This document shows positions 1 to 64,000 of a stretch of 64,000 bases of DNA, piece after piece. Under the pieces are notes generated by a model. The model searched no databases and was not told the origin of the DNA. It saw nothing but the letters and a program-made list of their open reading frames with translations. Within the stretch, counting starts at the first letter, position 1; each line of letters opens with the position of its first letter. A program made the translations under genes and the position numbers. The stretch is taken from contig JBDRIV010000002.1 in NCBI GenBank assembly GCA_043815505.1, forward strand, positions 438,943 through 502,942, in the 5' to 3' direction. The DNA is from a bacterium (GTDB lineage: Bacteria; Patescibacteriota; JABMPQ01; JBDRIV01).

Positions 1-44
1 GGTAGCGGAAGAAAACCATCAGCTGAAAAAACTTAAAATTATTT

Positions 45-515
45 ATGACAGAAGAAGTAAAAATAACCGAAGCCAATAAGGAGCCTCAAGAAAAAGTTGA
101 GGTTGAAAAGGATATTAAGAAGAAAACTAAAGTTGTAAAGGACAAAAAGAAGAAAAGGATTAAACACAAAGTGGCTACCGGAATTGTTTTTGTGCAATCA
201 ACATACAATAACACGATTGTAAATATAACAGACAGTAAAGGAAATGCGCTAGCCTGGTCCAGTTCTGGAGCAGTTGGTTTTAAAGGTGCAAAGAAATCAA
301 CGCCTTATGCTGCTACCATTGTAGTAAATGATGTAATGGAGAAAATAAAAGATGTTGGTTTGTCACAAATAGATATAATTGTGAAAGGCGTGGGAGGCGG
401 AAAAGAATCTGCTATCAGAGCTTTAGCAACATATAATTTAGAAGTTAAATCAATTAAGGATGTCACACCCATTCCACATAATGGATGTCGTCCACCGAAA
501 GTAAGACGAGTATAA
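45..515 (+). CDS. rpsK: 30S ribosomal protein S11 with Lys-rich N-terminal extension
   Basis: Translation has an S11 core (VATGIVFVQSTYNNTIVNITD...GCRPPKVRRV) after a ~35-aa K/E-rich leader. Sits in conserved rpsK-rpsD-rpoA-rplQ order. Confidence 0.9.
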   Translation: MTEEVKITEANKEPQEKVEVEKDIKKKTKVVKDKKKKRIKHKVATGIVFVQSTYNNTIVNITDSKGNALAWSSSGAVGFKGAKKSTPYAATIVVNDVMEKIKDVGLSQIDIIVKGVGGGKESAIRALATYNLEVKSIKDVTPIPHNGCRPPKVRRV

Positions 516-1145
516 ATGGCTAGAAATTTAGATCCACAATGCAAAAGATGTCGCCGTGAAGGTGAAAAACTATTCCTCAAAGGAGAGCGTTGTTTTTCGC
601 CTAAATGTGCAATTATTAAAAGAAATTATCCACCGGGTGTCCATGGCCAAACTGGACGCGGACGAAAAATTTCAGAATATGGTAGACAACTAAGAGAAAA
701 GCAAAAAGCAAAAAATATTTACGGAATATTAGAAAGCCAAATGCGTAAATATTATGAAGAAGCTGCCAAAGGTGGTGGAGTTACTGGTTCTGTTTTAATG
801 CAAATCTTGGAAAGTAGAATTGATAATGTTGTATTTAGATTAGGTTTTGCTGATTCCAGAACGCAAGCTAGACAACTTGTTAATCATGGTCACATTGAAG
901 TTGATGGAAAAAAAGTTAAAACACCATCATTTCAAGTGAAATCGGGAATGCAAATTAAGGTTAGAGAAATAAGTGATAAAAAGAATTATTTTATTAAAAA
1001 AGCTAAAGAGCAGGAGAAAGATGTTCCTTCTTGGCTAATTAAGAAATTGAAAAAACTTGAAGGAGAAGTTAAAAATTTACCAACCAAAAAAGATTTAGAA
1101 TATAATATTGATACTCAACTTATCGTAGAGTATTACTCACGTTAA
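516..1145 (+). CDS. rpsD: 30S ribosomal protein S4
   Basis: N-terminal four-Cys zinc ribbon (CKRCRREGEKLFLKGERCFSPKC) and S4-domain C-terminus. Immediately follows rpsK. Confidence 0.9.
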   Translation: MARNLDPQCKRCRREGEKLFLKGERCFSPKCAIIKRNYPPGVHGQTGRGRKISEYGRQLREKQKAKNIYGILESQMRKYYEEAAKGGGVTGSVLMQILESRIDNVVFRLGFADSRTQARQLVNHGHIEVDGKKVKTPSFQVKSGMQIKVREISDKKNYFIKKAKEQEKDVPSWLIKKLKKLEGEVKNLPTKKDLEYNIDTQLIVEYYSR

Positions 1146-1162
1146 AATATTAGTAAAAAACT

Positions 1163-2128
1163 ATGGACAATAACAACATTTTTGAACCAATTCCATTACC
1201 AAATGAAATCAAGGTAGAAAACGCTAAAGGAAATTCAGCTGATATTATTATACAGCCATGTTTTCCAGGTTTTGGAAATACAATTGGTAATGCTCTAAGA
1301 AGAGTTTTGTTATCTTCTTTGTCAGGATCCGCTGTAACCTCAGTAAAAATTAAAGGTGTTGATCACGAATTTTCTTCAATTGATAATGTGAAAGAAGATG
1401 TTCTTTCCATAATTTTGAATCTCAAAGGACTAAATTTGAAAGTCCATTCTGATGAACCTGTAAGAATGAAAATTAATGCTTCTGGCAAAAAAGAAATTAA
1501 AGCTTCAGATATTGAAACCACCAGTGATGTAGAAATAGTTGAAAAAGATCATCACATTGCCACCCTTACTCATCCTGATTCAAAATTGGAAATGGAAATA
1601 GTGGCTGACAGAGGGAGAGGTTATGTTCCAGTCGAACAAAAAGATAAAAAAGAATTAGAAGTAGGTATGATCCTTATAGATTCAATTTATTCACCAGTAA
1701 TTAAAGTGGGATATCATATTGATAACATGCGCGTTGGTCAGATGACTAATTTTAATAGAATTACTTTAAAAGTTACAACTGACGGCTCAGTTTCTCCTAA
1801 GGATGCAGTAAAACAATCAGCTGAAATACTTATTAATCATTTTCAGAAAATTGTAAATCCAGCTGAAGTTGAAACAAAGGCAGAAAAAAAGATAAAGAAA
1901 AAAGAAAAAGAAGAAAATGATGAAAAAACTGAAATAACAATCGAAGATTTAAAACTATCTGCTAGAACAAAAAATGCTTTAGTAAACGGAAATTTGAACT
2001 CAATTAATGATATTTGTAAAAAAAGTTCGAGTGAATTAATGGATTTAGAAGGGTTTGGGGCCAGAGCTTTGGATGAAGTGCGGTCGGCCTTGGACAAAAA
2101 AGAAATTAAACATATGTTAGATTCATAA
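1163..2128 (+). CDS. rpoA: DNA-directed RNA polymerase alpha subunit
   Basis: NALRRVLLSSLSGSAVTSVKIKGVDHEF motif and C-terminal alpha-CTD helix-hairpin-helix (DLEGFGARALDEV). Lys/Glu-rich linker insertion before the CTD. Confidence 0.9.
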   Translation: MDNNNIFEPIPLPNEIKVENAKGNSADIIIQPCFPGFGNTIGNALRRVLLSSLSGSAVTSVKIKGVDHEFSSIDNVKEDVLSIILNLKGLNLKVHSDEPVRMKINASGKKEIKASDIETTSDVEIVEKDHHIATLTHPDSKLEMEIVADRGRGYVPVEQKDKKELEVGMILIDSIYSPVIKVGYHIDNMRVGQMTNFNRITLKVTTDGSVSPKDAVKQSAEILINHFQKIVNPAEVETKAEKKIKKKEKEENDEKTEITIEDLKLSARTKNALVNGNLNSINDICKKSSSELMDLEGFGARALDEVRSALDKKEIKHMLDS

Positions 2129-2134
2129 AATTTC

Positions 2135-2485
2135 ATGCGCCATCAGGTTAGAGGAAAAAAACTAGGAAGAAAGAAACATGTCAGAGTTCAACTGATGAAA
2201 AATTTAGCTATCTCTATAATCATGGAGGAAAAAGTAAAAACTACAATCACTAAAGCTAAAATGGTTAGAGGATTAGTTGATAAAGCAATTATATTAGGAA
2301 AAGATGAAAAATTGGCCAGCAAACAAAAATTGCAACAACTTATTACTAATAAAAAAGCTGAAGCAAAATTACGCAAGGAATTAAAGGAAAAATACAAGGA
2401 AAAAGTAAGTGGTTTTACTAGAATTACAAAAATTGGAAAACGATTGGGTGATGCTGCTGAAATGGTAATAATTGAATTAGTATAA
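2135..2485 (+). CDS. rplQ: 50S ribosomal protein L17
   Basis: MRHQVRGKKLGRKKHVRVQLMKNLA... is a typical L17 N-terminus. Follows rpoA as in most bacteria. Confidence 0.9.
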   Translation: MRHQVRGKKLGRKKHVRVQLMKNLAISIIMEEKVKTTITKAKMVRGLVDKAIILGKDEKLASKQKLQQLITNKKAEAKLRKELKEKYKEKVSGFTRITKIGKRLGDAAEMVIIELV

Positions 2486-2907
2486 TGTATAAAACTCACC
2501 ATCAGAAAAAAGAAGATATTAAAAGAAGCTGGCGTTTGTTTGATGCTAGTGGTAAGAGTATTGGCAAACTCGCTTCAGAAATAGCAACAGTTTTAATGGG
2601 AAAAGAGAAAAGTGACTTTTCTTATCATTTAGATCAAGGTGATCATGTGATAGTTGTAAATGCAGCTCAAATTAATATTAAACCAAGAAAATTAGCAGCT
2701 AAAAAATATTTTAATTATAGTGGTTATCCTGGTGGTATGAAGGCATCTAAACAATCGGATTTAATAAAAGATAATCCAAAAATAATAATCGAAAAAGCTG
2801 TTTATAATATGGTAGCCAGTAATCGCTTAAGAAAAGCTCGCATGAAACGACTTCATGTTTATGCAGATGATAAACATCCTTACGCTAAGCAATTAGAAAG
2901 CAAATAA
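2485..2907 (+). CDS. rplM: 50S ribosomal protein L13
   Basis: WRLFDASGKSIGKLASEIATVLMGKEK...HVIVVNAAQI is an L13 signature. Stop/start overlaps rplQ. Confidence 0.9.
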   Translation: MYKTHHQKKEDIKRSWRLFDASGKSIGKLASEIATVLMGKEKSDFSYHLDQGDHVIVVNAAQINIKPRKLAAKKYFNYSGYPGGMKASKQSDLIKDNPKIIIEKAVYNMVASNRLRKARMKRLHVYADDKHPYAKQLESK

Positions 2908-3320
2908 TGGAAAAAGAAACGAAAAAAAGAACAGGAAAATATATTTATGCAACCGGTCGTCGCAAGACTTCAATTGCTCGTGTTAGATTATATAAAGGTA
3001 CCGGAGATATGAAAGTTAACGGCATGGAGGCCAAAGCATATTTCCCCACAAAAACCTTACACGATAAAATTAAACAACCGTTAATTCAAAGTGGTCTTGA
3101 TGATAAAATGGATGCTGACATTAAAGCTGTTGGTGGTGGAAAAAATTCACAAGCTGAAGCTGTACGACATGGGATATCGCGTGCTCTAGTTATAAAAGAC
3201 GAGAAATTAAAAAAATCACTCAAGAAAAGTGGCTATTTGAAAAGAGATCCGAGAATGAAAGAAAGAAAGAAATATGGTTTGAAGCGAGCTCGTCGTGCTC
3301 CTCAATGGCAGAAACGTTAA
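2907..3320 (+). CDS. rpsI: 30S ribosomal protein S9
   Basis: ATGRRKTSIARVRL...GGGKNSQAEAVRHGISRAL...KRARRAPQWQKR is an S9 signature. rplM-rpsI are a conserved pair. Confidence 0.9.
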   Translation: MEKETKKRTGKYIYATGRRKTSIARVRLYKGTGDMKVNGMEAKAYFPTKTLHDKIKQPLIQSGLDDKMDADIKAVGGGKNSQAEAVRHGISRALVIKDEKLKKSLKKSGYLKRDPRMKERKKYGLKRARRAPQWQKR

Positions 3321-3326
3321 AGAAAC

Positions 3327-3412
3327 CACCCCGCCCCAGTTTTTAAATTAAGAAGGAATATTTACCTGGCTTAATAACTAAATGTTAGAAACTGAAGCGG
3401 GGTGATTTTTTT
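3327..3412 (+). terminator. Putative intrinsic terminator after rpsI
   Basis: CACCCCGC (3327-3334) pairs with GCGGGGTG (3397-3404), followed by a T-run ATTTTTTT. The 62-nt loop is atypically long. It lies between convergent rpsI and the minus-strand gene ending at 3411. Confidence 0.4.
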
Positions 3413-4760
3413 ATTGATAAATTAGTTTTTGCAAAGAGTCACTAATATTAAGATATATATTTTCAGTATTTAAAAATATGATGTTATTATTTTCTAATTC
3501 CAAATTATCTAGCAGAGTAAACTGATTGATCTGACCACGTGTGTCAATTTCAATTAAATTAAGATTTGCAGAAGTTGTATAAAATAAATTGTTGCTATCT
3601 TGATGCCAAATAAGATTATTAATAGGTTTAGATAATCTAGTTAAAAATCGAATAGATGTTTTTTTATCATTATTTGTAACCACATAAAGTTCACCAGCCG
3701 AAGAAAAGGCAAATTTTGTTTTATCAGGTGCAATGGTTATGTTATCAATATTATAATCGAGCTTCAGCAAATTATCGAACCATAAAACATAACTCCAATT
3801 ATCAGAATCATTTGTTAAAAGCAAACTTCCCTTGTTGATATTTAAATGAAGATTAGCATTAGAAAAAGAAGTTATAGGTTCAAATTGGTTGCCAGTAAAA
3901 GACCAAAGATATTGTAAATTACTATCTTCATAGTAACTTAATAAATAAAGCTTATTATTGTAAAATTTTAATTCCGTAAAAGCTTGATCTGGATTAGAAA
4001 TTAAAGGAATTATATTGCCGTTTAGATTTTGCTCATGGAGAGTGTTTTGTAACAAGTAATAGACTGTATTACTATCTGCTGAAAAAGTTATATTTGAAAT
4101 ATTATCTCGGTATTTAATTTTAATGGAACGATTAGCTAAATCAATTAAATAGTGTGAAATAGTATCAGCAAAGCTTTTTCGCAATAGCAAATAATTATTG
4201 TTAGGAGAAAATTCCAAAATAGAAAATATCGCTTCATTTTCAAGCTCTGGAAATAGAGTGATAAGATTTAAGGAAAATGTGTCAGAATTTTCTAAATTAT
4301 ATATAAGTATTTCTTTACCATTTTCACTAAGTTGAGCTAAAAGAGTCGCAGTATCATTTAAAACAAGATTGTTTGGAGAAAGATTAATAACGTTTTCACT
4401 CGTTGCGCTTTCCCTTGGTAGTATCACATTATTTATAGTGGTCACAAGCGAAGCTTCTACCGGTAATGTTTTATGCCAAGTCTGATAACCTGATTTACTA
4501 ATTTCAATTTCATAATCTCCGGGCAACAAACCTTTGATACGATGGGGAGTTTTCTCATTCTCTAATTTACCATCCAAATAAACTTCAGCGTCCTCAGGAC
4601 TGGCTTTGATATAGAAAAAACCAACCTTAACAATTTCATTATTAGTAAAGTCGTAACGCCAACCAGCCGCATAAAAAGATATAAAAGAGGCGACGGATAA
4701 AAAAATGAGTACCGCTATAATTAGCAAAATGATACGTTGATATCTGGGAATAGTTGACAT
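3411..4760 (-). CDS. Membrane-anchored PEGA-domain protein with beta-propeller-like C-terminal region
   Basis: N-terminal TM helix (IILLIIAVLIFLSVASFISFYAA). PEGA-like segment (IKASPEDAEVYLDGK...LLPGDYEIEISKSGYQTWHKTL). Long Asn/Leu-rich repetitive region consistent with beta-strand repeats. Confidence 0.5.
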   Translation of the reverse strand: MSTIPRYQRIILLIIAVLIFLSVASFISFYAAGWRYDFTNNEIVKVGFFYIKASPEDAEVYLDGKLENEKTPHRIKGLLPGDYEIEISKSGYQTWHKTLPVEASLVTTINNVILPRESATSENVINLSPNNLVLNDTATLLAQLSENGKEILIYNLENSDTFSLNLITLFPELENEAIFSILEFSPNNNYLLLRKSFADTISHYLIDLANRSIKIKYRDNISNITFSADSNTVYYLLQNTLHEQNLNGNIIPLISNPDQAFTELKFYNNKLYLLSYYEDSNLQYLWSFTGNQFEPITSFSNANLHLNINKGSLLLTNDSDNWSYVLWFDNLLKLDYNIDNITIAPDKTKFAFSSAGELYVVTNNDKKTSIRFLTRLSKPINNLIWHQDSNNLFYTTSANLNLIEIDTRGQINQFTLLDNLELENNNIIFLNTENIYLNISDSLQKLIYQ

Positions 4761-4855
4761 AATAATTAGTTTATCAGTCTGAAAAAAATAGTAAAGAGAT
4801 GCCCTTGAAAATTACTAAAGTTTACAGTATAGTAAGAGGGTATAAAATATAACTT

Positions 4856-6118
4856 ATGGACAAATTTATTATTCAAGGCAATAAGGAATTAGCAGGTGAA
4901 ATAAAAGTTGCCGGGGCTAAAAATTCAGCTCTCAAACTAATCGCTTCAAGTTTACTCTCAAAAGAAGAGTGTGTTTTTTCTAATGTTCCGAGAATTGTAG
5001 AAATTGATTATATGATTGAACTGCTAGAATCAATTGGTGCTGAAACTAAATGGTTAGAAGATAACAAATTGCAAGTTCAATGTGCTGATATAAAAAATAC
5101 AAAACTAGATGCCAATATTGTCAAGAATTTTCGTTCGTCAATCATGACCTTAACGCCACTTCTGGCCAGATTTGGAGAAGTGGATTTTTATTATCCTGGT
5201 GGTTGTATGATTGGCAAGCGACCAATTGATATTTATTTGGATGGCTTTTCTGAATTTGGTATCGAGTATAAGCAAAATGGAGACAATTTAATTTTTAAGG
5301 TTAATAATCTAAAAGGCTCAAAGTTTGTATTTCCCTGGATAAGTCATACTGTAACTGAAAGTTTAATTATGTTAGCCGTTCTAGCTCCTGGAAAATCAAC
5401 TTTAATTAACACAGCCGCAGAGGTTGAAGTGGTACAGTTATGTGAATTTTTAAATGCTCGGGGAGCTAAAATTAAAGGTATGGGTTCGACCCAAATTGAA
5501 ATTGAAGGAGTAGAATCTTTAAGCGGCGGAGATGTAGAAATTATTCCTGACCGTATAGAAACTGGAACCTTTGCGGTACTCGGCGCTTTACTTGCCAAGG
5601 ACTTGGTAATTAAAAATTGTAATCCTAATCACCTAGAAGTTTTCTGGAAAGTTCTAAATAAAATGGGTGTTGAATTCGAGCTTTTTGATACGGAAGTAAA
5701 AATAAAAAAAGCTAGTAATTTAAAACCAACAGAAATTAGAACCCATGAGTATCCAGGACTGGTAACAGATTTGCAACCACCGCTTACATTACTGGCTACC
5801 CAAAGTCAGGGAATGTCGCTAGTGCACGAGACAATATATGAAGGACGACTATTCTATACCGATTTTTTAAATCGTATGGGAGCCAATATAGTAATGTGTG
5901 ATCCGCATCGAGTAGTTGTTAATGGGCCAACCAAACTTTACGGAGCGAAATTAGAAAGTCCAGATATTAGAGCCGGCATTACTCTAGTCATTGCTGCTCT
6001 GCTAGCCGAGGGCGAAAGTGAAATTGCTAATATTAAACAAATTGATAGAGGTTATGAAAATATTGAGAAGCGTTTAAATAATTTAGGAGCTAAAATTTCA
6101 AGAGTAAAAGTAGAATAA
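4856..6118 (+). CDS. murA: UDP-N-acetylglucosamine 1-carboxyvinyltransferase
   Basis: MDKFIIQGNKELAGEIKVAGAKNSALKL N-terminus. Active-site Cys context YPGGCMIGKRPID. Full-length EPT fold (420 aa). Confidence 0.9.
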   Translation: MDKFIIQGNKELAGEIKVAGAKNSALKLIASSLLSKEECVFSNVPRIVEIDYMIELLESIGAETKWLEDNKLQVQCADIKNTKLDANIVKNFRSSIMTLTPLLARFGEVDFYYPGGCMIGKRPIDIYLDGFSEFGIEYKQNGDNLIFKVNNLKGSKFVFPWISHTVTESLIMLAVLAPGKSTLINTAAEVEVVQLCEFLNARGAKIKGMGSTQIEIEGVESLSGGDVEIIPDRIETGTFAVLGALLAKDLVIKNCNPNHLEVFWKVLNKMGVEFELFDTEVKIKKASNLKPTEIRTHEYPGLVTDLQPPLTLLATQSQGMSLVHETIYEGRLFYTDFLNRMGANIVMCDPHRVVVNGPTKLYGAKLESPDIRAGITLVIAALLAEGESEIANIKQIDRGYENIEKRLNNLGAKISRVKVE

Positions 6119-7125
6119 TGTTTACAAAAAAAGTAGCTATTGATTTAGGTACAGCCAACACTTTAGTCCACGTTCCCAAACGGGGAATTATTATAAATGA
6201 ACCATCGGTAGTGGCTGTGTCCATGGATGACAATAAAATTTTGGCCGTTGGTAATGAAGCTAAAGAAATGCTGGGACGAACTCCGGATACCATTGTTGCC
6301 AATAGACCTTTAAAGGATGGGGTAATTGCTGATTATAGAGTAACTGAGGCGATGCTGAGATATTTTATTACCAAGGCTGTAGGAAACGTTAGATTTCTTA
6401 GACCAGAAGTTATGGTATCAATTCCCGCTGGTATAACTTCAACTGAAAGAAGAGCGGTGATTGATGCTACTATGCAGGCTGGTGCAAAAGCAGCTTATGT
6501 TATTAAGGAGCCAATCTCGGCTGCTATTGGAGCTGGTATACCCATTGGGCAATCCAGTGGTAATATGATTATTGATATTGGAGGTGGAACAACAGAAGTG
6601 GCCGTAATTTCTTTGGGAGGAATCGTGGCTTCAAATTCTGTTCGGGTAGCCGGTAATAAACTGGATAAAGCCATTGCAGATTATGTCAGAAAAAAACATG
6701 GTTTAGCTATTGGTGACAGAACAGCTGAAGATATAAAAATTCATATTGGCAGCGCTTTACCTGAAGAGGAAGAAAGAGAAATGGACATTAGAGGACGTGA
6801 TATGGTTATGGGTCTACCAAAAACAATTAGTATTAGTTCTAACGAAATAACAGAAGCTATTCAAGAACCTTTGCGAGAAATCATTCAAGCTGTGAAGGCA
6901 GTGTTACAAGAAACTCCTCCTGAATTGGCAGCTGACGTTATGGATAAAGGAATAATTATGAGTGGTGGCGGAGCTTTACTTCGCAATCTCGACCAATTAA
7001 TTGCCGATGCCACGGGAGTTCCGTGTTATGTTTCCGATGATCCATTGCTAGCTGTTGCTAAAGGAACTGGCATTGCTTTAGATAATCTTGATTCCTACAA
7101 GCGAAGCATTTTATCTACTAAGTAA
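6118..7125 (+). CDS. mreB: Rod shape-determining protein MreB (paralog 1)
   Basis: Actin-like ATPase motifs AIDLGTANTLV, GRTP, IDIGGGTTEVAVISLGG and MSGGGALLRNLD. Confidence 0.85.
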   Translation: MFTKKVAIDLGTANTLVHVPKRGIIINEPSVVAVSMDDNKILAVGNEAKEMLGRTPDTIVANRPLKDGVIADYRVTEAMLRYFITKAVGNVRFLRPEVMVSIPAGITSTERRAVIDATMQAGAKAAYVIKEPISAAIGAGIPIGQSSGNMIIDIGGGTTEVAVISLGGIVASNSVRVAGNKLDKAIADYVRKKHGLAIGDRTAEDIKIHIGSALPEEEEREMDIRGRDMVMGLPKTISISSNEITEAIQEPLREIIQAVKAVLQETPPELAADVMDKGIIMSGGGALLRNLDQLIADATGVPCYVSDDPLLAVAKGTGIALDNLDSYKRSILSTK

Positions 7126-7131
7126 AAATTC

Positions 7132-8229
7132 ATGACCATTGGCATTGATGCGTCTCGAACTGTAAAGAAACTTCGAACTGGGACTGAGCAATACAGTTGG
7201 CAAATTTTAAAAGCTTTAGCCAAAATTGAAACGCCGCACCAGTTTATTTTGTATTTACCAAAAGATCCTAAAGAAATAAAACATCTTAAAAAAGATGAAT
7301 TAGAGTTTTGGGAAAATCTTCCTCAAAACTTTTTGATAAAAGTAATAAAATTTAGAAAATTTTGGACCCTAATTGGTCTAAGTATCGAAATGTTAAAAAA
7401 TCCTCCCGATGTTTTGTTTGTTCCTGCTCATGCTTTACCTATTATTTTACCTAAAAAAACAGTGATAACTCTGCATGGCACAGAATATATTGATTATAAA
7501 GAAGCATATTCTAAATTTGATCGCTGGTATTTGAATTACACTACTAAAAAAGCCTTGCAGGAAGCAAGTAAGGTAATAACCGTTTCTCATACTGCTAAGA
7601 AAAAATTCTTTCGCTATTATCCCAGTTCTGATCCCAGCAAAGTGGTAACAATTTATCACGGGGTGGAATGCGTTGACCCAGAACTCGAAAATGGCCAAGT
7701 AAATGAAAAACCATATTTTCTGTTTATTGGCTCTTTAGTTAAATGGAAAAATATTGATTTTCTAATTAAAGCTTTTCAAACTCTAGCCAGAAAATATGAT
7801 TTAATAATCGTGGGAAATAAAACTGGTTATTATCAAGAACTAAAAAATATTTGTCATAAATTAAATATAGAAAAAGAAGTACAGTTTTTAGGATATGTTT
7901 CGGAAAAAAAGAAATGGCAATTATTAACAGCCGCCGAAGCTTTGGTGGAACCTTCTTTATCAGGAGGTTTTGGTATGACAATTTATGAGGCCATGTGTGC
8001 CGAAACACCAGTATGTTTAGCTGATACTGAACTTTTTCGAGAAGTGGCTGGTAACGCTGGCTGGTATTTCAATATCAAGTCAGAAGTGAGCTTGACAGAT
8101 AGTTTGAATAAGATAATTAATAATAATGATCTCAGGAATAAAAAAACATCTTTAGGCAAAGAATTAATACGAAAAGCAGATTGGACACAAGTTGCTAAAG
8201 ATACTTTAAAAGTAATAACGGAAGCCTAA
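7132..8229 (+). CDS. Glycosyltransferase family 1 (GT4-type)
   Basis: C-terminal EALVEPSLSGGFGMTIYEAMCAETPV matches the E-x7-E GT1 nucleotide-sugar binding region. Confidence 0.75.
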   Translation: MTIGIDASRTVKKLRTGTEQYSWQILKALAKIETPHQFILYLPKDPKEIKHLKKDELEFWENLPQNFLIKVIKFRKFWTLIGLSIEMLKNPPDVLFVPAHALPIILPKKTVITLHGTEYIDYKEAYSKFDRWYLNYTTKKALQEASKVITVSHTAKKKFFRYYPSSDPSKVVTIYHGVECVDPELENGQVNEKPYFLFIGSLVKWKNIDFLIKAFQTLARKYDLIIVGNKTGYYQELKNICHKLNIEKEVQFLGYVSEKKKWQLLTAAEALVEPSLSGGFGMTIYEAMCAETPVCLADTELFREVAGNAGWYFNIKSEVSLTDSLNKIINNNDLRNKKTSLGKELIRKADWTQVAKDTLKVITEA

Positions 8230-8230
8230 A

Positions 8231-9172
8231 ATGAAAAATAGCTGGTCAATAATTGGTCATCAAAAACAAATTGAATATTTACAGAATTTCATAAGCAACA
8301 ATCAGATTGCTCATGCTTGGTTATTTGTGGGGCCCGGGAAAATTGGCAAAACAACAGTGGCCAAGGAATTTGCCAAGAATCTTCTATGCTTAGATAAGAA
8401 AAATGAATGTGATTGTGATAGTTGTAGAAGTTTTACTAAGAATAATCATCCCGACATTAAAATAATAATGTCAGCCAAGATTCAAATAAAAGATATTCGC
8501 AAAATTAATAAAGAAGTTTGGCAAAAACCAGTTCTGTCAAAAAAAACAGTGGTAATTATAAAAAACGTCAATAGTATGAATAAAGAAGCTGCTAATGCCT
8601 TCTTAAAGACCTTGGAAGAACCACCAAGTAGTACAAGTTTTATTTTAATAAGCCAGAATGCTGAAACATTATTGGAGACAATTATTTCTCGCTGTCAAAT
8701 GTTAAGATTCACCTTAGTAAAAAAAGAAGATATAAAAGCTAGTTTAAAGGAATTGAATCTCCTTTCTGATGACACAGAAAATAAACTAAAACTTTGTATG
8801 GGTCGACCAGGTTTGATGTTAGACATGTTACGAAATCCTAAAAGTTATATAGCAGTTGAAAAAATAGTAAAAAATTTCAATTATCTAAGTAATTCCTCGG
8901 TTGCTAGTAAATTAGTAGTTTTACAAAAATTGGCTAAAGAAGAAAAGCAAACGATCATAAAATATTTGGATATTTGGATATTGTATTTACGTGATATAAT
9001 GAATAGTAAGAGAAAAGCAAAAAATATAGTCGTATTTAAATCTCTTCTAGATAAAGAATTTGAAGGAAAAGAAGCTCAAGAACTAATTAAAGTCTTACTT
9101 CGTATCAAACGAAATCTTTTAAAAACAATTAATGCAAAAACAAGTCTAGAATTAATAAGTTCTAAAATATAA
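8231..9172 (+). CDS. holB: DNA polymerase III delta' subunit
   Basis: AHAWLFVGPGKIGKTTVAKEFAKNLLC followed by Cys cluster CDCDSC...HPD. Clamp-loader AAA+ architecture. Confidence 0.75.
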   Translation: MKNSWSIIGHQKQIEYLQNFISNNQIAHAWLFVGPGKIGKTTVAKEFAKNLLCLDKKNECDCDSCRSFTKNNHPDIKIIMSAKIQIKDIRKINKEVWQKPVLSKKTVVIIKNVNSMNKEAANAFLKTLEEPPSSTSFILISQNAETLLETIISRCQMLRFTLVKKEDIKASLKELNLLSDDTENKLKLCMGRPGLMLDMLRNPKSYIAVEKIVKNFNYLSNSSVASKLVVLQKLAKEEKQTIIKYLDIWILYLRDIMNSKRKAKNIVVFKSLLDKEFEGKEAQELIKVLLRIKRNLLKTINAKTSLELISSKI

Positions 9173-9176
9173 ACAT

Positions 9177-10262
9177 ATGAAAAAAACAATTGTTTCTATA
9201 TTTCTAATATTTTTAGTCTTTACGGTAGCTTCGGCCCAACTACCTGGTTGTGGTTCAAGTAGCAAGGAAACGCCAGATACAGGCGGTATTTTTGTAACCA
9301 CCAACAAAGGAGAGTCATGGCAACCAATAGGATTTATGACAACTGGTGAAGCGATCGCTTCAAAATCTATTAATTATTTAAAGCAGGATCCTGCTAACGG
9401 CGATACTATATTCGCTGGGATAAATGGTCAGGGGATGATAAAAAGTGTGGATAGTGGTAATACCTGGGAAAATACAAGTTTAACGGCGGGAACGATTAAA
9501 AGTATAAGTTTTGATACTAAGCAGTCAGCGATCACCGGGCAGTCAGCGATTGTTTATGCTGGCGGAGAATTTTCTGAACGGGGAAAAATATTCAAATCAA
9601 TTGACAATGGAGAAACTTTCACAGAAATATTTTCTGATGCCAATACTGATACTTATATTTCATTTTTAGAAGTTGATTCCTATGAAAATAGTAGAGTATT
9701 TGCGCTTATTTCTTCCGGTGTTTTTATGGTCAGCAATGATTACGGTAATTCTTGGGATTTCAAATACACTTTTGATGATCAAGTAAATTATTTTGCCATT
9801 TCACCACTTGATTCCAGAATTATGTATGCCGTTGAGGATAAGAAGGGATTTTATTTTTCTAATGATGGAGGAAGTTCGTGGGAAGACCTAACAGAAAGCA
9901 TTAATGATTCCTTTGAAGATACTAAAATACTAAGTAATGTTTATGCTATTGCCAAAGATTTTAAAAGTGTTGATAGAATTCACATTTTGACAGAAGATGG
10001 ATTTTATACTTCCAATAATAATGGCAACAATTGGCAAAGTACTGGACCAATAAATCTTCCAGAGCGAGTTAAACACGGTGTAGTAAGAATAAATCCGAAT
10101 AATCGCAATGAAATCTTTCTAGGTCTAAATAATTCCTTTTATCGCTCAACTGATGGTGGAAGCAATTGGTCTGTGTATCAGTTAAATGATAGTATTGTGT
10201 ATGACATATTGATTGACCAGGACGACACAAATAGTGTATATTTAGGAATGCTTAAGAATTAA
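9177..10262 (+). CDS. Secreted BNR/Asp-box repeat lipoprotein (beta-propeller)
   Basis: Signal peptide plus lipobox-like LPGC. At least seven S-x-D-x-G-x-(T/S)-W Asp-box repeats (SVDSGNTWE, SIDNGETFT, SNDYGNSWD, SNDGGSSWE, SNNNGNNWQ, STDGGSNWS). Confidence 0.6.
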   Translation: MKKTIVSIFLIFLVFTVASAQLPGCGSSSKETPDTGGIFVTTNKGESWQPIGFMTTGEAIASKSINYLKQDPANGDTIFAGINGQGMIKSVDSGNTWENTSLTAGTIKSISFDTKQSAITGQSAIVYAGGEFSERGKIFKSIDNGETFTEIFSDANTDTYISFLEVDSYENSRVFALISSGVFMVSNDYGNSWDFKYTFDDQVNYFAISPLDSRIMYAVEDKKGFYFSNDGGSSWEDLTESINDSFEDTKILSNVYAIAKDFKSVDRIHILTEDGFYTSNNNGNNWQSTGPINLPERVKHGVVRINPNNRNEIFLGLNNSFYRSTDGGSNWSVYQLNDSIVYDILIDQDDTNSVYLGMLKN

Positions 10263-10271
10263 TGGCAATAA

Positions 10272-10835
10272 ATGTATAAAGAAATAATTGTAGATTTAAA
10301 AAATAATAAATTTTCTAAAATTAAAGAGTTTTTGCAAAAAGAAATGGTGGCTTTAAAAACAGGTAGAGCCTCTACTGGTTTGGTAGAGGATATTGAGGTG
10401 GAAAGTTATGGGGCCAAACAGCCTTTGAAACAATTGGCCAGTATTTCTATTCCCGAACCAAGACAGATTGCTATTCAACCCTGGGATAAATCAACAATGC
10501 AAGCAATTGAAAAGGCTATAGCTAGCAATGATAAATTAGGCTTAACTCCTAATGTTCAAGGTGATTTAATTAGATTAAATTTACCTGAGTTAAATGAAGA
10601 ATCACGAACAAATTTAGCAAAAATTGTAAAATCAAAATGCGAAGAAGCTAAGGTAAGTATTCGCAATGAACGTGAAGATGCTTGGAAGGAAATTAAAAAA
10701 CTTGAAAACGACAACCAGATTAATGAAGACGATTTGCATAAAGCTCAAGAAGAATTAAATGAAGTGGTAAATGAAATTAATAAAGAATTAGATGATATGG
10801 CAGATAAAAAAGAAAAGGAGGTAATGACAGTTTAA
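10272..10835 (+). CDS. frr: Ribosome recycling factor
   Basis: LKTGRASTGLVEDIEVESYGAKQPLKQLASISIPEPRQIAIQPWDKS is a strong RRF signature. Confidence 0.9.
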   Translation: MYKEIIVDLKNNKFSKIKEFLQKEMVALKTGRASTGLVEDIEVESYGAKQPLKQLASISIPEPRQIAIQPWDKSTMQAIEKAIASNDKLGLTPNVQGDLIRLNLPELNEESRTNLAKIVKSKCEEAKVSIRNEREDAWKEIKKLENDNQINEDDLHKAQEELNEVVNEINKELDDMADKKEKEVMTV

Positions 10836-11938
10836 TGCTAACTATTGCTATTGTTTTTATAATACTTTTAGGAGCGGTTATCTTTGTCCATGAATTAGGA
10901 CATTTTATTACTGCCAAAAAAATGGGTGCCAAGGTTGAAGAATTTGGTTTTGGTTTTCCACCGCGAATTTTTGGTATAAAAAGAGGTGAAACCACATACT
11001 CACTGAACTGGATTCCGATAGGAGGTTTTGTAAAAATATTAGGTGAGGATGGAGATAAAGCAGAAGACCCACGAAGTTTTGGATCAAAAAAACCTTGGCA
11101 GCGAGCATTAATGGCTACAGCTGGAGTAATGATGAATTTTTTATTTGCCGCTATTTTGTTAATGACGGTAGCTAAAATTGGTATTCCAGAAATGATTAAC
11201 GATGAGAATAAAGATATTGCTCGTGATCAAAAAATTCAAATAGTTTCTGTGGCGGAAGGTTCAATTGTAGAAGATAAAATTAAAATAGGCGATATTTTGC
11301 AATCAATTGATGACAAGGGATTTGAGGAAGTAAACGCCATTGGTGATTATACCAGTGAAAAAAAAGGTGAAACTGTAAAAGTAAAAGTAACTAGAGGGGA
11401 TACAATTGTTGAAGAAGAATATTCCATTCCAGAAGAAATTGAAGAGGGTAAGGGTGCACTGGGAATTGGACTCGTAAAAACTGGTTTGGTTAAGTATCCT
11501 TGGTATAAGGCTATTGGCATTGGTATCTCGGCCACCTTTTCCATAACAGTTTTAACAGTTTCTGCTTTCTTTACCATAGTTAAGGATTTGATATTTTCAC
11601 ACCATCTATCTGGTGATGTAGCTGGACCAGTTGGCATTGCTGTAATGACCGGTCAAGTTTATGAAATGGGATTAGTTTATTTGTTGCAGTTTGCAGCAGT
11701 TTTAAGTATAAATTTAGGTATAATTAATATCTTGCCACTGCCAGCTTTAGACGGCGGTCGTTTACTATTCATAATTATAGAAAAAATAAGAGGCAAGAAA
11801 GTTTCGGCTCGAGCTGAAGGAATGATTCATACCATTGGATTTTTTGCCCTCATTACTTTGGTGCTGGTTATAACATTTTGGGATGTAATACGATCAAAAG
11901 AAATATTAATTAATTTTTGGAACAACATTTTTGGATAG
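10835..11938 (+). CDS. rseP: RIP metalloprotease RseP (site-2 protease)
   Basis: HELGHF zinc motif in the first TM region, PDZ-like central domain, LDGG motif (LPALDGGRL). The frr-rseP neighbourhood is common. Confidence 0.85.
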   Translation: MLTIAIVFIILLGAVIFVHELGHFITAKKMGAKVEEFGFGFPPRIFGIKRGETTYSLNWIPIGGFVKILGEDGDKAEDPRSFGSKKPWQRALMATAGVMMNFLFAAILLMTVAKIGIPEMINDENKDIARDQKIQIVSVAEGSIVEDKIKIGDILQSIDDKGFEEVNAIGDYTSEKKGETVKVKVTRGDTIVEEEYSIPEEIEEGKGALGIGLVKTGLVKYPWYKAIGIGISATFSITVLTVSAFFTIVKDLIFSHHLSGDVAGPVGIAVMTGQVYEMGLVYLLQFAAVLSINLGIINILPLPALDGGRLLFIIIEKIRGKKVSARAEGMIHTIGFFALITLVLVITFWDVIRSKEILINFWNNIFG

Positions 11939-12036
11939 TATAGCTTAATCTGTACAAACGAATTGTTCAGGTATTATTAAATAAGAGGCTTTACAAAAAG
12001 ATTCTCTTATTTTATATTACATAGACAGAATACTAT

Positions 12037-13089
12037 ATGTTTAAACGTTTCAGACAAGTTATTTCTAAAGATATTGGTATTGACCTCGGCACGGCCAATA
12101 CTCTTGTTTATGTTAAAGGCAAGGGCATTGTTATAAATGAACCATCGGTGGTGGCTATTAACAAACAAACTGGCCAAATTTTAGCTATTGGGAATGAGGC
12201 AAAGAAAATGGTGGGCCGAACACCATCACACATTGTGGCTTCTCGGCCACTAGTTGATGGAGTTGTTTCTGACTTTGAGGTAACAGAACAAATGCTAAAA
12301 TATTTTATTGAAAAAGTTCATCAAGAAGGTTTCAATCTTTTTCCGCGACCAAGAGTTGTGATTGGTATTCCTTCAGGAGTAACAGAAGTTGAAAAGAGAG
12401 CCGTGCAAGACGCTGCTCTGCAAGCTGGTGCCAAAGAAGCCTTTCTAATTGAGGAACCAATGGCAGCTGCTATCGGAGCTAGATTACCAGTTCAAGATGC
12501 AACCGGATCAATAATTGTTGACATTGGTGGTGGCACAACCGAAGTGGCAGTTATTTCACTTGGTGGTGTGGTGATTTCTAAATCCTTAAGAATTGCCGGG
12601 GATGAAATGAATGAAAATATTATTCAATATGCTCGTGATGAGTTCAATTTATTACTTGGTGAGAGAACAGCCGAGGATATTAAAATTGCAATTGGTTCCG
12701 CCTTTGAACTTGATGAACCTCTAGAAACCAGTATGCGCGGCCGAGATTTAATTACGGGGCTTCCAAAAGAAGTAGTTGTAAATGATGAACAAATTAGAAA
12801 AGCCTTATCAAAATCAGTACGTACAATTATTAATGAAATTAAAAACACTATTGAAGAAACGCCACCAGAATTAGTGGCTGATATAATGGATAGAGGAATT
12901 ATTCTCGCTGGCGGTGGTGTGCAGTTAAGAAATTTTGATTACTTAGTAATGCAACAAACTCAAATAGCTACTCATATAGCTGACGATCCCATGACTTGTG
13001 TTGTGCGCGGAACTGGTTTAGTTCTAGAAGACATAGACACTCTTCGTGACGTTTTGGTGCCAACTCAATTTGAAAGAGCGCCACATTAG
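12037..13089 (+). CDS. mreB: Rod shape-determining protein MreB (paralog 2, in mreBCD-pbp2 operon)
   Basis: Same actin-like motifs as paralog 1 (IDLGTANTLV, IDIGGGTTEVAVISLGG, LAGGGVQLRN). Followed by mreC, mreD, mrdA. Confidence 0.9.
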   Translation: MFKRFRQVISKDIGIDLGTANTLVYVKGKGIVINEPSVVAINKQTGQILAIGNEAKKMVGRTPSHIVASRPLVDGVVSDFEVTEQMLKYFIEKVHQEGFNLFPRPRVVIGIPSGVTEVEKRAVQDAALQAGAKEAFLIEEPMAAAIGARLPVQDATGSIIVDIGGGTTEVAVISLGGVVISKSLRIAGDEMNENIIQYARDEFNLLLGERTAEDIKIAIGSAFELDEPLETSMRGRDLITGLPKEVVVNDEQIRKALSKSVRTIINEIKNTIEETPPELVADIMDRGIILAGGGVQLRNFDYLVMQQTQIATHIADDPMTCVVRGTGLVLEDIDTLRDVLVPTQFERAPH

Positions 13090-13101
13090 AAAAAATAAAT
13101 A

Positions 13102-13917
13102 ATGGCTAGAAGAAACAGACAATTTTCACCAATTTTGATAATTTTTATTATCACGCTGGTTTTGGTTTTCCTTTTTGGGATATTGCGAGCCTTTGGTTGG
13201 TCAGCGCCTCTAGAAAATACTGCCAAAAAAGTATTTTCTCCAGTTCAGAAAATATTTTATTCTATTGGTCACACATTTTCTAATGGGTATAACATCATAA
13301 CCTCAATTGGTGATTACAAAGAAGAAAATAAAACCTTAATTGAAGAAGTGAGTGAACTAAAAGCGAAAGTTTCCAAACTTAGTGAAGTGGAAAAAGAAAA
13401 TGAATTCTTACGTGGGCAATTAGCTTTGGTGGCGGAAAATGATTGGCAGCTATTTCCCGGCAAAGTTATAGGAAGCGATCCTTACAATCTAACAGAGTTT
13501 TTGATAATAAATGTGGGGGAAGAAGATAATATAAAAATCGATATGCCAGTAATTTCTGGCTCAGGAATTCTTGTCGGTCGCATCAGTGAGGTTTTTCCAA
13601 CCACTGCTCATGTTTTATTGCTGACAGATTCTACCAGCAAAATTCATGCCATTTTACAAAAATCTCGGGCCAGTGGAATTGTGCAAGGCGAACATAGAAT
13701 AGGAGTTAAAATAACTTCTATTCCTCAAGATATTTTTGTTGAAAAAGGTGAACGTATTGTAACTTCTGGATCAACCGGAATATTTCCGCAAGGGATTTTA
13801 ATTGGCGAAGTTTTAGAAGTTAATACCACCGATAACGAATTATTTCAAGAAGCAACCATTAAACAAAGTGTGGATTTTAAAACTATTGAAGAAGTTTCAG
13901 TAATTACAAGTTTTTAA
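13102..13917 (+). CDS. mreC: Rod shape-determining protein MreC
   Basis: N-terminal TM, then coiled coil (ENKTLIEEVSELKAKVSKLSEVEKENEFLRGQLA), then beta-rich C-terminal domain. Position after mreB. Confidence 0.75.
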   Translation: MARRNRQFSPILIIFIITLVLVFLFGILRAFGWSAPLENTAKKVFSPVQKIFYSIGHTFSNGYNIITSIGDYKEENKTLIEEVSELKAKVSKLSEVEKENEFLRGQLALVAENDWQLFPGKVIGSDPYNLTEFLIINVGEEDNIKIDMPVISGSGILVGRISEVFPTTAHVLLLTDSTSKIHAILQKSRASGIVQGEHRIGVKITSIPQDIFVEKGERIVTSGSTGIFPQGILIGEVLEVNTTDNELFQEATIKQSVDFKTIEEVSVITSF

Positions 13918-14441
13918 TGAAACGTTTATATTTAATCCTAACTTTTTTTGTAATCTGGATTTTGGAAATGATGTTTCTGCCAGCTGTTAGTTTTATTGCT
14001 CCCATAGCTTTATTTTTAGCTGGCATTACCACTTTAAATATTTTATTAGATTATCGCCGCGCGTTGTATTACAGTCTTTGGTTTGGCCTTTTAACTGATG
14101 CTGTAATCGGTAGATCCCTTGGAGTTACTGCTCTAAGTTGGTTAAGTGCAAGTTTGGTTGTATATTTAATTATCAAAAATATTGTTTCTAACAGAGAAAG
14201 ATTCTCTAAGTTAGGATTATATACCTTGGCTTTAGTTGTAAATTATCTAGTTCTTATTGGTTCACTACTGTTATTAGAAAAATTAAATTTAAATGTAATT
14301 CCTCTAGAATTTTCTGGTCTTAATTTGTTAGACATATTGATTTCGATAATTGTAAGTTTATTAGCTTTTCCTCTAATTTATAAAACAACCAAGAAAGTTT
14401 ATGAATTTGTAAATAAAAAAGAAGCAACTATACATATCTAA
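13917..14441 (+). CDS. mreD: Rod shape-determining protein MreD (polytopic membrane)
   Basis: Five hydrophobic segments, ~170 aa, positioned between mreC and PBP2. Start overlaps mreC stop. Confidence 0.55.
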   Translation: MKRLYLILTFFVIWILEMMFLPAVSFIAPIALFLAGITTLNILLDYRRALYYSLWFGLLTDAVIGRSLGVTALSWLSASLVVYLIIKNIVSNRERFSKLGLYTLALVVNYLVLIGSLLLLEKLNLNVIPLEFSGLNLLDILISIIVSLLAFPLIYKTTKKVYEFVNKKEATIHI

Positions 14442-16427
14442 ATGAATGATAATAACGATTTCTTTAACGTTCCGCCTTTAAATAGAAGGGGTGGCGTTGG
14501 TGGAAAAAAATTTGGTGAAGAATGGAGTGAGGATATAACAGATCCCGGACTTGATGGTCAAGCAACCATTAGGCCGCTTTTTAATTATAAAAAATTACGT
14601 TACTTAGCAATAATTCTATTTTTACCTTTGTTAATAATATTTGGGCGCTTAGTTTATCTACAAGGTTATATGTCTGATTCTTTTATGGCGCAAGCCGAAG
14701 AAAATAGAATTAGAAAAATTGTGGTGCGTGCTCCTCGAGGAATTATTTATGACCGTTACGGAGAAATACTAGTAAAAAACGTGCCCAGTTTTGATTTAGA
14801 AATCGTACCTTTTGATGTGCCTAAAGATGATTCCGACAGAGAATCACAATTTTACACTATTGCCAGTGAAGCTAAAATTTCTTTGGATGAAATTGTAAAA
14901 GCTTACGAAGAAAAAGATCCACTTAGTCATGAACCGGTTTTAATCAAAGAAGGTATCGAAAGAGAAGAGGCTCTAACACTGGAAACTAATTTACAAGATA
15001 TAACTTTTGCCCAAATTGCTAAAAATCCTATTAGAGAATATATAGAACCAGAATTATATGCTCATATTTTAGGTTACATGGGTAAATTAACAAAAGAAGA
15101 ATTTGATGCTAATCGGGATTCGGAAAAAGAATATTTATTTAATGATTATATTGGCAAAAATGGTTTGGAATATTATTATGAGGACTATTTGCGGGGATAT
15201 AATGGTGTAAAATATGTTGAAGTTGATGTTCATGGTCGGGAGAAAAATGTAATTGCTTCCAAAGAAGGCGTGGCCGGTGACGATGTGGTGTTAGAAATTG
15301 ATGCGGGACTGCAAGATAGAATTTTGCAAGCTCTCAATGACAGTATGTCAAAAATGAATTTAAATAAAGGTGTAGTAATAGCATCTGATCCTATAACTGG
15401 AGAAATATTAGCTATGGTCAGCTTGCCGAGTTTCGATAATAATAATTTTGCTAGAGGTATTAGTCAGGATGATTATAACAATTTAATTAATAATACTAGC
15501 AAGCCACTTTTAAATCGAGCCATTCAAGGTACTTATCCACCAGGCTCAACCATTAAACCGGTTGTAGCTGCTGCTGCTTTACAAGAAAATATTGTTAGTG
15601 CCGGAACAATAATTGTGGACCGAGGTGCTATCTCTGTTCCTAATAAATACAATCCCGATATTGTTTATGAATTCGTTGGTTGGGATCGTTCGGGACTGGG
15701 TGCTATGACCGTAACGAGCGCGATTGCTAAATCTTCTGATATTTATTTCTATACCGTGGCTGGTGGTGATGGTGACATCAAAGGACTGGGTGTAAAAAAG
15801 CTGGCAGACTATTACGAAAATTTTAATCTGGGAAAAAAAGTAGGAATTGATTTACCCGGAGAAGAATCGGGTTTGGTGCCAAATCCAGACTGGAAAGAAG
15901 AAGTTATTGGTGAAGCTTGGTATCAAGGCGATACTTATCATATGGGGATTGGACAAGGGGATGTGTTAACAACTCCACTACAAGTTCTGCACTGGACAGC
16001 ATCAATTGCTAATCATGGTAATCAAAGACAACCTCATTTATTAAAAAAAACCATCAATACAGCGGGGGAAGAAAATAATGTGGAACCTAAAACAATAAAG
16101 AAGAATTTTATTTCTGATACAAATATGGATTATGTTCGTCAGGGCATGAAGGAAACTGTTGAATATGGATCAGGTGTTCGTTTAAAGAGCCTACCCGTAT
16201 CAGCTGGTGGTAAAACTGGAACGGCGCAGTTTTCTAATAACGAGAGTACCCATGCTTGGTTCACCGCTTTTGCTCCCTTTGATAATCCCGAAATTGCCAT
16301 TGTGGTCTTAGTGGAAGGTGGAGCCGAAGGTGGCGGTGAAGGACATGATACAGCCGTACCAGTTGCTTATGATGTCTTAAACTGGTATTTTACAGAAGGT
16401 AAACAAAGAGAGGTAATAGAAAAATAA
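14442..16427 (+). CDS. mrdA: Penicillin-binding protein 2 (elongasome transpeptidase)
   Basis: TM anchor and PBP dimerisation domain. Transpeptidase motifs STIKP (SxxK), SSD (SxN-like) and KTGT. Confidence 0.85.
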   Translation: MNDNNDFFNVPPLNRRGGVGGKKFGEEWSEDITDPGLDGQATIRPLFNYKKLRYLAIILFLPLLIIFGRLVYLQGYMSDSFMAQAEENRIRKIVVRAPRGIIYDRYGEILVKNVPSFDLEIVPFDVPKDDSDRESQFYTIASEAKISLDEIVKAYEEKDPLSHEPVLIKEGIEREEALTLETNLQDITFAQIAKNPIREYIEPELYAHILGYMGKLTKEEFDANRDSEKEYLFNDYIGKNGLEYYYEDYLRGYNGVKYVEVDVHGREKNVIASKEGVAGDDVVLEIDAGLQDRILQALNDSMSKMNLNKGVVIASDPITGEILAMVSLPSFDNNNFARGISQDDYNNLINNTSKPLLNRAIQGTYPPGSTIKPVVAAAALQENIVSAGTIIVDRGAISVPNKYNPDIVYEFVGWDRSGLGAMTVTSAIAKSSDIYFYTVAGGDGDIKGLGVKKLADYYENFNLGKKVGIDLPGEESGLVPNPDWKEEVIGEAWYQGDTYHMGIGQGDVLTTPLQVLHWTASIANHGNQRQPHLLKKTINTAGEENNVEPKTIKKNFISDTNMDYVRQGMKETVEYGSGVRLKSLPVSAGGKTGTAQFSNNESTHAWFTAFAPFDNPEIAIVVLVEGGAEGGGEGHDTAVPVAYDVLNWYFTEGKQREVIEK

Positions 16428-17260
16428 TGCAAGCAAAAATTATAAACGGAAAATTTTATGCTAACAAAACTTTGGCTAAGCTTAAAGTTGAGGTGAAAAA
16501 ATTAAAAGCCCAGAAAAAGTTGGTTAAATTAGCAGTTATTTTAATTGGCAATGATAAATCATCAATTTCTTTTATCAAGAAAAAAGAGAAAGCTTGTCAA
16601 CAAATTGGTATTGATTTTCAGTTATATAATTTAAGTAAAAATAGTTCTCCAACAGAAATAATAAAAACTATTAAAACTGCTCAAAAAAATGTCAATGGCT
16701 TAATTGTGCAATTACCAATTCCTGGAATTAAACATCCAAGTAATATTCTTGATAACATTTCTTGTGCAAAAGACGTTGATTGTTTAACGACAACTAATTT
16801 AGGAAAATTAACATCTGGTCATCCCAGATATTTACCACCAACCGCTTCTGCCGTGATGGAAATATTTAGGAAAGAAAAAATCTCTCTTATTGGTAAACAT
16901 ATTGTAATGGTTGGCAAGGGTGATTTGGTAGGCAAACCACTAGCAATTTTATTAACGCAGGACAAAGTAACATTAACTATTTGTAATCGCTACACAAAGA
17001 ATTTAGCCTTTCATACCAAACAGGCTGATATTTTAATTTCGGCTGTTGGCATTCCCAAATTAATTACCAAGAATATGATTAAGGCCAAGGCCGTGGTTAT
17101 TGATGCCGGTATCAGTTTTAAAGGAAAAAATATTTACGGCGACGTAGAGTGGAAAAAAGCTTTGGCTAAAGCTGCCAAAATTACTCCTGTTCCTGGAGGT
17201 GTGGGACCATTAACTGTGGCCGAGCTTCTAAAAAATGTTGTACAAGCAGCTAGTAAGTGA
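16427..17260 (+). CDS. folD: Bifunctional methylenetetrahydrofolate dehydrogenase/cyclohydrolase
   Basis: LAVILIGNDKSS...VQLPIP...VMVGKGDLVGKPLAILL...PVPGGVGPLTVAELL matches FolD. Confidence 0.85.
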   Translation: MQAKIINGKFYANKTLAKLKVEVKKLKAQKKLVKLAVILIGNDKSSISFIKKKEKACQQIGIDFQLYNLSKNSSPTEIIKTIKTAQKNVNGLIVQLPIPGIKHPSNILDNISCAKDVDCLTTTNLGKLTSGHPRYLPPTASAVMEIFRKEKISLIGKHIVMVGKGDLVGKPLAILLTQDKVTLTICNRYTKNLAFHTKQADILISAVGIPKLITKNMIKAKAVVIDAGISFKGKNIYGDVEWKKALAKAAKITPVPGGVGPLTVAELLKNVVQAASK

Positions 17261-17264
17261 AGTA

Positions 17265-17293
17265 TTGACAACCTTAAAAGAATTAGCTAAAAT
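17265..17293 (+). promoter_or_regulatory. Sigma70-like promoter upstream of greA
   Basis: TTGACA (17265-17270), 17-nt spacer, TAAAAT (17288-17293). ~38 nt upstream of the greA ATG. Confidence 0.4.
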
Positions 17294-17331
17294 ACTTTTA
17301 TCTTAAAACGACATTTAAAGTCTTTTTTATT

Positions 17332-17796
17332 ATGCCCAAAGAAAACTATATAACCAAAGATGGATTAGAACAACTCAAATCAGAATTGGAATATTATAAA
17401 AACGAACGGCGCATGGAAGTTGCTAATCGTATACGCGAAGCTAAAGCCCAAGGTGACCTTTCTGAGAATGCTGAATACGCGGAAGCCAAAACGGAACAAG
17501 AATATGTGGAAAGAAGAATTTCTGAACTTAAAGAAATTATAAAAAGAGCTAAAGTTATTGAAGATAGTGATCAACCCAAAGATATGGCTGGTTTAGGTTC
17601 AACGGTGGAAATTAAAGATTCCGAAGCAATTAAATCTTACACCATCGTGGGCTCAAATGAAGCCGATCCACTAAATGGTAGAATTTCTAATGAATCGCCA
17701 ATTGGAAAAGCGCTGCTTGGTTGCAGGGTTAAAGATGAAGTGGTTGTTACAACTCCAAATGGGGAAACAATTTACAAGGTTTTATCAATCAATTAA
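17332..17796 (+). CDS. greA: Transcription elongation factor GreA
   Basis: N-terminal coiled coil with DLSENAEYAEAK motif and C-terminal FKBP-like domain. Confidence 0.9.
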   Translation: MPKENYITKDGLEQLKSELEYYKNERRMEVANRIREAKAQGDLSENAEYAEAKTEQEYVERRISELKEIIKRAKVIEDSDQPKDMAGLGSTVEIKDSEAIKSYTIVGSNEADPLNGRISNESPIGKALLGCRVKDEVVVTTPNGETIYKVLSIN

Positions 17797-17833
17797 AAAT
17801 CTCTTCAAATTAAAGCAAGTGGGGAGATTTTTT
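17797..17833 (+). terminator. Putative intrinsic terminator after greA
   Basis: AAATCTC...GAGATTT stem followed by TTTTTT, directly after the greA stop. Confidence 0.35.
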
Positions 17834-17904
17834 GATTTATCTACTTGAAAATGAGGAGGGTATAAGGTACAATACAAGCAATATTTGACATTAAGTACAT
17901 ATTT

Positions 17905-19368
17905 GTGGCAAAAAATATTGATGAACTGATAAAAGCACGTCTTAAAAAACTAAAAGAGCTAAAAAACAAGGGTATAAACCCTTATCCAGCTATAGTCGAG
18001 CTAAGTCTAACTAAAGGTGGAATAGGGGCTGTTTTAAGCAGTTTTGAGAGCCTGAAGCAAGCTACAATAGCTGGGCGGCTGAAATTGATAAGAAATATGG
18101 GAAAAATCACTTTCGCTCATCTAGAGGATGGCTCTGCCAAGATGCAAATAATGTTTAAGAAAGATGATTTGGGCGATAAATATCAAAATTTGAAATTGCT
18201 TGATATTGGAGACTTCATTGCTGTTAGTGGTGATACCTTTAAAACAAAAACCAAGGAAAAAACCGTCGTAGTAAAAAATTGGCAATTACTGACAAAATCA
18301 GTTCGTCCTTTGCCGGAAAAATGGCACGGTTTAAGTGATTTGGAAACAAAACAACGTCAACGTTATTTGGATTTAATAATGAACGCAGATGTAAAAGAAA
18401 GATTTCGTTTGCGTAATAAATTCATTCAAGAATTTAGAAGTTTCTTTGAAAAAAATGATTTTCTGGAAGTTGAGACTCCCGTGTTAGAACAAACACCTGG
18501 AGGAGCTGACGCCACACCATTTGTAACTCATCATGAAACTTTAGATACAGATTACTATTTACGCATATCTTTAGAATTACACTTGAAAAGATTGATTGTG
18601 GGTGGTTATGAAAAAGTATTTGAAATTGGCAAAGTATTTAGAAATGAAGGTATGAGTAGAGAGCATTTGCAGGAATTTACCGAACTTGAATGTTACGCTG
18701 CCTATTGGGATTATAAAAAATTGATGAAGGAAATGGAAAAATGCTATAAAGAAGTTTTGCAGAATACTTTTGGGAAATTACAATTTGAATATGACGGTCA
18801 AAAAATTGATTTTAGTAAAAAGTGGGAAGAAATTGATTACAACGAATTGCTAAAGCAAGACACCGGAGTTGATATTTCAAAAGCAAATGACAAGGAACTT
18901 ATAGATCTTCTAAAAAAACATAAAGTTGATTTTGATAAAAATATGGGACGAGGAAAATTAATTGATCAGCTATACAAAAAAGTTTGTCGTACCAAGATCG
19001 TGGGTCCAGCCTTTCTTGTTAATCATCCTATAGAAATTTCACCCTTAGCCAAGAAACATGATCAAGACGAAAAACATGTGCAACGTTTTCAAATTATTAT
19101 TGCCGGCTCAGAAATTGGTAACGGTTTTTCAGAATTAAATGATCCAGCTGAACAAAGAAAAAGATTTGAGGAGCAAATGAAATTAAGAGAGCAAGGTGAT
19201 ACTGAAGCCCATTTAATAGATAATGATTATATTGAAGCCTTAGAATATGGTATGCCACCAACTGCGGGATTTGGCGTAGGGCTGGATAGATTATTTGTAA
19301 TTACAGCCAATTTAAATTCAATACGCGAAGCAGTTCTTTTCCCAACTTTTAAACCCAAAGCTAAATAA
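17905..19368 (+). CDS. lysS: Lysine--tRNA ligase (class II)
   Basis: OB-fold N-domain and class II motifs (FRNEGMSREHLQEFTELECY; GLDRLFV). GTG start. Confidence 0.9.
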   Translation: MAKNIDELIKARLKKLKELKNKGINPYPAIVELSLTKGGIGAVLSSFESLKQATIAGRLKLIRNMGKITFAHLEDGSAKMQIMFKKDDLGDKYQNLKLLDIGDFIAVSGDTFKTKTKEKTVVVKNWQLLTKSVRPLPEKWHGLSDLETKQRQRYLDLIMNADVKERFRLRNKFIQEFRSFFEKNDFLEVETPVLEQTPGGADATPFVTHHETLDTDYYLRISLELHLKRLIVGGYEKVFEIGKVFRNEGMSREHLQEFTELECYAAYWDYKKLMKEMEKCYKEVLQNTFGKLQFEYDGQKIDFSKKWEEIDYNELLKQDTGVDISKANDKELIDLLKKHKVDFDKNMGRGKLIDQLYKKVCRTKIVGPAFLVNHPIEISPLAKKHDQDEKHVQRFQIIIAGSEIGNGFSELNDPAEQRKRFEEQMKLREQGDTEAHLIDNDYIEALEYGMPPTAGFGVGLDRLFVITANLNSIREAVLFPTFKPKAK

Positions 19369-19373
19369 ATTAT

Positions 19374-19778
19374 ATGACCAAAGTTTTAGTATTTGGAACT
19401 TTTGATGTTTTGCATGCCGGACATTTGTCGTTTCTTAAACAAGCGCGACAATTTGGTGAAGAATTAAAGGTAATTGTGGCTAAGGACGAAACGGTAAAAA
19501 GTATAAAAGGCAAGAAACCAAGACAAGATGAGAATAAGCGTTTACAGAAAGTGCAAGCTATTGATTTAGTTAATTCTGCCAGACTGGGTTACATTAATCA
19601 GGGACTAAAGATTGTAGAAGAAGAAGAACCGGATGTAATTTGTCTGGGTTACGATCAAAAAAATGCTTTTGAACAAAAACTTTGGCAAAACATCTACAAT
19701 TTTTCTAAACCCATAAGCATAATAAGGTTAATTCCTTGGCAACAAAAAATTTATAAATCATCATTAATAAAACAATAA
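19374..19778 (+). CDS. Cytidylyltransferase-like nucleotidyltransferase, archaeal RibL (FAD synthetase)-like
   Basis: GTFDVLHAGH (HxGH motif), then KVIVAKDETVKSIKGKKPRQDENKR, resembling archaeal FMN adenylyltransferase RibL / glycerol-3-P cytidylyltransferase. Confidence 0.55.
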   Translation: MTKVLVFGTFDVLHAGHLSFLKQARQFGEELKVIVAKDETVKSIKGKKPRQDENKRLQKVQAIDLVNSARLGYINQGLKIVEEEEPDVICLGYDQKNAFEQKLWQNIYNFSKPISIIRLIPWQQKIYKSSLIKQ

Positions 19779-19780
19779 AT

Positions 19781-20932
19781 ATGAAAAAAATAATTCTCAC
19801 CCTAGTTATCTGTTTAGTTTTTACAACTCTTGCCTTACCTGCGTTTGCTTTTGATTGGCGTGGAGAGGACAATCCAACTATTGCTGCAGATGAAATTATT
19901 GAGGACGACATTTTTCTTTTTGGCGACACCATCACAATTGATGGGGAAGTAAAAGGAAAAGTTTTTGCTATGGGTAACATGGTAAAAATGGATGGCAAAG
20001 TAGAAGATTTAATTTCCTTTGCCAGTCAAGTCGATATTGATGGTGAAGTAACAGGTGATGCTATAATCGGAGCCATGGCGGTAAATATTAATGGAAGCAT
20101 TGGCGATAATATAGTTGTTGGTAGTAGCAATTTTAATTTAAATGATGAAGCTACCATTGGTCGTGATTTGTACATGGGTGCAGCTCAAGCAATGCTTGAT
20201 GGTGAAGTTAAAAGAAATCTTAATGCCGGTACGGGGAGAATGAATTTAGCAGGTAAAGTGGATGGTAATATGTTTTCTCAATCAAGCAATACATCTTTTG
20301 GCAGTGATGCCAAAGTTGGTGGAAATTTCTCCTATGATGAAAAGGATCAAATTTCTACACCGACTGGAAAAATTATTAGTGATTTTGTAGACGGTAAAGT
20401 AGCAACTACAAATTTCAGTTTGATTAAACATGACCAAAGAAATAATTATATTCCTAGTATTTTTGAATTCATTTACAAATTAGGCGGAGTATTAATTGGT
20501 TTAATAGTTGTGTGGTTGTTTCCTAAAAAGGCTAAAGAAATTATGATGACAAAAAATATGTTCAATTGGATGAATATGTTAATTGGTATCGTTGTAATTT
20601 TTGTCATGCCCTTTTTAGCATTAATGATTCTACTAACACTAATTGGAATTCCAATTTCTCTTTTGCTATTAGCTTTGTATCCGATATTCATCTATTTGGG
20701 GAAAATAGCTGCTGGCGTTTGGTTGGGAGGAAGAATTTTAAATTCCAAAAAAGGATCGGAAAATTCACCATTTTATGCTCTGTTAATTGGCATGGCCATA
20801 CTAATAGTAGCCTCGTTTATACCTGCATTTGGTTGGCTAGCACCATTTGTATTTACAGTATTTGGAATTGGCCTAGTGTTCAAAATAATTTATAAAAAAA
20901 CGAAAGCAAAAAATCAAAATGTCAAAGCTTAA
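19781..20932 (+). CDS. Signal-peptide protein with bactofilin-like beta-helical repeats and C-terminal 4-TM anchor
   Basis: Signal peptide. Many G-x-V/I-x-G repeats (DGEVKGKVFAMGNMVKMDGKVEDL..IDGEVTGDAIIGAM..) like DUF583/bactofilin. Four hydrophobic helices at the C-terminus. Confidence 0.4.
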   Translation: MKKIILTLVICLVFTTLALPAFAFDWRGEDNPTIAADEIIEDDIFLFGDTITIDGEVKGKVFAMGNMVKMDGKVEDLISFASQVDIDGEVTGDAIIGAMAVNINGSIGDNIVVGSSNFNLNDEATIGRDLYMGAAQAMLDGEVKRNLNAGTGRMNLAGKVDGNMFSQSSNTSFGSDAKVGGNFSYDEKDQISTPTGKIISDFVDGKVATTNFSLIKHDQRNNYIPSIFEFIYKLGGVLIGLIVVWLFPKKAKEIMMTKNMFNWMNMLIGIVVIFVMPFLALMILLTLIGIPISLLLLALYPIFIYLGKIAAGVWLGGRILNSKKGSENSPFYALLIGMAILIVASFIPAFGWLAPFVFTVFGIGLVFKIIYKKTKAKNQNVKA

Positions 20933-22172
20933 GGAAATTAAAGACAATTTAGAAATCTACAAAGCAGAAATACAAAAAAGAGGATTGCAATTGGATGTGG
21001 AAAAAATTATTGCTGATAATGAGAAAAGAATAGAATTGCAAACAGAAATTGAAACTTTGCGCGCCGAGCAAAATAAATCTTCTAAAAAAGATATTTCCGC
21101 TGACGAAATTAGTAAACTAAAAGAATTAAAAGAACAAATAAAAGAAAAGCAAGCAAAACTTGATGAATGGCAAAAAAAAGCGAATAATCTGGCAGCTAAA
21201 ATTCCTAACATAACCAAAGATGATGTTCCAGTGGGAAAGGATGAAAAAGATAATGTAGTTGTAAAGGAGTGGGGAAAAAAGAAGGATTTTAAATTCCCAG
21301 CACAAGATCATGTTGCTCTGGGAAAAATATTAGACGGCTTGGACATGGTTAAAGCAGCTGAAGTTTCTGGCAGTCGATTCTATTATCTTAAAAATGATTT
21401 GGCTAGGTTGGAGATGGCTTTAATTAATCATGCTATTGATTTTGTAAACAAAAAAAGTTTTGAATTTGTTATGCCACCAATTTTAGTACGCGAAGATGCA
21501 ATGTATGGTACCGGCTTCTTTCCAGCGGAAAAAAATGAAATTTATAATGTTAATCCCGCTGATGATAATTTATTTCTAATTGGAACCTCGGAAGTATCAC
21601 TGGCCAGTTTGCACAAAAACGATATCCTGGATAAAAATGAATTACCAAAAAAATATGCTGCCTTTTCACCATGTTTTCGCAGAGAAGCTGGATCATATGG
21701 TAAAGACACAAAAGGGATTTATCGTGTTCATCAGTTTAATAAAGTGGAAATGTTTATGTATGTTGATCCCGAAAAAAGTTGGGATACACATGAAGAATTA
21801 ATAAAATTATCGGAAGAATTTATTGAATCTTTAGAAATTCCATATCGCACGGTAAATTGCTGTAGTGGAGAATTAAGCATGACCAGCGCTAAAAGATATG
21901 ACATAGAAGCATGGATGCCGGGCAGAGGAAGCTACGGAGAAGTTGGTTCAACCTCAAACACCACAGATTATCAGACAAAAAGGCTTGGTATTAAAACAAC
22001 CAATGAAAAAGGTGAGAAGGTTTATTGTCACACCATGAATTCAACGGTAATGGCGGCGCCAAGATATATTATTGCTATCTTAGAAAACAATCAGCAGGCT
22101 GATGGGAGTGTTGTGATACCAAAAGTTTTACAAAAATACATGAATCTTAAAAAATTGGAATCGCAGAAATGA
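20919..22172 (+). CDS. serS: Serine--tRNA ligase
   Basis: Long N-terminal coiled-coil arm plus class II core (SPCFRREAGSYGKDTKGIYRVHQFNKVEMF). Confidence 0.9.
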   Translation: MSKLKEIKDNLEIYKAEIQKRGLQLDVEKIIADNEKRIELQTEIETLRAEQNKSSKKDISADEISKLKELKEQIKEKQAKLDEWQKKANNLAAKIPNITKDDVPVGKDEKDNVVVKEWGKKKDFKFPAQDHVALGKILDGLDMVKAAEVSGSRFYYLKNDLARLEMALINHAIDFVNKKSFEFVMPPILVREDAMYGTGFFPAEKNEIYNVNPADDNLFLIGTSEVSLASLHKNDILDKNELPKKYAAFSPCFRREAGSYGKDTKGIYRVHQFNKVEMFMYVDPEKSWDTHEELIKLSEEFIESLEIPYRTVNCCSGELSMTSAKRYDIEAWMPGRGSYGEVGSTSNTTDYQTKRLGIKTTNEKGEKVYCHTMNSTVMAAPRYIIAILENNQQADGSVVIPKVLQKYMNLKKLESQK

Positions 22173-23293
22173 AAAACAATCATCTGACATGGATTGAAAT
22201 AGATAAAAAAGCGCTGCTATCAAATCTTAGCGCTTTTACAAATTTGGTGGGAAAAAAAGTAGAGGTAATGCCAGTAGTAAAAAGCAATGCCTATGGTCAT
22301 GGTTTAGCTGAAGTGGTAGGAATAATTAAAAATAAAGTTAAAACTTTATGTGTTGTTAATGTTGAAGAAGGCTTAAATTTAAGAAAGTTGGGTTTTAAAA
22401 AAAGAATTGTAGTTTTAGGATTTTATAACGAGAATAATTTAGCAGCGGGAATTAAGAAAGATATTGAATTACCGATTTATACGGAAAAACAATTACAAAT
22501 TATTGCTGCTACCGCTAAAAAAATTAAACGATCAGCTAAGGTTCATATTAAAATAGATACAGGAAATTCTCGTTTGGGTAAATTACCAAAAGATTTCCTA
22601 ACTTTCTTTAATAAAATTACACAAGAAAAAAGTATAAAAGTAGTTGGTTTGTATTCACATTTTTCTTCATCCGAAGATGAAAATCTGAGTTTTACGAATA
22701 AACAATTACAGAGATATTCTGAAATTATAGCCAAACTTCCGCGTAATAATTTTCGTTATCATATTGGTTGTTCAGCTTCAACTTTAAATGTTCCAACCTC
22801 ATATTTTTCAGCTGTACGCATTGGCATTGGTTTGTATGGTTTGTGGCCGTCTAATTTCACAAAACAAAGAACTAAAAGTAAAAATGGATTTTCCCTGCAG
22901 CCAGTGCTAAGTTTAAAAAGTAAAATAATTCAGATAAAAGAAGTTCCCGCCGGAAGTTATATTGGTTACAGTCGAACAAAAAAAGTAAAGCAAAAAACTA
23001 AGGTAGCAGTTGTTCCTGTGGGTTACTATGACGGATTGGATAGATTGTTATCAAATAATGGTGAAGTAACAATTCAAAATAAGCGATGTCCAATTATTGG
23101 AAATATTTGTATGAACATGTTTATGGTGAATGCTACCAAATTGAAAAATGTTAAAGAAGGAGAAGTAGTCACAATTATTGGACAAAATCAAAAAGCAGGT
23201 CCCATCGCTGATGAGATCGCCAAGCGTACCAAAACTATAAATTATGAAGTCGTAACTAGACTAAATCCTACAATACAAAGAATAGTTAAATAA
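22169..23293 (+). CDS. alr: Alanine racemase
   Basis: PLP-lysine motif VVKSNAYGHGL. TIM-barrel plus C-terminal beta domain. Confidence 0.85.
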   Translation: MKNNHLTWIEIDKKALLSNLSAFTNLVGKKVEVMPVVKSNAYGHGLAEVVGIIKNKVKTLCVVNVEEGLNLRKLGFKKRIVVLGFYNENNLAAGIKKDIELPIYTEKQLQIIAATAKKIKRSAKVHIKIDTGNSRLGKLPKDFLTFFNKITQEKSIKVVGLYSHFSSSEDENLSFTNKQLQRYSEIIAKLPRNNFRYHIGCSASTLNVPTSYFSAVRIGIGLYGLWPSNFTKQRTKSKNGFSLQPVLSLKSKIIQIKEVPAGSYIGYSRTKKVKQKTKVAVVPVGYYDGLDRLLSNNGEVTIQNKRCPIIGNICMNMFMVNATKLKNVKEGEVVTIIGQNQKAGPIADEIAKRTKTINYEVVTRLNPTIQRIVK

Positions 23294-23294
23294 T

Positions 23295-24389
23295 ATGAGT
23301 AAAAAAACTATTGCCGTAATATTTGGAGGCAAATCTGCGGAACATGAAGTTTCTTTAGTTTCTGCTACAAGTGTTATAAAAAATTTGGTAGCAGCTAACT
23401 TTGCTGTTCTGCTCATTGGTGTCAGCAAGGAAGGTAATTGGTTACAAGGAAAAGATGTAATAGAGGCCATGAAAAAAGGTCAGAACTTAAAAAATTATTC
23501 TTCCCCTCAGCTCATACCAAGTTTTACTAAAAATGATTTAGATAATATTGATGTCTTTTTTCCTATGATTCACGGCACTTATGGTGAAGACGGGGCACTG
23601 CAAGGCTTTTTAGAAATGACAGGCAAGCCCTATGTGGGTGCTGGCATTTTAGGTTCAGCCACAGCCATGGATAAAATCGTTATGAAAATTATCATTGAAA
23701 AAGAGGGTTTGCCAGTTTCAAAGTGGGACTATTTTACCAAAAATGAATGGCAAAAAGATAAAAACAGTATAGTTATGAGAATCGAAAACAGTTTGTCATA
23801 TCCGCTTTTTATAAAACCGGCCAATTTAGGTTCCAGTATTGGTATTAATAAAGCAAAAAATGTTAGTGAATTAGAAGTAGGTATAAATGAAGCAACCAGC
23901 TTTGATACCAGAATACTAGTTGAGGAGGCGGTGGCAAATGCCAGAGAAATTGAATTTGCGGTTTTGGGCAATGAAGAACTAGAAATTACACCACCAGGTG
24001 AAATTGTTTCCTCCAATGAATTCTATGATTATGATGCTAAATATGTTGATGATAAATCAGAGGAAAAAATACCAGCTGAGTTTAAGGACAAAGAAATTAT
24101 TAGTAAAATGCAAACAGTGGCTAAAAAAGCTTTTACCTTACTTGATTGTTATGGCATGGGCCGAGTAGATTTTTTGGTAAATAGGGAAACGGAAGAATTT
24201 TATATAAATGAAATTAATACCATTCCTGGATTTACCAGTATTAGTATGTATCCAAAACTGTGGCAAGCAGCCGGATTAAATTATCAAGATTTATTACAGA
24301 AATTAATTTTTTTAGCAGAAGCCAAATTTAAAACCAGAAACAGTTTAAATACCAGTTATCAACCCAAAAAAGATTGGTATAGTAAATAA
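23295..24389 (+). CDS. ddl: D-alanine--D-alanine ligase
   Basis: TIAVIFGGKSAEHEVSL N-terminus and ATP-grasp motifs. The alr-ddl pairing is functionally coherent. Confidence 0.9.
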   Translation: MSKKTIAVIFGGKSAEHEVSLVSATSVIKNLVAANFAVLLIGVSKEGNWLQGKDVIEAMKKGQNLKNYSSPQLIPSFTKNDLDNIDVFFPMIHGTYGEDGALQGFLEMTGKPYVGAGILGSATAMDKIVMKIIIEKEGLPVSKWDYFTKNEWQKDKNSIVMRIENSLSYPLFIKPANLGSSIGINKAKNVSELEVGINEATSFDTRILVEEAVANAREIEFAVLGNEELEITPPGEIVSSNEFYDYDAKYVDDKSEEKIPAEFKDKEIISKMQTVAKKAFTLLDCYGMGRVDFLVNRETEEFYINEINTIPGFTSISMYPKLWQAAGLNYQDLLQKLIFLAEAKFKTRNSLNTSYQPKKDWYSK

Positions 24390-25280
24390 ATGGGAAGAAG
24401 AAAAACATCATACGGAAAAAAGAAATATCGCGATCCCTTAAATAGAAGAACGCTTAGAAAAAGAAGAATGCATCGATCAACATCGAAGATTTACGGTCAG
24501 CAAGTCAGAAGTAGTAGAATGGAAACAGATTCAGCTTGGCAAAAAAGGGGATATTTATTTTTTGTAGTCATATTTGTCGCCATAGTTGTATATTTGTTTT
24601 TTTACAGTCCTGTTTTTGCCATTGAGGGATTAGTGGTACCAGAGGCTGCTAATGTTCCTTCAGCGCGAGTAAAAGAAGTTCTAAATGAAGAGCTGAATAA
24701 AAGTTTCTTAGGAATATTACCCAAAAGAAACATTTTCATATTTTCAGAAAACAAAGTCAAAAAAGATGTTTTAAATAAAATTCCCCAGTTAGAAGATATT
24801 ACTTTAACCAGAAGGCTTCCCGATGTATTGAAAGTTGAACTAAAAGAAAAAACACCTTCAGCGATTTGGATGTCAGGTGGCGTTCCTTATTTTGTAGATG
24901 ACGAAGGAATAATTGCTTATCAAGTTCCGTTACAATTAGTACGAACGGCCACAGTGCCTATAATTAAAGATCGTTTGAATAAAGAAGTTGAAGCAAATAC
25001 TTTAGTGATGGATAAAACTTCATTGCTACTGGCTACCGAACTAAACAGTAAATTTGAGGCTCGCAACGGAATAAAAATTCACTCTTTCAGCGTTCCTGCT
25101 AAAGGAGCAGAGGAAGTTCATGTGGTCACCGAAGCTGGTTGGTATGTCTATTTTTCAACAGCTCGCTCAGCTGATGCACAATTAAACGACCTGGTTTTAT
25201 CTTTACGCGAGCAAATAAAGTCAACAAATAATTTAGAATACATCGATTTAAGAGTAACAGATAAAGTTTATTATAAATAA
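24390..25280 (+). CDS. ftsQ: FtsQ/DivIB-like cell division protein (POTRA) with basic N-terminal tail
   Basis: Arg/Lys-rich cytoplasmic N-terminus, single TM, POTRA-like periplasmic domain. Placed after ddl as in dcw clusters. Confidence 0.5.
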   Translation: MGRRKTSYGKKKYRDPLNRRTLRKRRMHRSTSKIYGQQVRSSRMETDSAWQKRGYLFFVVIFVAIVVYLFFYSPVFAIEGLVVPEAANVPSARVKEVLNEELNKSFLGILPKRNIFIFSENKVKKDVLNKIPQLEDITLTRRLPDVLKVELKEKTPSAIWMSGGVPYFVDDEGIIAYQVPLQLVRTATVPIIKDRLNKEVEANTLVMDKTSLLLATELNSKFEARNGIKIHSFSVPAKGAEEVHVVTEAGWYVYFSTARSADAQLNDLVLSLREQIKSTNNLEYIDLRVTDKVYYK

Positions 25281-25622
25281 ATGAAATATCCTTACGCCCG
25301 CATAACTTTTTACAGCGCTTTAATTCTCAATTTAATTATATGGGCTTTGTCTTATTATATGTTTCCTCCGGAAAGTGAAACAGTAATTTTGCATTACAAC
25401 GTATATTTTGGTGTTGATTTGTTTGATGTCTGGTGGAAAATACTTATAATACCGTTAGTAGGATTAGTTTTATGGATAATAAATTTAGCAATTGCTAGAT
25501 TTATGTATTTGAATAACAAACCCATGCGTATAATTTTGGGTGCAGTTACAATTGTAATACAAGTAATATTGCTAATTTCTTTAATAGCGATTTGGGCGGT
25601 TAACAATGCAAATAACTCGTAA
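25281..25622 (+). CDS. Small integral membrane protein (3 TM), hypothetical
   Basis: Three hydrophobic helices. Overlaps the start of the next gene by 17 nt. Confidence 0.3.
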   Translation: MKYPYARITFYSALILNLIIWALSYYMFPPESETVILHYNVYFGVDLFDVWWKILIIPLVGLVLWIINLAIARFMYLNNKPMRIILGAVTIVIQVILLISLIAIWAVNNANNS

Positions 25623-27141
25623 GCTACATTTTAAAAACTATCTCTTAACCTCTAAAAAAGATAAGAGGTATTTTAGAATTTTGGAAACTTTACCGGCAAC
25701 TTTAGCTTGGTCAACTTTAATTGGTGGTGTTGTATTTTCGTTTATTTATCCTGCTTTGGTGGCAATTTTTATAATAGTTTTTGATGTTTATTGGTTAATT
25801 AGAGTTATATATTTAAGCGGTTATCTAATTCTATCTTACCGAGTTTTAAAAACTAATGTTAATACAAATTGGCTAACAAAAGTAAAAAAAGATTTTGCTG
25901 AAGAATTTGAAAATATTTATCATTTAATTATTCTTCCCACCCTTGATGAAGGAGAAGAACTTCTAAAAATGAGTTTTGATTCACTGGTAAAATCAAATTA
26001 TTCGCAAGATAAAATGATAATTGTGTTAGCCGGTGAAGCTAGATCGGGACATGAAGGAATCGATAAATTAAATTTGATTAAGGAAAAATATCAAAATTAT
26101 TTCAAGAATTTTGTTGTCACCATTCATCCGGAAGGTTTACCCGATGAGATTCCGGGTAAGGGATCAAATGAAGCGTACGCAGCTAAAATTATAAGGAAGT
26201 ACATTGATGAAGAAAGAATTGATTACGAAAATGTAATTTTATCAGTTTTTGATGCTGATACGGCAGTACACAGTGAATTTTTTGGTCGCTTAACTCACGC
26301 ATATTTAAGTTCAGATAATAAATTACATTCCAGCTATCAGCCCATTCCCATGTTTTTCAATAATATTTGGGATGCACCCGCTTTGTCGCGTGTGGTAGCT
26401 TTTGGGACAACTTTTTGGCAAATGATGGAACAAGGTCGACCGGAAAGATTATATACATTTTCTTCTCACAGTATGAGTTTTAAAACCTTGGTGGATATTG
26501 GCTACTGGGAAACCAATGTAGTTTCTGAGGACTCACGTATTTTTTGGCAATGTTTTAATCATTATCGGGGAAATTACAAATCAACACCTTTGCACATGCC
26601 TATATATATGGACACGGTTTTAGCAGATACAGTTTGGAGAAGTTTTGTTAATCAGTATAAGCAACAAATGCGTTGGGCTTACGGAGCAGAAAATATTCCT
26701 TACATTTTAACTGCTTTTAGAAAGTTAAAAAATATTCCTTGGCAGAAGAAACTGCTACATTCATTTTATGTAATTGAAGGTAGTCATTCTTGGGCAACCA
26801 ATGCGCTACTAATATTTGGTTTAGGTTGGTTGCCAATAATTTTGGGTGGAGATTCCTTCAACCAAACGGTATTAGCTCAAAGCCTACCGTTTATAACGCA
26901 AATTCTAATGACGCTGGCCATGGTTGGAATGTTTGTATCAGCCGCTCTAAGTTTCTTGTTGTTGCCAAAACCAAAACAGAAATCCCGTTCCCGATATTTC
27001 GGTGCTATAGTTTTTCAATGGATATTACTTCCAATTTCAACAATATTTTTTGGTGCTCTGCCTGCTTTGCACGCCCAAACAAAATTAATGCTCGGAAGAT
27101 ATATGGGTTTTTGGTCAACTGAAAAAGTAAGAAAAAGCTAA
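25606..27141 (+). CDS. Processive family-2 glycosyltransferase (cellulose/chitin-synthase-like, QxxRW)
   Basis: N-terminal TMs. GT-A core with DEGEE, DAD (SVFDADTAV) and Q-x-x-R-W (QQMRWAYG) motifs of processive beta-glycan synthases. C-terminal TM bundle. Confidence 0.65.
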   Translation: MQITRKLHFKNYLLTSKKDKRYFRILETLPATLAWSTLIGGVVFSFIYPALVAIFIIVFDVYWLIRVIYLSGYLILSYRVLKTNVNTNWLTKVKKDFAEEFENIYHLIILPTLDEGEELLKMSFDSLVKSNYSQDKMIIVLAGEARSGHEGIDKLNLIKEKYQNYFKNFVVTIHPEGLPDEIPGKGSNEAYAAKIIRKYIDEERIDYENVILSVFDADTAVHSEFFGRLTHAYLSSDNKLHSSYQPIPMFFNNIWDAPALSRVVAFGTTFWQMMEQGRPERLYTFSSHSMSFKTLVDIGYWETNVVSEDSRIFWQCFNHYRGNYKSTPLHMPIYMDTVLADTVWRSFVNQYKQQMRWAYGAENIPYILTAFRKLKNIPWQKKLLHSFYVIEGSHSWATNALLIFGLGWLPIILGGDSFNQTVLAQSLPFITQILMTLAMVGMFVSAALSFLLLPKPKQKSRSRYFGAIVFQWILLPISTIFFGALPALHAQTKLMLGRYMGFWSTEKVRKS

Positions 27142-28235
27142 TGGCATATTTTCTTACATTTCTATTAAGTTTCATTTTGGCGATTATCATAACGCCTTTA
27201 ATCATTAAGTTGGCAAAAAAAGGTAAAATATTGGATCAGCCAACAGCACCAAGAAAAATACATAAGCAACCCAAACCCTTGTTAGGAGGATTAGCGGTTT
27301 ATTTTAGCTTTGTAATTGTAATTATAATCATAATTCTTTCTTATAAATCAGATTTATTATTTGGCGGTTATTTGTTACCTAAACATGTACTGGGGTTTTT
27401 ACTAGGAGGATTAGTGTTAATGATAGGTGGTTATATTGACGATAAATATAATCTGAAACCTAAACAACAAATTGTATTTCCTTTGATTGCCAGTGGCATA
27501 ATAATTGCTTCAGGGATTGGCATAGAGTATATTAGAACTCCTTTTGGAGCCCTTGAGTTAAATGGATTGCAATTGGAACTGTTTTCCCTTAATGGTGTCC
27601 CATATCAAATTGCCTTATGGTCAGATTTATTTACTGTAGTATGGTTAATGGTATTAATGTATACAACAAAATTCTTGGATGGGTTGGACGGATTAGTCTC
27701 GGGCATAACGGTTATTTCATCTTTTGTATTATTTTTACTAAGTATTTCCGAAGAAGTTGCTCAACCCGAAACTGCTCTGCTAGCAATAATATTAGCTGGA
27801 GCAGTAGCCGGCTTTTTACTATATAATTTCAATCCTGCTAAAATATTTTTAGGAGAAAGTGGAAGCACCTTTTTAGGTTTTGCTTTAGCAGTAATTGCGA
27901 TAATTTCTGGCGGAAAAATTGCCACCGCTTTACTATTACTTGGTCTGCCAGTATTGGATGTAATCTGGGTTATTTTACAAAGACTAGTGAACAAAAGAAA
28001 AATTACCTCAGCTGATAAGGCTCATTTGCATTTCAGGCTTCTAGATATTGGTTTATCACAAAGAAAGATTGTTTTAATTCTTTATGCCTTAACAGCTGTT
28101 TTTGGTGCCAGTGCTTTATATGTATCTGGAGAAAATAAAATATTTGCATTGTTTGCAGTGCTAATAATGATGTTAATAATAATTAGCGGGATGACATTTT
28201 ATTCCTTCAAAATAAAAAATAAAGCCGATCAATGA
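27141..28235 (+). CDS. Polyprenyl-phosphate N-acetylhexosamine-1-phosphate transferase (MraY/WecA family, GT4)
   Basis: 10-11 TM protein with DDKYNL (DDxxD-like), FLDGLDGL, NPAKIFLGESGS and AHLHF motifs of the MraY/WecA superfamily. Confidence 0.65.
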   Translation: MAYFLTFLLSFILAIIITPLIIKLAKKGKILDQPTAPRKIHKQPKPLLGGLAVYFSFVIVIIIIILSYKSDLLFGGYLLPKHVLGFLLGGLVLMIGGYIDDKYNLKPKQQIVFPLIASGIIIASGIGIEYIRTPFGALELNGLQLELFSLNGVPYQIALWSDLFTVVWLMVLMYTTKFLDGLDGLVSGITVISSFVLFLLSISEEVAQPETALLAIILAGAVAGFLLYNFNPAKIFLGESGSTFLGFALAVIAIISGGKIATALLLLGLPVLDVIWVILQRLVNKRKITSADKAHLHFRLLDIGLSQRKIVLILYALTAVFGASALYVSGENKIFALFAVLIMMLIIISGMTFYSFKIKNKADQ

Positions 28236-28675
28236 AAAAATTAATTTATATTGTAATTTTGCTAGTTGTAGTTGTAGGAATTGCTGGTTGTGGAAGTAAA
28301 CAACAAGGAGCGACAGTTAAAATAGATAACACAATTTATAATGTTGAAGTGGTAAAAAGTTATAATGATAAAAAAGTCGGACTTTCAAATCACACTAATT
28401 TGGCAGAAAATAATGGTATGATTTTTGTTTATGATGATAAAGCCGTTAGAGGCTTTTGGATGAAAGATATGGATTTTAATATTGATATCATTTGGATTGA
28501 TGATAATATAATTAAACACATTGAACACAATGTTCCCAAACCAAAAAGTGAGGATAAAGATTTACCAGTCTATAAGCCCCAAGTAGCAGTTAATTATGTT
28601 CTAGAAATTCCGGCTGAAGATAGTAAAAAATATCAAATGTCAGAAGGCGATCAGGTAGAAATAAGTTTGCCTTGA
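28232..28675 (+). CDS. DUF192-family lipoprotein
   Basis: Lipoprotein signal (GIAGC). DUF192 core ENNGMIFVYDDKAVRGFWMKDMDFNIDIIWID. Confidence 0.55.
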   Translation: MKKLIYIVILLVVVVGIAGCGSKQQGATVKIDNTIYNVEVVKSYNDKKVGLSNHTNLAENNGMIFVYDDKAVRGFWMKDMDFNIDIIWIDDNIIKHIEHNVPKPKSEDKDLPVYKPQVAVNYVLEIPAEDSKKYQMSEGDQVEISLP

Positions 28676-28722
28676 CATAAAAAGAGATTTCTATTAGGAT
28701 ACTTTTATAATTAAAAACATAT

Positions 28723-29034
28723 ATGCTAGCAATAGTAAATTACAAAGGAAAGCAATTCCAAGTAAAAAAAGGCGACGATATAGTTATACCAAAAACTAAC
28801 AAAAAAGAAAAAAGTCAAATTGATTTGGGCAAGGTTTTATTAGTGGGTGATAGTAAAGGTACAAAAATAGGAACTCCTTATGTTAAGGATGCTAAAGTTA
28901 CAGCGGAAATAGTGGCAGATTATAAAGCTAAAAAAGTAATATCTGGAAAATTTAAAGCCAAAAAAAGATATCGCCGACGCATCGGTAATCGTCAGAAATA
29001 TACCAAAGTAAAAATAACTGAAATTAAAGGATAA
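28723..29034 (+). CDS. rplU: 50S ribosomal protein L21
   Basis: MLAIVNYKGKQFQVKKGD... is an L21 N-terminal pattern. ~100 aa, basic C-terminus. Confidence 0.85.
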   Translation: MLAIVNYKGKQFQVKKGDDIVIPKTNKKEKSQIDLGKVLLVGDSKGTKIGTPYVKDAKVTAEIVADYKAKKVISGKFKAKKRYRRRIGNRQKYTKVKITEIKG

Positions 29035-29035
29035 T

Positions 29036-29103
29036 CCAGCTCCAGTTTAAAACAAAATAGCAGTTCAACCTGCTATTTTATTATTCTTTTAAACTGGGGC
29101 TGG
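29036..29103. terminator. Nested inverted repeat between convergent rplU and recR (bidirectional terminator candidate)
   Basis: Outer stem CCAGCTCCAGTTTAAAA pairs with TTTTAAACTGGGGCTGG (one G.U). Inner hairpin TAGCAG-ttcaacc-CTGCTA. A/T runs on both sides. Confidence 0.5.
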
Positions 29104-29104
29104 A

Positions 29105-29698
29105 TTAGTATTCGTTTCTATTTTCCATTGCTTTAGAAAGGGTTATATCATCTGCATATTCCAAAAAGCCACCTACCGGTAATCCTCTCGCTATGCGTGA
29201 TAGTTTTACGTTCAGAGGTTTAATTTTTTTAGCTACATACATAGCTGTCGCTTCACCTTCCATGGAAGGGTTGGTAGCAATAATAACTTCCTTAATAGAT
29301 TCATTTTCTAAACGAGAAACCAGTGAATCTATTTTTAATTGGTCAGGACCAATGCCGTCAATAGGAGAGAGGGTACCGTGCAAAACGTGATACAAACCCT
29401 TATAATCACCTGTATGTTCAATGGCCACAACATCTAGAACAGTTTCTACCAAGCAAATTGTTTCCTGGTCACGAGCGGAATTAGCACAAATTGTACACAA
29501 ATTATTTTCTGTTAAATTATGACATTTTCTACAAAGATTTACTTTAGCGTGCAATTCACTTAGAGCAGTGGCAAAAGCTTGCAGGTCTTCAGGTTCTTGT
29601 TTAAGCAAATAAAAAGCCAACCGCTGGGCGGTTTTATTTCCAATACCAGGCAATTTGGCAAACTCATCTATTAAATCTTGAATAGGCGCTGGTAGCAT
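29105..29698 (-). CDS. recR: Recombination protein RecR
   Basis: HhH (LPGIGNKTAQRLAFYLL), C4 zinc finger (CRKCHNLTENNLCTICAN) and Toprim domain. Confidence 0.9.
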   Translation of the reverse strand: MLPAPIQDLIDEFAKLPGIGNKTAQRLAFYLLKQEPEDLQAFATALSELHAKVNLCRKCHNLTENNLCTICANSARDQETICLVETVLDVVAIEHTGDYKGLYHVLHGTLSPIDGIGPDQLKIDSLVSRLENESIKEVIIATNPSMEGEATAMYVAKKIKPLNVKLSRIARGLPVGGFLEYADDITLSKAMENRNEY

Positions 29699-29973
29699 TA
29701 GGCCAAATTATCCATATCAATATCACCCGATTTCATTTTATCCATCATGGTTTTGTTGATAGCATCACGGGCATCCTTGTAAGCGGCTACTAAACCTGTT
29801 TCAATTTTACTTTTGTTGGCTGGTTGTAGAAAACTTTCTGAAATTTCAATACCAGTAATATCCATTGTTCCGTTCATATGTAGTTTGATGTTTTCCTCGG
29901 CTGCCGTTCCGGTAACTTCTTCCTTGGACATAGAACTTTTAAGTTTTTGGAGTTGACGTAGTTTGTTAAACAT
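29698..29973 (-). CDS. ybaB: Nucleoid-associated protein YbaB/EbfC
   Basis: ~90 aa, MFNKLRQLQKLKSSMSKEEV... typical of YbaB. Sits upstream of recR as usual. Confidence 0.8.
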   Translation of the reverse strand: MFNKLRQLQKLKSSMSKEEVTGTAAEENIKLHMNGTMDITGIEISESFLQPANKSKIETGLVAAYKDARDAINKTMMDKMKSGDIDMDNLA

Positions 29974-31408
29974 TAGGTTTGTTTAATTGTGATTCTGGAG
30001 GAGAGGTTTTATTGCCACTCTCATATTTTTTATCTAGGTTTCTAAATGATACCAAATTATGATCAAAAAACAAATCAATTTTTCCCGTAGGACCATTGCG
30101 ATGTTTTTTGATGTGAATCTCGGCAATGTTTTTTCTGTCGGTTTCTGGTTTGTACATAACTTCACGATAAATAAACATAACCACATCAGCATCTTGCTCA
30201 ATAGAACCGGATTCACGTAAATCAGAAAGTTGAGGAATTTGGGAGGTTCTGGATTCAACAGCACGGGAAAGCTGAGAAAGAGCCAGTACGGGAATATTTA
30301 ATTCTCGGGCAATAGCTTTAATAGTTCTGGAAATTTGAGATATTTCTTGAACTCTATTTTCTGATCCTTTTGAAGAATAACCTTCAATTAACTGGAGATA
30401 ATCAATTATTAAAAACTCAATTTTATGTTCCATATGTAAACGTCTCGCTTTGGTACGAATTTCCATAATATTAGAAGCAGCCGTATCATCAATATAAATT
30501 GGAGCATCAGACAAAACTCCCATAGCTTCACCAATGGCAGGGAAGTCATCGGTACCTTCTCCGGTGGCTAAATTTCCGGTACGCATTTTCCACAAATCGA
30601 TACCAGCCTGAGAACAAAGCAAACGATCTACCAATTGTTCCTTAGACATTTCCAAACTGAATATTCCAACGGGAATCTTTTGATTAACTGCCACATTACG
30701 AGCCATGTCCAAAGCAAAACTGGTTTTTCCCATGGAAGGTCTAGCTGCCAGTACAACCATATCAGATTTCTGCAAACCCGCCAGTAAATTATCCAAGTCA
30801 TTATAACCAGTAGAAAGACCACGTAGTTTACCAGAATCCTTATGTAACTCATCAATTCTTTCAAAGGTTTCTGTTAGAACTTCTTTAATAGGAGTAAATC
30901 TTTGTCGCAATGATCTTGTAGAAACAGAAAATAATGATTGTTCAGCTTTATCAATAAGCTGGGAAACTTCTTCATCTTCATGATGAGCCAGTTCTGTTAT
31001 AGTTCCAGCCGATTTTAATAGACCACGCAGAATTGCTTTTTGTTCTACAATCTTAGCATAATGAACAACGTGAGCAGCGGTGGGAACAACGTTAGCTAAG
31101 GATGCCAAATAACTTCTTCCCCCAGCATCAGCTAATTGTTTTTTAGCCTCAAGTCTTTCGGCCATACTAACTATATCGATTGGTTGCTGATTTTCAAAAA
31201 GTTCAATCATAACAGAAAACAAAATACTATGCTCTCTTTTATAAAAATCTTCCGCCCGAATAATATCGGCTACGTCAATCATAGCCTCCTTATCAATTAA
31301 AAGAGCACCGAGGACTGATTGTTCTGCCTCGTTGCTGTAAGGAGGTAAGGATAGATCTGCTAAATTCGTTTTTACCTCCTCGGTTTTTATAAAGGGATTG
31401 TTGACCAT
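29966..31408 (-). CDS. dnaB: Replicative DNA helicase DnaB
   Basis: N-terminal DnaB domain (AEQSVLGALL), Walker A (ARPSMGKTSFALD), RecA-like core. Confidence 0.9.
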   Translation of the reverse strand: MVNNPFIKTEEVKTNLADLSLPPYSNEAEQSVLGALLIDKEAMIDVADIIRAEDFYKREHSILFSVMIELFENQQPIDIVSMAERLEAKKQLADAGGRSYLASLANVVPTAAHVVHYAKIVEQKAILRGLLKSAGTITELAHHEDEEVSQLIDKAEQSLFSVSTRSLRQRFTPIKEVLTETFERIDELHKDSGKLRGLSTGYNDLDNLLAGLQKSDMVVLAARPSMGKTSFALDMARNVAVNQKIPVGIFSLEMSKEQLVDRLLCSQAGIDLWKMRTGNLATGEGTDDFPAIGEAMGVLSDAPIYIDDTAASNIMEIRTKARRLHMEHKIEFLIIDYLQLIEGYSSKGSENRVQEISQISRTIKAIARELNIPVLALSQLSRAVESRTSQIPQLSDLRESGSIEQDADVVMFIYREVMYKPETDRKNIAEIHIKKHRNGPTGKIDLFFDHNLVSFRNLDKKYESGNKTSPPESQLNKPNV

Positions 31409-31492
31409 AAAAAAAGTATATAAATTAGTATATACACTTTAACACAATAAGGGATTATTTTCATCCGCAATCTCTCCACAAAATATGCACGT

Positions 31493-32911
31493 CTACTTTG
31501 GCGTTACTACTGGCCCTTTGACAGTATCTTTTAGATTATATCCCAGAGCTTCTATTTCTTTTCTTAATTTATCAGAAGCATCCCAATTTTTATTTTGGCG
31601 GGCTTGCTCTCTCTTTTTTGTTAACGCCAAAACTTTTTTGGGAACTTTTATATGTAAATAGGTTGTTAAATTCAGTCCCAAAATTTCATCAAATTTAATA
31701 ATGGAAGCTGCTTTGTCTTCCTTAGCACAATTGGATCTAAGCATATCCCACATCGTAGCAATAGCTTGAGGAGAATTTAAGTCATTGGCTAAAGCCTTAA
31801 AAAATTTATTTTCAAATTCCTTACAACCATTACCAGATTTACCGGCCACCTCTTTAATGTGACCTAATAAATTATCATAACCTGAACTGGCTGACCTCAA
31901 TTCTTTAATTGAAAAATTAAGAACAGAACGATAATGTCCACTTAAAATTAAATATTTATAGGCCAGGGGATTATAGCCATCTTTAGTAATGCTTTTTAAA
32001 GTTACAATATTTCCTTTTGACTTTCCCATGCGTGAAGATTCAATCAGTAAGTGTTCATTGTGTAACCAAAAAATTGCCAGCGGTTTATTAGTTAAAGATG
32101 AAATTTGGGCGATTTCATTGGTATGATGAGTATTAATGTGATCAATACCCCCAGTATGAATATCAATAGGACTAAAACCAGCAATATCAATTCTATTTTT
32201 AGAATAGGATTTTGTTAACTCTTTTAAAATAATAGCGACACATTCGGTATGCCAACCGGGGAAACCAACTCCCCAGGGACTATCCCATTCCATTTGTCTT
32301 TGCAAACCTTTAGGAGAAAATTTCCAGAGAGCAAAATCTGCTACATTTTTCTTTTCTTTATTAAAACTAACTCTAGCACCAGCTTTTAAATTGGCCATAT
32401 CGAGCTTAGCAAATTTGGGATAATCAGGATATTTAGATGTATCAAAATAGATTCCATCAGAGGTTTTATATGTAAAACCATGATCAGCAAGTGTTTCAAT
32501 TAGACTAATTTGTTCAGGTATGGTATCAGTGGCTTTAATCCATTTAGTATTTTTGCTTTTCAGAAAATGAATATTTAAAGCTGCCAAATCTTCCTTAAAA
32601 GATTTAGTATAAAAATTAGCAATTTCTTCAGCAGATTTGTTTTCTTTTTTAGCACTCATTTCAATCTTATCTTCCCCATCATCAGCATCGTTTGTTAAGT
32701 GACCGACATCGGTAATATTAATGATATGATTAGTCTGCTTACCAAAATAAAACAGAGTTCTAAGTAACAAATCAACAAAAATATAGGCTCGCAAATTTCC
32801 TAGATGAGCATAATTATATACAGTGGGACCACAAGAATACATAGTCACATTCTTTTCAGCTTTGAAGGTGGCTACTTTTTTAGTTGCAGTATTAAATAGT
32901 TTTATATCCAT
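31493..32911 (-). CDS. cysS: Cysteine--tRNA ligase
   Basis: Class I HIGH-like (YAHLGNLRAY), zinc-binding Cys (CGPT) and KMSKS-like (RMGKSKGN) motifs. Confidence 0.9.
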   Translation of the reverse strand: MDIKLFNTATKKVATFKAEKNVTMYSCGPTVYNYAHLGNLRAYIFVDLLLRTLFYFGKQTNHIINITDVGHLTNDADDGEDKIEMSAKKENKSAEEIANFYTKSFKEDLAALNIHFLKSKNTKWIKATDTIPEQISLIETLADHGFTYKTSDGIYFDTSKYPDYPKFAKLDMANLKAGARVSFNKEKKNVADFALWKFSPKGLQRQMEWDSPWGVGFPGWHTECVAIILKELTKSYSKNRIDIAGFSPIDIHTGGIDHINTHHTNEIAQISSLTNKPLAIFWLHNEHLLIESSRMGKSKGNIVTLKSITKDGYNPLAYKYLILSGHYRSVLNFSIKELRSASSGYDNLLGHIKEVAGKSGNGCKEFENKFFKALANDLNSPQAIATMWDMLRSNCAKEDKAASIIKFDEILGLNLTTYLHIKVPKKVLALTKKREQARQNKNWDASDKLRKEIEALGYNLKDTVKGPVVTPK

Positions 32912-32924
32912 AAATAGAGTTTAT

Positions 32925-32952
32925 AAAAAAACCCCCTTTCCGTCAAAGGGGG
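32925..32952 (-). terminator. Intrinsic terminator hairpin 13 nt upstream of cysS start (minus strand)
   Basis: On the minus strand: CCCCCTTT-gacgg-AAAGGGGG followed by TTTTTTT, a perfect 8-bp GC-rich stem. Confidence 0.5.
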
Positions 32953-32969
32953 AAATTGGAAATTACTTT

Positions 32970-33158
32970 TTATTGAATAAGTAATTCATACAGAAAAATA
33001 ACCACACAAGAAAATAAAGCGGCTACACTAATAATAATATAAACCCCAACATAGGTGGAAATATTTGGTTTTGTTAAAGTTTTAACTTTTAAAAAATTTA
33101 TATCTACTTTGTTATACAATTTAAAACTCTGATATTGCTTTTTAAGGAATGGGTTCAT
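32970..33158 (-). CDS. Possible small membrane protein (62 aa), hypothetical
   Basis: ORF with a C-terminal hydrophobic helix, ending just before the terminator. Overlaps the 3' end of the upstream ATPase gene by 17 nt. No recognisable family. Confidence 0.25.
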
Positions 33159-34068
33159 TAATCCAAGATTTTAATACTTTTCTAATATGTTTACTCTCAA
33201 CTTTTAATCTTATTTTGGAAGTGGTATTTTGATCTGAAAGTTTGACCATAGCACAAGCTTCATCAATTAAATCAATGGCTTTATCAGGAAGAAAGCGATT
33301 TTTAATTTTATTAGAAGCTAGATCAACCGCAGTTTTTAAAGCATCATCAGATATAATTACTTTGTGATGATCTTCATAGATTATTTTAAGTCCTTTCAAA
33401 ATACTGATTGTTTCCTCAGGAGTAGGTTCTTTTACAATTAATGGCTGAAAACGTCTTTCCAAAGTCATATCTTTTCTAATCTTATTTTCATATTCATCGG
33501 GAGTGGTTGCACCAATGGCTTGTAATTCTCCTCTAGCTAAAGGTGGTTTTAAAATATCGTCAGCATCAATGGCACCTTCTGCTCCACCAGCACCACTTAG
33601 GGTGTGAACTTCGTCAATAAACAAAATTATTTTTCTTTCTTCACGGCCTATTTCATCCATAATTCCGCGGACACGTTTTTCAAATTCACCGCGATATCTG
33701 GTATCAGCCACAAGGCCTCCTAAATCTAAGGCTAAAACTCTTTTATCTTTTAAAGCCTCTGGCACACCAGCTCGACAAATACGATCTGCCAATCCTTCTA
33801 CAATAGCAGTTTTTCCTACACCGGGAGCACCAATTAGAATGACATTATTTTTAGTACGACGAGACAAAATTTGAATTACTCTTTCAATTTCTTTGTCACG
33901 TCCAATTACAGGATCCAATTTGTTTTCTTTGGCCAAGGTTGTTAAATCACGAGAGTATTGGTCAAGTATAGGAGTTCCTGAGGGGGTATAGAATTTTCGA
34001 TAAACAAAAATAATTGCTATAAAAGCAAACATAAAAGCAAGCCCAATAATTAAATAAAGATTATCCAT
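33142..34068 (-). CDS. Membrane-anchored AAA+ ATPase resembling only the first nucleotide-binding domain (D1) of ClpB/ClpC
   Basis: N-terminal TM helix, then ClpB-D1-like sequence ([43 protein letters not shown]; Walker [11 protein letters not shown]; sensor [12 protein letters not shown]). Ends where the Clp M-domain would begin. No D2. Confidence 0.6.
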
Positions 34069-34982
34069 TAAAAATATTTCTTAAGTTTGAAAAATATTAA
34101 AGTTACTATAGTTATTATAGCCATAAATCCTAGAAGTATCCAGAGACTAGAATTTCCAAACAAGGATTCAATATTTTCCATGTTAACACCAAAGAATCCA
34201 GCTATTAAAGATAGAGGAAGAAGAATAACAGAAATCACCGTTAGGGTTTTCATGCGGTCAGCTAAGCTATGGGACATTAAAGATTCGTTGGTTTCATGAA
34301 GAGCTTTTAAAGTTTCATAGTGATTTTCCAAAACTGAAGTTACTCTATCTATCTCGGCTTTAAAATCTCGTAAAAATATTTTTAGTTCTCGAGAAAAGAA
34401 ATAGTGATTGATATTAAGTAATGAATCAGAAAATTCTTTCATCGGACCCATAACTTTTCGTAAATCAATAATATTGCGCAGAACAATAGAAATTTCCTCT
34501 ACCATTTTCTTCTCTTCTCCCTTGAAAATATTTTCTTCAATATCATCAATATCTTCACTGATATGATCAAGAATAGGTAAGTAAGATTTTATTAGATGAT
34601 TTAGAATGGAATAAAATAAAAACTGCGGTGATTTCATAAAATTATCACGAGCAGTCTGGTGTTTATTAATATTTTCTAAAAATGATAGATAAGAAGTAAT
34701 ATGGCCGGAGTGAACAGTAACAACAAAATCATTGGCCACAAAAATTTCAATCTCCTCAATAGCAAATTGTTTTATTTTTCTTTGGTAAATAGGGACCCGA
34801 ATGGTAGCGAAAACATAGTTTTCGAAACGCTCAACTTTTGAACGCTGATTAGTCGTTAGGCAATCCTCAATATTTAAAGGATGAAACTTGAATTTTGAAG
34901 CAAAAGCCGTGAATTCCTCCCGATTGGGACTGGCTATATCATACCAAGTAAAATTTTTGTTATTTGTTTTAATATAACGCAT
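34068..34982 (-). CDS. corA: CorA-family Mg2+/Co2+ transporter (GVN variant of the GMN motif)
   Basis: Cytoplasmic N-domain plus two C-terminal TMs, with the signature loop as FFGVNMEN. Confidence 0.75.
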
Positions 34983-35061
34983 AAATGCGTATAGATAATA
35001 TCGTTATAATTGTAACATATTTAGTAATAATAGTCAATATAGGGGAATGAAGCCTTAAATT

Positions 35062-35090
35062 TTGACTTATCCAATAATTTGTGATAATAT
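35062..35090 (+). promoter_or_regulatory. Near-consensus sigma70 promoter
   Basis: TTGACT (35062-35067), 17 nt, TAATAT (35085-35090). Coincides with the TTG 'start' of the longest ORF, so the real start is probably ATG 35116. Confidence 0.45.
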
Positions 35091-35115
35091 AAAAATCGAT
35101 TTTAATGAATATTTC

Positions 35116-35541
35116 ATGGATAATAAAAACAAAAATATTAGGAAATTTGGAGAAAAAGAAGCTTCAAGCCAAGAAGCTGGAGCAGAACAACCAGAGAATA
35201 AAAAAGAGATTTTTCCTAAACAAAATGAACAGGTTGAAAGCGGCATAGAGGAAGTAAGAGAAACAGAAGTTGAAAAGGAACAGAAACAAATAATTGATGA
35301 AAAATCAGATCAGGGTGAACGAGACACTAAAAAAGTCAAACCGATTCCGCAAAATCAAATAAATATTGCGCAACAAAATTTACAGCAGTTGGTTAATATT
35401 GCTTTTACCAAAGGAATTGATGAGGCCATTGATCAGGCAAAGAAAACTGATGATCCATACTTAATTGATGAATTACATGATACTTTGGTTTCTGAACTGT
35501 ACGATAAACTAATTGAAGCAGGAAAACTAAAAAAAGATTAA
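35116..35541 (+). CDS. Acidic Glu/Lys-rich hypothetical protein (start trimmed to ATG downstream of promoter)
   Basis: MDNKNKNIRKFGEKEASSQEAGAEQPENKKE... is low-complexity and acidic. C-terminal helical segment DPYLIDELHDTLVSELYDKLIEAGKLKK. Confidence 0.4.
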   Translation: MDNKNKNIRKFGEKEASSQEAGAEQPENKKEIFPKQNEQVESGIEEVRETEVEKEQKQIIDEKSDQGERDTKKVKPIPQNQINIAQQNLQQLVNIAFTKGIDEAIDQAKKTDDPYLIDELHDTLVSELYDKLIEAGKLKKD

Positions 35542-35557
35542 AATTAAAAACAAAAAG

Positions 35558-38113
35558 TTGATTTTATTTGTTGCAGTCCCGCTAAATGAGACTGATAAAA
35601 TTGTAGCCACTACCACACCAATAGAAAATTCTGATAACTGGTGGGTTGTTAGTTTGATTATATTTATATTGCTGATAATAATTACCGTTGCAATTGTTAT
35701 TTTTTTTACTAGAAAAAGAAGGTTACTACCAAGATCACTTAATATGGTAACTTTACTAATTAAGGTTCCTCGGGGTAGAAGAAAACCCAACGAGCAGGAA
35801 GAGGAAGCACAAAAAGAAGAAAAGGACATCGTTGCAGTTTCCGAACACATGTTTGCCACCTTGGCTTCCATTAGAAAAAAGGAAAATAGTTTGCATAAAT
35901 TATTCTTTGGCAAAGATGTAATATCTTTTGAAATTGCTAATGTGGGTGGTAGTATTTATTATTTTGTTTCTGCCCCCAGAACAATTATAAATTTTGTGCA
36001 CGATTCCATTGTGGCTGATTTTCAGAAAGCCGAAGTAGAAATTATTCAAGATTATAATATGTTTGTTCCGGGTGCTAAATATTCAGGTGCTGCTTTAAAA
36101 TTAGCAAAAAAGAACTACCTCCCTTTCAAAACTTATCAAAATATGGAAAGTGATCCTTTAACAAATATAACTTCAGCCATGAGCAGAATTACAGCCAATG
36201 AAGGATCAGCCTTGCAAGTTGTTTTAAAAGAAATTAATAAATCATGGCGTCGAAAAGGTATGAAAATTGCCAGAGAAATGCAACAGGGAAAATCAATTGG
36301 TGAAGCCAGAAAATCTAAATTCATTTCCGATTTTAAGAAAACAGGGAGCAATTCTTTTAAAAATAAAAATCAGAATAACAGACAAATGAATGATTATCTG
36401 GAAGAAAAAAGGCTAACACCAATGCAAGAAGAAACAATTAAATTAATTGAAGGCAAAGGAAATAAAACTGCCTTTGCCGCTAACATCAGAATTTTAGCTT
36501 CAGCAGAAACTAAAGAAAAAGCTGATCAAAATTTAAACGATTTACTAAGTACTTTTAATCAGTACGATTCGCCAGAATATAATAATCTGGTTAGAGCGGG
36601 TGCAATACAAAAGAAATTACTTTATAATTTTGTTTTTCGCCATTTTAATAGCAAACATAAATCAATACTAAGTACCGAAGAATTAGCTAGCTTATATCAT
36701 TTTCCAACAAAATTTACTGAAACACCAAACATTAAATGGTTGGAAGCAAAAACTGCCCCACCACCGGAAAATATTCCCTCCGAAGGAACGCTGATAGGTC
36801 GTAATAAATTTCGGGGTAAAGAAACAAATGTTTTTATTCGCCGGGAAGACAGAAGGCGACACATGTATATTATTGGACAAACTGGTGTGGGTAAATCGGT
36901 CTTACAAATGAATATGGCCATTCAGGATATTAGAAATGGTGAAGGTGTTTGCGTGGTTGATCCGCATGGGGATTTAATAGAAGGAATTTTAAGTAATATT
37001 CCCGATTCAAGAAAAAATGATGTGGTAGTATTTAACCCAGCTGATGTTGATCGTCCAGTTGGTTTGAATATGTTGGAATATAAAAATGAAGAGCAAAAAG
37101 ATTTTGTGGTGCAAGAAATGATAGCCATTTTCTACAAATTGTTTCCACCGGAAATGGTTGGGCCTATGTTTGAACACAACATGAGAAACGTGATGTTAAC
37201 TTTGATGGAAGATACAGAAACTCCTGGAACTATTACAGAAATTCCGCGCATGTTTACCGATCAGGAATATCAAAAATTTAAATTGAGAAAAGTTAAAGAT
37301 CCAGTGGTACGTCAGTTTTGGGAAAAAGAAATGTCCCAAACATCTGATTTTCATAAATCGGAAATGCTAGGTTATTTAATTTCAAAAGTCGGTCGCTTTG
37401 TAGAAAACGGTATGATGAGAAATATTATTGGTCAAAAGAAAAGCGGTTTTGATTTGAAAGATATTATGGATAACCAAAAAATTCTGCTGGTTAATTTATC
37501 GAAAGGAAAAATTGGCGAAATGAATTCCAGCTTATTAGGTTTAATAATTGTTTCTAAAATTCAAATGGCTGCCATGAGTAGAGCCAGTCTGCCTGAAGAT
37601 CAAAGAAAAGATTTCTATTTGTACATCGATGAGTTTCAAAATTATACAACTGATAGTATTGCCACCATTCTTTCCGAAGCTAGAAAGTATCGTTTAAATT
37701 TAATAATTGCTCATCAGTATATATCTCAGCTGATTAAAGACAACAACGACACCAGTATAAGAGATGCAGTTTTTGGAAATGTTGGTACAATTTGTGCTTT
37801 CAGAATTGGTGTGGACGATGCTGAAATTATGGCGAAACAATTTGAACCGGTTTTTGATGATAATGATGTCATCAATGTTGATAAGCATCATGCTTTTGTA
37901 AGATTAATGATAAATAATACCGCCAGCAACGCTTTCAGTATGGACACTTTTCCACCGTATGAGTCACAGGACGAAAAATGTGCTGAAGATATTAAGAATA
38001 TTTCTCGTCTGAAATATGGTGTCAGCCGTTCGGAAGTAGAACAGGATATATTGGACCGAAGCAAATTTGGTGATCAATCATCAAGACAGAATTTTAATGA
38101 ACCAACACTCTAA
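35558..38113 (+). CDS. Membrane-anchored VirD4/TraG/TraD-like (type IV coupling protein family, AAA_10/DUF87-like) ATPase
   Basis: N-terminal TM, ~400-aa non-conserved region, then Walker A (YIIGQTGVGKS), CVVDPHGDL, Walker B (FYLYIDEFQNY) and LIIAHQYISQL sensor. This organisation matches TrwB/VirD4-type hexameric translocases. Confidence 0.55.
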   Translation: MILFVAVPLNETDKIVATTTPIENSDNWWVVSLIIFILLIIITVAIVIFFTRKRRLLPRSLNMVTLLIKVPRGRRKPNEQEEEAQKEEKDIVAVSEHMFATLASIRKKENSLHKLFFGKDVISFEIANVGGSIYYFVSAPRTIINFVHDSIVADFQKAEVEIIQDYNMFVPGAKYSGAALKLAKKNYLPFKTYQNMESDPLTNITSAMSRITANEGSALQVVLKEINKSWRRKGMKIAREMQQGKSIGEARKSKFISDFKKTGSNSFKNKNQNNRQMNDYLEEKRLTPMQEETIKLIEGKGNKTAFAANIRILASAETKEKADQNLNDLLSTFNQYDSPEYNNLVRAGAIQKKLLYNFVFRHFNSKHKSILSTEELASLYHFPTKFTETPNIKWLEAKTAPPPENIPSEGTLIGRNKFRGKETNVFIRREDRRRHMYIIGQTGVGKSVLQMNMAIQDIRNGEGVCVVDPHGDLIEGILSNIPDSRKNDVVVFNPADVDRPVGLNMLEYKNEEQKDFVVQEMIAIFYKLFPPEMVGPMFEHNMRNVMLTLMEDTETPGTITEIPRMFTDQEYQKFKLRKVKDPVVRQFWEKEMSQTSDFHKSEMLGYLISKVGRFVENGMMRNIIGQKKSGFDLKDIMDNQKILLVNLSKGKIGEMNSSLLGLIIVSKIQMAAMSRASLPEDQRKDFYLYIDEFQNYTTDSIATILSEARKYRLNLIIAHQYISQLIKDNNDTSIRDAVFGNVGTICAFRIGVDDAEIMAKQFEPVFDDNDVINVDKHHAFVRLMINNTASNAFSMDTFPPYESQDEKCAEDIKNISRLKYGVSRSEVEQDILDRSKFGDQSSRQNFNEPTL

Positions 38114-38182
38114 CTTGACTGATTTCAGGTGTATGATATAATTTTTGTACTAAACCCCATTTTAAAAAAATAAACAAACAAA

Positions 38183-38842
38183 ATGCCTAAACAAAAAGAG
38201 GATGAGGCTAAAGACACTTCTTTGCCAGAAGAAGGCTTAAGTCTCCTAAAACAATACATAAAAAGCGCTGAAGCTAGTTTAACATCAGCCAATAAAGTCT
38301 TAACAGATTTAGGAGCTGGAGAAATTGAGTTTACTGATGATATAAAAGAGAGAGCTAAGTCTTTGGCCACAACCGATGTCCCCGACGGGAAAATTGTCGA
38401 GGGCGTTTTTGATGGTCAAAATATGATTGGCCCCGATGGCAAGCAATATCCCGTGCCAGCTAACTATGCTAGTAAATCAAAATTAGTAGAAGGTGACATT
38501 TTGAAACTAACAATCGCCGAGGACGGTTCATTTATTTTTAAACAAATAGGACCAGTAGATAGAAAGAAAGCTATTGGAAAAGTTTCTAAGGGAGATACAG
38601 GAGAATATCAAATAAAAGTTGGTAGTAAAATTTACAAGGTTTTAATGGCGTCGTTAACATATTTTCGGGCTGAACCAGGTGACGAAGTTACAGCTATTAT
38701 TCCTAAATCGAGAAATGCCAAATGGGCAGCCATTGAAAATGTAATAAAGAAAACAGGAAATTTAGCTGAAGATGAAGATATTGATGATTTTGATAACGAA
38801 GACGAAGAAGAGGAAGAAAATGACGACGAAATATTAGTTTAA
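38183..38842 (+). CDS. Hypothetical protein with poly-acidic C-terminal tail
   Basis: 219 aa. Body is beta-rich (GKIVEGVFDGQNMIGPDGKQYPVPANY...). Terminal EDEDIDDFDNEDEEEEENDDEILV resembles acidic partner-binding tails such as the SSB C-terminus. Confidence 0.4.
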   Translation: MPKQKEDEAKDTSLPEEGLSLLKQYIKSAEASLTSANKVLTDLGAGEIEFTDDIKERAKSLATTDVPDGKIVEGVFDGQNMIGPDGKQYPVPANYASKSKLVEGDILKLTIAEDGSFIFKQIGPVDRKKAIGKVSKGDTGEYQIKVGSKIYKVLMASLTYFRAEPGDEVTAIIPKSRNAKWAAIENVIKKTGNLAEDEDIDDFDNEDEEEEENDDEILV

Positions 38843-38901
38843 TGTAATTAACTTGCCAGAAGCCCCTGCCCGCATGAATTTGCGGTCAGGTTTTAATTTA
38901 A

Positions 38902-39333
38902 ATGAATAGACACTTATTACAATTTGTTCGCTTCTCAATTATTGGCCTAATCGGATTTGTCATAGATTTTGGGACATATACTTTATTAACACGAGTTTTT
39001 GGGACAGCAGAACTACCAGCTAATATTACCAGCGTTTTCCTAGCCATTATTTTCAATTTTATAGGGAATAGATATTGGGTATTTAGTTTAAGAGGTAATA
39101 GTGGTTTAACTGGCCAAACAATTAAATATGCCATAGTTAGTGGGGCCGGATATATAGTTCAGCAGCTCATTTTTATACTATTACTTCGAAGTAATGGGTT
39201 TGCAGACCTAGTTCCATTCTTCACAGATTATGCAGCTAAAATAGTTGCAATTTTGATTGTGATGTTTAATAATTACTTTGCCAACAAATTCTGGACTTTT
39301 AGAGTAAAAGAAGAGAAAAATGAACAAGAATAA
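38902..39333 (+). CDS. GtrA-family membrane protein (polysaccharide/glycolipid synthesis accessory)
   Basis: Four TM helices and the GtrA pattern (FVRFSIIGLIGFVIDFGTY...NFIGNRYWVF). Confidence 0.7.
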   Translation: MNRHLLQFVRFSIIGLIGFVIDFGTYTLLTRVFGTAELPANITSVFLAIIFNFIGNRYWVFSLRGNSGLTGQTIKYAIVSGAGYIVQQLIFILLLRSNGFADLVPFFTDYAAKIVAILIVMFNNYFANKFWTFRVKEEKNEQE

Positions 39334-40867
39334 TCACACAACTTTATATAGAAAATATCGACCCAATAAATTCGCCGAAATTATTGGTCAGGAACCAGTG
39401 GTCAAAACTTTGCAGAATGCTATTGCTAAGGGAAAAGTAGCTCATGCTTACTTATTTTCTGGACCTCGCGGGGTGGGGAAAACTACGGTGGCTAGAATCT
39501 TGGCTCAAAGTGTTAACTGTGAAAATTTCAAAAACGGTGAACCCTGCAATAAATGTAAAAGTTGTGAGGCGATGGCAGGTGGCAGTATGGACTTGGTAGA
39601 AATTGATGCTGCTTCCAATAGAGGAATTGATGAGGTTAGAGCTCTGCGCGAAAAAGCTCTGTTTGCTCCGACGGAAGTAAAAATGAAAGTTTTTGTAATT
39701 GATGAGGTTCACATGTTAACTAAAGAAGCTTTCAATGCTCTGTTAAAACTATTGGAAGAACCACCAGCTCACGCTATGTTCATTTTGGCCACCACTGAAC
39801 CGCAAAAAATTGTTGCTACCATTTTGTCCCGTTGCGCTCGTTTTGATTTTCGCCCTGTCAGTAAAAAAGATTTGGATAAACTAGCAAATCTAATTGCCAA
39901 AAAAGAAGAAGTTAAATTAGACATAGCCGCTTTAGATTTAATCGTACGTTCCGCCACTGGATCGGCACGAGATTTACTTAGCATACTCGGACAAATTATA
40001 AATAGTGGCCAGAAAAGTATTGTGGAAAGAGACGTAAAGGATTTACTGGGCGTGCAAGATCAAACACAAATTCCTATCTTTGTTGGATATTTAATAAAGA
40101 AAAAATCTGGTCAAGCGATTGAACATATCAACGAAATATTATTTTCGGGTTATGATGCCAAAGAATTGAGAAACAATATTTTAGAATATCTACGTTTATT
40201 ATTACTTGCCAAAAACGAAATTAAAAACATTGATATCCCAGCAGTTTATGAAACCGAAATTAGTAAACAAAAATCTGAAATTTCTGAAGTAGAAATAATA
40301 CTAATGATTAAAACCTTTCTGGATATAAATAAATGGTTGGCCGTTTCACCGGTTATAAGTTTACCTTTTGAATTGGCTATAACTGAAATAGTTAGTTCCG
40401 ATGAGGACATAGATAATGATAATGATAATGATGATGAGGAGGTAATAAGTGAAAAAAAGGAAATTAAGGAAATTAAACCAGTTCAAAAAAGTGAAAAAAT
40501 TGAATCAACTATAGAAACGTCAAAATTAAAAACTCCCATAAATAGTATTGAAAAATCGTGGCAAAAAGTAATTGAAAACTTACGTAGTGAAAACTTTTCA
40601 GTTTCGACATTTTTACAAGTTTCTATTCCTGCTAAGATAAAGAAAAATATTTTGGTTATTGCCTGTAAATTTAGTTTTCATAAAGAGAAAATAAATGAAA
40701 TGAGAAATAAAATGATAATTGAAGAAGTTTTGGAAAAGGTATTTGGAGAAAAGATTAAAATTGAGGTTGAAGTTAAAGAAGATTTGGAAATAAATAAAGT
40801 AGAGCTTAAAAAAGCTAAAGCATCTAGCAATGAATTGGTGAATGATGCTGAAAACGCATTTTTATAA
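39320..40867 (+). CDS. dnaX: DNA polymerase III subunit gamma/tau
   Basis: KYRPNKFAEIIGQEPVVKTLQNA...AHAYLFSGPRGVGKTTVARILA, zinc module (CNKCKSCEAMAGG), SRC motif (ILSRCARFDF). Confidence 0.9.
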   Translation: MNKNNHTTLYRKYRPNKFAEIIGQEPVVKTLQNAIAKGKVAHAYLFSGPRGVGKTTVARILAQSVNCENFKNGEPCNKCKSCEAMAGGSMDLVEIDAASNRGIDEVRALREKALFAPTEVKMKVFVIDEVHMLTKEAFNALLKLLEEPPAHAMFILATTEPQKIVATILSRCARFDFRPVSKKDLDKLANLIAKKEEVKLDIAALDLIVRSATGSARDLLSILGQIINSGQKSIVERDVKDLLGVQDQTQIPIFVGYLIKKKSGQAIEHINEILFSGYDAKELRNNILEYLRLLLLAKNEIKNIDIPAVYETEISKQKSEISEVEIILMIKTFLDINKWLAVSPVISLPFELAITEIVSSDEDIDNDNDNDDEEVISEKKEIKEIKPVQKSEKIESTIETSKLKTPINSIEKSWQKVIENLRSENFSVSTFLQVSIPAKIKKNILVIACKFSFHKEKINEMRNKMIIEEVLEKVFGEKIKIEVEVKEDLEINKVELKKAKASSNELVNDAENAFL

Positions 40868-40946
40868 GAGAGTAAAAATAAAAAAGCAAAGAGCAAATAA
40901 GCGATCGTAATAATTTTAATTTTTCTCTTTGAATTTTAATCTTTTA

Positions 40947-41018
40947 TGGGGAGTAGCCAAGCGGTAAGGCACATGGTTTTGGTCCATGCATTCGGGGGTT
41001 CGAATCCCTCCTCCCCAG
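40947..41018 (+). tRNA. tRNA-Gln (anticodon UUG)
   Basis: Cloverleaf by hand: acceptor TGGGGAG/CTCCCCA, 3-bp D-stem GCC/GGC with loop AAGCGGTAA, anticodon stem CATGG/CCATG with loop TTTTGGT (anticodon TTG), T-arm GGGGG-TTCGAAT-CCCTC, discriminator G. Near-identical in layout to E. coli tRNA-Gln. CCA not encoded. Confidence 0.85.
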
Positions 41019-41104
41019 GATAGAGGTTTGAGTATCGTGCAACCCACGTGCTTCAAAAGCCCTCCTAGGATTAGCTCGTAATAAGACTCAAAAATACAAA
41101 GAAT

Positions 41105-41123
41105 CGCCAAAAGGGCGGTTTTT
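41105..41123 (+). terminator. Putative intrinsic terminator downstream of tRNA-Gln
   Basis: CGCC-aaaag-GGCG hairpin followed by TTTTTT. Confidence 0.4.
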
Positions 41124-41154
41124 TGGTAGGATAATTTTATATAACAAAATATAA

Positions 41155-41667
41155 ATGCAGACATATTTATTAATTGGACTAATTATAATTCTCGGAACTT
41201 TTGTTTATGCAAATATTCGAGCTATTGGATGGGTGCCGATGAAATCGAAGGACATTGCTAAAGTTCTAGAATTAGCAGATTTAAAACCAAATGAAACTTT
41301 TTGTGATTTAGGTTGTGGTGACGGAAAGCTGATAATGGCCGCCGGACAAAAAGCTCAAGCGTTGGGATATGATATCTCAATTCCCTTGTATATTGTTGCT
41401 AAAATTAGATCCTTCTTTAGTAAAGGAAAAGTACAAGTAAAATTACGAGATTTCTGGTTGGTAAATTTAGAAAACTGCGATGTGGTATTTTTCTTTCTAA
41501 TTCCGAGAATTTTCCCTAAAATGAAAGAAAAATTGGAAAAGGAATTAAAAACTGGTGCCAGAGTTATAATTTATGTTTGGCCCATGCCGGGATGGAAAAT
41601 TAATAAAGTTTTTAAAAATAAAAACGACCACTCTATTTATTTATATAAAATAGGAGATTTAAAGTAA
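41155..41667 (+). CDS. Class I SAM-dependent methyltransferase (N-terminal TM)
   Basis: Motif I FCDLGCGDGKL. Short Rossmann-fold MTase preceded by a hydrophobic helix. Confidence 0.6.
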   Translation: MQTYLLIGLIIILGTFVYANIRAIGWVPMKSKDIAKVLELADLKPNETFCDLGCGDGKLIMAAGQKAQALGYDISIPLYIVAKIRSFFSKGKVQVKLRDFWLVNLENCDVVFFFLIPRIFPKMKEKLEKELKTGARVIIYVWPMPGWKINKVFKNKNDHSIYLYKIGDLK

Positions 41668-41723
41668 TTAAAAATTAAAAATAAGCCACCAAGGGCCTTT
41701 TTTGATATTTTTTTGCAGAATGA

Positions 41724-41751
41724 ACCGCTTGGCTTGAAGACCAAGCGGTTA
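41724..41751. other. Perfect 10-bp inverted repeat (AACCGCTTGG-N8-CCAAGCGGTT)
   Basis: Lies between the convergent methyltransferase and the GC-rich minus-strand ORF. May act as a terminator but lacks a clean T-run. Confidence 0.3.
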
Positions 41752-41760
41752 AAATGATTT

Positions 41761-42069
41761 TCATCTGGGGAGAATGCGTCTGGGTGGTCCGAGAGACAGA
41801 ACTCCTAGAACTTTCTGGCGGGCGATGACACGAAGCACGAGTTTGGTAAGATCTCCATTCACAGGACCACCATTACTGATGATTGCCTGTATTACTTTCT
41901 CAAACTCCGGATCATTTTCCAATTCCTTAGCCAGTCTGGACGCTTCTTCTTTCTTTGTAAGAACCTCAAAGGGTTTAGTGCCAGTGGGAATACGAGCAAC
42001 AATTCCATCAGCAGATTCAATAAATTCAATAGTCATGGCCATACCCCCTATGTTTAGATGATAAATCAA
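41761..42069 (-). CDS. Hypothetical small protein in a locally GC-rich segment (HicB/UPF0150-like fold suspected)
   Basis: Coherent translation (M)AMTIEFIESADGIVARIPTGTKPFEVLTKKEEASRLAKELEND..., loosely reminiscent of HicB-type antitoxins. The DNA is visibly richer in G+C than its flanks. Confidence 0.35.
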   Translation of the reverse strand: MIYHLNIGGMAMTIEFIESADGIVARIPTGTKPFEVLTKKEEASRLAKELENDPEFEKVIQAIISNGGPVNGDLTKLVLRVIARQKVLGVLSLGPPRRILPR

Positions 42070-42191
42070 ATGAACATTTTTATATTAAGACTGATATTAA
42101 TAGATATTTAATTATGTGTCAAGGGGATAAGTTCGAATATACAAATATCTAAAAAATTGCTAAAATATAAGCATATAATTAACCATTTTAT

Positions 42192-42836
42192 ATGACAGAA
42201 GAAAACACAACTCCATCCGAAAATGAGCCAAAAGAAGACTCAAAAGATGGAGATAAAAAGAAAAATAACAAAGTTTTAATTATAGTTATAATTTTAGTTG
42301 GTGCTCTAATAATATTAGGATTTGCAGCTTCAGCTATATTTGGTTGGATGGGGAAGAAAGTGGTTGAAAATGTTATAGAAAATACTGCTGAATCAAGTTT
42401 AGGAGAAGGTGCAGATGTTGATATTGATGAAGATGGATATACAATTACCAATAATGGCACAACGGTATCAGGAGATGAGAACAGTTATAGTATGACATCA
42501 GATGACGGATCAATTAAAAGTGGAACAGCAGCAGAACTTCCAAGTGATTGGCCAAGTAACATCCCGGAATACAGTGGATCTGAACTATCTTCTACTACTG
42601 ATATTTCCGGAACCATGTCAGCATATTATGAATCAACAGATAGTGTTAGTGATGTTGCAAGCTATCTTAAAGATAAATTGGAAAAAGCTGGTTATATAAT
42701 TGGTGATACATATACTACCAATGATTCCTATATGTATACATTTTCGGATAATACTTACGATGGTTCATTGAATGTATATTCTTATGAAGATGGAAAAACA
42801 ACTTACGCAATTATTTTAGGACCAAAAACTGAATAA
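42192..42836 (+). CDS. Membrane-anchored Ser/Thr/Asp-rich extracytoplasmic protein, hypothetical
   Basis: Acidic N-terminal tail, one TM (VLIIVIILVGALIILGFAASAIF), S/T/D/Y-rich exodomain. Confidence 0.4.
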   Translation: MTEENTTPSENEPKEDSKDGDKKKNNKVLIIVIILVGALIILGFAASAIFGWMGKKVVENVIENTAESSLGEGADVDIDEDGYTITNNGTTVSGDENSYSMTSDDGSIKSGTAAELPSDWPSNIPEYSGSELSSTTDISGTMSAYYESTDSVSDVASYLKDKLEKAGYIIGDTYTTNDSYMYTFSDNTYDGSLNVYSYEDGKTTYAIILGPKTE

Positions 42837-43324
42837 TGGAAGACGAGAAAAAAAAATTAAGAGTCGGTTGGTTTACGTTTTCTTGTTGTGAAGATTCCAC
42901 GGTTATAATGATCGAAGTCTTAAACGATCATTGGCAAGAATGGAGAAAGCTAATTGATTTTCGCCACGCCCGCGTTTTACAAAGAAAAAACGTTTTAGAT
43001 GAAATGGACGTGGCTTTTGTTGAGGGCGCAATAACATCTGAAGAATATGTAAAGAAAGTAAAGAAGATTAGAGATTTAGCAAAAGTTGTTGTAGCGGTGG
43101 GCGCTTGTGCCGTAACTGGTATGCCTTCTGGACAAAGAAATAATTTTGACGAAAAAACAAAAGCAGAAGTTCAATTTTTAGTAGAGAGGTTTAAACAACT
43201 TGATAGAGTTATGAAAGTTGGAGAAGTAATTAAAGTTGATGCGGAACTTCCTGGATGTCCAATGGACCCTAATCAATTCATAGAGCTTGTAGAAAAAGCC
43301 TTTAAAGATTTTAAAATCAAATAA
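42836..43324 (+). CDS. [NiFe] hydrogenase small subunit, minimal NuoB-like (proximal 4Fe-4S only)
   Basis: Only four Cys, arranged as in NuoB/Oxidored_q6 small subunits: FSCCEDS ... VGACAVTGMP ... LPGCPMDP. No medial or distal cluster ligands. Start overlaps the large-subunit gene boundary. Confidence 0.7.
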   Translation: MEDEKKKLRVGWFTFSCCEDSTVIMIEVLNDHWQEWRKLIDFRHARVLQRKNVLDEMDVAFVEGAITSEEYVKKVKKIRDLAKVVVAVGACAVTGMPSGQRNNFDEKTKAEVQFLVERFKQLDRVMKVGEVIKVDAELPGCPMDPNQFIELVEKAFKDFKIK

Positions 43325-44631
43325 TGCATACATTTGATTTATCACTTGGTGAAATTACAAAAGTTGAAGGCGCTGCTTCGCTAGATTTGAGTGTAAAAGA
43401 CAATAAGGTTACCAGTGTAAAATTTAAAATTGACGAGCATAAAAGATTTTACACACAAGCTATGCGGGGAAAAATGGTTATGGCCCTACCGCAACTGTTG
43501 GCTAGGATTTGTGGAACTTGTTCTAATGCTCATCTTTTATGTAGTATTGAATCTTGTGAAAATGCTTTAGGAATTGAAGTTTCCCAGCAAACAAATATTT
43601 TACGTGATTTAACCATGGATGGACTGATGATTCGAGATCACGCTTTGCATTTGTATTTGTTTTCCATGCCCGATATTTTTGGCAAAGATAATTTTTTAAG
43701 TTTCGATGAAGATGATGAAACGGAACACCAAATGTTGCATGATGCTTTTGAAATAAAAGCCGTTGGAGATGGTTTGGCCAAGTTAGTTTCTGGAAGAAGT
43801 GTCCACGCTATGTTTCCAACAATTGGAGGATTTAACAATGAAGTTAAAAAAGAAGATATTGCTCCAATTATGGAAAAATTAAAAAAAACTCGACCAGCAG
43901 TTTTGCGCTTAATGGAAGTGTTTGCTGAGGCCGATTTTCATTTAGATAGAGAAACGCAGTTCATGGCCATCGTGGGCGATAATGAATTTAATTATTTACG
44001 AGGAAAATTAAAAACTAGTGATGGTATGGAAAAAGATGAAAAGGAATTTAGAGATCATTTGGAACATGTTGTTTTGCCATATTCACAAGCTTCTGGTTAT
44101 AAATATAAAGGAACATCTTTCATGGTTGGTTCTATGGCGAGAATTAATTTAGCCAAAGAATTATTGGAAGATGAAACCAAAAAAGATGCCAAAAAGTATT
44201 TGGACATGTTTCCCACAACCGATATTTTTCAAAACAATTTAGCTCAAGCAATAGAAATATTGAACAGTATTGACCATGCAATTAAAGTATTTGCTACGAC
44301 GGAATTCAAAAAAGAAGATCTCATAAAAGCAGAGCCTCCCAAAGAAGAGACTGTTGGTATTGGCGTGATAGAAGCGCCCCGTGGAACGCTTTATCATAAA
44401 ATAGTTTTGCAACCAGATAATAAAGTAAAAGAAGGTGAAATTATTGTTCCTACTGGTCAAAATCAGATTAATATTGAACAAGATATTAAAACTTTGGTAG
44501 AAAAAAATCTAGACAAGCTAGATAAAGATGGAATGGCCATGGAAATAGAAAAACTTATTCGGGCTTATGATCCTTGTATGAGTTGCGGGTCACATTTTTT
44601 GAAGGTAAATTGGAACGAAGAGAAAATATAA
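43324..44631 (+). CDS. [NiFe] hydrogenase large (catalytic) subunit
   Basis: N-terminal L1 motif RICGTCSNAH and C-terminal L2 motif DPCMSCGSH, the two CxxC pairs ligating Ni-Fe. A short C-terminal extension (FLKVNWNEEKI) follows the conserved His, as expected for a protease-processed precursor. Confidence 0.8.
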   Translation: MHTFDLSLGEITKVEGAASLDLSVKDNKVTSVKFKIDEHKRFYTQAMRGKMVMALPQLLARICGTCSNAHLLCSIESCENALGIEVSQQTNILRDLTMDGLMIRDHALHLYLFSMPDIFGKDNFLSFDEDDETEHQMLHDAFEIKAVGDGLAKLVSGRSVHAMFPTIGGFNNEVKKEDIAPIMEKLKKTRPAVLRLMEVFAEADFHLDRETQFMAIVGDNEFNYLRGKLKTSDGMEKDEKEFRDHLEHVVLPYSQASGYKYKGTSFMVGSMARINLAKELLEDETKKDAKKYLDMFPTTDIFQNNLAQAIEILNSIDHAIKVFATTEFKKEDLIKAEPPKEETVGIGVIEAPRGTLYHKIVLQPDNKVKEGEIIVPTGQNQINIEQDIKTLVEKNLDKLDKDGMAMEIEKLIRAYDPCMSCGSHFLKVNWNEEKI

Positions 44632-44986
44632 GATCAGGTAAAACTTCATCTGCTTCTGAATTTTGGGGCAATCCAAATATCAGAATATGAGAGGGAAGTT
44701 TTTTTAATTTATCTAAAAATAATAATTGACTGTGTACATCCAAATCATGCATGGTTATACTCGGGTTTTTTCTGAACTCTTTAATATCTCTGAATAATTT
44801 AACTTTATCAATTCCTTGAACGGTATCAATTATAACTAAGGGACGAGGAATTGATTCCTCATTTTCAATATAAGAAATTTCAAAAAACTCAAATTCAGGA
44901 AACTCTTTTTGCAGTTTCTTTTTTAATTTTAGTGGCAAATTATCTATGGCCAAATCTTTATTTCCCAGTAACCAAATTTCCATCAA
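44555..44986 (-). CDS. Hydrogenase maturation endopeptidase-like protein (HycI/HybD family, divergent)
   Basis: ~140 aa with LLGNKDLAIDNL (degenerate GxGN...DDG), VIIDTVQG (conserved Asp) and HDLDVH (conserved His). Adjacent and convergent to the large subunit. Confidence 0.45.
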   Translation of the reverse strand: MMEIWLLGNKDLAIDNLPLKLKKKLQKEFPEFEFFEISYIENEESIPRPLVIIDTVQGIDKVKLFRDIKEFRKNPSITMHDLDVHSQLLFLDKLKKLPSHILIFGLPQNSEADEVLPDLIFSLRSNLPSKNVTRNSYKDHKPE

Positions 44987-45741
44987 ATTGTAAGATTAGC
45001 TAACATTATCGATTGGTTGGTAAAAGATTTTAATATTTTATATTGTTCAAGGGAAATTGTATCGCAGGGAGAATCCCAATGAACAGTAATAATTTCACCA
45101 ACTTTTATATTGTCCAACCAACCTTCATCGTTTAAGCGACGTATAATCCTTTTAGGTTTAGTGGCACCAGCTAAAGAGAATTTTCCGTTATGATATTGCA
45201 ATTCATCCAGTCGGGCATAAATATAGGGGCCAGATATCTTTGTTATTTTTCCTGCAGTAATTATACATTTCTTTAAACTATCTAACGATTCATGTATTTT
45301 ATCATCCCCAATTTTATGCCAAATATTTAAAACGTGAAATGAATGATGTAAAAAAACACCCATATGTAGTTTATCTTCAACATATTTAAAATCAGCTCCA
45401 AACTTTGTATTAAAATTTCGCACCTCAGTAAAATACTTGTAAGTTGCTTGTTTGGAGATATTCTTTAGCAGGTCATTTCCTAGCCAATAAGCGGCCACCA
45501 CACGTGGATCATAAGGATCTGCTATATTGTTCTGGCTGGCAATAAACTGCAAATAGGGATGAAGGTTTTTAAATTGAGAAAGAATATTGTTTAAGCCATC
45601 ATCAAAACTCTCGTTTTTTAGATATGCAAAAACCTCAGAATTGGCATCCGGACCACAAAGATGAAGTCGGTTCGGACCAAAAGAGTATCTTGCACACAAA
45701 GATACTCCATCAATTTTATCTTTAGTTAATTTATCTGACAA
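44983..45741 (-). CDS. Conserved hypothetical protein
   Basis: 252 aa, two Cys near the N-terminus (SLCARYSFGPNRLHLCGPD), His-rich central region. No family recognised by eye. Likely co-transcribed with the protease-like gene (4-nt overlap). Confidence 0.35.
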   Translation of the reverse strand: MSDKLTKDKIDGVSLCARYSFGPNRLHLCGPDANSEVFAYLKNESFDDGLNNILSQFKNLHPYLQFIASQNNIADPYDPRVVAAYWLGNDLLKNISKQATYKYFTEVRNFNTKFGADFKYVEDKLHMGVFLHHSFHVLNIWHKIGDDKIHESLDSLKKCIITAGKITKISGPYIYARLDELQYHNGKFSLAGATKPKRIIRRLNDEGWLDNIKVGEIITVHWDSPCDTISLEQYKILKSFTNQSIMLANLTI

Positions 45742-45743
45742 AT

Positions 45744-46664
45744 CTATACTTTAAGTTTTAATTGTTTGGCTTTACTCTTAGAAAGTGATTTAGAAAAATA
45801 CAAATATATTCCTACACCAGCTAGTGTTAGTAGTGTTCCATAAATTAAATTTGTATTAATGTTGTGAGCATCAATAACTGCAATTAAAATGTTTGTAATT
45901 AAAGCGGAAGGGACAAGTAGAGTGGTAACTACTGTGGCGGGAGCTCTTTTTAAGGCAGCATACCAAGTTAAAACATATCCGCTCAAGAAAACAGCTGAAA
46001 TAGTTGTCCATAACCATTGCTGACCAGATAAATTTGAAAACATATACAAATTTCCTTGTTGCCAAACAACAAACAGCAAAACGATTGAGCCTAAAACCAT
46101 ACGACCACCAGTTACTAGTAAGGCTGAAAATTTCTTTAGAACATGTTTGGCGATTACATTTTCAATGGCCCAAAGCATGGTAGCTAGAACAATAAATAAT
46201 TCACCTCGAGAAAATTCAAATCCCGAAAAGCCACCAATAACTAAAGTGCCTGTAACAAGTAATCCCATGCCAGCAATTTGTAAAAAGGTGAGTTTTTCTT
46301 TAAGAAACGGAACGGATAAAATTGCTACCCAAATAAATAAAGTTTTATGAATGAAATTAGCATTAACGGCTGATGATTCCAATAGACCAGTGAAAAAGAG
46401 AATAAAAGGAATACTGCCACCGATAATTCCAATCAAAATTAGTTTTGTCCAATCATGGAGCCGCAAATCCTTAATTTCTCGCCATTTCATAAATAGTAGC
46501 ATCAAACCAATAACAAGCAGGGCGACCACAGAATTTTTTAGAGTTGTAAAAACTATTGGATCTTTAACAATCGTAACAGCATACTTCATGATGAAATTTG
46601 AGAAACCTGAAATGAGAGCTGTTAATAATGCTAAGATAACACCTAATTTATATTTATTTTTCAT
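45744..46664 (-). CDS. EamA/DMT-family transporter (10 TM)
   Basis: Two tandem 5-TM EamA-like halves. Confidence 0.7.
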   Translation of the reverse strand: MKNKYKLGVILALLTALISGFSNFIMKYAVTIVKDPIVFTTLKNSVVALLVIGLMLLFMKWREIKDLRLHDWTKLILIGIIGGSIPFILFFTGLLESSAVNANFIHKTLFIWVAILSVPFLKEKLTFLQIAGMGLLVTGTLVIGGFSGFEFSRGELFIVLATMLWAIENVIAKHVLKKFSALLVTGGRMVLGSIVLLFVVWQQGNLYMFSNLSGQQWLWTTISAVFLSGYVLTWYAALKRAPATVVTTLLVPSALITNILIAVIDAHNINTNLIYGTLLTLAGVGIYLYFSKSLSKSKAKQLKLKV

Positions 46665-46919
46665 TTACTTTTAACTAATATTTACGCTTAGTATAGTATA
46701 GCAAAACCAAAATATTTGTTTAGACTGGAATATTTATGAATATTATGTTATAATATAAATACTTTACAAAAACTCGTTCTAAAACAAAAATAACACCAAA
46801 AACTATTTCAAAAAAAGGCAACAAGCTTACTTTTTCCAAGGAAGCTTTATCTAATATTGTTGACGACACTAAAAAGGAAAAGGATGATCTGACTAAAGCT
46901 AAAAATGTAAACTGGTTTA

Positions 46920-46943
46920 AAACCCCAAAAAATGGGGTTTTTT
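46920..46943 (+). terminator. Terminator-like hairpin inside the 5' leader of the response-regulator gene
   Basis: AAACCCCA-aaaaa-TGGGGTTT followed by TTT, ~55 nt upstream of the ATG at 46999. Confidence 0.35.
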
Positions 46944-46998
46944 CTTGTGAAAGAATGAAATTTAAGCTAATATAAAGACAGATAATTAATTATTTATT

Positions 46999-47370
46999 AT
47001 GCCTGCCAAAATTCTTATAATTGAAGATGAAGCAGATTTGTTAGAAATATATAACAAAAAACTGACTGAATCTAATATGGAGGTGGTAACCGCCAAAGAT
47101 GGAAAAAGCGGTATTGAAATGGCCAATAAAGAGAGGCCAAATCTGATAATTTTGGACCTAATGTTGCCAGAAATGCATGGTTTTGATGTCCTAGCAGAAA
47201 TAAAAAAGGACGATAATTTGAAGGATACGCCAATAATAATTCTAACTAATCTTAATCATTCTTTGGATGAAAAGAAGGGATATAATTTAGGTGTAGCAGA
47301 ATATCTTATAAAAGTACAAACAGACGTTTCCCAATTACCAGAAATTATAAGAAAACATCTTAAAAAATAA
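46999..47370 (+). CDS. Stand-alone response regulator receiver (CheY-like)
   Basis: KILIIEDEADLL...LIILDLMLPEMHGFDVL...PIIILTNL. Asp phospho-acceptor context and conserved Thr/Lys present. No output domain. Confidence 0.8.
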   Translation: MPAKILIIEDEADLLEIYNKKLTESNMEVVTAKDGKSGIEMANKERPNLIILDLMLPEMHGFDVLAEIKKDDNLKDTPIIILTNLNHSLDEKKGYNLGVAEYLIKVQTDVSQLPEIIRKHLKK

Positions 47371-48659
47371 TGTCAAAAACAAAAATTATTATTGCAATCC
47401 TTGGTGGCTTAATTTTAATTTTACTGAGTAATTTTTTATTTGGCTTTGAAGCGTTTGCAAAACAGAATTTAATCAATTTAAATATTGATCTTTCAACCGT
47501 TAACAAAGGATATACAATTAATATTCCGGAAGAAAATTTAAGATTGGGAATTCAAAGCAGTTCTTATCCTTCAGAAATTAGTGTTAAAATAAATAAACAA
47601 GATATTATTTATGAAAACATTAGTGGCTATAAAAGAACCAGTCCAGTTTTTTCTTATGACATTGATAACAATGAAATAGTTTGGCCACAAAAAATGATTT
47701 GGGTAGCTGGAGAAATAAATAATAATAATCTGCGTCAGAAAAATATTGCTTACTTTGATAATAATGCTGGCCGCTGGATGTTGGCTAAAGGGTCAGTTGA
47801 TTATCAAAACGGAGAAATTAGAACAGCCCTACCGTTTCCTTATGTTGAATTTGCTGTATTTGAAAAAGAAGGATTATCTGAACCAACTATGAATTCAGTA
47901 AGTCAACCAGATATTCCTGCTCACGGTGGAATTGTAATCGATGTAGGAAGTGGAAAAATACTTTATCAGAAAAACATTGATGACGAAATGTCGCTGGCCA
48001 GTTTAACAAAACTTATTACTGCTAAAACATTTTTAAATATAAAAGGTAATTTAGACGGAGCAATTAATTATACTGCGATCGATAATAGTGCTGGAGCTAC
48101 TATAGCTTTTACCAATAACGAAAGCTTAAATATTAATGATTTATTTACAGCAGTAATTTCCGCTTCAGCTAATAATGGTGCTAAAACATTGCAAAGGGCC
48201 AGTGGTTTGAATTGGAACGATTTTATGGGTCAAATGAATGGTTATATCACAGATTTAGGCTTAATGAAAACAAAAGTCTACGAAGTCACAGGTCTTAATA
48301 GCAACAATCAAACAACAGCCAGAGAATTTGCCATCTTAGCCACTGACGCTTTCAGTCCCAAGGAAATTCTTATAGCCTCGACCAATCACGGAAAATACAT
48401 TCAGGGTCAGACAACGGGTAGAAGCTATTATATAAAAAATACCAATGATTTAGTGGCGGGAAAATATTATGTAAATGGTTCCAAGACTGGATATTTACCC
48501 CTGGCTAGTGGTGGTGATGGTTACAATTTAGCTATGAGCATTAAAGCAGCTGAAGGAAGAAATATAATTGGTGTGACTCTTGGCTCCGATGCCAAACAAA
48601 ATTCCTATAATGCCATGACCACCATGTTTGATTTCGTATTAAATAATATTTTTTACTAA
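47370..48659 (+). CDS. D-alanyl-D-alanine carboxypeptidase (S11, PBP5-like) with extra N-terminal domain
   Basis: TM anchor. SxxK (ASLTKL), SxN-like (SASANN), KTG (SKTGY). Confidence 0.7.
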   Translation: MSKTKIIIAILGGLILILLSNFLFGFEAFAKQNLINLNIDLSTVNKGYTINIPEENLRLGIQSSSYPSEISVKINKQDIIYENISGYKRTSPVFSYDIDNNEIVWPQKMIWVAGEINNNNLRQKNIAYFDNNAGRWMLAKGSVDYQNGEIRTALPFPYVEFAVFEKEGLSEPTMNSVSQPDIPAHGGIVIDVGSGKILYQKNIDDEMSLASLTKLITAKTFLNIKGNLDGAINYTAIDNSAGATIAFTNNESLNINDLFTAVISASANNGAKTLQRASGLNWNDFMGQMNGYITDLGLMKTKVYEVTGLNSNNQTTAREFAILATDAFSPKEILIASTNHGKYIQGQTTGRSYYIKNTNDLVAGKYYVNGSKTGYLPLASGGDGYNLAMSIKAAEGRNIIGVTLGSDAKQNSYNAMTTMFDFVLNNIFY

Positions 48660-49114
48660 TGGAACAGCTTTGGACAATTCTAATAGCGGCGACACCAATT
48701 TTTGAACTACGAGGTGCAATTCCAATTGCTTTAACAGTTTATGATTTAGGTGTGGTAGAAACTTATATTCTGGCAGTAATTGGAAATCTTCTACCGATTA
48801 TAATAATTTTAAAATATTTGGTTCCGGTATCTAAATGGTTATCAGAAAACTTTAAACTGTTTAAAAAGTTTTTTGATTGGTTATTTGCTCGCACTAGAAG
48901 AAAATCTAGTAAATCATATAAAAGATTTGGGGCACTAGCTTTAATAATATTTGTCGCCATTCCCTTACCTATAACTGGCGCTTGGACAGGAGCAGCCGCA
49001 GCATTTGTGTTTGGGATTCCATACTTAAAAAGTTTATCACTAATTACAATTGGTGTTTTAATCTCTGGATTAATTGTAACCTTATCAACCATCGGAGTAA
49101 TAACATTATTTTAA
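48659..49114 (+). CDS. Small membrane protein of the putative small multidrug export family
   Basis: IFELRGAIPIAL motif and 4 TM, characteristic of the Sm_multidrug_ex/COG2426 family. Confidence 0.45.
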   Translation: MEQLWTILIAATPIFELRGAIPIALTVYDLGVVETYILAVIGNLLPIIIILKYLVPVSKWLSENFKLFKKFFDWLFARTRRKSSKSYKRFGALALIIFVAIPLPITGAWTGAAAAFVFGIPYLKSLSLITIGVLISGLIVTLSTIGVITLF

Positions 49115-49118
49115 AACT

Positions 49119-49847
49119 ATGAAGAAATATTTATTTGCCAATTGGAAAATGAACAAAAATGTTAAGGAGGCAAAAGAGTTTACAAATGCTCTGGAAAAAA
49201 ATGATCAAGAAGAAAACGAAATAGTAATCTGTCCTTCAAGTATTGCCTTACAATCATTAAATGAATTCAAAAAAGAAAAAAATATCAAATTAGCATCCCA
49301 AAATATTTCGTCCAAGGAAGAAGGTGCCCTGACAGGAGAATTAGCAGCTACGCAAGTAAAAGAATTTTGTGAATACGTAATATGTGGTCACTCAGAAAGA
49401 AGGTATTATTTTGGAGAGTCAGATAAATTAATTGGTGAAAAAGTAAGAATGGTATTAAAGGAAGACATGATTCCGGTGATTTGTGTAGGTGAAACTTTAG
49501 CGGAGAAGAAGATTGGTCAAACAGAAGAGGTGGTTGGCAGTCAATTAGATATAATTTTTAAAGATGTGTCGGAACAAGATCAGGAAAAGTTCTTAATTGT
49601 TTATGAACCACGCTGGGCCATTAGCACCGCCGCAGATAATTTTGGAGAAGCGGATACACCAGCCAATGCCGAAGCGGTAGCAAAAATAATAAAGAAAAAA
49701 TATCCTAAAACAACAGTTATTTATGGTGGTTCTGTTGATCCAAATAACATAGAAAATTTCCTTAAAATGCCCAATATCTCTGGAGCTTTGGTTGGTGGGG
49801 CCAGTCTGGAAGTAGGTAAATTTAATTCCATGACAAAACTGCTATAA
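49119..49847 (+). CDS. tpiA: Triosephosphate isomerase
   Basis: NWKMN (catalytic Lys), CGHSERR (His), VYEPRWAISTA (catalytic Glu; loop-6 variant), GGSV...GALVGGASL. Confidence 0.85.
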   Translation: MKKYLFANWKMNKNVKEAKEFTNALEKNDQEENEIVICPSSIALQSLNEFKKEKNIKLASQNISSKEEGALTGELAATQVKEFCEYVICGHSERRYYFGESDKLIGEKVRMVLKEDMIPVICVGETLAEKKIGQTEEVVGSQLDIIFKDVSEQDQEKFLIVYEPRWAISTAADNFGEADTPANAEAVAKIIKKKYPKTTVIYGGSVDPNNIENFLKMPNISGALVGGASLEVGKFNSMTKLL

Positions 49848-49895
49848 ACGTGGTATAATAAAATATTATTTACGAAATTATTAAACAAAAACAAT

Positions 49896-50900
49896 ATGCC
49901 AATTAAAATTGCTATAAATGGCTTTGGTCGCATTGGACGACCTTCCTTTAAAATTGCTTTAGAGAACAAAAATGTAGAAATAGTTGCTATCAATGATTTA
50001 ACTGACAATAAAACCTTGGCCAATTTATTACAATATGACACTGCTTATGGGAAATATGGAAAAGAAGTGACCCATGACGATGATCATTTAATTGTCGACG
50101 GTAAGAAATATATAGCTTTGTCAGAACCTGATCCAACAAAGTTGCCCTGGAAGGATTTAAATGTGGATGTGGTTTTAGAATGTACAGGAGTTTTTCGTGA
50201 TTCCGAAGGAGCAATGAAACATATTTCTGCTGGAGCTAAAACAGTTTTACTATCAGCTCCAGGAAAATCAAAAGACATTCAAACCTTTGTTAAGGGAGTA
50301 AATAATGACAGTTTTGACAAAGAAAATAATAAAATTGTTTCTAATGCATCCTGTACGACCAATTGTATTGCGCCAGTAATGGCAGTTCTGCAAAACAGTT
50401 TTGGTGTAGCCAAGGCTTTTATGACTACCGTTCATTCTTATACCGCCGACCAAAATATTGTTGATGGACCGCATAAAGATTTGCGTCGTGGTAGAACTGC
50501 CGGGCAAAATATTGTTCCCACCACAACTGGGGCAGCTATTGCAACCACAAAAACAATTCCAAAGCTGGAAGGAAAATTTGATGGGATGGCCATCAGAATT
50601 CCTACACAAGTTGGTTCGCTTTCAGATATTACAGCCGTTTTAAGCAAAGATGTAACAGTAGAAGATATTAATAAGGTTCTAACTGAAGCAAGTAAAAACC
50701 CAATTTACAAAGGAATATTGGAAGTTACCAGCGAAGCAATAGTCTCATCCGATATAATTGCCAATCCTCATTCAGCTATAGTTGATTTATCTTTTACCAA
50801 GGTTGTAGGAGGAAATTTAGTAAAAGTTCTGGCTTGGTATGACAACGAATGGGGATATTCTAATAGATTAATCGAAATAGCTGAACAGTTTGGAAAATAA
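49896..50900 (+). CDS. gap: Glyceraldehyde-3-phosphate dehydrogenase
   Basis: INGFGRIGR NAD motif and catalytic SNASCTTNC. Confidence 0.9.
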   Translation: MPIKIAINGFGRIGRPSFKIALENKNVEIVAINDLTDNKTLANLLQYDTAYGKYGKEVTHDDDHLIVDGKKYIALSEPDPTKLPWKDLNVDVVLECTGVFRDSEGAMKHISAGAKTVLLSAPGKSKDIQTFVKGVNNDSFDKENNKIVSNASCTTNCIAPVMAVLQNSFGVAKAFMTTVHSYTADQNIVDGPHKDLRRGRTAGQNIVPTTTGAAIATTKTIPKLEGKFDGMAIRIPTQVGSLSDITAVLSKDVTVEDINKVLTEASKNPIYKGILEVTSEAIVSSDIIANPHSAIVDLSFTKVVGGNLVKVLAWYDNEWGYSNRLIEIAEQFGK

Positions 50901-52109
50901 ATGAAGGAATATTTTACAATTGATGATTTTGATTATGCCGACAAAGTTGTTTTGGTAAGAATTAATGCTGATAGTCCAATTGTTAATGGTAAGGTAGAAG
51001 ATAATCCTAGATTATCTGAAGATGCCAAACTATTAGGTAATTTGGCTAGCAAAAATGCTAAAGTAGTTGCTTTGGGACACCAAAGTCGTCCTGGCAAAGA
51101 TGATTGTATTTCACTTCGTGATCACGCTAAAATTTATGCAGAAAAAACTGGATTAAAAATTAAATTTGTAGATGATATTTTTGGAGAGAAAACTATAAAA
51201 GCAATCAGACATTTAAAATCTGGTGAAATATTGATTTTAGATAATGCTCGCTTTTATGAAGGTGAAATGGTGGAAAAAACTTCTGCCGAACATCACGAAT
51301 CAGAGTTAGTTCAAGGACTAGAAAAGGAAATCGATTATGTGGTACAAAATGCTTTTACCAATGCTCATCGAGCTCATGCCAGTATGATTGGTTTTACAGA
51401 GGTTCCCAATATTGCTGGACCGTTATTTAATAAAGAGATTTCGTCTATAAATGAATTTATAAATAATACTGACCCATTAACTTTAGTTTTGGGCGGTTTA
51501 AAAATTGATGATTATTTAGTTATAATAGAGAAATGTTTAAAGGATAATTCCGCAGAAAAAATAATAGCTGGTGGTGCTTTAGGAGAATTATGTCTAATGG
51601 CCAAAGGAATAAGACTGGGAGCTAAAGAAGTATTTTTTGAAAAAGAATTGCTTGATATGATACCCAAACTGAAAACACTATTGGAAAAATATGATAAGAA
51701 ATGGTTACTACCAGAGGATGTAGCAATAAGTAAAAATAATAGTAGAAAAAATATTTGCATAGCAAATTTACCAACAGAAGAAATGATTTTTGATATTGGT
51801 GATGCCACGATAGATAGTTTTACTAAAGAAATAAATAAGGCTAAAAAACTATATGTCAAAGGTCCAATGGGGGCTTATGATAAAGAAGGATTTACCAAAG
51901 GAAGTAGAACTATTATGAAAGTAATTGCAGAGAGTAAAGCTGTTTCGTTAGTGGGAGGTGGTCATAGTTCCGATTTAGCAGAAGAAACAAAATCTGGAAA
52001 TTTTAATCATGTAAGTTTAGCTGGCGGAGCCACTCTTAAAATGATAGCTGGTGAAGAATTACCAACCACTAAATTTCTAAAATCTAACTACATAAAATTT
52101 AAATCATGA
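50901..52109 (+). CDS. pgk: Phosphoglycerate kinase
   Basis: Two-domain PGK. VLVRINADSPIVNGKVEDNPRL N-domain, GGGHSSD and GGGA hinge motifs. Confidence 0.9.
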   Translation: MKEYFTIDDFDYADKVVLVRINADSPIVNGKVEDNPRLSEDAKLLGNLASKNAKVVALGHQSRPGKDDCISLRDHAKIYAEKTGLKIKFVDDIFGEKTIKAIRHLKSGEILILDNARFYEGEMVEKTSAEHHESELVQGLEKEIDYVVQNAFTNAHRAHASMIGFTEVPNIAGPLFNKEISSINEFINNTDPLTLVLGGLKIDDYLVIIEKCLKDNSAEKIIAGGALGELCLMAKGIRLGAKEVFFEKELLDMIPKLKTLLEKYDKKWLLPEDVAISKNNSRKNICIANLPTEEMIFDIGDATIDSFTKEINKAKKLYVKGPMGAYDKEGFTKGSRTIMKVIAESKAVSLVGGGHSSDLAEETKSGNFNHVSLAGGATLKMIAGEELPTTKFLKSNYIKFKS

Positions 52110-53377
52110 TAAATACTATTGAACATATATATGCTCGCGAAATTCTAGATTCTCGTGGTAATCCCACGGTTTGTGTTGATGTTATTTTAGATAACGGAAA
52201 AAAGGGTGTGAGTGCCGTTCCTTCAGGAGCCTCGGCTGGAATTCATGAAGCTTTGGAACTCAGGGATAACAATATGGCTAGATATTTAGGCAAAGGTGTT
52301 AAAAATGCCGTGGAAAACATTAACAATATTATTGCTAGGGAATTAAAAGGAAAAAGTATTTTAGATCAGGAAAATATTGATAATCTACTTATAGATTTAG
52401 ATGGCACCCATCAAAAATCATATTTGGGTGCTAACGCAATTTTAGGTGTTTCCATGGCTTGCATCAGAGCTCATGCTGTGGCTCGGAACATGGAATTGTT
52501 TAAGGTAATAGCTGATATTTATGGTAATAAAAAAGACTATTTTATACCCACCCCTATGGTTAATATAATTAACGGTGGTAAGCATGCAGATACTAACCTA
52601 AATTTTCAAGAGTTTATGGTCGTACCAGCTAGTGATATTGATTACAAAGAACAACTTCGTTTGGTTTCGGAAGTATTTCATACATTAGCCACTGTTATGA
52701 AATTAAAAAAATTAGATACTGATACTGGTAATGAAGGTGGTTATGCTCCAGATGTAAAATCAAATGAACAACCTTTAGAACTTTTATGTGAAACCTTTGA
52801 TCAAATGCAATACGAACCTGGTAAGGATGTTTTTATTGCGATGGATGTGGCTGCTTCAACCTTTTATAATCCGGGAGATAAAAATTACCATTTATCAGTA
52901 GACAATAAGAAATATAGTGTGGAGCAGATGATAAGTTTGTATAAGAAATTTGTCAATAAATATCCCATTGTTTCAATTGAAGATCCTTTAAATGAGGATG
53001 ATTTTTCTGGGTGGGCTAATCTTAGACAAAAGCTGGGTGAGAATATTATGATTGTAGGTGACGATATTTTTGTAACCAATGTAGAGCGTCTAAAACAAGG
53101 GGTAGAAAAAGGAAGTGCTAATTCAGTTATTATAAAACCAAATCAGGTGGGAACAATTACTGAAACATTTAATTGTATTCGTTTTGCTCGTGATAACGGA
53201 ATTACAACTGTAGTTTCTCATCGTTCTGGTGAAACAATTGACGACACCATTGCTGACATTGCAGTTGGTACCGGTTCCGAATTTATAAAAGCAGGATCTT
53301 GTGCGCACGGTGAACGAGTAGCCAAATATAATCGCTTATTATTGATTGAAGAAAAAATAAAGAAAGATGCAGAATAA
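52106..53377 (+). CDS. eno: Enolase
   Basis: IYAREILDSRGNPTV N-terminus. Metal-binding and catalytic motifs (SHRSGETIDDTIADIAVG, IKPNQVGTITE). Confidence 0.9.
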   Translation: MINTIEHIYAREILDSRGNPTVCVDVILDNGKKGVSAVPSGASAGIHEALELRDNNMARYLGKGVKNAVENINNIIARELKGKSILDQENIDNLLIDLDGTHQKSYLGANAILGVSMACIRAHAVARNMELFKVIADIYGNKKDYFIPTPMVNIINGGKHADTNLNFQEFMVVPASDIDYKEQLRLVSEVFHTLATVMKLKKLDTDTGNEGGYAPDVKSNEQPLELLCETFDQMQYEPGKDVFIAMDVAASTFYNPGDKNYHLSVDNKKYSVEQMISLYKKFVNKYPIVSIEDPLNEDDFSGWANLRQKLGENIMIVGDDIFVTNVERLKQGVEKGSANSVIIKPNQVGTITETFNCIRFARDNGITTVVSHRSGETIDDTIADIAVGTGSEFIKAGSCAHGERVAKYNRLLLIEEKIKKDAE

Positions 53378-54957
53378 AGAAAATAAAAAAATTGTTTTAT
53401 TAGTTTCTCTTGACGGTTGGGGAATAGCCCCACCGTCTCGTGGTAATGCCATTGAACTTGCTAAAACTCCCGTTTATGACAGTTTATTAATGGAATTTCC
53501 TCATGCCACTCTACAAGCCAGTGGTGAAAGTGTGGGATTGCCCTGGCAAGAAATGGGAAATTCAGAAGTTGGTCATATGAATATGGGAAGTGGAAGAATT
53601 ATTTATCAGGATTTAGTGAAAATAAATAAAAGTGTTATGAATGGTTCTTTTTTACATAATCCCGCTTTTAGGGAAGCAACAGCTCACGTTAAGAAAAATA
53701 ATTCTGCTTTGCATTTTATGGGCTTAATGAGTCCAGGCGGAGTTCATAGTCACATGAGTCATTTGTTTGCTTTGATTCAAATGGCCAAAAAGGAAAAAAT
53801 TGAAAAAGTTTACATCCACATTTTTGCTGATGGTAGAGATACGCCACCAAAAAGCATTCTCCAATATTTGCCTGAGCTGCAAAAAGCTATAAAAAAAAAA
53901 TAAAACTGGAGAAATTGCGACTGTAATAGGAAGATTTTATGCTTTAGATAGAGATAGAAGATGGGATCGAATAAAAAAAACTTATGATGCCATTGTCCAT
54001 GGTCGTGGTATAACAGCTAAAACTCCAGAAGAGGCAATAAATGAGTCTTACAAAAAGGAAATTGCTGACGAAGAAATTGAACCAACGGTTATTGAAAAAA
54101 AAGGAAAACCGGTTGCGACTTTAAATGATAATGATGCTGTTATATTTTTTGATTATCGTGCAGATCGAGCGAGACAACTTACTAAAGCTATTATTGTACC
54201 TGGATTTAATAAGTTTGAATTAGGTGAACAAAGAAAGAATCTAAAATTTGTAACCATGACAGAATACGATTTGGATTTACCTGTCAGTGTTGCTTTTCCC
54301 AGAGAAGAAGTTAAAAATTCATTGGGAGAAGTTTTAAGTAATAATAGTATGAAACAATTTCGTGTAGCAGAAACTGAAAAATACGCCCACGTTACATTTT
54401 TTTTCAACTGTGGACAAGTTGACCCCTTTCCAGGCGAGGAAAGAGAGCTTGTTTCCTCACCGATGGTAAATCACTATAATGATGTTCCAGAAATGAGCGC
54501 CTTACCAATAACAGATATAACTGTTAAAGCGGTTTTGTCTAAAAAGTACAATTTTATTTTATTAAATTATGCCAACGCAGATATGCTTGGTCACACCGGT
54601 GATATTGACGCCACCATTAAAGGTATAGAAGTTATTGACAATCAGCTAGGAAAATTAAAAGAAGCAATTTTGCAGATTGGTGGAACGATGGTAATTACTG
54701 CTGATCATGGGAATTGCGAAGTAATGCGTAATTCCAAGACTGGAGAAATTGATAAAGAGCATACCGCCAATCCCGTACCTTTAATCCTTGTTGGCAAAGA
54801 AAAATTGAATCCACAATTAAAAGAAAAACCTGATTTAAGTATTTTGGCACCCTACGGAGTACTAGGAGATATCGCTCCTACAATTTTAGAAATTCTCAAT
54901 ATTCCTAAACCCGAAGAAATGACAGGAATAAGTTTATATAAAATATTGAAACAATAA
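53367..54957 (+). pseudogene. gpmI: 2,3-bisphosphoglycerate-independent phosphoglycerate mutase interrupted by a +1 frameshift in an A10 homopolymer
   Basis: Frame A (53367-53903) encodes the iPGM N-terminus (LLVSLDGWGIAPPSRGNAI...SEVGHMNMG). Frame A+1 is open from 53893 to 54957 and encodes the rest (KTGEIATVIGRFYALDRDRRWDR...FNCGQVDPF...ANADMLGHTGD...ADHGN). The frames switch inside AAAAAAAAAA at 53891-53900. Combined length ~530 aa, as expected for iPGM. Confidence 0.75.
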
Positions 54958-54966
54958 TTTAAAATT

Positions 54967-55542
54967 ATGAATAAAATCAAAGTTAAAATAGAAGTATCGG
55001 CCAAACATCTTCATATCTCCAGAGAAGATTTAGATGTTTTATTCGGTAAGGATTATGAACTGAAGAAAAAGAAAGACTTATCTCAAACTGGAGAATTTGC
55101 ATCTGAGGAAAAAGTAGATTTAATAAATGGAGATAAAAAATTAGAGGGTATTAGAATTGTGGGGCCTATAAGAAAGAAAACGCAAATTGAATTAGCCATA
55201 ACTGATGCTATAAAACTTGGAATAAAACCACCGCTTAGAATTTCTGGTAACACAGAAAATTCAGAAACTGTAAAAGTGGTAGGGCCTAAGGGAACTTTGG
55301 AATTGAAAGAAGGAGTAATTATAGCTAAAAGACATTTGCACATTTCAACAGCTGAAGCTGAAAATTATGGTCTGAAAAACAATCAGGTTGTAAAATTGAA
55401 AATTCTAGGTGAAAGAAAATTAGTTTTTGATGAAATAGTTGTTCGGATTGCAGATAATTACAAATTTATGATTCATCTAGACACAGACGAAGCCAACGCC
55501 GCTCATATTTCAAATATGGATGAAGGAGAAATAATTATTTGA
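54967..55542 (+). CDS. pduL: PduL-type phosphate acyltransferase (phosphotransacetylase, EutD-unrelated family)
   Basis: Two PduL repeats each with an H-x-H motif (EVSAKHLHISREDLDVLFG; IIAKRHLHISTAEAENYGL). Confidence 0.65.
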   Translation: MNKIKVKIEVSAKHLHISREDLDVLFGKDYELKKKKDLSQTGEFASEEKVDLINGDKKLEGIRIVGPIRKKTQIELAITDAIKLGIKPPLRISGNTENSETVKVVGPKGTLELKEGVIIAKRHLHISTAEAENYGLKNNQVVKLKILGERKLVFDEIVVRIADNYKFMIHLDTDEANAAHISNMDEGEIII

Positions 55543-56591
55543 AGATGAAATTCATTTTAGTTTTCAATGCCGGGAGCACATCGCTGAAATACAAATTGTT
55601 TTCTAACAAAACAAGTTTTTTGCGACTAGAAAAAGAAGGTTATATTGAAAATTTAGGAACTAAAACAAAAAACCATAAGCAGGCAGTTAGAAAAATTAGT
55701 AAGGAAATTAAAAACTATAAAATTGACTATATTGGGCACAGAATTGTTCATGGGGGAGCAAAATATAAAAATCTAACCAGAATTAATAAAGACGTATTAA
55801 AGGAAATTAAAAATTTAATACCTCTGGCACCACTGCACAACAAACCTGGTTTAGAAGTAGTTGAAGAAGCCTTAAAGCTTTTTCCAGCCACTAAATCTTA
55901 TGCCATGTTTGACACTGGTTTCTATCACTCTTTGGCTGAGGAGACAAGAAATTATGCCTTGCCGCGAACTATAGTAGAAAAACTAAAAATAAAAAGATAT
56001 GGTTTTCATGGGATTTCTCATGAATTTGTGGCCGAAAAAGCTTCACAAATATTACATAAATCTTTAAGTAACCTAAATTTAATTACAGTGCATTTGGGTG
56101 GTGGTGCCAGTATCACCGCCATTGAACAAGGTATTGCCAAAGACACGAGCATGGGATTCACGCCATTGGAAGGATTAATAATGATGACACGATCGGGAGA
56201 TATTGATCCCGCCATTCCACTTTGGTTGATGGAAAAAGGAAAGTATTCGTTAGCAAAAACGAAAGAAATTCTCGAGAAAGAAAGCGGCCTGTATGGAATG
56301 ACCAAACAAAAAGATATGTTAAAAATTATTAAAAGAGTTAGAGAAGGTGATAACAGAGCAAAAAATGCTTATAACATGTATTGTTACAGAGTAAAAAAAT
56401 ATATTGGATCATATAGGGCCATTCTTAAAGATGTTAACGCCTTAGTTTTCACTGGTGCAGTGGGAGCTGGTGATTCGTTAACCAGAACAACAATTCTTAA
56501 AGATTTAAATATTATAAAAGGAATTCCTGTTTTAACAATTCCTACCGACGAAGAATTTATGATCGCTAGTAAAATTAATAATAAAATATGA
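55539..56591 (+). CDS. ackA: Acetate (propionate) kinase
   Basis: LVFNAGSTSLKYKLF phosphate-1 motif and GFHGISHEFV. ASKHG-fold kinase, somewhat short at 350 aa. Confidence 0.8.
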   Translation: MKMKFILVFNAGSTSLKYKLFSNKTSFLRLEKEGYIENLGTKTKNHKQAVRKISKEIKNYKIDYIGHRIVHGGAKYKNLTRINKDVLKEIKNLIPLAPLHNKPGLEVVEEALKLFPATKSYAMFDTGFYHSLAEETRNYALPRTIVEKLKIKRYGFHGISHEFVAEKASQILHKSLSNLNLITVHLGGGASITAIEQGIAKDTSMGFTPLEGLIMMTRSGDIDPAIPLWLMEKGKYSLAKTKEILEKESGLYGMTKQKDMLKIIKRVREGDNRAKNAYNMYCYRVKKYIGSYRAILKDVNALVFTGAVGAGDSLTRTTILKDLNIIKGIPVLTIPTDEEFMIASKINNKI

Positions 56592-57457
56592 TGTATTGGG
56601 GTTTTGATATCGGTGGCACAAAAATAGCAGCCGGTATTGTTAAAAACAATAAAATTATAAAAAAGTTAGTCATAGTTCACCATTTAAAAAGAGGGAGAAA
56701 ATATTTTGATAAAACTCTAAATACCATTATTGATGATTTGCTAGTATTTGGAAAACCTAAGGGAGTTGGAATTGGAGTGAAGGGCATAGTAAGTCAGAAA
56801 GAGAAAACAATAAAATCAGAAGTTCTGAAAGGAATTAATATTGTTGCTTTAATAAAAAAGAAAGTTGGAAATGTTAAAATAAAAATTGACAACGATGCTT
56901 CTACCTTTACTTTATACGAAAGTGTTTTTGGAAAAGCTAAAAAAGAAAATTATGTTTTTGGTTTAACACTAGGGACAGGAATTGGTACAGGATTTACAAT
57001 AGATAACAAGATTTATAGAGACAGAGGTTATGTCTTAGAACTGGGCCACATGATAATCCAAGTTGATGGCAGAAAATTAAATGGTAGACAAGGAACTTTA
57101 GAGATTTATTCTTCTGGTTCAGGAATTGAAGATGCTTATTTAAAAAGGTATAAAAAAAGAAAAAAAAGTAGACAAATATTTGCTGATGCCAGAAACAAAT
57201 CAAGTAAAGATTGTGCTATTGTAAAAGAAGGAGCAGAATATTTAGGTATCGGTTTAGTAAATATTATAAACATATTTCATCCCGATTGTATTGTTATTGG
57301 TGGCGGCCTGTCGGAAAATAAATGGTATATAGAATTAGCTAAAAAGGAAATCAAGAAAAGGATTAAACACATAAGCTTGGGAACAAAAGTAATTATCACC
57401 AGTAATCAATTAAATTCAGCTATAATTGGACCAACTTTACTACTAACACATGGATAA
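56588..57457 (+). CDS. ROK/BadF-type sugar kinase (glucokinase-like) lacking the Cys zinc motif
   Basis: WGFDIGGTKIAAGIV and GTGIGTGF ATP-binding motifs. The usual CxCGxxGCxE zinc region is replaced by ELGHMIIQVDG. Confidence 0.6.
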   Translation: MMYWGFDIGGTKIAAGIVKNNKIIKKLVIVHHLKRGRKYFDKTLNTIIDDLLVFGKPKGVGIGVKGIVSQKEKTIKSEVLKGINIVALIKKKVGNVKIKIDNDASTFTLYESVFGKAKKENYVFGLTLGTGIGTGFTIDNKIYRDRGYVLELGHMIIQVDGRKLNGRQGTLEIYSSGSGIEDAYLKRYKKRKKSRQIFADARNKSSKDCAIVKEGAEYLGIGLVNIINIFHPDCIVIGGGLSENKWYIELAKKEIKKRIKHISLGTKVIITSNQLNSAIIGPTLLLTHG

Positions 57458-59150
57458 TAGTGTCTGGCAAGCCAAGCCAAGAAATGAGAAACTTTTTGGA
57501 GTACTTAAGAGTAAATATTCCAAACTGGAAGCAGAAATACTTAGTCGTCGAGAACTAACGGATGAAAAAGAACTGGAAGAGTATTTAAGTCCAAAATTTG
57601 AGGGGTTATATGACCCTTTTCTTTTGTTAAATATGAAAAAAGTTATAACCAGATATTTTTCAGCCATTAGTAAGAAAGAAAAGGTGGCGATTTATGCTGA
57701 TTACGATGCTGATGGTATTTGTTCCGGCGCTCTATTAACTGATATTGTAAAACTAAGTTTTTCAGATTTCGAAATATATATTCCTGATAGAAAACTAGAA
57801 GGTTATGGTCTAAAGAAAAAAGCAATCGAATTCTTATGGAAAAAAGGAGTGAGTTTAATAATCTCTTGTGACTGTGGTATTAGTAACAAAGAAGAAATTG
57901 ATTATGCCAAAAAACTGGGTGTTGATGTTATAGTATTAGATCATCACGATCCACCAGATTATAATTTTAGTAATTATTATATTATTGATCCAAAATTAAA
58001 AAATGATAAATATAAAGATAAAAATATTTGTGGTGGCGGAGTAGTTTATAAATTTATACAAGCAGTAATAATTGCTAACCAAAATGAGAAATTAATTAAA
58101 TTTCCAGAGCACTTTGCAAAATGGTCACTTGATTTAGTAGGAATTGCCACCATAGCTGACATGGTTCCTCTCAAAAAAGAAAATAGAATATTTGCTAAAT
58201 ATGGTTTAGTTGTTTTAAATAAAACTAAAAGAATAGGAATAAAAGAGCTTGTAAAAAGAAGTGGACTGGATAAGGAAATTATTGATACCAGAAATGTTGG
58301 CTATGTTATTGCACCCAGGTTAAATGCAGCTGGAAGAATTGATCATGCCAATAGTTCATATAAATTATTGGTTTCTCAAGATAAAAAGGAAGCTAAAACA
58401 ATTGCGAGTGAATTAAATATTAAAAATTCATCTCGTCAAGAACTTACCAATCAAGTTTATATAGAAGCAATTGAAAATGCTAAAAAAGAAAGTGGAAATA
58501 TAATTGTTTTAAAAAGTAAAAAGTGGGATAGTGGAGTGTTGGGGATAGCCGCTTCTCGAATTACCAATGAACTAAACAAACCCACAATTCTAATGACTGA
58601 AAATAAGGATGAAATTACCGGTTCAGCCAGAAGTATAAAAAACTTTAATATAATAGAAGCTATTAGAAAACATAAGGACTTACTCATAACATTTGGGGGT
58701 CATCCTCAAGCTGCTGGTTTAACGGTGGAAAAAAGTAATTTCGAAAGTTTTAAAGAAAAGATGATTAAGCACACAGCTAAAAAGATATCTAAAGCTGATT
58801 TAATAAAACTCTATGAATATGATGTAGAAACAGATTTAGACAACATAAATTATTCTTTGTATAAAACCATAGAACTTCTAGAACCATTTGGTATGGGAAA
58901 TAAGAAACCAATATTTCTTTTAAATAATTTAATTATTGAAAAATACAATTTTGTTGGTAAAAAAGAAAATCATTTAAAATTGAATTTACGTTCTGGTCGC
59001 AAAAGAATATCAGCCATCAAATTCAATATCGAAAAGAATAAAATAGAAAATATTTTAAAAAAGGAAAAACTTGATGTCTTAGTAGAATTAAGTGAAAATA
59101 AATATATGGGACGATCAAGTTTGGAATTACAATTAATTGATTTAAAATAA
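57450..59150 (+). CDS. recJ: Single-stranded-DNA-specific exonuclease RecJ
   Basis: DHH motifs (IYADYDADGICSGALL; LDHHD) and DHHA1 domain (GGHPQAAG). Confidence 0.85.
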   Translation: MDNSVWQAKPRNEKLFGVLKSKYSKLEAEILSRRELTDEKELEEYLSPKFEGLYDPFLLLNMKKVITRYFSAISKKEKVAIYADYDADGICSGALLTDIVKLSFSDFEIYIPDRKLEGYGLKKKAIEFLWKKGVSLIISCDCGISNKEEIDYAKKLGVDVIVLDHHDPPDYNFSNYYIIDPKLKNDKYKDKNICGGGVVYKFIQAVIIANQNEKLIKFPEHFAKWSLDLVGIATIADMVPLKKENRIFAKYGLVVLNKTKRIGIKELVKRSGLDKEIIDTRNVGYVIAPRLNAAGRIDHANSSYKLLVSQDKKEAKTIASELNIKNSSRQELTNQVYIEAIENAKKESGNIIVLKSKKWDSGVLGIAASRITNELNKPTILMTENKDEITGSARSIKNFNIIEAIRKHKDLLITFGGHPQAAGLTVEKSNFESFKEKMIKHTAKKISKADLIKLYEYDVETDLDNINYSLYKTIELLEPFGMGNKKPIFLLNNLIIEKYNFVGKKENHLKLNLRSGRKRISAIKFNIEKNKIENILKKEKLDVLVELSENKYMGRSSLELQLIDLK

Positions 59151-59554
59151 TGAATTTTACAATGCACACAGATGGAGGATCCAGAGGAAATCCTGGGTCA
59201 GCGGCCATCGGAGTAGTAGTTAAAGATATGATGGGGAAAAAGGTAATCGAAATATCTAAAAGTATTGGCGAGACGACCAATAATCAAGCCGAATACACGG
59301 CTCTTATAGTGGGCCTTCAAGAATGCCTAAAAAATAGGTTCTTAGAAGTAACTTGTTTTCTTGATTCAGAATTGGTTGTAAATCAAATAAATGGCTTATA
59401 TAAGGTTAAAAATGCAGGTATTGCGGAATTAATAGTTAAGGTCAATCAGTTAAAAAATCAGTTTAAAAAGATTCAATTTAATCATATAGTTAGAGAAAAA
59501 AACATAGAGGCTGATGCTCTGGTAAATAAGGCTTTGGACAACTTGACAATTTAG
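59150..59554 (+). CDS. rnhA: Ribonuclease HI (archaeal/short type)
   Basis: MHTDGGSRGNPGSAAIGVV...NNQAEYTALIVGL...LDSELVVNQ carries the DEDD catalytic residues of RNase H-like type 1. Confidence 0.8.
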   Translation: MNFTMHTDGGSRGNPGSAAIGVVVKDMMGKKVIEISKSIGETTNNQAEYTALIVGLQECLKNRFLEVTCFLDSELVVNQINGLYKVKNAGIAELIVKVNQLKNQFKKIQFNHIVREKNIEADALVNKALDNLTI

Positions 59555-59587
59555 ACATTTTCGTATAGGATAACAGCGTGCTTTTAC

Positions 59588-60083
59588 GGGGAAGATAAAT
59601 GGTTGCTCTAAAATATTTTTTAGAGAGGAAAGTCCGAACACCGCTACGTGGTGGTTCGTAACGCGAACCCAGGGATTAAAAAGCGTTCTTTAGAAGCAGC
59701 GTGAAATGATCGATCGTCATTTCGCTCTTGATTCTATTAAGATTGTTTAATTAGAACCTGAGGGAAAGTGCCACAGAAATTATACCGCCCCGTCCCAGTT
59801 TTGGAGAACTTATAATACTGTTGCGAAGTTTATAGAAAATGAAATTTTAGGAATATAAAGTGTGAGTTCTATAAAACTGGAGCGGGGTAAGGGTGAAACC
59901 GTGGTGTAAGAGACCACGCAAAACTTTAGGCGACTAAAGATTTGGGTAAACCCCACCTGGTGCAAGGTTGATAGGTATTTACCTAAACCGCTTGAGCTTG
60001 CATGCAAATGTAAGCGAAGATAGATAACCATTACTTTCTTCAATAATCTTGAGAGAGAACAGAATTCGGCTTATTTCTTCCCC
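59588..60083 (+). ncRNA. rnpB: RNase P RNA (bacterial type A) with AT-rich helix expansions
   Basis: P1 pairing GGGGAAGA (59588-59595) with TCTTCCCC (60076-60083). Conserved blocks present: GAGGAAAGTCCGAAC (P4 5'), GGGAAAGTGCCACAGAAA, GGTAAGGGTGAAACCGTGGTGTAAGAGACCACGC, CCACCTGGTGCAAGG, ACAGAATTCGGCTTAT (P4 3'). Long P12-like helix CCCGTCCCAGTTTTGGAG...CTGGAGCGGGG. Confidence 0.85.
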
Positions 60084-60097
60084 TGAAGCACAAAAGG

Positions 60098-60123
60098 TAC
60101 GTAAAATGGTTTACGTATTTTTT
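60098..60123 (+). terminator. Intrinsic terminator after rnpB
   Basis: TACGTAAA-atgg-TTTACGTA followed by TTTTTT. Confidence 0.5.
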
Positions 60124-60133
60124 ACATAGCCTT

Positions 60134-61534
60134 GTGTCAATGAAAAGATCAGAATTATATATTACAATTTTACTAATACCTCTTGATTACCTCATGATTA
60201 TAATGGCGGGATTTTTAGCCTATGTTATTAGATTTTCAACTCAAATAACATCTATTCGTCCGGCTATTTTTGATTTGGATTTTTCTGAATTTATGATGAC
60301 CTTAAGTATTGTTGGCATATCTTGGATTATCATTTTTGCCTTCATGGGATTATACAAATTTGAACAAAGAAAGAAGTTTATTGATGAATTATACAGAGTG
60401 ATTACTGCCGTTTCTGTGGGAACTGTCGCTGTAATTATTTTTTCTTTTGCCGTTCGAGAATTGTTTTCCTCTCGTTTTATTGTTGTGGCCGCTTGGTTTT
60501 TAGGAATAATTTTAATTACTATCACACGTTTATTTGTTAGCTATATTCAACGTTTACTTTATAAATATGGTTGTGGAATTCACAGAATAGTATTAATTGG
60601 TGGAAATGGAGTTTGTCATCATTTAATGCAAACCATCGAAAATAATATTCATATGGGTTATCAAGTAATTGGTGTATTGCCAAATCTAAAAGAAGATACA
60701 ATAGATATAATTAGTAAGCTCAAACAAAGAAGAGAAATCAATGAAATTATTCACTGTGATCCTAAAATAGATCGTGATTTAGTAAATCCCGTTATTGATT
60801 ACTGCCAAGAAAACAATATTGAATTTAAATTTGTACCGGATGTCTTTGAGACCCAAACCAGTAATATAGAAGTTAAACAACTGGCTGGTTTACCTTTAAT
60901 TAATTTAAAACTTTCCGCCATTGAAGGTTGGGGGAAAATTATTAAAAGGTTATTTGATATTGTAATTTCCTTTTTAACCTTATTGATCTTAGTTCCATTT
61001 TTTATAGTGATAGCAATAATTACTAAATTGGATAAGGAAACTCCAGGACCGGTATTTGTTAAATTAACAAGGCAAAATCAAAAAGGAAAATTTAAATTAT
61101 ATAAATTTCGTTCCATGGTTGTTGATGCTCATAAAATGAAGCAACAATTACTTGATTTAAATGAAAGAAAAGGTGGACCGTTATTTAAAATGAAAAATGA
61201 TCCCCGGGTTACAAGAACTGGCAGATGGCTTAGAAATACAAGCATTGATGAGCTCCCTCAGTTCTTAAATGTCTTAAAAGGTGATATCAGTTTAGTAGGA
61301 CCTCGTCCGCATGAACCAGAAGAAATAAAAAATTATGAAAAAAATCATTTAAAACTTTTAACCGTGAAGCCGGGGATTACCGGTATGGGTCAAGTTTCGG
61401 GAAGAAGTGATTTAGATTTTGCGGAAGAAGCTAAGCTGGATTTGTATTATATTTCTAACTGGTCTTTCAAACTGGACTTACAAATATTAGTAAAAACAGT
61501 TTTTGTAATTCTTAGTCGTAAATCAGCAGCCTAA
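60134..61534 (+). CDS. Polyprenyl-phosphate hexose-1-phosphate transferase (WbaP/CpsE/EpsB-type priming sugar transferase)
   Basis: Five N-terminal TMs plus C-terminal Bac_transf domain (LFDIVISFLTLL...PGPVFVKLTRQNQKGKFKLYKFRSM...DELPQFLNVLKGDISLVGPRP). Confidence 0.8.
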   Translation: MSMKRSELYITILLIPLDYLMIIMAGFLAYVIRFSTQITSIRPAIFDLDFSEFMMTLSIVGISWIIIFAFMGLYKFEQRKKFIDELYRVITAVSVGTVAVIIFSFAVRELFSSRFIVVAAWFLGIILITITRLFVSYIQRLLYKYGCGIHRIVLIGGNGVCHHLMQTIENNIHMGYQVIGVLPNLKEDTIDIISKLKQRREINEIIHCDPKIDRDLVNPVIDYCQENNIEFKFVPDVFETQTSNIEVKQLAGLPLINLKLSAIEGWGKIIKRLFDIVISFLTLLILVPFFIVIAIITKLDKETPGPVFVKLTRQNQKGKFKLYKFRSMVVDAHKMKQQLLDLNERKGGPLFKMKNDPRVTRTGRWLRNTSIDELPQFLNVLKGDISLVGPRPHEPEEIKNYEKNHLKLLTVKPGITGMGQVSGRSDLDFAEEAKLDLYYISNWSFKLDLQILVKTVFVILSRKSAA

Positions 61535-62649
61535 TGAAAGTAGCTTTAGTACATGATTTTTTAAACCAAATTGGTGGAGCAGAAAAAGTTCTGCAGACTT
61601 TTCATGATCTTTATCCTAAGGCCCCAGTTTATACCATGACTTATGATAAGATGGAAACAAAAGGAGAATTTTCAAATTTAGATATTAAGACATCTTTCAT
61701 TCAGAAACTTCCTGGTGGAGTAAAAAAATATAAATGGTTTATACCCTTAATGCCAGCAGCGATTGAACATCTTGATTTAAAAAAATATGATATGATACTT
61801 TCTGATTGTTCAGCTTTTGCTAAAGGAATAATTCCCAGCACCGAATCCTTGCATATTTGCTATTGTCATACACCCACTAGATTTTTGTGGAGTGATTCGC
61901 ACAAATATACCGAGGAATTAAATGTGCCAGGAATTGTAAAAAGAGTTTTGCCAATATTTTTAAATCGTTTGCGTCTCTGGGATAAAGCGGCAGCCGATCG
62001 AGTCGATCATTTTATTGCCAATTCCAAATTTGTTGCCGAAAGAATAAAAAAATATTATCAAAAAGAAAGTGATGTTATATATCCGCCCGTTGTAACAACT
62101 GGATATCCTGATGATAATAAAGTAGAGGATTACTATGTGATCGTATCGCGTTTACGCCCCTACAAAAAAGTTGATTTAGTAATTGAAGCATTTAATGCTC
62201 TTGGTTATAAATTAAAAATTATTGGTACCGGCGAAGAAATGGAAAATCTAAAAAAACTGGCAAAACCAAATATTGAATTTTTAGGACCAGTTGCAGATGA
62301 GGAAAGAAACAGACAGTTAGCAAATTGTCGTGCCTTTATAAATCCGCAAGAAGAAGATTTTGGTATAGCACCGGTTGAAGCCATGGCCGCTGGACGTCCA
62401 GTTGTAGCTTACAAAAAAGGTGGCGCCAAAGAAACTGTAATTGAAGGAAAAACTGGTGTTTTCTTTGAAGATCAAACTCCTTGGAATTTGGTAGATGTTA
62501 TACGAGAAAATCATGAGAAATTGGCCAAGTATAATATTGATGATATCAAAGCTCATGCCAGAAAATTCGATACAAAAGAATTTAACTACAATATCAAAAA
62601 TTACGTACAAACAAAGTACGATGAATATTTAAACAGTAAATTAATATAA
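61534..62649 (+). CDS. Glycosyltransferase family 1 (GT4-type)
   Basis: C-terminal FINPQEEDFGIAPVEAMAAGRPVVA (E-x7-E region). Confidence 0.75.
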   Translation: MKVALVHDFLNQIGGAEKVLQTFHDLYPKAPVYTMTYDKMETKGEFSNLDIKTSFIQKLPGGVKKYKWFIPLMPAAIEHLDLKKYDMILSDCSAFAKGIIPSTESLHICYCHTPTRFLWSDSHKYTEELNVPGIVKRVLPIFLNRLRLWDKAAADRVDHFIANSKFVAERIKKYYQKESDVIYPPVVTTGYPDDNKVEDYYVIVSRLRPYKKVDLVIEAFNALGYKLKIIGTGEEMENLKKLAKPNIEFLGPVADEERNRQLANCRAFINPQEEDFGIAPVEAMAAGRPVVAYKKGGAKETVIEGKTGVFFEDQTPWNLVDVIRENHEKLAKYNIDDIKAHARKFDTKEFNYNIKNYVQTKYDEYLNSKLI

Positions 62650-63257
62650 TGAATATATCACCGCAAAAATTCTTCAAGCAATATGCTTGGTTTATAATCA
62701 TTAGCATAGTCGTGGTATTGATTGTGGCCATTCTTCTAACTGTTGTGCCAGAGCCAAAATTTAAAACCACTATAAGTATGTCCGTTTATAGAACGGAGAG
62801 AACAGACAATCAAGATTTTCAATATGATAATTATTATGCCATTGAAGCTTCAGAATTGATGGTTAAAACCATGAAATCATGGTTAGCAAATCCTGATATT
62901 GTTGCTGATATTTATAATCAGGAAGGTTTCGAAAAAGGTGGTCACGAGGTATTAAAATTAGCAAAAGGTATTAAAACTGAACAATTATCACCTCATACAC
63001 TAAATGTAAATTTTATTTCTGATACAGAGGATGAAGCCCTAAAAGTTGCTAGTAAAATGAAAACTGAAATGGAAACTCTAATTAGTGAAGCAGAAAAAAA
63101 TAGTACTGAAACTCAAGCTTTTTCTTTACAGACAACAGATCCCTTCACGGTAGAAAACAATTACAATCCCTACATGGTGGCTGTAATTAGTATAATTGCA
63201 GGTTTTCTACTGGCCACCGGATTAGCCTTAATTAAAGAATTCTTTTCTAATACATGA
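62649..63257 (+). CDS. Wzz/PCP-like chain-length determinant (short, two TM)
   Basis: N-terminal and C-terminal TM helices flank a ~140-aa periplasmic segment. Position within a polysaccharide locus. Confidence 0.4.
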   Translation: MNISPQKFFKQYAWFIIISIVVVLIVAILLTVVPEPKFKTTISMSVYRTERTDNQDFQYDNYYAIEASELMVKTMKSWLANPDIVADIYNQEGFEKGGHEVLKLAKGIKTEQLSPHTLNVNFISDTEDEALKVASKMKTEMETLISEAEKNSTETQAFSLQTTDPFTVENNYNPYMVAVISIIAGFLLATGLALIKEFFSNT

Positions 63258-64000
63258 AAATAGGAATAGATATTAGACCGCTGCAGGAGGAAAATATTTC
63301 AGGAGTAGGAGAATATCTTTTCTATTTGCTTAAATACTTAGCTAAAAATGAAACTAAAAACAAATATGTTTTACTAGCCAATTCATTTCATGAACCTAAG
63401 ATCCCAAAATTTATTGAAAATAGCAATAAATTTGAACTGAAGAAGTATCGTATTCCCAACAAAATATTCAATCTTTGCCAAGTAATATTTAAATATCCCA
63501 AACTGGATAAATTACTGGGCGGAGTGGATATTTTATTTTTGCCCAATATAACTTTCACTTCCGTCTCAAGCAATTGTAAACTAATATTAACAGTTCACGA
63601 TCTTTCTTATTTGCAGTATAAAGAATACCTAAGTTGGAAGAGAAAAATTTGGCACAAAATCGTAAATCCTAAATCCTTAATAAAGAGAGCCGATAAAATT
63701 ATTGCGGTTTCTGAATCTACAAAAAGGGAACTAGAGGATTTATTGAATGTTTCCCAAGATAAGATTGACGTAATATACTCAGGAATTAGTTACAAGGATA
63801 ATAAAAAAGAAATTAACACTAAAAGTAAATATAGTACAGGAAATAAATATATTTTAGCTTTAGGTGTTTTGGAACCAAGAAAAAATATTTATGGATTAAT
63901 AAAAGCATTTTCCGAATTAAATGAAAAATATAGTAACTATAAATTAGTAATTGTTGGTAAAATGGGCTGGAAAAATAAAATGTTGTCAACTTTAAATAAT
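63254..64000 (+). CDS. Glycosyltransferase family 1 (3'-truncated by window end)
   Basis: ATG at 63254 overlapping the previous stop (ATGA). MKIGIDIRPLQEENISGVGEY... is a typical GT4 N-domain. No stop before position 64000. Confidence 0.6.
   Translation, partial: MKIGIDIRPLQEENISGVGEYLFYLLKYLAKNETKNKYVLLANSFHEPKIPKFIENSNKFELKKYRIPNKIFNLCQVIFKYPKLDKLLGGVDILFLPNITFTSVSSNCKLILTVHDLSYLQYKEYLSWKRKIWHKIVNPKSLIKRADKIIAVSESTKRELEDLLNVSQDKIDVIYSGISYKDNKKEINTKSKYSTGNKYILALGVLEPRKNIYGLIKAFSELNEKYSNYKLVIVGKMGWKNKMLSTLNN

Follow-up and report, generated by a model that had tools for sequence, protein, structure and literature searches.

Three open reading frames (35062-35541, 35558-38113 and 38183-38842, all +) lie next to one another in the 64-kb stretch of Patescibacteria DNA analysed here (the window), as the first-pass annotation had proposed. 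They encode a small acidic protein, a membrane-anchored ATPase and a second acidic protein, referred to here as dn219. The locus contains the following features:

35062..35541, +: small acidic protein of the up159 family, 159 aa, pI 4.7 (4.73), TTG start
35558..38113, +: membrane-anchored T4CP-like ATPase, 851 aa, ATPase1 paralogue type; transmembrane (TM) helix, DUF8128, then nucleotide-binding domain (NBD) with all-alpha domain
35639..35707, +: single TM helix, aa 28-50, followed by RKRR, predicted N-out, C-in (hydropathy scan; helix 28-56 in the AF2 model)
35726..36757, +: DUF8128 domain, aa ~57-400, cytoplasmic, alpha/beta, ~340 aa (PF26449, conservation, AF2 model)
36758..37957, +: RecA-like NBD, aa ~401-800, carrying the inserted all-alpha domain
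36875..36898, +: Walker A, GQTGVGKS, aa 440-447; G440, G443, G445 and K446 invariant; aligns to TrwB GATGTGKS
37073..37477, +: all-alpha domain, aa ~506-640, eight helices between strands 489-492 and 642-646 (AF2 model)
37613..37642, +: Walker B region, FYLYIDEFQN, aa 686-695; aligns to TrwB LWLFIDELAS
38115..38142, +: sigma-70-like promoter match (consensus match only), TTGACT, 16 nt, TG-TATAAT, in the ATPase-dn219 spacer
38183..38842, +: dn219, 219 aa, pI 4.5; long N-terminal helix, two OB/cold-shock-like barrels (aa ~70-189), disordered poly-acidic tail
38865..38895, +: imperfect G+C-rich hairpin followed by TTTT, terminator-like, downstream of dn219 (fold of 38835-38905)

All assignable ORFs of 80 aa or more in the window are housekeeping genes by Pfam scan or direct recognition, and none of the called ORFs in this size range encodes a VirB4, relaxase, pilin, integrase or transposase, in agreement with the housekeeping setting, free of conjugative and mobile-element genes, described in the first-pass annotation. 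The window carries a single tRNA gene, for tRNA-Gln; no flanking repeats were found around the ATPase locus, and base composition shows no anomaly there.

The ATPase is a T4CP homologue with an additional conserved domain

The C-terminal half of the ATPase matches TrwB_AAD_bind (38.3 bits, cut-off 20.5; profile positions 12-334 of 387) and DUF87 (28.3 bits, cut-off 23.2), with TraG-D_C just under its 22-bit cut-off (20.3 bits), which supports its original identification as a coupling-protein-type ATPase. By sequence, the top Pfam, NCBIfam and PDB matches are all T4CPs; the curated NCBIfam equivalog thresholds of the TraD and VirD4 models are not passed, the best match being SXT_TraD (52.9 bits, cut-off 366). 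TrwB superposes on the ATPase model over 365 of its 420 residues, and the fold scores (TrwB 22.7, VirB4-CTD 22.3, HerA 21.5, FtsK 15.4) leave TrwB, VirB4-CTD and HerA unseparated, with only a marginal T4CP lead. Within the alignment of 34 homologues, F686, Y687, L688, Y689, D691, E692, F693, Q694 and N695 of the Walker B region are invariant, as is the conserved Gln in AHQ (aa 718-720), and both Walker motifs and the Gln after the AHQ strand align to TrwB catalytic residues.

A single hydrophobic helix (aa 28-50) was identified in the hydropathy scan, confirming the N-terminal anchor, and the RKRR sequence right after it places the bulk of the protein in the cytoplasm. The following region, previously described as a long non-conserved linker, is instead a conserved alpha/beta domain of ~340 aa, DUF8128. 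Residues ~57-400 contain many invariant columns across the 34 homologues and adopt a confident alpha/beta fold in the AF2 model (pLDDT mostly 84-94), the sole variable part being a disordered loop at aa 246-287. PF26449 (DUF8128) is annotated N-terminal to the TrwB-like ATPase on an identical protein, P0001 (PF26449, PF10412 and PF01935), and on all listed homologues; this is a precomputed annotation, and our own Pfam scan of the ATPase gave no DUF8128 match. DUF8128 matches 1,538 representative clusters; among the matches listed, its start always falls near aa 35-75 of the target, and it occurs only in this anchor-DUF8128-ATPase architecture. We found no published literature on the domain.

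The ATPase shares with VirD4/TrwB/TraD/TraG-type T4CPs (1E9R TrwB, 7OVB DotL, 8DOL Cag-beta), its best matches in sequence and, by a slight margin, in fold, an N-terminal anchor, the RecA-like NBD with intact Walker A/B motifs and Gln, and the all-alpha insert. It differs from them in the extra ~340-aa DUF8128 between anchor and NBD, in its chromosomal, vertically inherited gene without relaxase or Mpf genes nearby, and in its single TM helix, whereas T4CPs usually have two. The all-alpha domain, which in plasmid T4CPs is the variable, substrate-specific part, is here the most conserved segment of the family (mean majority fraction 0.86 vs 0.74-0.78 for the NBD).

The FtsK/SpoIIIE and HerA translocases have the same ASCE/FtsK-HerA superfamily core, and hexameric ring translocases are expected. 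By sequence, the top matches of the ATPase lie with neither. It lacks the FtsK_SpoIIIE motor, the alpha and gamma (winged-helix) domains and the 4TM region, and gives no FtsK Pfam signal; with a complete and essential FtsK in Southlakia, a role as FtsK replacement was rejected. Its HerA/DUF87 likeness is confined to the ATPase core, the N-domain is the DUF8128 alpha/beta fold and not a HAS-barrel, and no NurA or defence partner is found among the neighbours. A PADLOC mad8 match (54 bits) likewise covers only the core, and a defence system was rejected on these grounds.

The gene order is conserved across Patescibacteria

The ATPase has more than 3,200 homologues, and 80 related loci span Doudna-, Magasanik-, Uhr-, Staskawicz-, Gracili-, Kazan, Berkel-, Roizman-, Gottesman- and Sungbacteria. 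Their recurrent order is CysRS/CorA, small gene, ATPase, dn219, (GtrA), DnaX, with dnaB, recR and ybaB also in synteny, so that the three-gene arrangement is retained in relatives. Occurrence of the order from the small protein to DnaX in nearly all Patescibacteria classes indicates that the gene is chromosomal and not mobile. A mobile-element remnant was rejected on synteny, composition and the lack of repeats and integrase. Two paralogue types of T4CP-like ATPase occur in Patescibacteria, ATPase1 (the gene in the window) and ATPase2.

The linkage to relaxase or mating-pair-formation (VirB) genes typical of T4CPs was not found in the window and does not recur in the 80 related loci, and no T4SS gene recurs among the 147 otherwise unassigned neighbours in those loci, upholding the orphan status first suggested. 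One Kerfeldbacteria locus has a T4SS_pilin gene two genes downstream of the ATPase homologue. These data show that the ATPase, with its intact catalytic motifs, belongs to a large subfamily of VirD4/TrwB-type T4CP homologues that is inherited vertically in Patescibacteria and keeps a fixed architecture: one TM helix, cytoplasmic DUF8128, and a RecA-like ATPase into which an all-alpha domain is inserted.

The small upstream gene is conserved in position

The 159-aa ORF stops 16 bp before the ATPase start, and its likelier start is the ATG at codon 19 (35116). The N-terminal part of the protein is charged and of low complexity, its C-terminal helical segment is conserved (...KGI..A...A....DPYLIDELHD.L...), and searches of Pfam, NCBIfam, PADLOC and PHROG gave no match. 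In 14 loci of Staskawicz-, Moranii- and Sungbacteria type, a homologue is found at this position. More broadly, 60 of 73 loci have a small ORF on the same strand no more than 150 bp upstream of the ATPase, with most gaps between -8 and +30 bp. At least three sequence families without detectable mutual homology fill this position; a single family was rejected, since hhalign found no homology among up159, up179 and unlabelled groups. The description of two acidic flanking proteins holds in the window (pI 4.7 and 4.5) but does not extend upstream across relatives, the largest upstream family, up179, having a median pI of 8.4. The upstream gene is thus tightly coupled to the ATPase by position, while its sequence families are several and not all acidic.

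dn219 is a tandem-OB protein that tracks dnaX

The OB folds of dn219 resemble cold-shock/S1 domains of RNase R. The protein belongs to a very large, highly conserved family of tandem-OB proteins that has no Pfam family; it did not match the SSB Pfam model, and its profile found no matches among PDB sequences. In the window, 17 of the last 30 residues are D or E, the most acidic tail among 39 homologues; about half of these lack the tail, so the SSB-like poly-acidic tail emphasized earlier is not a family trait. Many tails end in acidic-hydrophobic tips such as ELEEI, DEEL and DEILV. With a CSD/S1-like fold, a tail absent in about half of homologues and a canonical SSB in Southlakia, dn219 was rejected as the cell's SSB.

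Across related loci dn219 tracks dnaX as much as the ATPase. It is the next gene after the ATPase in 24 of 67 loci and lies within six genes in 39 of 67; it stays with dnaX where insertions of other genes separate it from the ATPase (L003, L004 and L012), and in seven loci DnaX comes directly after the ATPase, dn219 being absent from between them. The Southlakia orthologue of dn219, an essential gene, lies two genes from dnaX, with no T4CP nearby. The promoter-like site in the spacer is the best in 34900-39400, with 11 of 12 positions matched and an extended -10 as well, and total matches in that interval equal the shuffled expectation. The region 38835-38905 folds at -17.1 kcal/mol (z -2.4); a strict terminator scan did not list the hairpin.

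Full-length homologues occur in Firmicutes phages

The ATPase matches phrog_5156 (E 1e-79), and gp156 of Bacillus phage G is a full-length homologue (aa 110-846, E 2e-37). Just 15 bp separate the gp156 gene from the preceding gp155, whose product is homologous to VirB4 (4ag5, E 5e-13). In phage YungSlug, the homologous 'ATPase domain protein' is preceded by two membrane proteins and a peptidoglycan metallopeptidase. The likeness to these phage proteins includes the DUF8128 region, which alone aligns to gp156 (E 2e-6) and the YungSlug ATPase (E 1e-9), and a length of 825-856 aa; they differ in showing only 20-23% identity and in being encoded in Firmicutes phage genomes, beside a VirB4 homologue or beside a peptidoglycan hydrolase and membrane proteins. 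Among neighbours in the IMG/VR viral loci L087-L091, phmmer found no VirB4-like gene; the two large neighbours are AlkB-like and tail-protein-like.

Relation to published surveys and to Southlakia

The survey of Quinonero-Coronel 2025 (PMC12102498) covers 3,035 Patescibacteria genomes and reports T4CP homologues in 2,918 and VirB4 in 2,417 of them, a comparison blurred by incomplete MAGs and by the presence of two paralogues; only 148 of 5,713 T4CP homologues were near virB4. The ATPase, with its CONJScan-type T4CP match, its distance from virB4 and no relaxase, is one of these, and the novelty initially attached to it is reduced, the orphan, relaxase-less status of such homologues being already published there. 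The DUF8128 architecture, two paralogue types, small upstream gene, dn219-dnaX synteny and phage homologues go beyond that survey.

The Southlakia T4SS cluster has no recognisable coupling protein (PMC10633639), and the survey stated the Southlakia t4cp to be non-essential (PMC12102498). This appears to fit SEML1_0293, a dispensable gene of the ATPase2 type and not that of the window; the T4SS itself is essential. Essential scores were given to another T4CP-like gene, SEML1_0142, and to SEML1_0141, the small partner upstream of it, as well as to the canonical FtsK and SSB. SecY and DUF2178 synteny did not match when used for mapping the window gene to SEML1_0142 or SEML1_0293, and a search with P0052, labelled Saccharibacteria, gave only Doudnabacteria-type proteins, making that label unreliable.

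Discussion

The ORFs, TM anchor, ATPase and context of the first-pass description stand, whereas the non-conserved linker and the acidic tail as a family trait do not; its interpretation keeps the orphan status and conserved gene order and loses the linker, and the single acidic recruitment module and the novelty are weakened.

We favour, at an even balance of probability, the ATPase being the trans-encoded coupling ATPase of a chromosomal Patescibacteria T4SS, the upstream protein serving as its adaptor or regulator. By analogy with TrwB, the ATPase would assemble into a membrane-anchored hexamer that acts as an NTP-driven translocase or as a substrate receptor, working in trans with a chromosomal relaxase-less T4SS whose presence in this organism is assumed. 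The proposed apparatus (VirB4, TrsD, VirB3/PrgI, VirB6, VirB8 and pilins) would be encoded elsewhere, often near dnaA, in a gene cluster without its own coupling protein. The ATPase would supply that role and feed the channel a single conserved non-plasmid substrate, either a protein or a nucleic acid. The small upstream gene, often overlapping or a few bp away, may encode a lineage-variable adaptor or regulator, as in the pairing of a T4CP with a small partner in Cag-beta with CagZ (H. pylori) and TraD with TraM (F plasmid). This likeness lies in gene position; the upstream proteins have no sequence similarity to CagZ or TraM. dn219 would be a separate essential nucleic-acid-binding protein whose place beside the ATPase and dnaX is ancient, and probably no dedicated subunit.

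The phage G pairing of gp156 with gp155, the T4SS_pilin gene close to the Kerfeldbacteria homologue and the Southlakia T4SS cluster without a recognisable coupling protein speak for the T4SS link. Several observations run against it: no T4SS gene lies near the ATPase in the window or recurrently in the 80 loci, and few of the catalogued Patescibacteria T4CP homologues are close to virB4; T4CP homologues occur in more genomes than VirB4, fitting an independent role; the all-alpha domain is unlike that of plasmid T4CPs in its conservation; the essential T4SS contrasts with a dispensable SEML1_0293, though the latter is of the second paralogue type; and fold scores do not separate TrwB, VirB4-CTD and HerA. 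Some of these points argue for a T4SS-independent membrane translocase for nucleic acids, active for example in uptake at the episymbiotic interface or in a replication-linked step, with dn219 as single-strand binder and the upstream protein as regulator. We consider this somewhat unlikely. It draws on the wider occurrence of T4CP homologues, on the deep synteny with dnaX, dnaB, recR, ybaB and the OB-fold protein, on the highly conserved all-alpha domain, which implies one universal ligand, on exaptation as raised by the survey authors (PMC12102498) and, if SEML1_0142 is the orthologue, on an essential gene and small upstream partner. Southlakia, however, keeps an essential canonical FtsK and SSB, so the ATPase replaces neither; comEC is dispensable there (PMC12857230), against an essential uptake role; dn219 is next to no T4CP in Southlakia and has its own putative promoter and terminator in the window; and phage homologues pair with VirB4. 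A broader form is less probable again: the ATPase1 gene and its translationally coupled small partner would be an essential, Patescibacteria-wide translocase, independent of the VirB4 T4SS, that moves one universal macromolecular substrate across a single membrane at the host interface and has cousins in Firmicutes phages, and dn219 could be its cytoplasmic nucleic-acid partner. It keeps some plausibility because the gene is commoner than VirB4, the all-alpha domain is most conserved and SEML1_0141/0142 were scored essential.

The model first put forward, in which the three genes form one substrate-recruitment module with both acidic flanking proteins as dedicated adaptors or substrates, fits the conserved order and the proximity of dn219 in the loci counted above, and the acidic-hydrophobic dn219 tips could be a C-terminal recognition signal; we nevertheless regard it as quite improbable. 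Upstream acidity is not conserved and the upstream families share no detectable homology, about half of the dn219 homologues lack the tail, and dn219 tracks dnaX with its own putative promoter and terminator, drops out between ATPase and DnaX in seven loci and is unlinked from T4CP genes in Southlakia. An integrated conjugative or mobile-element remnant, or a mislabelled FtsK/SpoIIIE-, HerA- or defence-type ATPase, could appeal to the DUF87/HerA (28 bits) and core-only mad8 matches, and is essentially refuted by the same housekeeping flanks across the phylum, by the lack of integrase, relaxase, flanking repeats or composition shift, and by the missing HAS-barrel and missing NurA, Sir2 or other defence partner nearby.

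For the field, we flag that there are two paralogue types, that the published non-essential Southlakia t4cp appears to be of the second while another T4CP-like gene is essential, and that the very large tandem-OB dn219 family, essential in Southlakia, has no Pfam model. Patescibacteria are host-dependent, and their T4SS, whose gene cluster has neither coupling protein nor relaxase, is essential for epibiotic growth. A near-universal, vertically inherited T4CP-like ATPase that carries an additional lineage-specific domain, has its own small partner and shows unusual conservation of the substrate-binding domain is an obvious candidate for the missing substrate gate of this T4SS or, alternatively, may be a second translocase, so far unrecognised.

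A coupling-protein-like ATPase among housekeeping genes

ORF calling recovered three genes on the + strand, at exactly the coordinates given in the first-pass annotation, and both proteins beside the ATPase, which resembles type IV coupling proteins (T4CPs), are acidic, as it had claimed.

35062-35541, +, small upstream protein, 159 aa, pI 4.73
35558-38113, +, T4CP-like ATPase, 851 aa
38183-38842, +, dn219 (downstream protein), 219 aa, pI 4.51

Genes for CorA, a ClpB-like AAA fragment, CysRS, DnaB, YbaB and RecR lie 5' of the trio on the minus strand, and GtrA and DnaX lie 3'. Every ORF called in the window with a length of 80 aa or more was examined by Pfam scan or direct recognition. The gene content includes ribosomal proteins, RpoA, MurA, MreB/C, PBP2, HolB, RRF, GreA, LysRS, SerRS, Alr, Ddl, FtsQ, MraY, glycolysis genes, RecJ and RNase H, and no VirB4, relaxase, pilin, integrase or transposase was found among these ORFs, in agreement with the earlier description of an ATPase set among housekeeping genes without conjugation or mobile-element genes. 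No meaningful repeats flanking the locus and no composition shift were found. The sole tRNA of the window, tRNA-Gln (40947-41018, +), lies 3' of dnaX; the 82-aa ORF overlapping it (40916-41164, -) is almost certainly not a gene.

Other features of the window were recorded alongside the locus. A 308-aa ORF (33142-34068, -), which overlaps the CorA stop by 1 base, has an N-terminal hydrophobic helix followed by one ClpB/ClpC-type AAA module (AAA + AAA_lid_9) and resembles a Clp nucleotide-binding domain 1 (NBD1) that is truncated or anchored in the membrane; a full-length 882-aa relative is found at a homologous locus (L016). Cofactor-independent phosphoglycerate mutase occupies two ORFs ~350 bp apart (53367-53903, iPGM_N/Metalloenzyme N-part; 54256-54957, Metalloenzyme C-part), a split that could reflect a frameshift, a pseudogene or an intervening element. 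At 42836-44631, a NiFe-hydrogenase-like small subunit (Oxidored_q6) precedes a 435-aa protein whose sequence, on direct reading, shows the large-subunit signatures RxCGxC and DPCxxC; the surrounding genome is otherwise fermentative and reduced. This ultrasmall-cell genome also carries two MreB paralogues (6118-7125 and 12037-13089) together with MreC and PBP2, and a 383-aa protein with a weak bactofilin match (19781-20932).

Anchor, motor domain and the DUF8128 region

One strongly hydrophobic helix (aa 28-50), with RKRR after it, makes up the N-terminal membrane anchor proposed earlier; on this basis the short N-terminus is predicted to lie outside the membrane and the rest of the protein in the cytoplasm. 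Among Pfam models, TrwB_AAD_bind scored 38.3 bits against a cut-off of 20.5 on aa 430-777; DUF87 (28.3 bits) matched as well, TraG-D_C (20.3 bits) came just under its cut-off of 22, and no FtsK family was returned even at E ≤ 1. The top NCBIfam matches were to coupling proteins, TraD and TrbC, with every score far under the equivalog cut-offs. Membership of the family is shown at the level of the domain. In a sequence search of the PDB, TrwB (E 2e-8) and DotL were the only significant matches, and the Walker A (GQTGVGKS), Walker B (FYLYIDEF) and AHQ strand align with the TrwB catalytic residues; the catalytic motifs are intact.

Fold comparison scored TrwB at 22.7 (365 of 420 residues aligned), the VirB4 C-terminal domain at 22.3, HerA at 21.5, DotL at 21.4, Cag-beta at 21.2, EccC at 17.5, TcpA at 16.1 and FtsK at 15.4. 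Clustering with FtsK or HerA would have spoken against the annotation; for FtsK it was not seen (15.4 vs. 22.7 for TrwB). Sequence comparison favours a T4CP, whereas TrwB cannot be told apart from VirB4 or HerA by the fold scores on their own.

The region between anchor and motor had been described as a long non-conserved linker; instead, aa 57-400 form a conserved domain with many invariant columns when 34 full-length homologues (49–64% identity) are aligned. The mean majority fraction is 0.58–0.61 over aa 57-400 vs. 0.31 in the loop at aa 246-287, and reaches 0.74–0.78 in the NBD and 0.86 in the all-alpha domain. The predicted fold of aa 57-400 is a high-confidence alpha/beta domain, and Pfam PF26449 (DUF8128) is precomputed on the database protein identical to the window ATPase and on all homologues listed. 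With only aa 57-400 as query, exhaustive HMMER searching matched 1,538 representative clusters; in every hit listed, the match starts at about residue 35-75 of targets that are ~800-860 aa long, fragments or occasionally longer, so that among these hits the domain is confined to this ATPase architecture. No paper mentioning DUF8128 was found.

Gene order across Patescibacteria

The ATPase family has >3,200 detected members. Scanning a single genome from each species yielded 80 loci, with essentially all Patescibacteria lineages represented, whose ORFs were called and labelled by iterated HMMs. The three-gene order recurs in relatives, and a 10-gene order nearly identical to that of the window is seen in one Doudnabacteria genome and on a contig of 1 Mb, the hallmark of an ancient, vertically inherited chromosomal gene rather than a mobile element. 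CysRS and CorA often precede the ATPase on the opposite strand, and DnaX lies ≤8 genes 3' in 34/67 loci. Among 147 otherwise unlabelled neighbour genes of the 80 loci, only housekeeping families recur and no type IV secretion system (T4SS) component does, consistent with the earlier view that this is not a standard conjugative context.

A small same-strand ORF lies ≤150 bp 5' of the ATPase in 60 of the 73 evaluable loci, mostly at gaps of -8 to +30 bp, suggesting translational coupling. The position is kept and the sequence varies. One group (up159; 14 loci including the window) has a conserved C-terminal helix, DPY[IL]LD..HD, and another (up179; 31 loci) has the strongly conserved motif WLK.IPGVNKFFLEQEAKIK and a median pI of 8.4; the remaining proteins carry no group label, and hhalign found no relationship between groups. 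Acidity is not a family trait, since just 31/60 upstream proteins have a pI <6. What is conserved is the tight coupling of the ATPase to a small partner, not the partner's acidity.

A dn219 homologue is directly next to the ATPase in 24/67 loci and ≤6 genes away in 39/67; where genes are inserted 3' of the ATPase, it keeps with GtrA and dnaX. The dn219 family comprises at least 8,000 proteins, almost all annotated hypothetical and some mislabelled "L7/L12", and has no Pfam model. It has a tandem OB/cold-shock-like fold and a near-invariant core, FDGQNMIGPDGK.YPVPANYASKSKLVEGD.LKLTI... The poly-acidic tail noted in the window is real (17 D/E in the last 30 residues) but is missing from about half of homologues; tails that are present often end in an acidic-hydrophobic tip. 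The window gene is preceded by the region's best sigma-70-like match (11/12 positions plus TG) and followed by a hairpin plus T-run, and may be its own transcription unit. Taken alone, dn219 is arguably the least understood item of the locus.

In Doudnabacteria-type loci a further pair of small, acidic, helical proteins, of ~138-153 aa and ~61-70 aa, separates the ATPase from dn219 (L003 8553-9163, L001 6148-6778, L007, L008, L019, L020 and L080); the pair is conserved among these genomes and absent from the window. Taxon labels on such records are unreliable: protein P0052 (L001) is labelled "Candidatus Saccharibacteria" by NCBI yet is 72–76% identical to many Doudnabacteria proteins, and several MAG records titled "uncultured Gammaproteobacteria" show Patescibacteria synteny.

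A second paralogue and the Southlakia genes

Related loci also encode a longer paralogue (ATPase2; 858-1073 aa), either right after a sigma-like gene (Sigma70_r4 + HARE-HTH) or as a tandem neighbour of the window type (ATPase1), at L063, L066, L072 (about 11-16 kb), L067, L086 and Southlakia SEML1_0293/0294. ATPase2 also has DUF8128 and Walker motifs and is 35–39% identical to ATPase1; the window ATPase is 41–43% identical to ATPase1 copies vs. 35–37% to ATPase2 copies.

According to the supplementary tables of Wang et al. 2023 (PMC10633639), SEML1_0293, a 921-aa T4SS DNA-binding-domain protein, is non-essential, and the gene before it (Sigma70_r4 + HARE-HTH) is essential; SEML1_0293 thus appears to correspond to the ATPase2 type. 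The same tables list as essential SEML1_0142 (1,019-aa "TraM recognition domain" protein, TM 51-70, P-loop domain 381-800) and a 139-aa gene 12 bp 5' of it. On architecture and the small upstream gene, SEML1_0142 is a plausible ATPase1 orthologue. SEML1_0404 (171 aa, two OB domains, same RNase R template as dn219), essential by Tn-seq, lies two genes from dnaX with no T4CP nearby (PMC10633639), and is the Southlakia orthologue of dn219.

Phage and viral relatives

PHROGs family phrog_5156, annotated as unknown function, matches aa 101-836 of the window ATPase (E 1e-79). Full-length homologues with the DUF8128 architecture occur in Firmicutes phages, the phage loci being L092 (Bacillus phage G, 85967-98243), L093 (phage YungSlug) and L094 (phage SP8). 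In tblastn, the 825-aa protein gp156 of Bacillus phage G matches aa 110-846 (E 2e-37) and a phage YungSlug protein aa 105-786; the DUF8128 region alone aligns to both (E 2e-6 and E 1e-9, respectively). In SPO1-like phages, the ATPase half alone matches ~900-aa "VirD4 component-like" proteins. Phage G gp155, 15 bp 5' of gp156, is a VirB4 homologue (4ag5, E 5e-13), and the YungSlug homologue is preceded by two membrane proteins and a peptidoglycan metallopeptidase. These neighbours are the only direct genomic link found between the DUF8128 architecture and T4SS-type partners, and agree with the monoderm (MPF-FATA) origin that has been proposed for the Patescibacteria T4SS.

Two IMG/VR contigs (L087, 9953-11251; L088, 9902-11272; GC 42–47%) encode 432-456-aa proteins with the ATPase half only, lacking TM and DUF8128, that are surprisingly close to the window ATPase (41–46% identical over aa ~401-834).

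Interpretation

VirB4 is present in 2,417 of 3,035 Patescibacteria genomes and relaxases are almost absent; only 148 of 5,713 VirD4-type T4CP homologues (2,918 genomes) lie near virB4, and the authors consider that t4cp exaptation cannot be excluded (Quinonero-Coronel et al. 2025, PMC12102498). In Southlakia, the T4SS cluster is essential and has no recognisable coupling protein or relaxase (Wang et al. 2023, PMC10633639). In the reading we favour, the window ATPase could be a membrane-anchored hexameric NTPase that would serve, encoded in trans, as coupling ATPase and substrate receptor of the chromosomal T4SS, with DUF8128 and the small upstream protein as putative docking or regulatory parts. 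We consider the chances of this evenly balanced.

The main competing explanation, a T4SS-independent translocase tied to nucleic-acid handling, draws on the synteny with replication genes, a distribution wider than that of VirB4 and the unusually conserved all-alpha domain, and we judge it unlikely, if still a serious candidate; in Southlakia, FtsK is complete and SSB canonical, and each is essential (supplementary tables, PMC10633639). The strict three-gene acidic module of the first-pass annotation is improbable: the orphan T4CP-like ATPase and the conserved gene order stand, but upstream acidity and, in about half of homologues, the dn219 tail do not. An interpretation as a mobile-element, FtsK, HerA or defence protein is essentially ruled out.

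Apart from the linker, the first-pass observation is borne out, and its interpretation is right in part. Orphan Patescibacteria T4CP homologues are already published, and the finding is not a new class. The window ATPase still points to a testable question in Patescibacteria biology.

Follow-up and report, generated by a model that had tools for sequence, protein, structure and literature searches.

We suggest that this locus encodes a functional cytoplasmic [NiFe] catalytic heterodimer of the alpha-delta type, corresponding to the 'hyd2' hydrogenases of CPR bacteria, which exchanges electrons with POR/ferredoxin or with a flavoprotein and likely releases H2. We assign this reading a probability of about 0.6. 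By the defining features of 'hyd2' and the relatives shared with it, the locus can be assigned from its sequence as a further member of this clade, and it is no new kind of system beyond that described in 2020. The window referred to below is the whole 64-kb stretch of bacterial DNA analysed (64,000 nucleotides). The three ORFs recognised in an earlier reading of this DNA, made before any database search (hereafter the sequence-only reading), were confirmed at the coordinates given below.

Large and small subunits of the hydrogenase

The large subunit (435 aa; 43324..44631, + strand) matched NiFeSe_Hases (PF00374) in Pfam (E 2.6e-30; 106 bits, with a cutoff of 25.8), and its best PDB match, extending end-to-end, was the SH-I alpha subunit of P. 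furiosus / T. kodakarensis (E 2e-56). The L1 (RICGTCSNAH, residues 61-70) and L2 (DPCMSCGSH, residues 416-424) motifs could be aligned, position by position, with those of the solved SH-I alpha (RICSFCSAAH and DPCISCSVH), the L1 and L2 cysteines being positionally homologous to its ligands. All four Ni-Fe cysteine ligands were retained, together with the conserved Glu (VEG) and Arg (APRG), and RICGTC and DPCxSCxxH were nearly invariant in 57 clade members. The alignment bears out the view of the sequence-only reading that the locus would encode a genuine [NiFe] hydrogenase rather than a NuoD relic. The L2 histidine is followed by a tail of 11 aa (FLKVNWNEEKI), and a tail of 7-11 aa with the pattern FLKxxW is conserved and typical among the 57 clade members. 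Judging from its sequence, this tail is of the kind that a maturation endopeptidase removes. The best NCBIfam models for the large subunit were ShyA and HydA, with scores far under the equivalog cutoffs (246 bits against 700, and 218 against 880, respectively). The exact proteins of the locus are already present in NCBI, where one entry (P0001) is 100% identical to the large subunit.

The small subunit (162 aa; 42836..43324, + strand) is encoded immediately upstream, and its stop codon overlaps the ATG of the large-subunit gene (TAATG), an arrangement of translational coupling. Its Pfam match was Oxidored_q6 (E 1.2e-21) and it contains four cysteines, in SCCEDS (C17, C18), GACAVTG (C91) and GCPMDP (C141). 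In an alignment with group-3 small subunits of 250-320 aa, C17, C18, C91 and C141 occupied the proximal-cluster columns, and none of the eight medial and distal cluster columns contained a cysteine. The predicted ligands are those of the proximal [4Fe-4S] cluster only, in a NuoB-like tandem CC arrangement, as the sequence-only reading had noted.

The further proposal of that reading, that the small subunit is NuoB- or group-4-like, did not hold. The best NCBIfam model was HydD (residues 2-148 of 261, E 1.7e-16), whereas the NuoB models yielded fragments only (E of at least 1e-5), and the alignment with SH-I delta (PDB) spanned small-subunit residues 7-149. The AF2 model of the small subunit had a pLDDT of 93, and the top Foldseek matches with this model were SH-I delta, MvhG, HydS and HoxY. 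The E value for SH-I delta was 2.5e-11, whereas that for complex-I PSST was ~five orders of magnitude worse (2e-6). In total, 1468 homologues of the small subunit were identified, and the top 120 were all 157-195 aa long. The model scores and the predicted fold point to a small subunit of group-3 type, cut down to its proximal-cluster domain. A module of the NuoB/NuoD type, belonging to a complex-I-like or a group-4 (Ehr/Mbh) complex, would account for the Oxidored_q6 match and the tandem CC, the only feature common to the two. Nevertheless, the fragmentary NuoB matches, the far weaker fold match to PSST/NuoB, and the end-to-end alignment with SH-I alpha of a large subunit with all its Ni-Fe cysteines refute this identity, leaving it a negligible probability. 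Moreover, no membrane/antiporter-type subunits were found among the recurrent neighbour families of 57 related loci, and none were noticed in the window, which was inspected for them by eye only.

Relationship to 'hyd2' and group 3b

Jaffe et al. (2020; BMC Biol 18:69, PMC7304191) defined the CPR 'hyd2' hydrogenases as related to group 3b, with a consistently truncated small subunit (mean 164 aa), no co-located beta/gamma subunits, and a large subunit placed in a 3b-related, CPR-rich clade on a long branch. They reported PF07992 flavoproteins and small Fe-S proteins near a subset of these hydrogenases and a HypC-like family in their genomic context, and they called the function uncertain (PMC7304191). 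The locus studied here is essentially the same, with a small subunit of 162 aa and no beta/gamma in 64 kb. The nearest relative of the window hydrogenase is 68% identical, and hundreds of Patescibacteria proteins are 60-68% identical to the large subunit; one of these proteins comes from Azambacteria RIFCSPHIGHO2_01_FULL_40_24, a genome from the set of Jaffe et al. The minimal lineage that the sequence-only reading took to be possibly undescribed had thus already been described. That reading had set against its own proposal a placement inside a described group with accessory subunits elsewhere in the genome; the first part of this applies, since CPR 'hyd2' fits by its defining features.

In NJ analyses, the clade (sequences with at least 42% identity) was separate from the fetched group-3 sequences in 200/200 bootstraps; it also has members in DPANN and two Nitrososphaerales MAGs. 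The nearest group to the large subunit was 3b, with a mean identity of 32.5% versus 25% for the 3d-type sequences, and identity to the canonical 3b loci fetched averaged ~32% across the clade. However, a strict bipartition uniting the clade with the labelled 3b sequences was not recovered in the NJ tree, and the sisterhood to group 3b is therefore based on identity and model scores only. The main text of Jaffe et al. does not report that the clade extends to DPANN and Nitrososphaerales MAGs, nor does it mention the divergent endopeptidase, the operon and fusions of EamA with DUF6390, or the fusions between flavoproteins and the small subunit. A literature search covering the truncated small subunit in Patescibacteria, DUF6390 and CPR hyp genes was useful only for Jaffe et al.; a 2024 Alum Rock paper deals with CPR 3b enzymes with four subunits, which are of another type. 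Among CPR bacteria, this is probably the most common type of hydrogenase.

The soluble hydrogenase I of P. furiosus (SH-I, group 3b; PDB 9e1j, 9e15, 9nez) provided the best sequence and fold match for both subunits, and its alpha-delta dimer serves as our working model for the window heterodimer. Native SH-I is, however, an alpha-beta-gamma-delta tetramer using NADPH. Its delta subunit is ~260 aa long with medial and distal clusters, both absent from the 162-aa protein, and the proximal ligands of P. furiosus and canonical group 3 include a CxxC in place of the tandem CC found here. Two features of group 3b, the beta and gamma diaphorase subunits and a delta subunit of ~250 aa with three clusters, were lacking in the window and in the small subunit, respectively. 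Six-frame searches of the 64 kb with profile HMMs (E<=1) found no beta/gamma, HoxEFU, ferredoxin, ferredoxin reductase or POR, and no HypC, HypD, HypE or HypF; no HypA or HypB was seen in the window, these two being checked by eye only. The sequence-only reading was therefore correct in finding no diaphorase, ferredoxin or hypC-F genes, with hypA and hypB resting on visual inspection.

A canonical four-subunit 3b sulfhydrogenase with beta and gamma encoded elsewhere in the genome would be consistent with SH-I and SH-II alpha/delta being the nearest characterised relatives, and the sequence inspected represents 64 of the ~567 kb of the contig. We nevertheless consider it improbable. No beta homologue was found within 10 kb in any of the 57 related loci, whereas the canonical 3b loci retrieved alongside them all formed a single beta-gamma-delta-alpha block. 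In SH-I, delta is wired to beta through the medial and distal clusters, both of which are missing from the small subunit described here. Proximal beta/gamma genes were also not found for 'hyd2' by Jaffe et al. (PMC7304191).

A small subunit with a proximal cluster only is likewise present in HoxHY of the NAD+-reducing 3d hydrogenases (PDB 5xf9) and in HydSL of the electron-bifurcating HydABCSL (PDB 7t2r). These small subunits, of 179-189 aa, pass electrons straight to a partner protein, and Foldseek gave TM-scores of 0.76-0.80 against the full-length chains. However, the large-subunit identity is ~25%, and a HoxFU(E)/HydABC diaphorase is always encoded alongside HoxHY/HydSL (loci L070-L080), whereas none is encoded here.

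The endopeptidase, DUF6390 and EamA genes

A putative, divergent maturation endopeptidase of the HycI/HybD type (143 aa; 44555..44986, - strand) is convergent with the large subunit, with a 3' overlap of 77 nt. This protein matched HycI (Pfam) with an E value of 1.2e-3 and a score of 19.2 bits, below the gathering cutoff of 23. Its family comprises 41 sequences, 20 of which matched HycI at E<=0.01 (lowest E 6e-8), and no other family competed for the match. Residues A3, G8, N9, D15, D54 and H80 are invariant in the alignment of the 41 sequences, and D15, D54 and H80, located within the motifs GN..D, IIDTV and SxHD, align with the matching motifs of canonical proteases. These three residues supply the metal-binding triad (acidic, Asp, His) that consists of E16, D62 and H93 in HybD. 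In hhalign, the family and the canonical proteases of other loci were related with a probability of 77% (E 2e-5), and the family profile gave only a weak HybD match against PDB (5ttx, E 0.2). The maturation-protease-like neighbour reported by the sequence-only reading can be given a probable HycI-type family with three invariant motif residues. The gene was found in 42 of the 57 related loci, directly downstream of and convergent with the hydrogenase in 31.

This endopeptidase bears on another suggestion of the earlier reading, that of a sensory/regulatory hydrogenase, which would resemble group 2b and report H2 to a signalling pathway. The minimal architecture, the lack of an obvious redox partner in the window and a stand-alone response regulator gene 2.4 kb away (46999-47370) would be in keeping with such a role. 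Sensors of the HupUV/HoxBC type have neither a C-terminal extension nor a dedicated endopeptidase, whereas the large subunit has a conserved cleavable-type tail and the endopeptidase is encoded beside it. In addition, no histidine kinase was present nearby, none is conserved in the 57 loci, and the response regulator recurs in one other fetched locus only. The recurrent or fused neighbours are redox enzymes (Fd/FdR, POR) rather than signalling proteins. A sensory function is, therefore, very improbable.

The endopeptidase gene is the last of an operon, on the strand opposite the hydrogenase, that begins with a permease of the EamA/DMT family (306 aa; 45744..46664, - strand; Pfam EamA, E 8e-35), followed by a DUF6390 protein (252 aa; 44983..45741, - strand). 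This three-gene operon is conserved among members of the clade. EamA was present in 17 of the 57 related loci, adjacent to and co-directional with a DUF6390 or DUF6390-like gene in 15 of the 17, and two true EamA-DUF6390 fusions were found (P0305 and P0123). DUF6390 proteins are linked to hydrogenases, and a NicO nickel transporter gene was found beside the operon in one locus (L014).

The DUF6390 protein consists of a Cys/His-rich helical N-domain and a C-terminal domain with the HypC fold (an OB-fold and a C-terminal helix), the homology to HypC being established from profile-profile comparison, via a short homologue that bridges the two, and from structure. With the C-terminal fragment alone, HupF_HypC was not recovered by Pfam, and phmmer against PDB yielded noise only. 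Residues C29, H132, H133, H136, C159 and H221 are invariant. The essential cysteine of HypC occupies position 2 and forms the free N-terminus once the methionine is removed. The OB-fold and C-terminal helix are common to DUF6390 and HypC/HupF/HybG (PF01455; PDB 2z1c, 2ot2), the essential Cys2 aligns with a conserved cysteine of DUF6390, and both kinds of protein are encoded beside their hydrogenases. However, the DUF6390 cysteine is internal (C159), following a 150-aa Cys/His-rich helical domain that had no matches, and the DUF6390 of other bacteria occurs in fusion with HTH regulators, a further difference from HypC/HupF/HybG. We consider DUF6390 a candidate hydrogenase-specific chaperone. 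Since a stand-alone HypC co-occurs in several loci, DUF6390 is an additional HypC paralogue rather than a replacement. Within 10 kb, HypC was found in 9 of the 57 loci, HypD in 3, HypE in 4 and HypF in 3.

The endopeptidase and DUF6390 would both act in maturation of the large subunit. It is conceivable, if rather doubtful, that EamA, DUF6390 and the endopeptidase constitute a maturation module devoted to the minimal hydrogenase and not recognised before, a corollary being that this hydrogenase is a plug-in H2 module. DUF6390 would then be a new chaperone of the HypC family, its N-domain would take a metal or cofactor precursor from the fused or adjacent permease, and the module may partly replace the canonical Hyp proteins in the smallest genomes. 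The catalytic dimer would be wired, according to lineage, to POR, to Fd/FdR or to TrxR-like flavoproteins in fusion with the small subunit. The link between DUF6390 and EamA provides a concrete handle on [NiFe]-site maturation in reduced genomes.

Electron partners and direction of catalysis

The medial and distal clusters being absent, the proximal cluster of the preferred alpha-delta-type heterodimer would trade electrons directly with a docking partner. We surveyed neighbours within 10 kb in the 57 related loci. A ferredoxin-reductase-type flavoprotein (FdR, Pyr_redox_2 and Reductase_C) was present in 17 loci, and 16 had a Fer4_13/15 ferredoxin; Fd, FdR, small and large subunits formed, in this order, one co-directional block in six loci and in L085. 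Two independent fusions between a flavoprotein and the small subunit were identified, one of 587 aa (L087) and one of 502 aa that is TrxR-like (L027). POR alpha/beta genes were found in 11 loci, in four of which they were immediately upstream and divergent, and POR was often accompanied by ADP-forming acetyl-CoA synthetase. About half of the related loci had no candidate partner within 10 kb. Two kinds of partner may be envisaged from the relatives: a co-transcribed single-cluster ferredoxin with an FAD/NAD(P)H flavoprotein of the FdR type, sometimes fused to the small subunit, and a divergently transcribed 2-oxoacid:ferredoxin oxidoreductase. Because no Fd, FdR or POR was found in the window, this coupling is extrapolated from relatives, and the partner in the window organism is presumably encoded outside the 64 kb.

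An engineered alpha-delta dimer of P. furiosus SH-I is highly active on its own, is unable to use NADPH, and receives its electrons straight from POR, with no ferredoxin in between (PMC3200332). This dimer keeps all three Fe-S clusters, and it is therefore an imperfect precedent. No natural [NiFe] hydrogenase system would be simpler than the 'hyd2' dimer if it does couple directly to POR, a small ferredoxin or a fused flavoprotein. The dimer would then be attractive for expression and engineering work, and it would be settled by what route ultra-small fermenters get rid of reductant and take part in H2 cycling in groundwater and sediments.

The hydrogenase is probably reversible, and the reductant from sugar fermentation would most likely be released as H2. 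An enzyme of H2 uptake is a less probable alternative. Instead of releasing H2, it would oxidise H2, for instance from a host or community, and reduce a flavoprotein, thereby supplying NAD(P)H, reduced ferredoxin or reduced thioredoxin/disulfides. Group 3b enzymes have been described as bidirectional (PMC7304191; PMC10432482), the flavoprotein fused to the small subunit in L027 resembles thioredoxin reductase and keeps a CVSC redox motif, and TrxR-like and thioredoxin genes were found near L085 and L086. The sequence and gene neighbourhood give no catalytic direction, for uptake or for release. However, the layout is fermentative, with POR and acetyl-CoA synthetase beside the hydrogenase at several related loci. 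The window showed no terminal reductase genes. It contains genes for PduL and acetate kinase and, from translations read by eye, TPI, GAPDH, PGK and enolase; all of these fermentation and glycolysis genes are situated 5-12 kb downstream of the hydrogenase.

Hydrogenase subunits encoded in the window

All three ORFs on which the sequence-only reading was built were found where it had placed them. The small subunit (42836–43324, + strand, 162 aa) matched the Pfam family Oxidored_q6 (E 1.2e-21) and the large subunit (43324–44631, + strand, 435 aa) matched NiFeSe_Hases (E 2.6e-30); the TAATG overlap between the two genes indicates translational coupling. Along its whole length, the large subunit aligned with the solved alpha (large) subunits of soluble hydrogenase I (SH-I) from P. 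furiosus and T. kodakarensis (E about 1e-56), with the N-terminal Cys motif L1 (RICGTCSNAH) falling on RICSFCSAAH and the C-terminal motif L2 (DPCMSCGSH) on DPCISCSVH, and with the VEG glutamate and APRG arginine also retained. After the L2 histidine comes an 11-residue tail, FLKVNWNEEKI. The small subunit covered just positions 1–148 of the 261 in the sulfhydrogenase delta (small-subunit) model, and its alignment to the solved delta chain was limited to delta residues 12–153. Aligned with long small subunits of group 3, it has C17/C18, C91 and C141 in the proximal-cluster columns, and none of the eight medial and distal cluster Cys columns was present. As judged from these alignments, the large subunit is catalytically complete and the small subunit is proximal-only.

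The Foldseek top match of the small-subunit model was the P. furiosus SH-I alpha-delta dimer, followed by MvhG and then by the proximal-only HydS and HoxY. The complex-I subunit PSST ranked far below the group-3 small subunits, so the NuoB-like reading of the small subunit fails and a NuoB-type module can practically be discounted. The suggestion of a sensory hydrogenase fails as well, and we regard it as very unlikely. Directly upstream, a gene at 42192–42836 (+ strand) encodes a 214-aa membrane-anchored protein that has one transmembrane helix at the N-terminus and a domain rich in Ser, Thr and Asp; it is likewise coupled to the small-subunit gene (its stop codon overlaps the ATG in TAATG), and no homologue was found across all the other loci.

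The hyd2 lineage and its relatives

The large subunit, the small subunit and the DUF6390 neighbour were 100% identical to NCBI MAG entries on one 567-kb contig, and hundreds of Patescibacteria proteins shared 60–68% identity with the large subunit. Jaffe et al. (2020; PMC7304191) described the CPR group-3b-related hydrogenases as hyd1 and hyd2. In hyd2, the small subunit is consistently shortened (mean length 164 aa vs 250), the diaphorase subunits beta and gamma were not found proximally, a HypC-like family occurs in the gene context, and a subset has PF07992 flavoproteins and small Fe-S proteins nearby; according to these authors, its "function remains uncertain" (PMC7304191). One genome of their set encodes a large subunit 63% identical to that of the window, together with a 164-aa small subunit. 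Given these traits and this relative, the lineage proposed as undescribed corresponds to hyd2, known since 2020 (PMC7304191). The finding is real and most of its details stand, but its newness, like the sensory and NuoB-like readings, does not.

Scanning GTDB at one genome per species yielded 80 loci, in which ORFs were called, clustered by all-against-all BLASTP and named by Pfam. The clade set comprised 57 non-redundant loci with large subunits at least 42% identical to that of the window, separated by a sharp gap from canonical group 3 (at most 33%). In a crude neighbor-joining tree of this biased sample, the set formed a separate clade (200/200 bootstraps), with 3b as the nearest group (mean identity 32.5% vs 25% for 3d-type). 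Hosts extended beyond CPR bacteria to Aenigmatarchaeota, Micrarchaeota, Woesearchaeota, Iainarchaeum and two Nitrososphaerales MAGs. Of the 57 L1 motifs, 55 begin with RICGTC; the tail after L2 was conserved, beginning with FLKxxW and typically 7–11 aa long. The first small-subunit ligand column was Cys in 96% of the clade alignment; the second ligand directly followed (CC) in 77%, the majority from CPR, and stood four positions further along (CxxxC) in 21%, from DPANN, whereas canonical group 3 has CxxC. Moreover, no beta subunit was found in any of the 57 loci, whereas all canonical 3b loci of the same scan carried beta-gamma-delta-alpha as a single block. We consider it improbable that the window encodes a canonical 3b enzyme with beta and gamma located elsewhere.

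The two Nitrososphaerales loci (L041, 9472–13562 and 17152–19440; L049, 8323–11657) contained the same minimal pair and an endopeptidase, with HypD, HypE and HypF in L041 and HypE in L049. A 2023 review of ammonia-oxidising archaea names only four-subunit 3b and Ehr complexes (PMC10432482).

Candidate electron partners

Profile HMMs made from the related loci for beta/gamma, HoxEFU, ferredoxin, ferredoxin reductase, 2-oxoacid:ferredoxin oxidoreductase (POR), HypC/D/E/F and Suf proteins gave no matches when all six frames of the 64 kb were searched; HypA and HypB were looked for by eye only. The related loci narrow the wiring of the dimer, and its maturation, to testable candidates. Within 10 kb, a ferredoxin-reductase-type flavoprotein (FdR; Pyr_redox_2 with Reductase_C/Rubredoxin_C) was present in 17/57 loci and a single-cluster ferredoxin (Fer4_13/15) in 16/57. 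In seven loci, the flavoprotein gene immediately precedes the small-subunit gene in the same orientation; six of these have a ferredoxin, FdR, small, large block, which is also seen in locus L085. In two independent natural fusion proteins, an NAD(P)H flavoprotein precedes the small subunit in the same chain: the L087 fusion (12534–14297, − strand; 587 aa) has a flavoprotein of the ferredoxin-reductase type (Pyr_redox_2) and C-S in place of the tandem CC, and the L027 fusion from Aenigmatarchaeota (8506–10014, + strand; 502 aa) has one of the thioredoxin-reductase type that retains a CVSC motif. A two-subunit POR was found within 10 kb in 11 of the 57 loci; in four it is the immediate upstream neighbour in divergent orientation, and a gene for ADP-forming acetyl-CoA synthetase often accompanies it. 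An alpha-delta dimer engineered from P. furiosus SH-I is active; it is unable to use NADPH and accepts electrons from POR directly, with no ferredoxin required (PMC3200332).

The exposed proximal cluster may serve as the direct docking site for either a low-potential donor (POR or a small ferredoxin) or a flavoprotein that connects to NAD(P)H; the gene for this organism's partner would lie outside the window. Since PduL and acetate kinase were confirmed in the window, and lower glycolysis genes were read there by eye, the likeliest role would be H2 evolution during acetate fermentation by a probably reversible enzyme. We give direct docking with H2 evolution in acetate fermentation a probability of about 0.6; H2 uptake, reducing a flavoprotein or thioredoxin, is possible but clearly less probable. 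Within the otherwise intact TPI-GAPDH-PGK-enolase-PduL-acetate kinase block, cofactor-independent phosphoglycerate mutase is apparently split into two ORFs, of 178 and 233 aa, that lie in different frames (53367–53903 and 54256–54957, + strand), with about 350 nt lacking a long ORF between them; possible explanations are a pseudogene, a frameshift and an assembly error.

Putative endopeptidase, DUF6390 and maturation

The 143-aa ORF (44555–44986, − strand) scored below the Pfam threshold for HycI on its own. Its family was found in 42/57 clade loci; in 31 of them, the gene comes immediately after the large-subunit gene and runs convergently to it. HycI matched 20 of 41 members (best 6e-8) with no competing family, and hhalign against canonical proteases of other loci gave a probability of 77%. 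G8, N9, D15, D54 and H80 were invariant in the 41-sequence alignment, and we take these residues to correspond to the HybD metal-binding triad and GN motif. The clade has a cognate endopeptidase family, and we read the ORF as a putative divergent maturation endopeptidase. This ORF shares 77 nt (44555–44631) with the 3' end of the large-subunit gene; the convergent overlap is 8–32 nt in related loci, and the excess here is an unconserved C-terminal tail of the 143-aa protein.

Upstream on the same strand are DUF6390 (44983–45741, 252 aa) and an EamA permease (45744–46664). DUF6390 or a short relative was present in 27/57 loci, and three loci reached independently through DUF6390 homologues all had the small and large pair next door. 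The C-terminal 95 residues of DUF6390 resemble HypC (hhalign probability 92%), with C159 on Cys2 of HypC, and the short relative passes the Pfam HupF_HypC threshold. EamA adjoined DUF6390 co-directionally in 15/17 loci, and the two are fused in proteins P0305 and P0123. In a more speculative reading, EamA, DUF6390 and the endopeptidase may form a maturation module; the flavoprotein fusions belong to the same reading. Stand-alone Hyp genes occurred within 10 kb (HypC in 9, HypD in 3, HypE in 4 and HypF in 3 of the 57 loci) and a NicO nickel transporter lies inside the operon of locus L014 (6968–7654), so the ordinary Hyp pathway probably carries out maturation in at least part of the clade.

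High-GC organisms outside the CPR encode fusions of DUF6390 to HTH regulator domains (L088, 1468–2499; P0337, P0338, P0371, P0397 and P0447) of GntR (Pfam-confirmed) or XRE-, PadR-, ArsR- and MarR-like type (by eye). An ABC importer operon follows immediately downstream of the GntR fusion gene, which lies 8 kb from the gene for a long-type [NiFe] small subunit. These fusions and this context suggest metal or small-ligand binding by DUF6390. SUF Fe-S assembly genes were present in 6–9 of the 57 loci. Metal-transport genes recur beside clade loci, including NicO (L014), Nramp (L001/L090) and heavy-metal-associated (HMA) domain proteins of the DsbD_2/cupredoxin type (L026/L029); judged by eye, the product of a 1025-aa L026 gene, whose N-terminus is HMA-like, may be a P-type ATPase.
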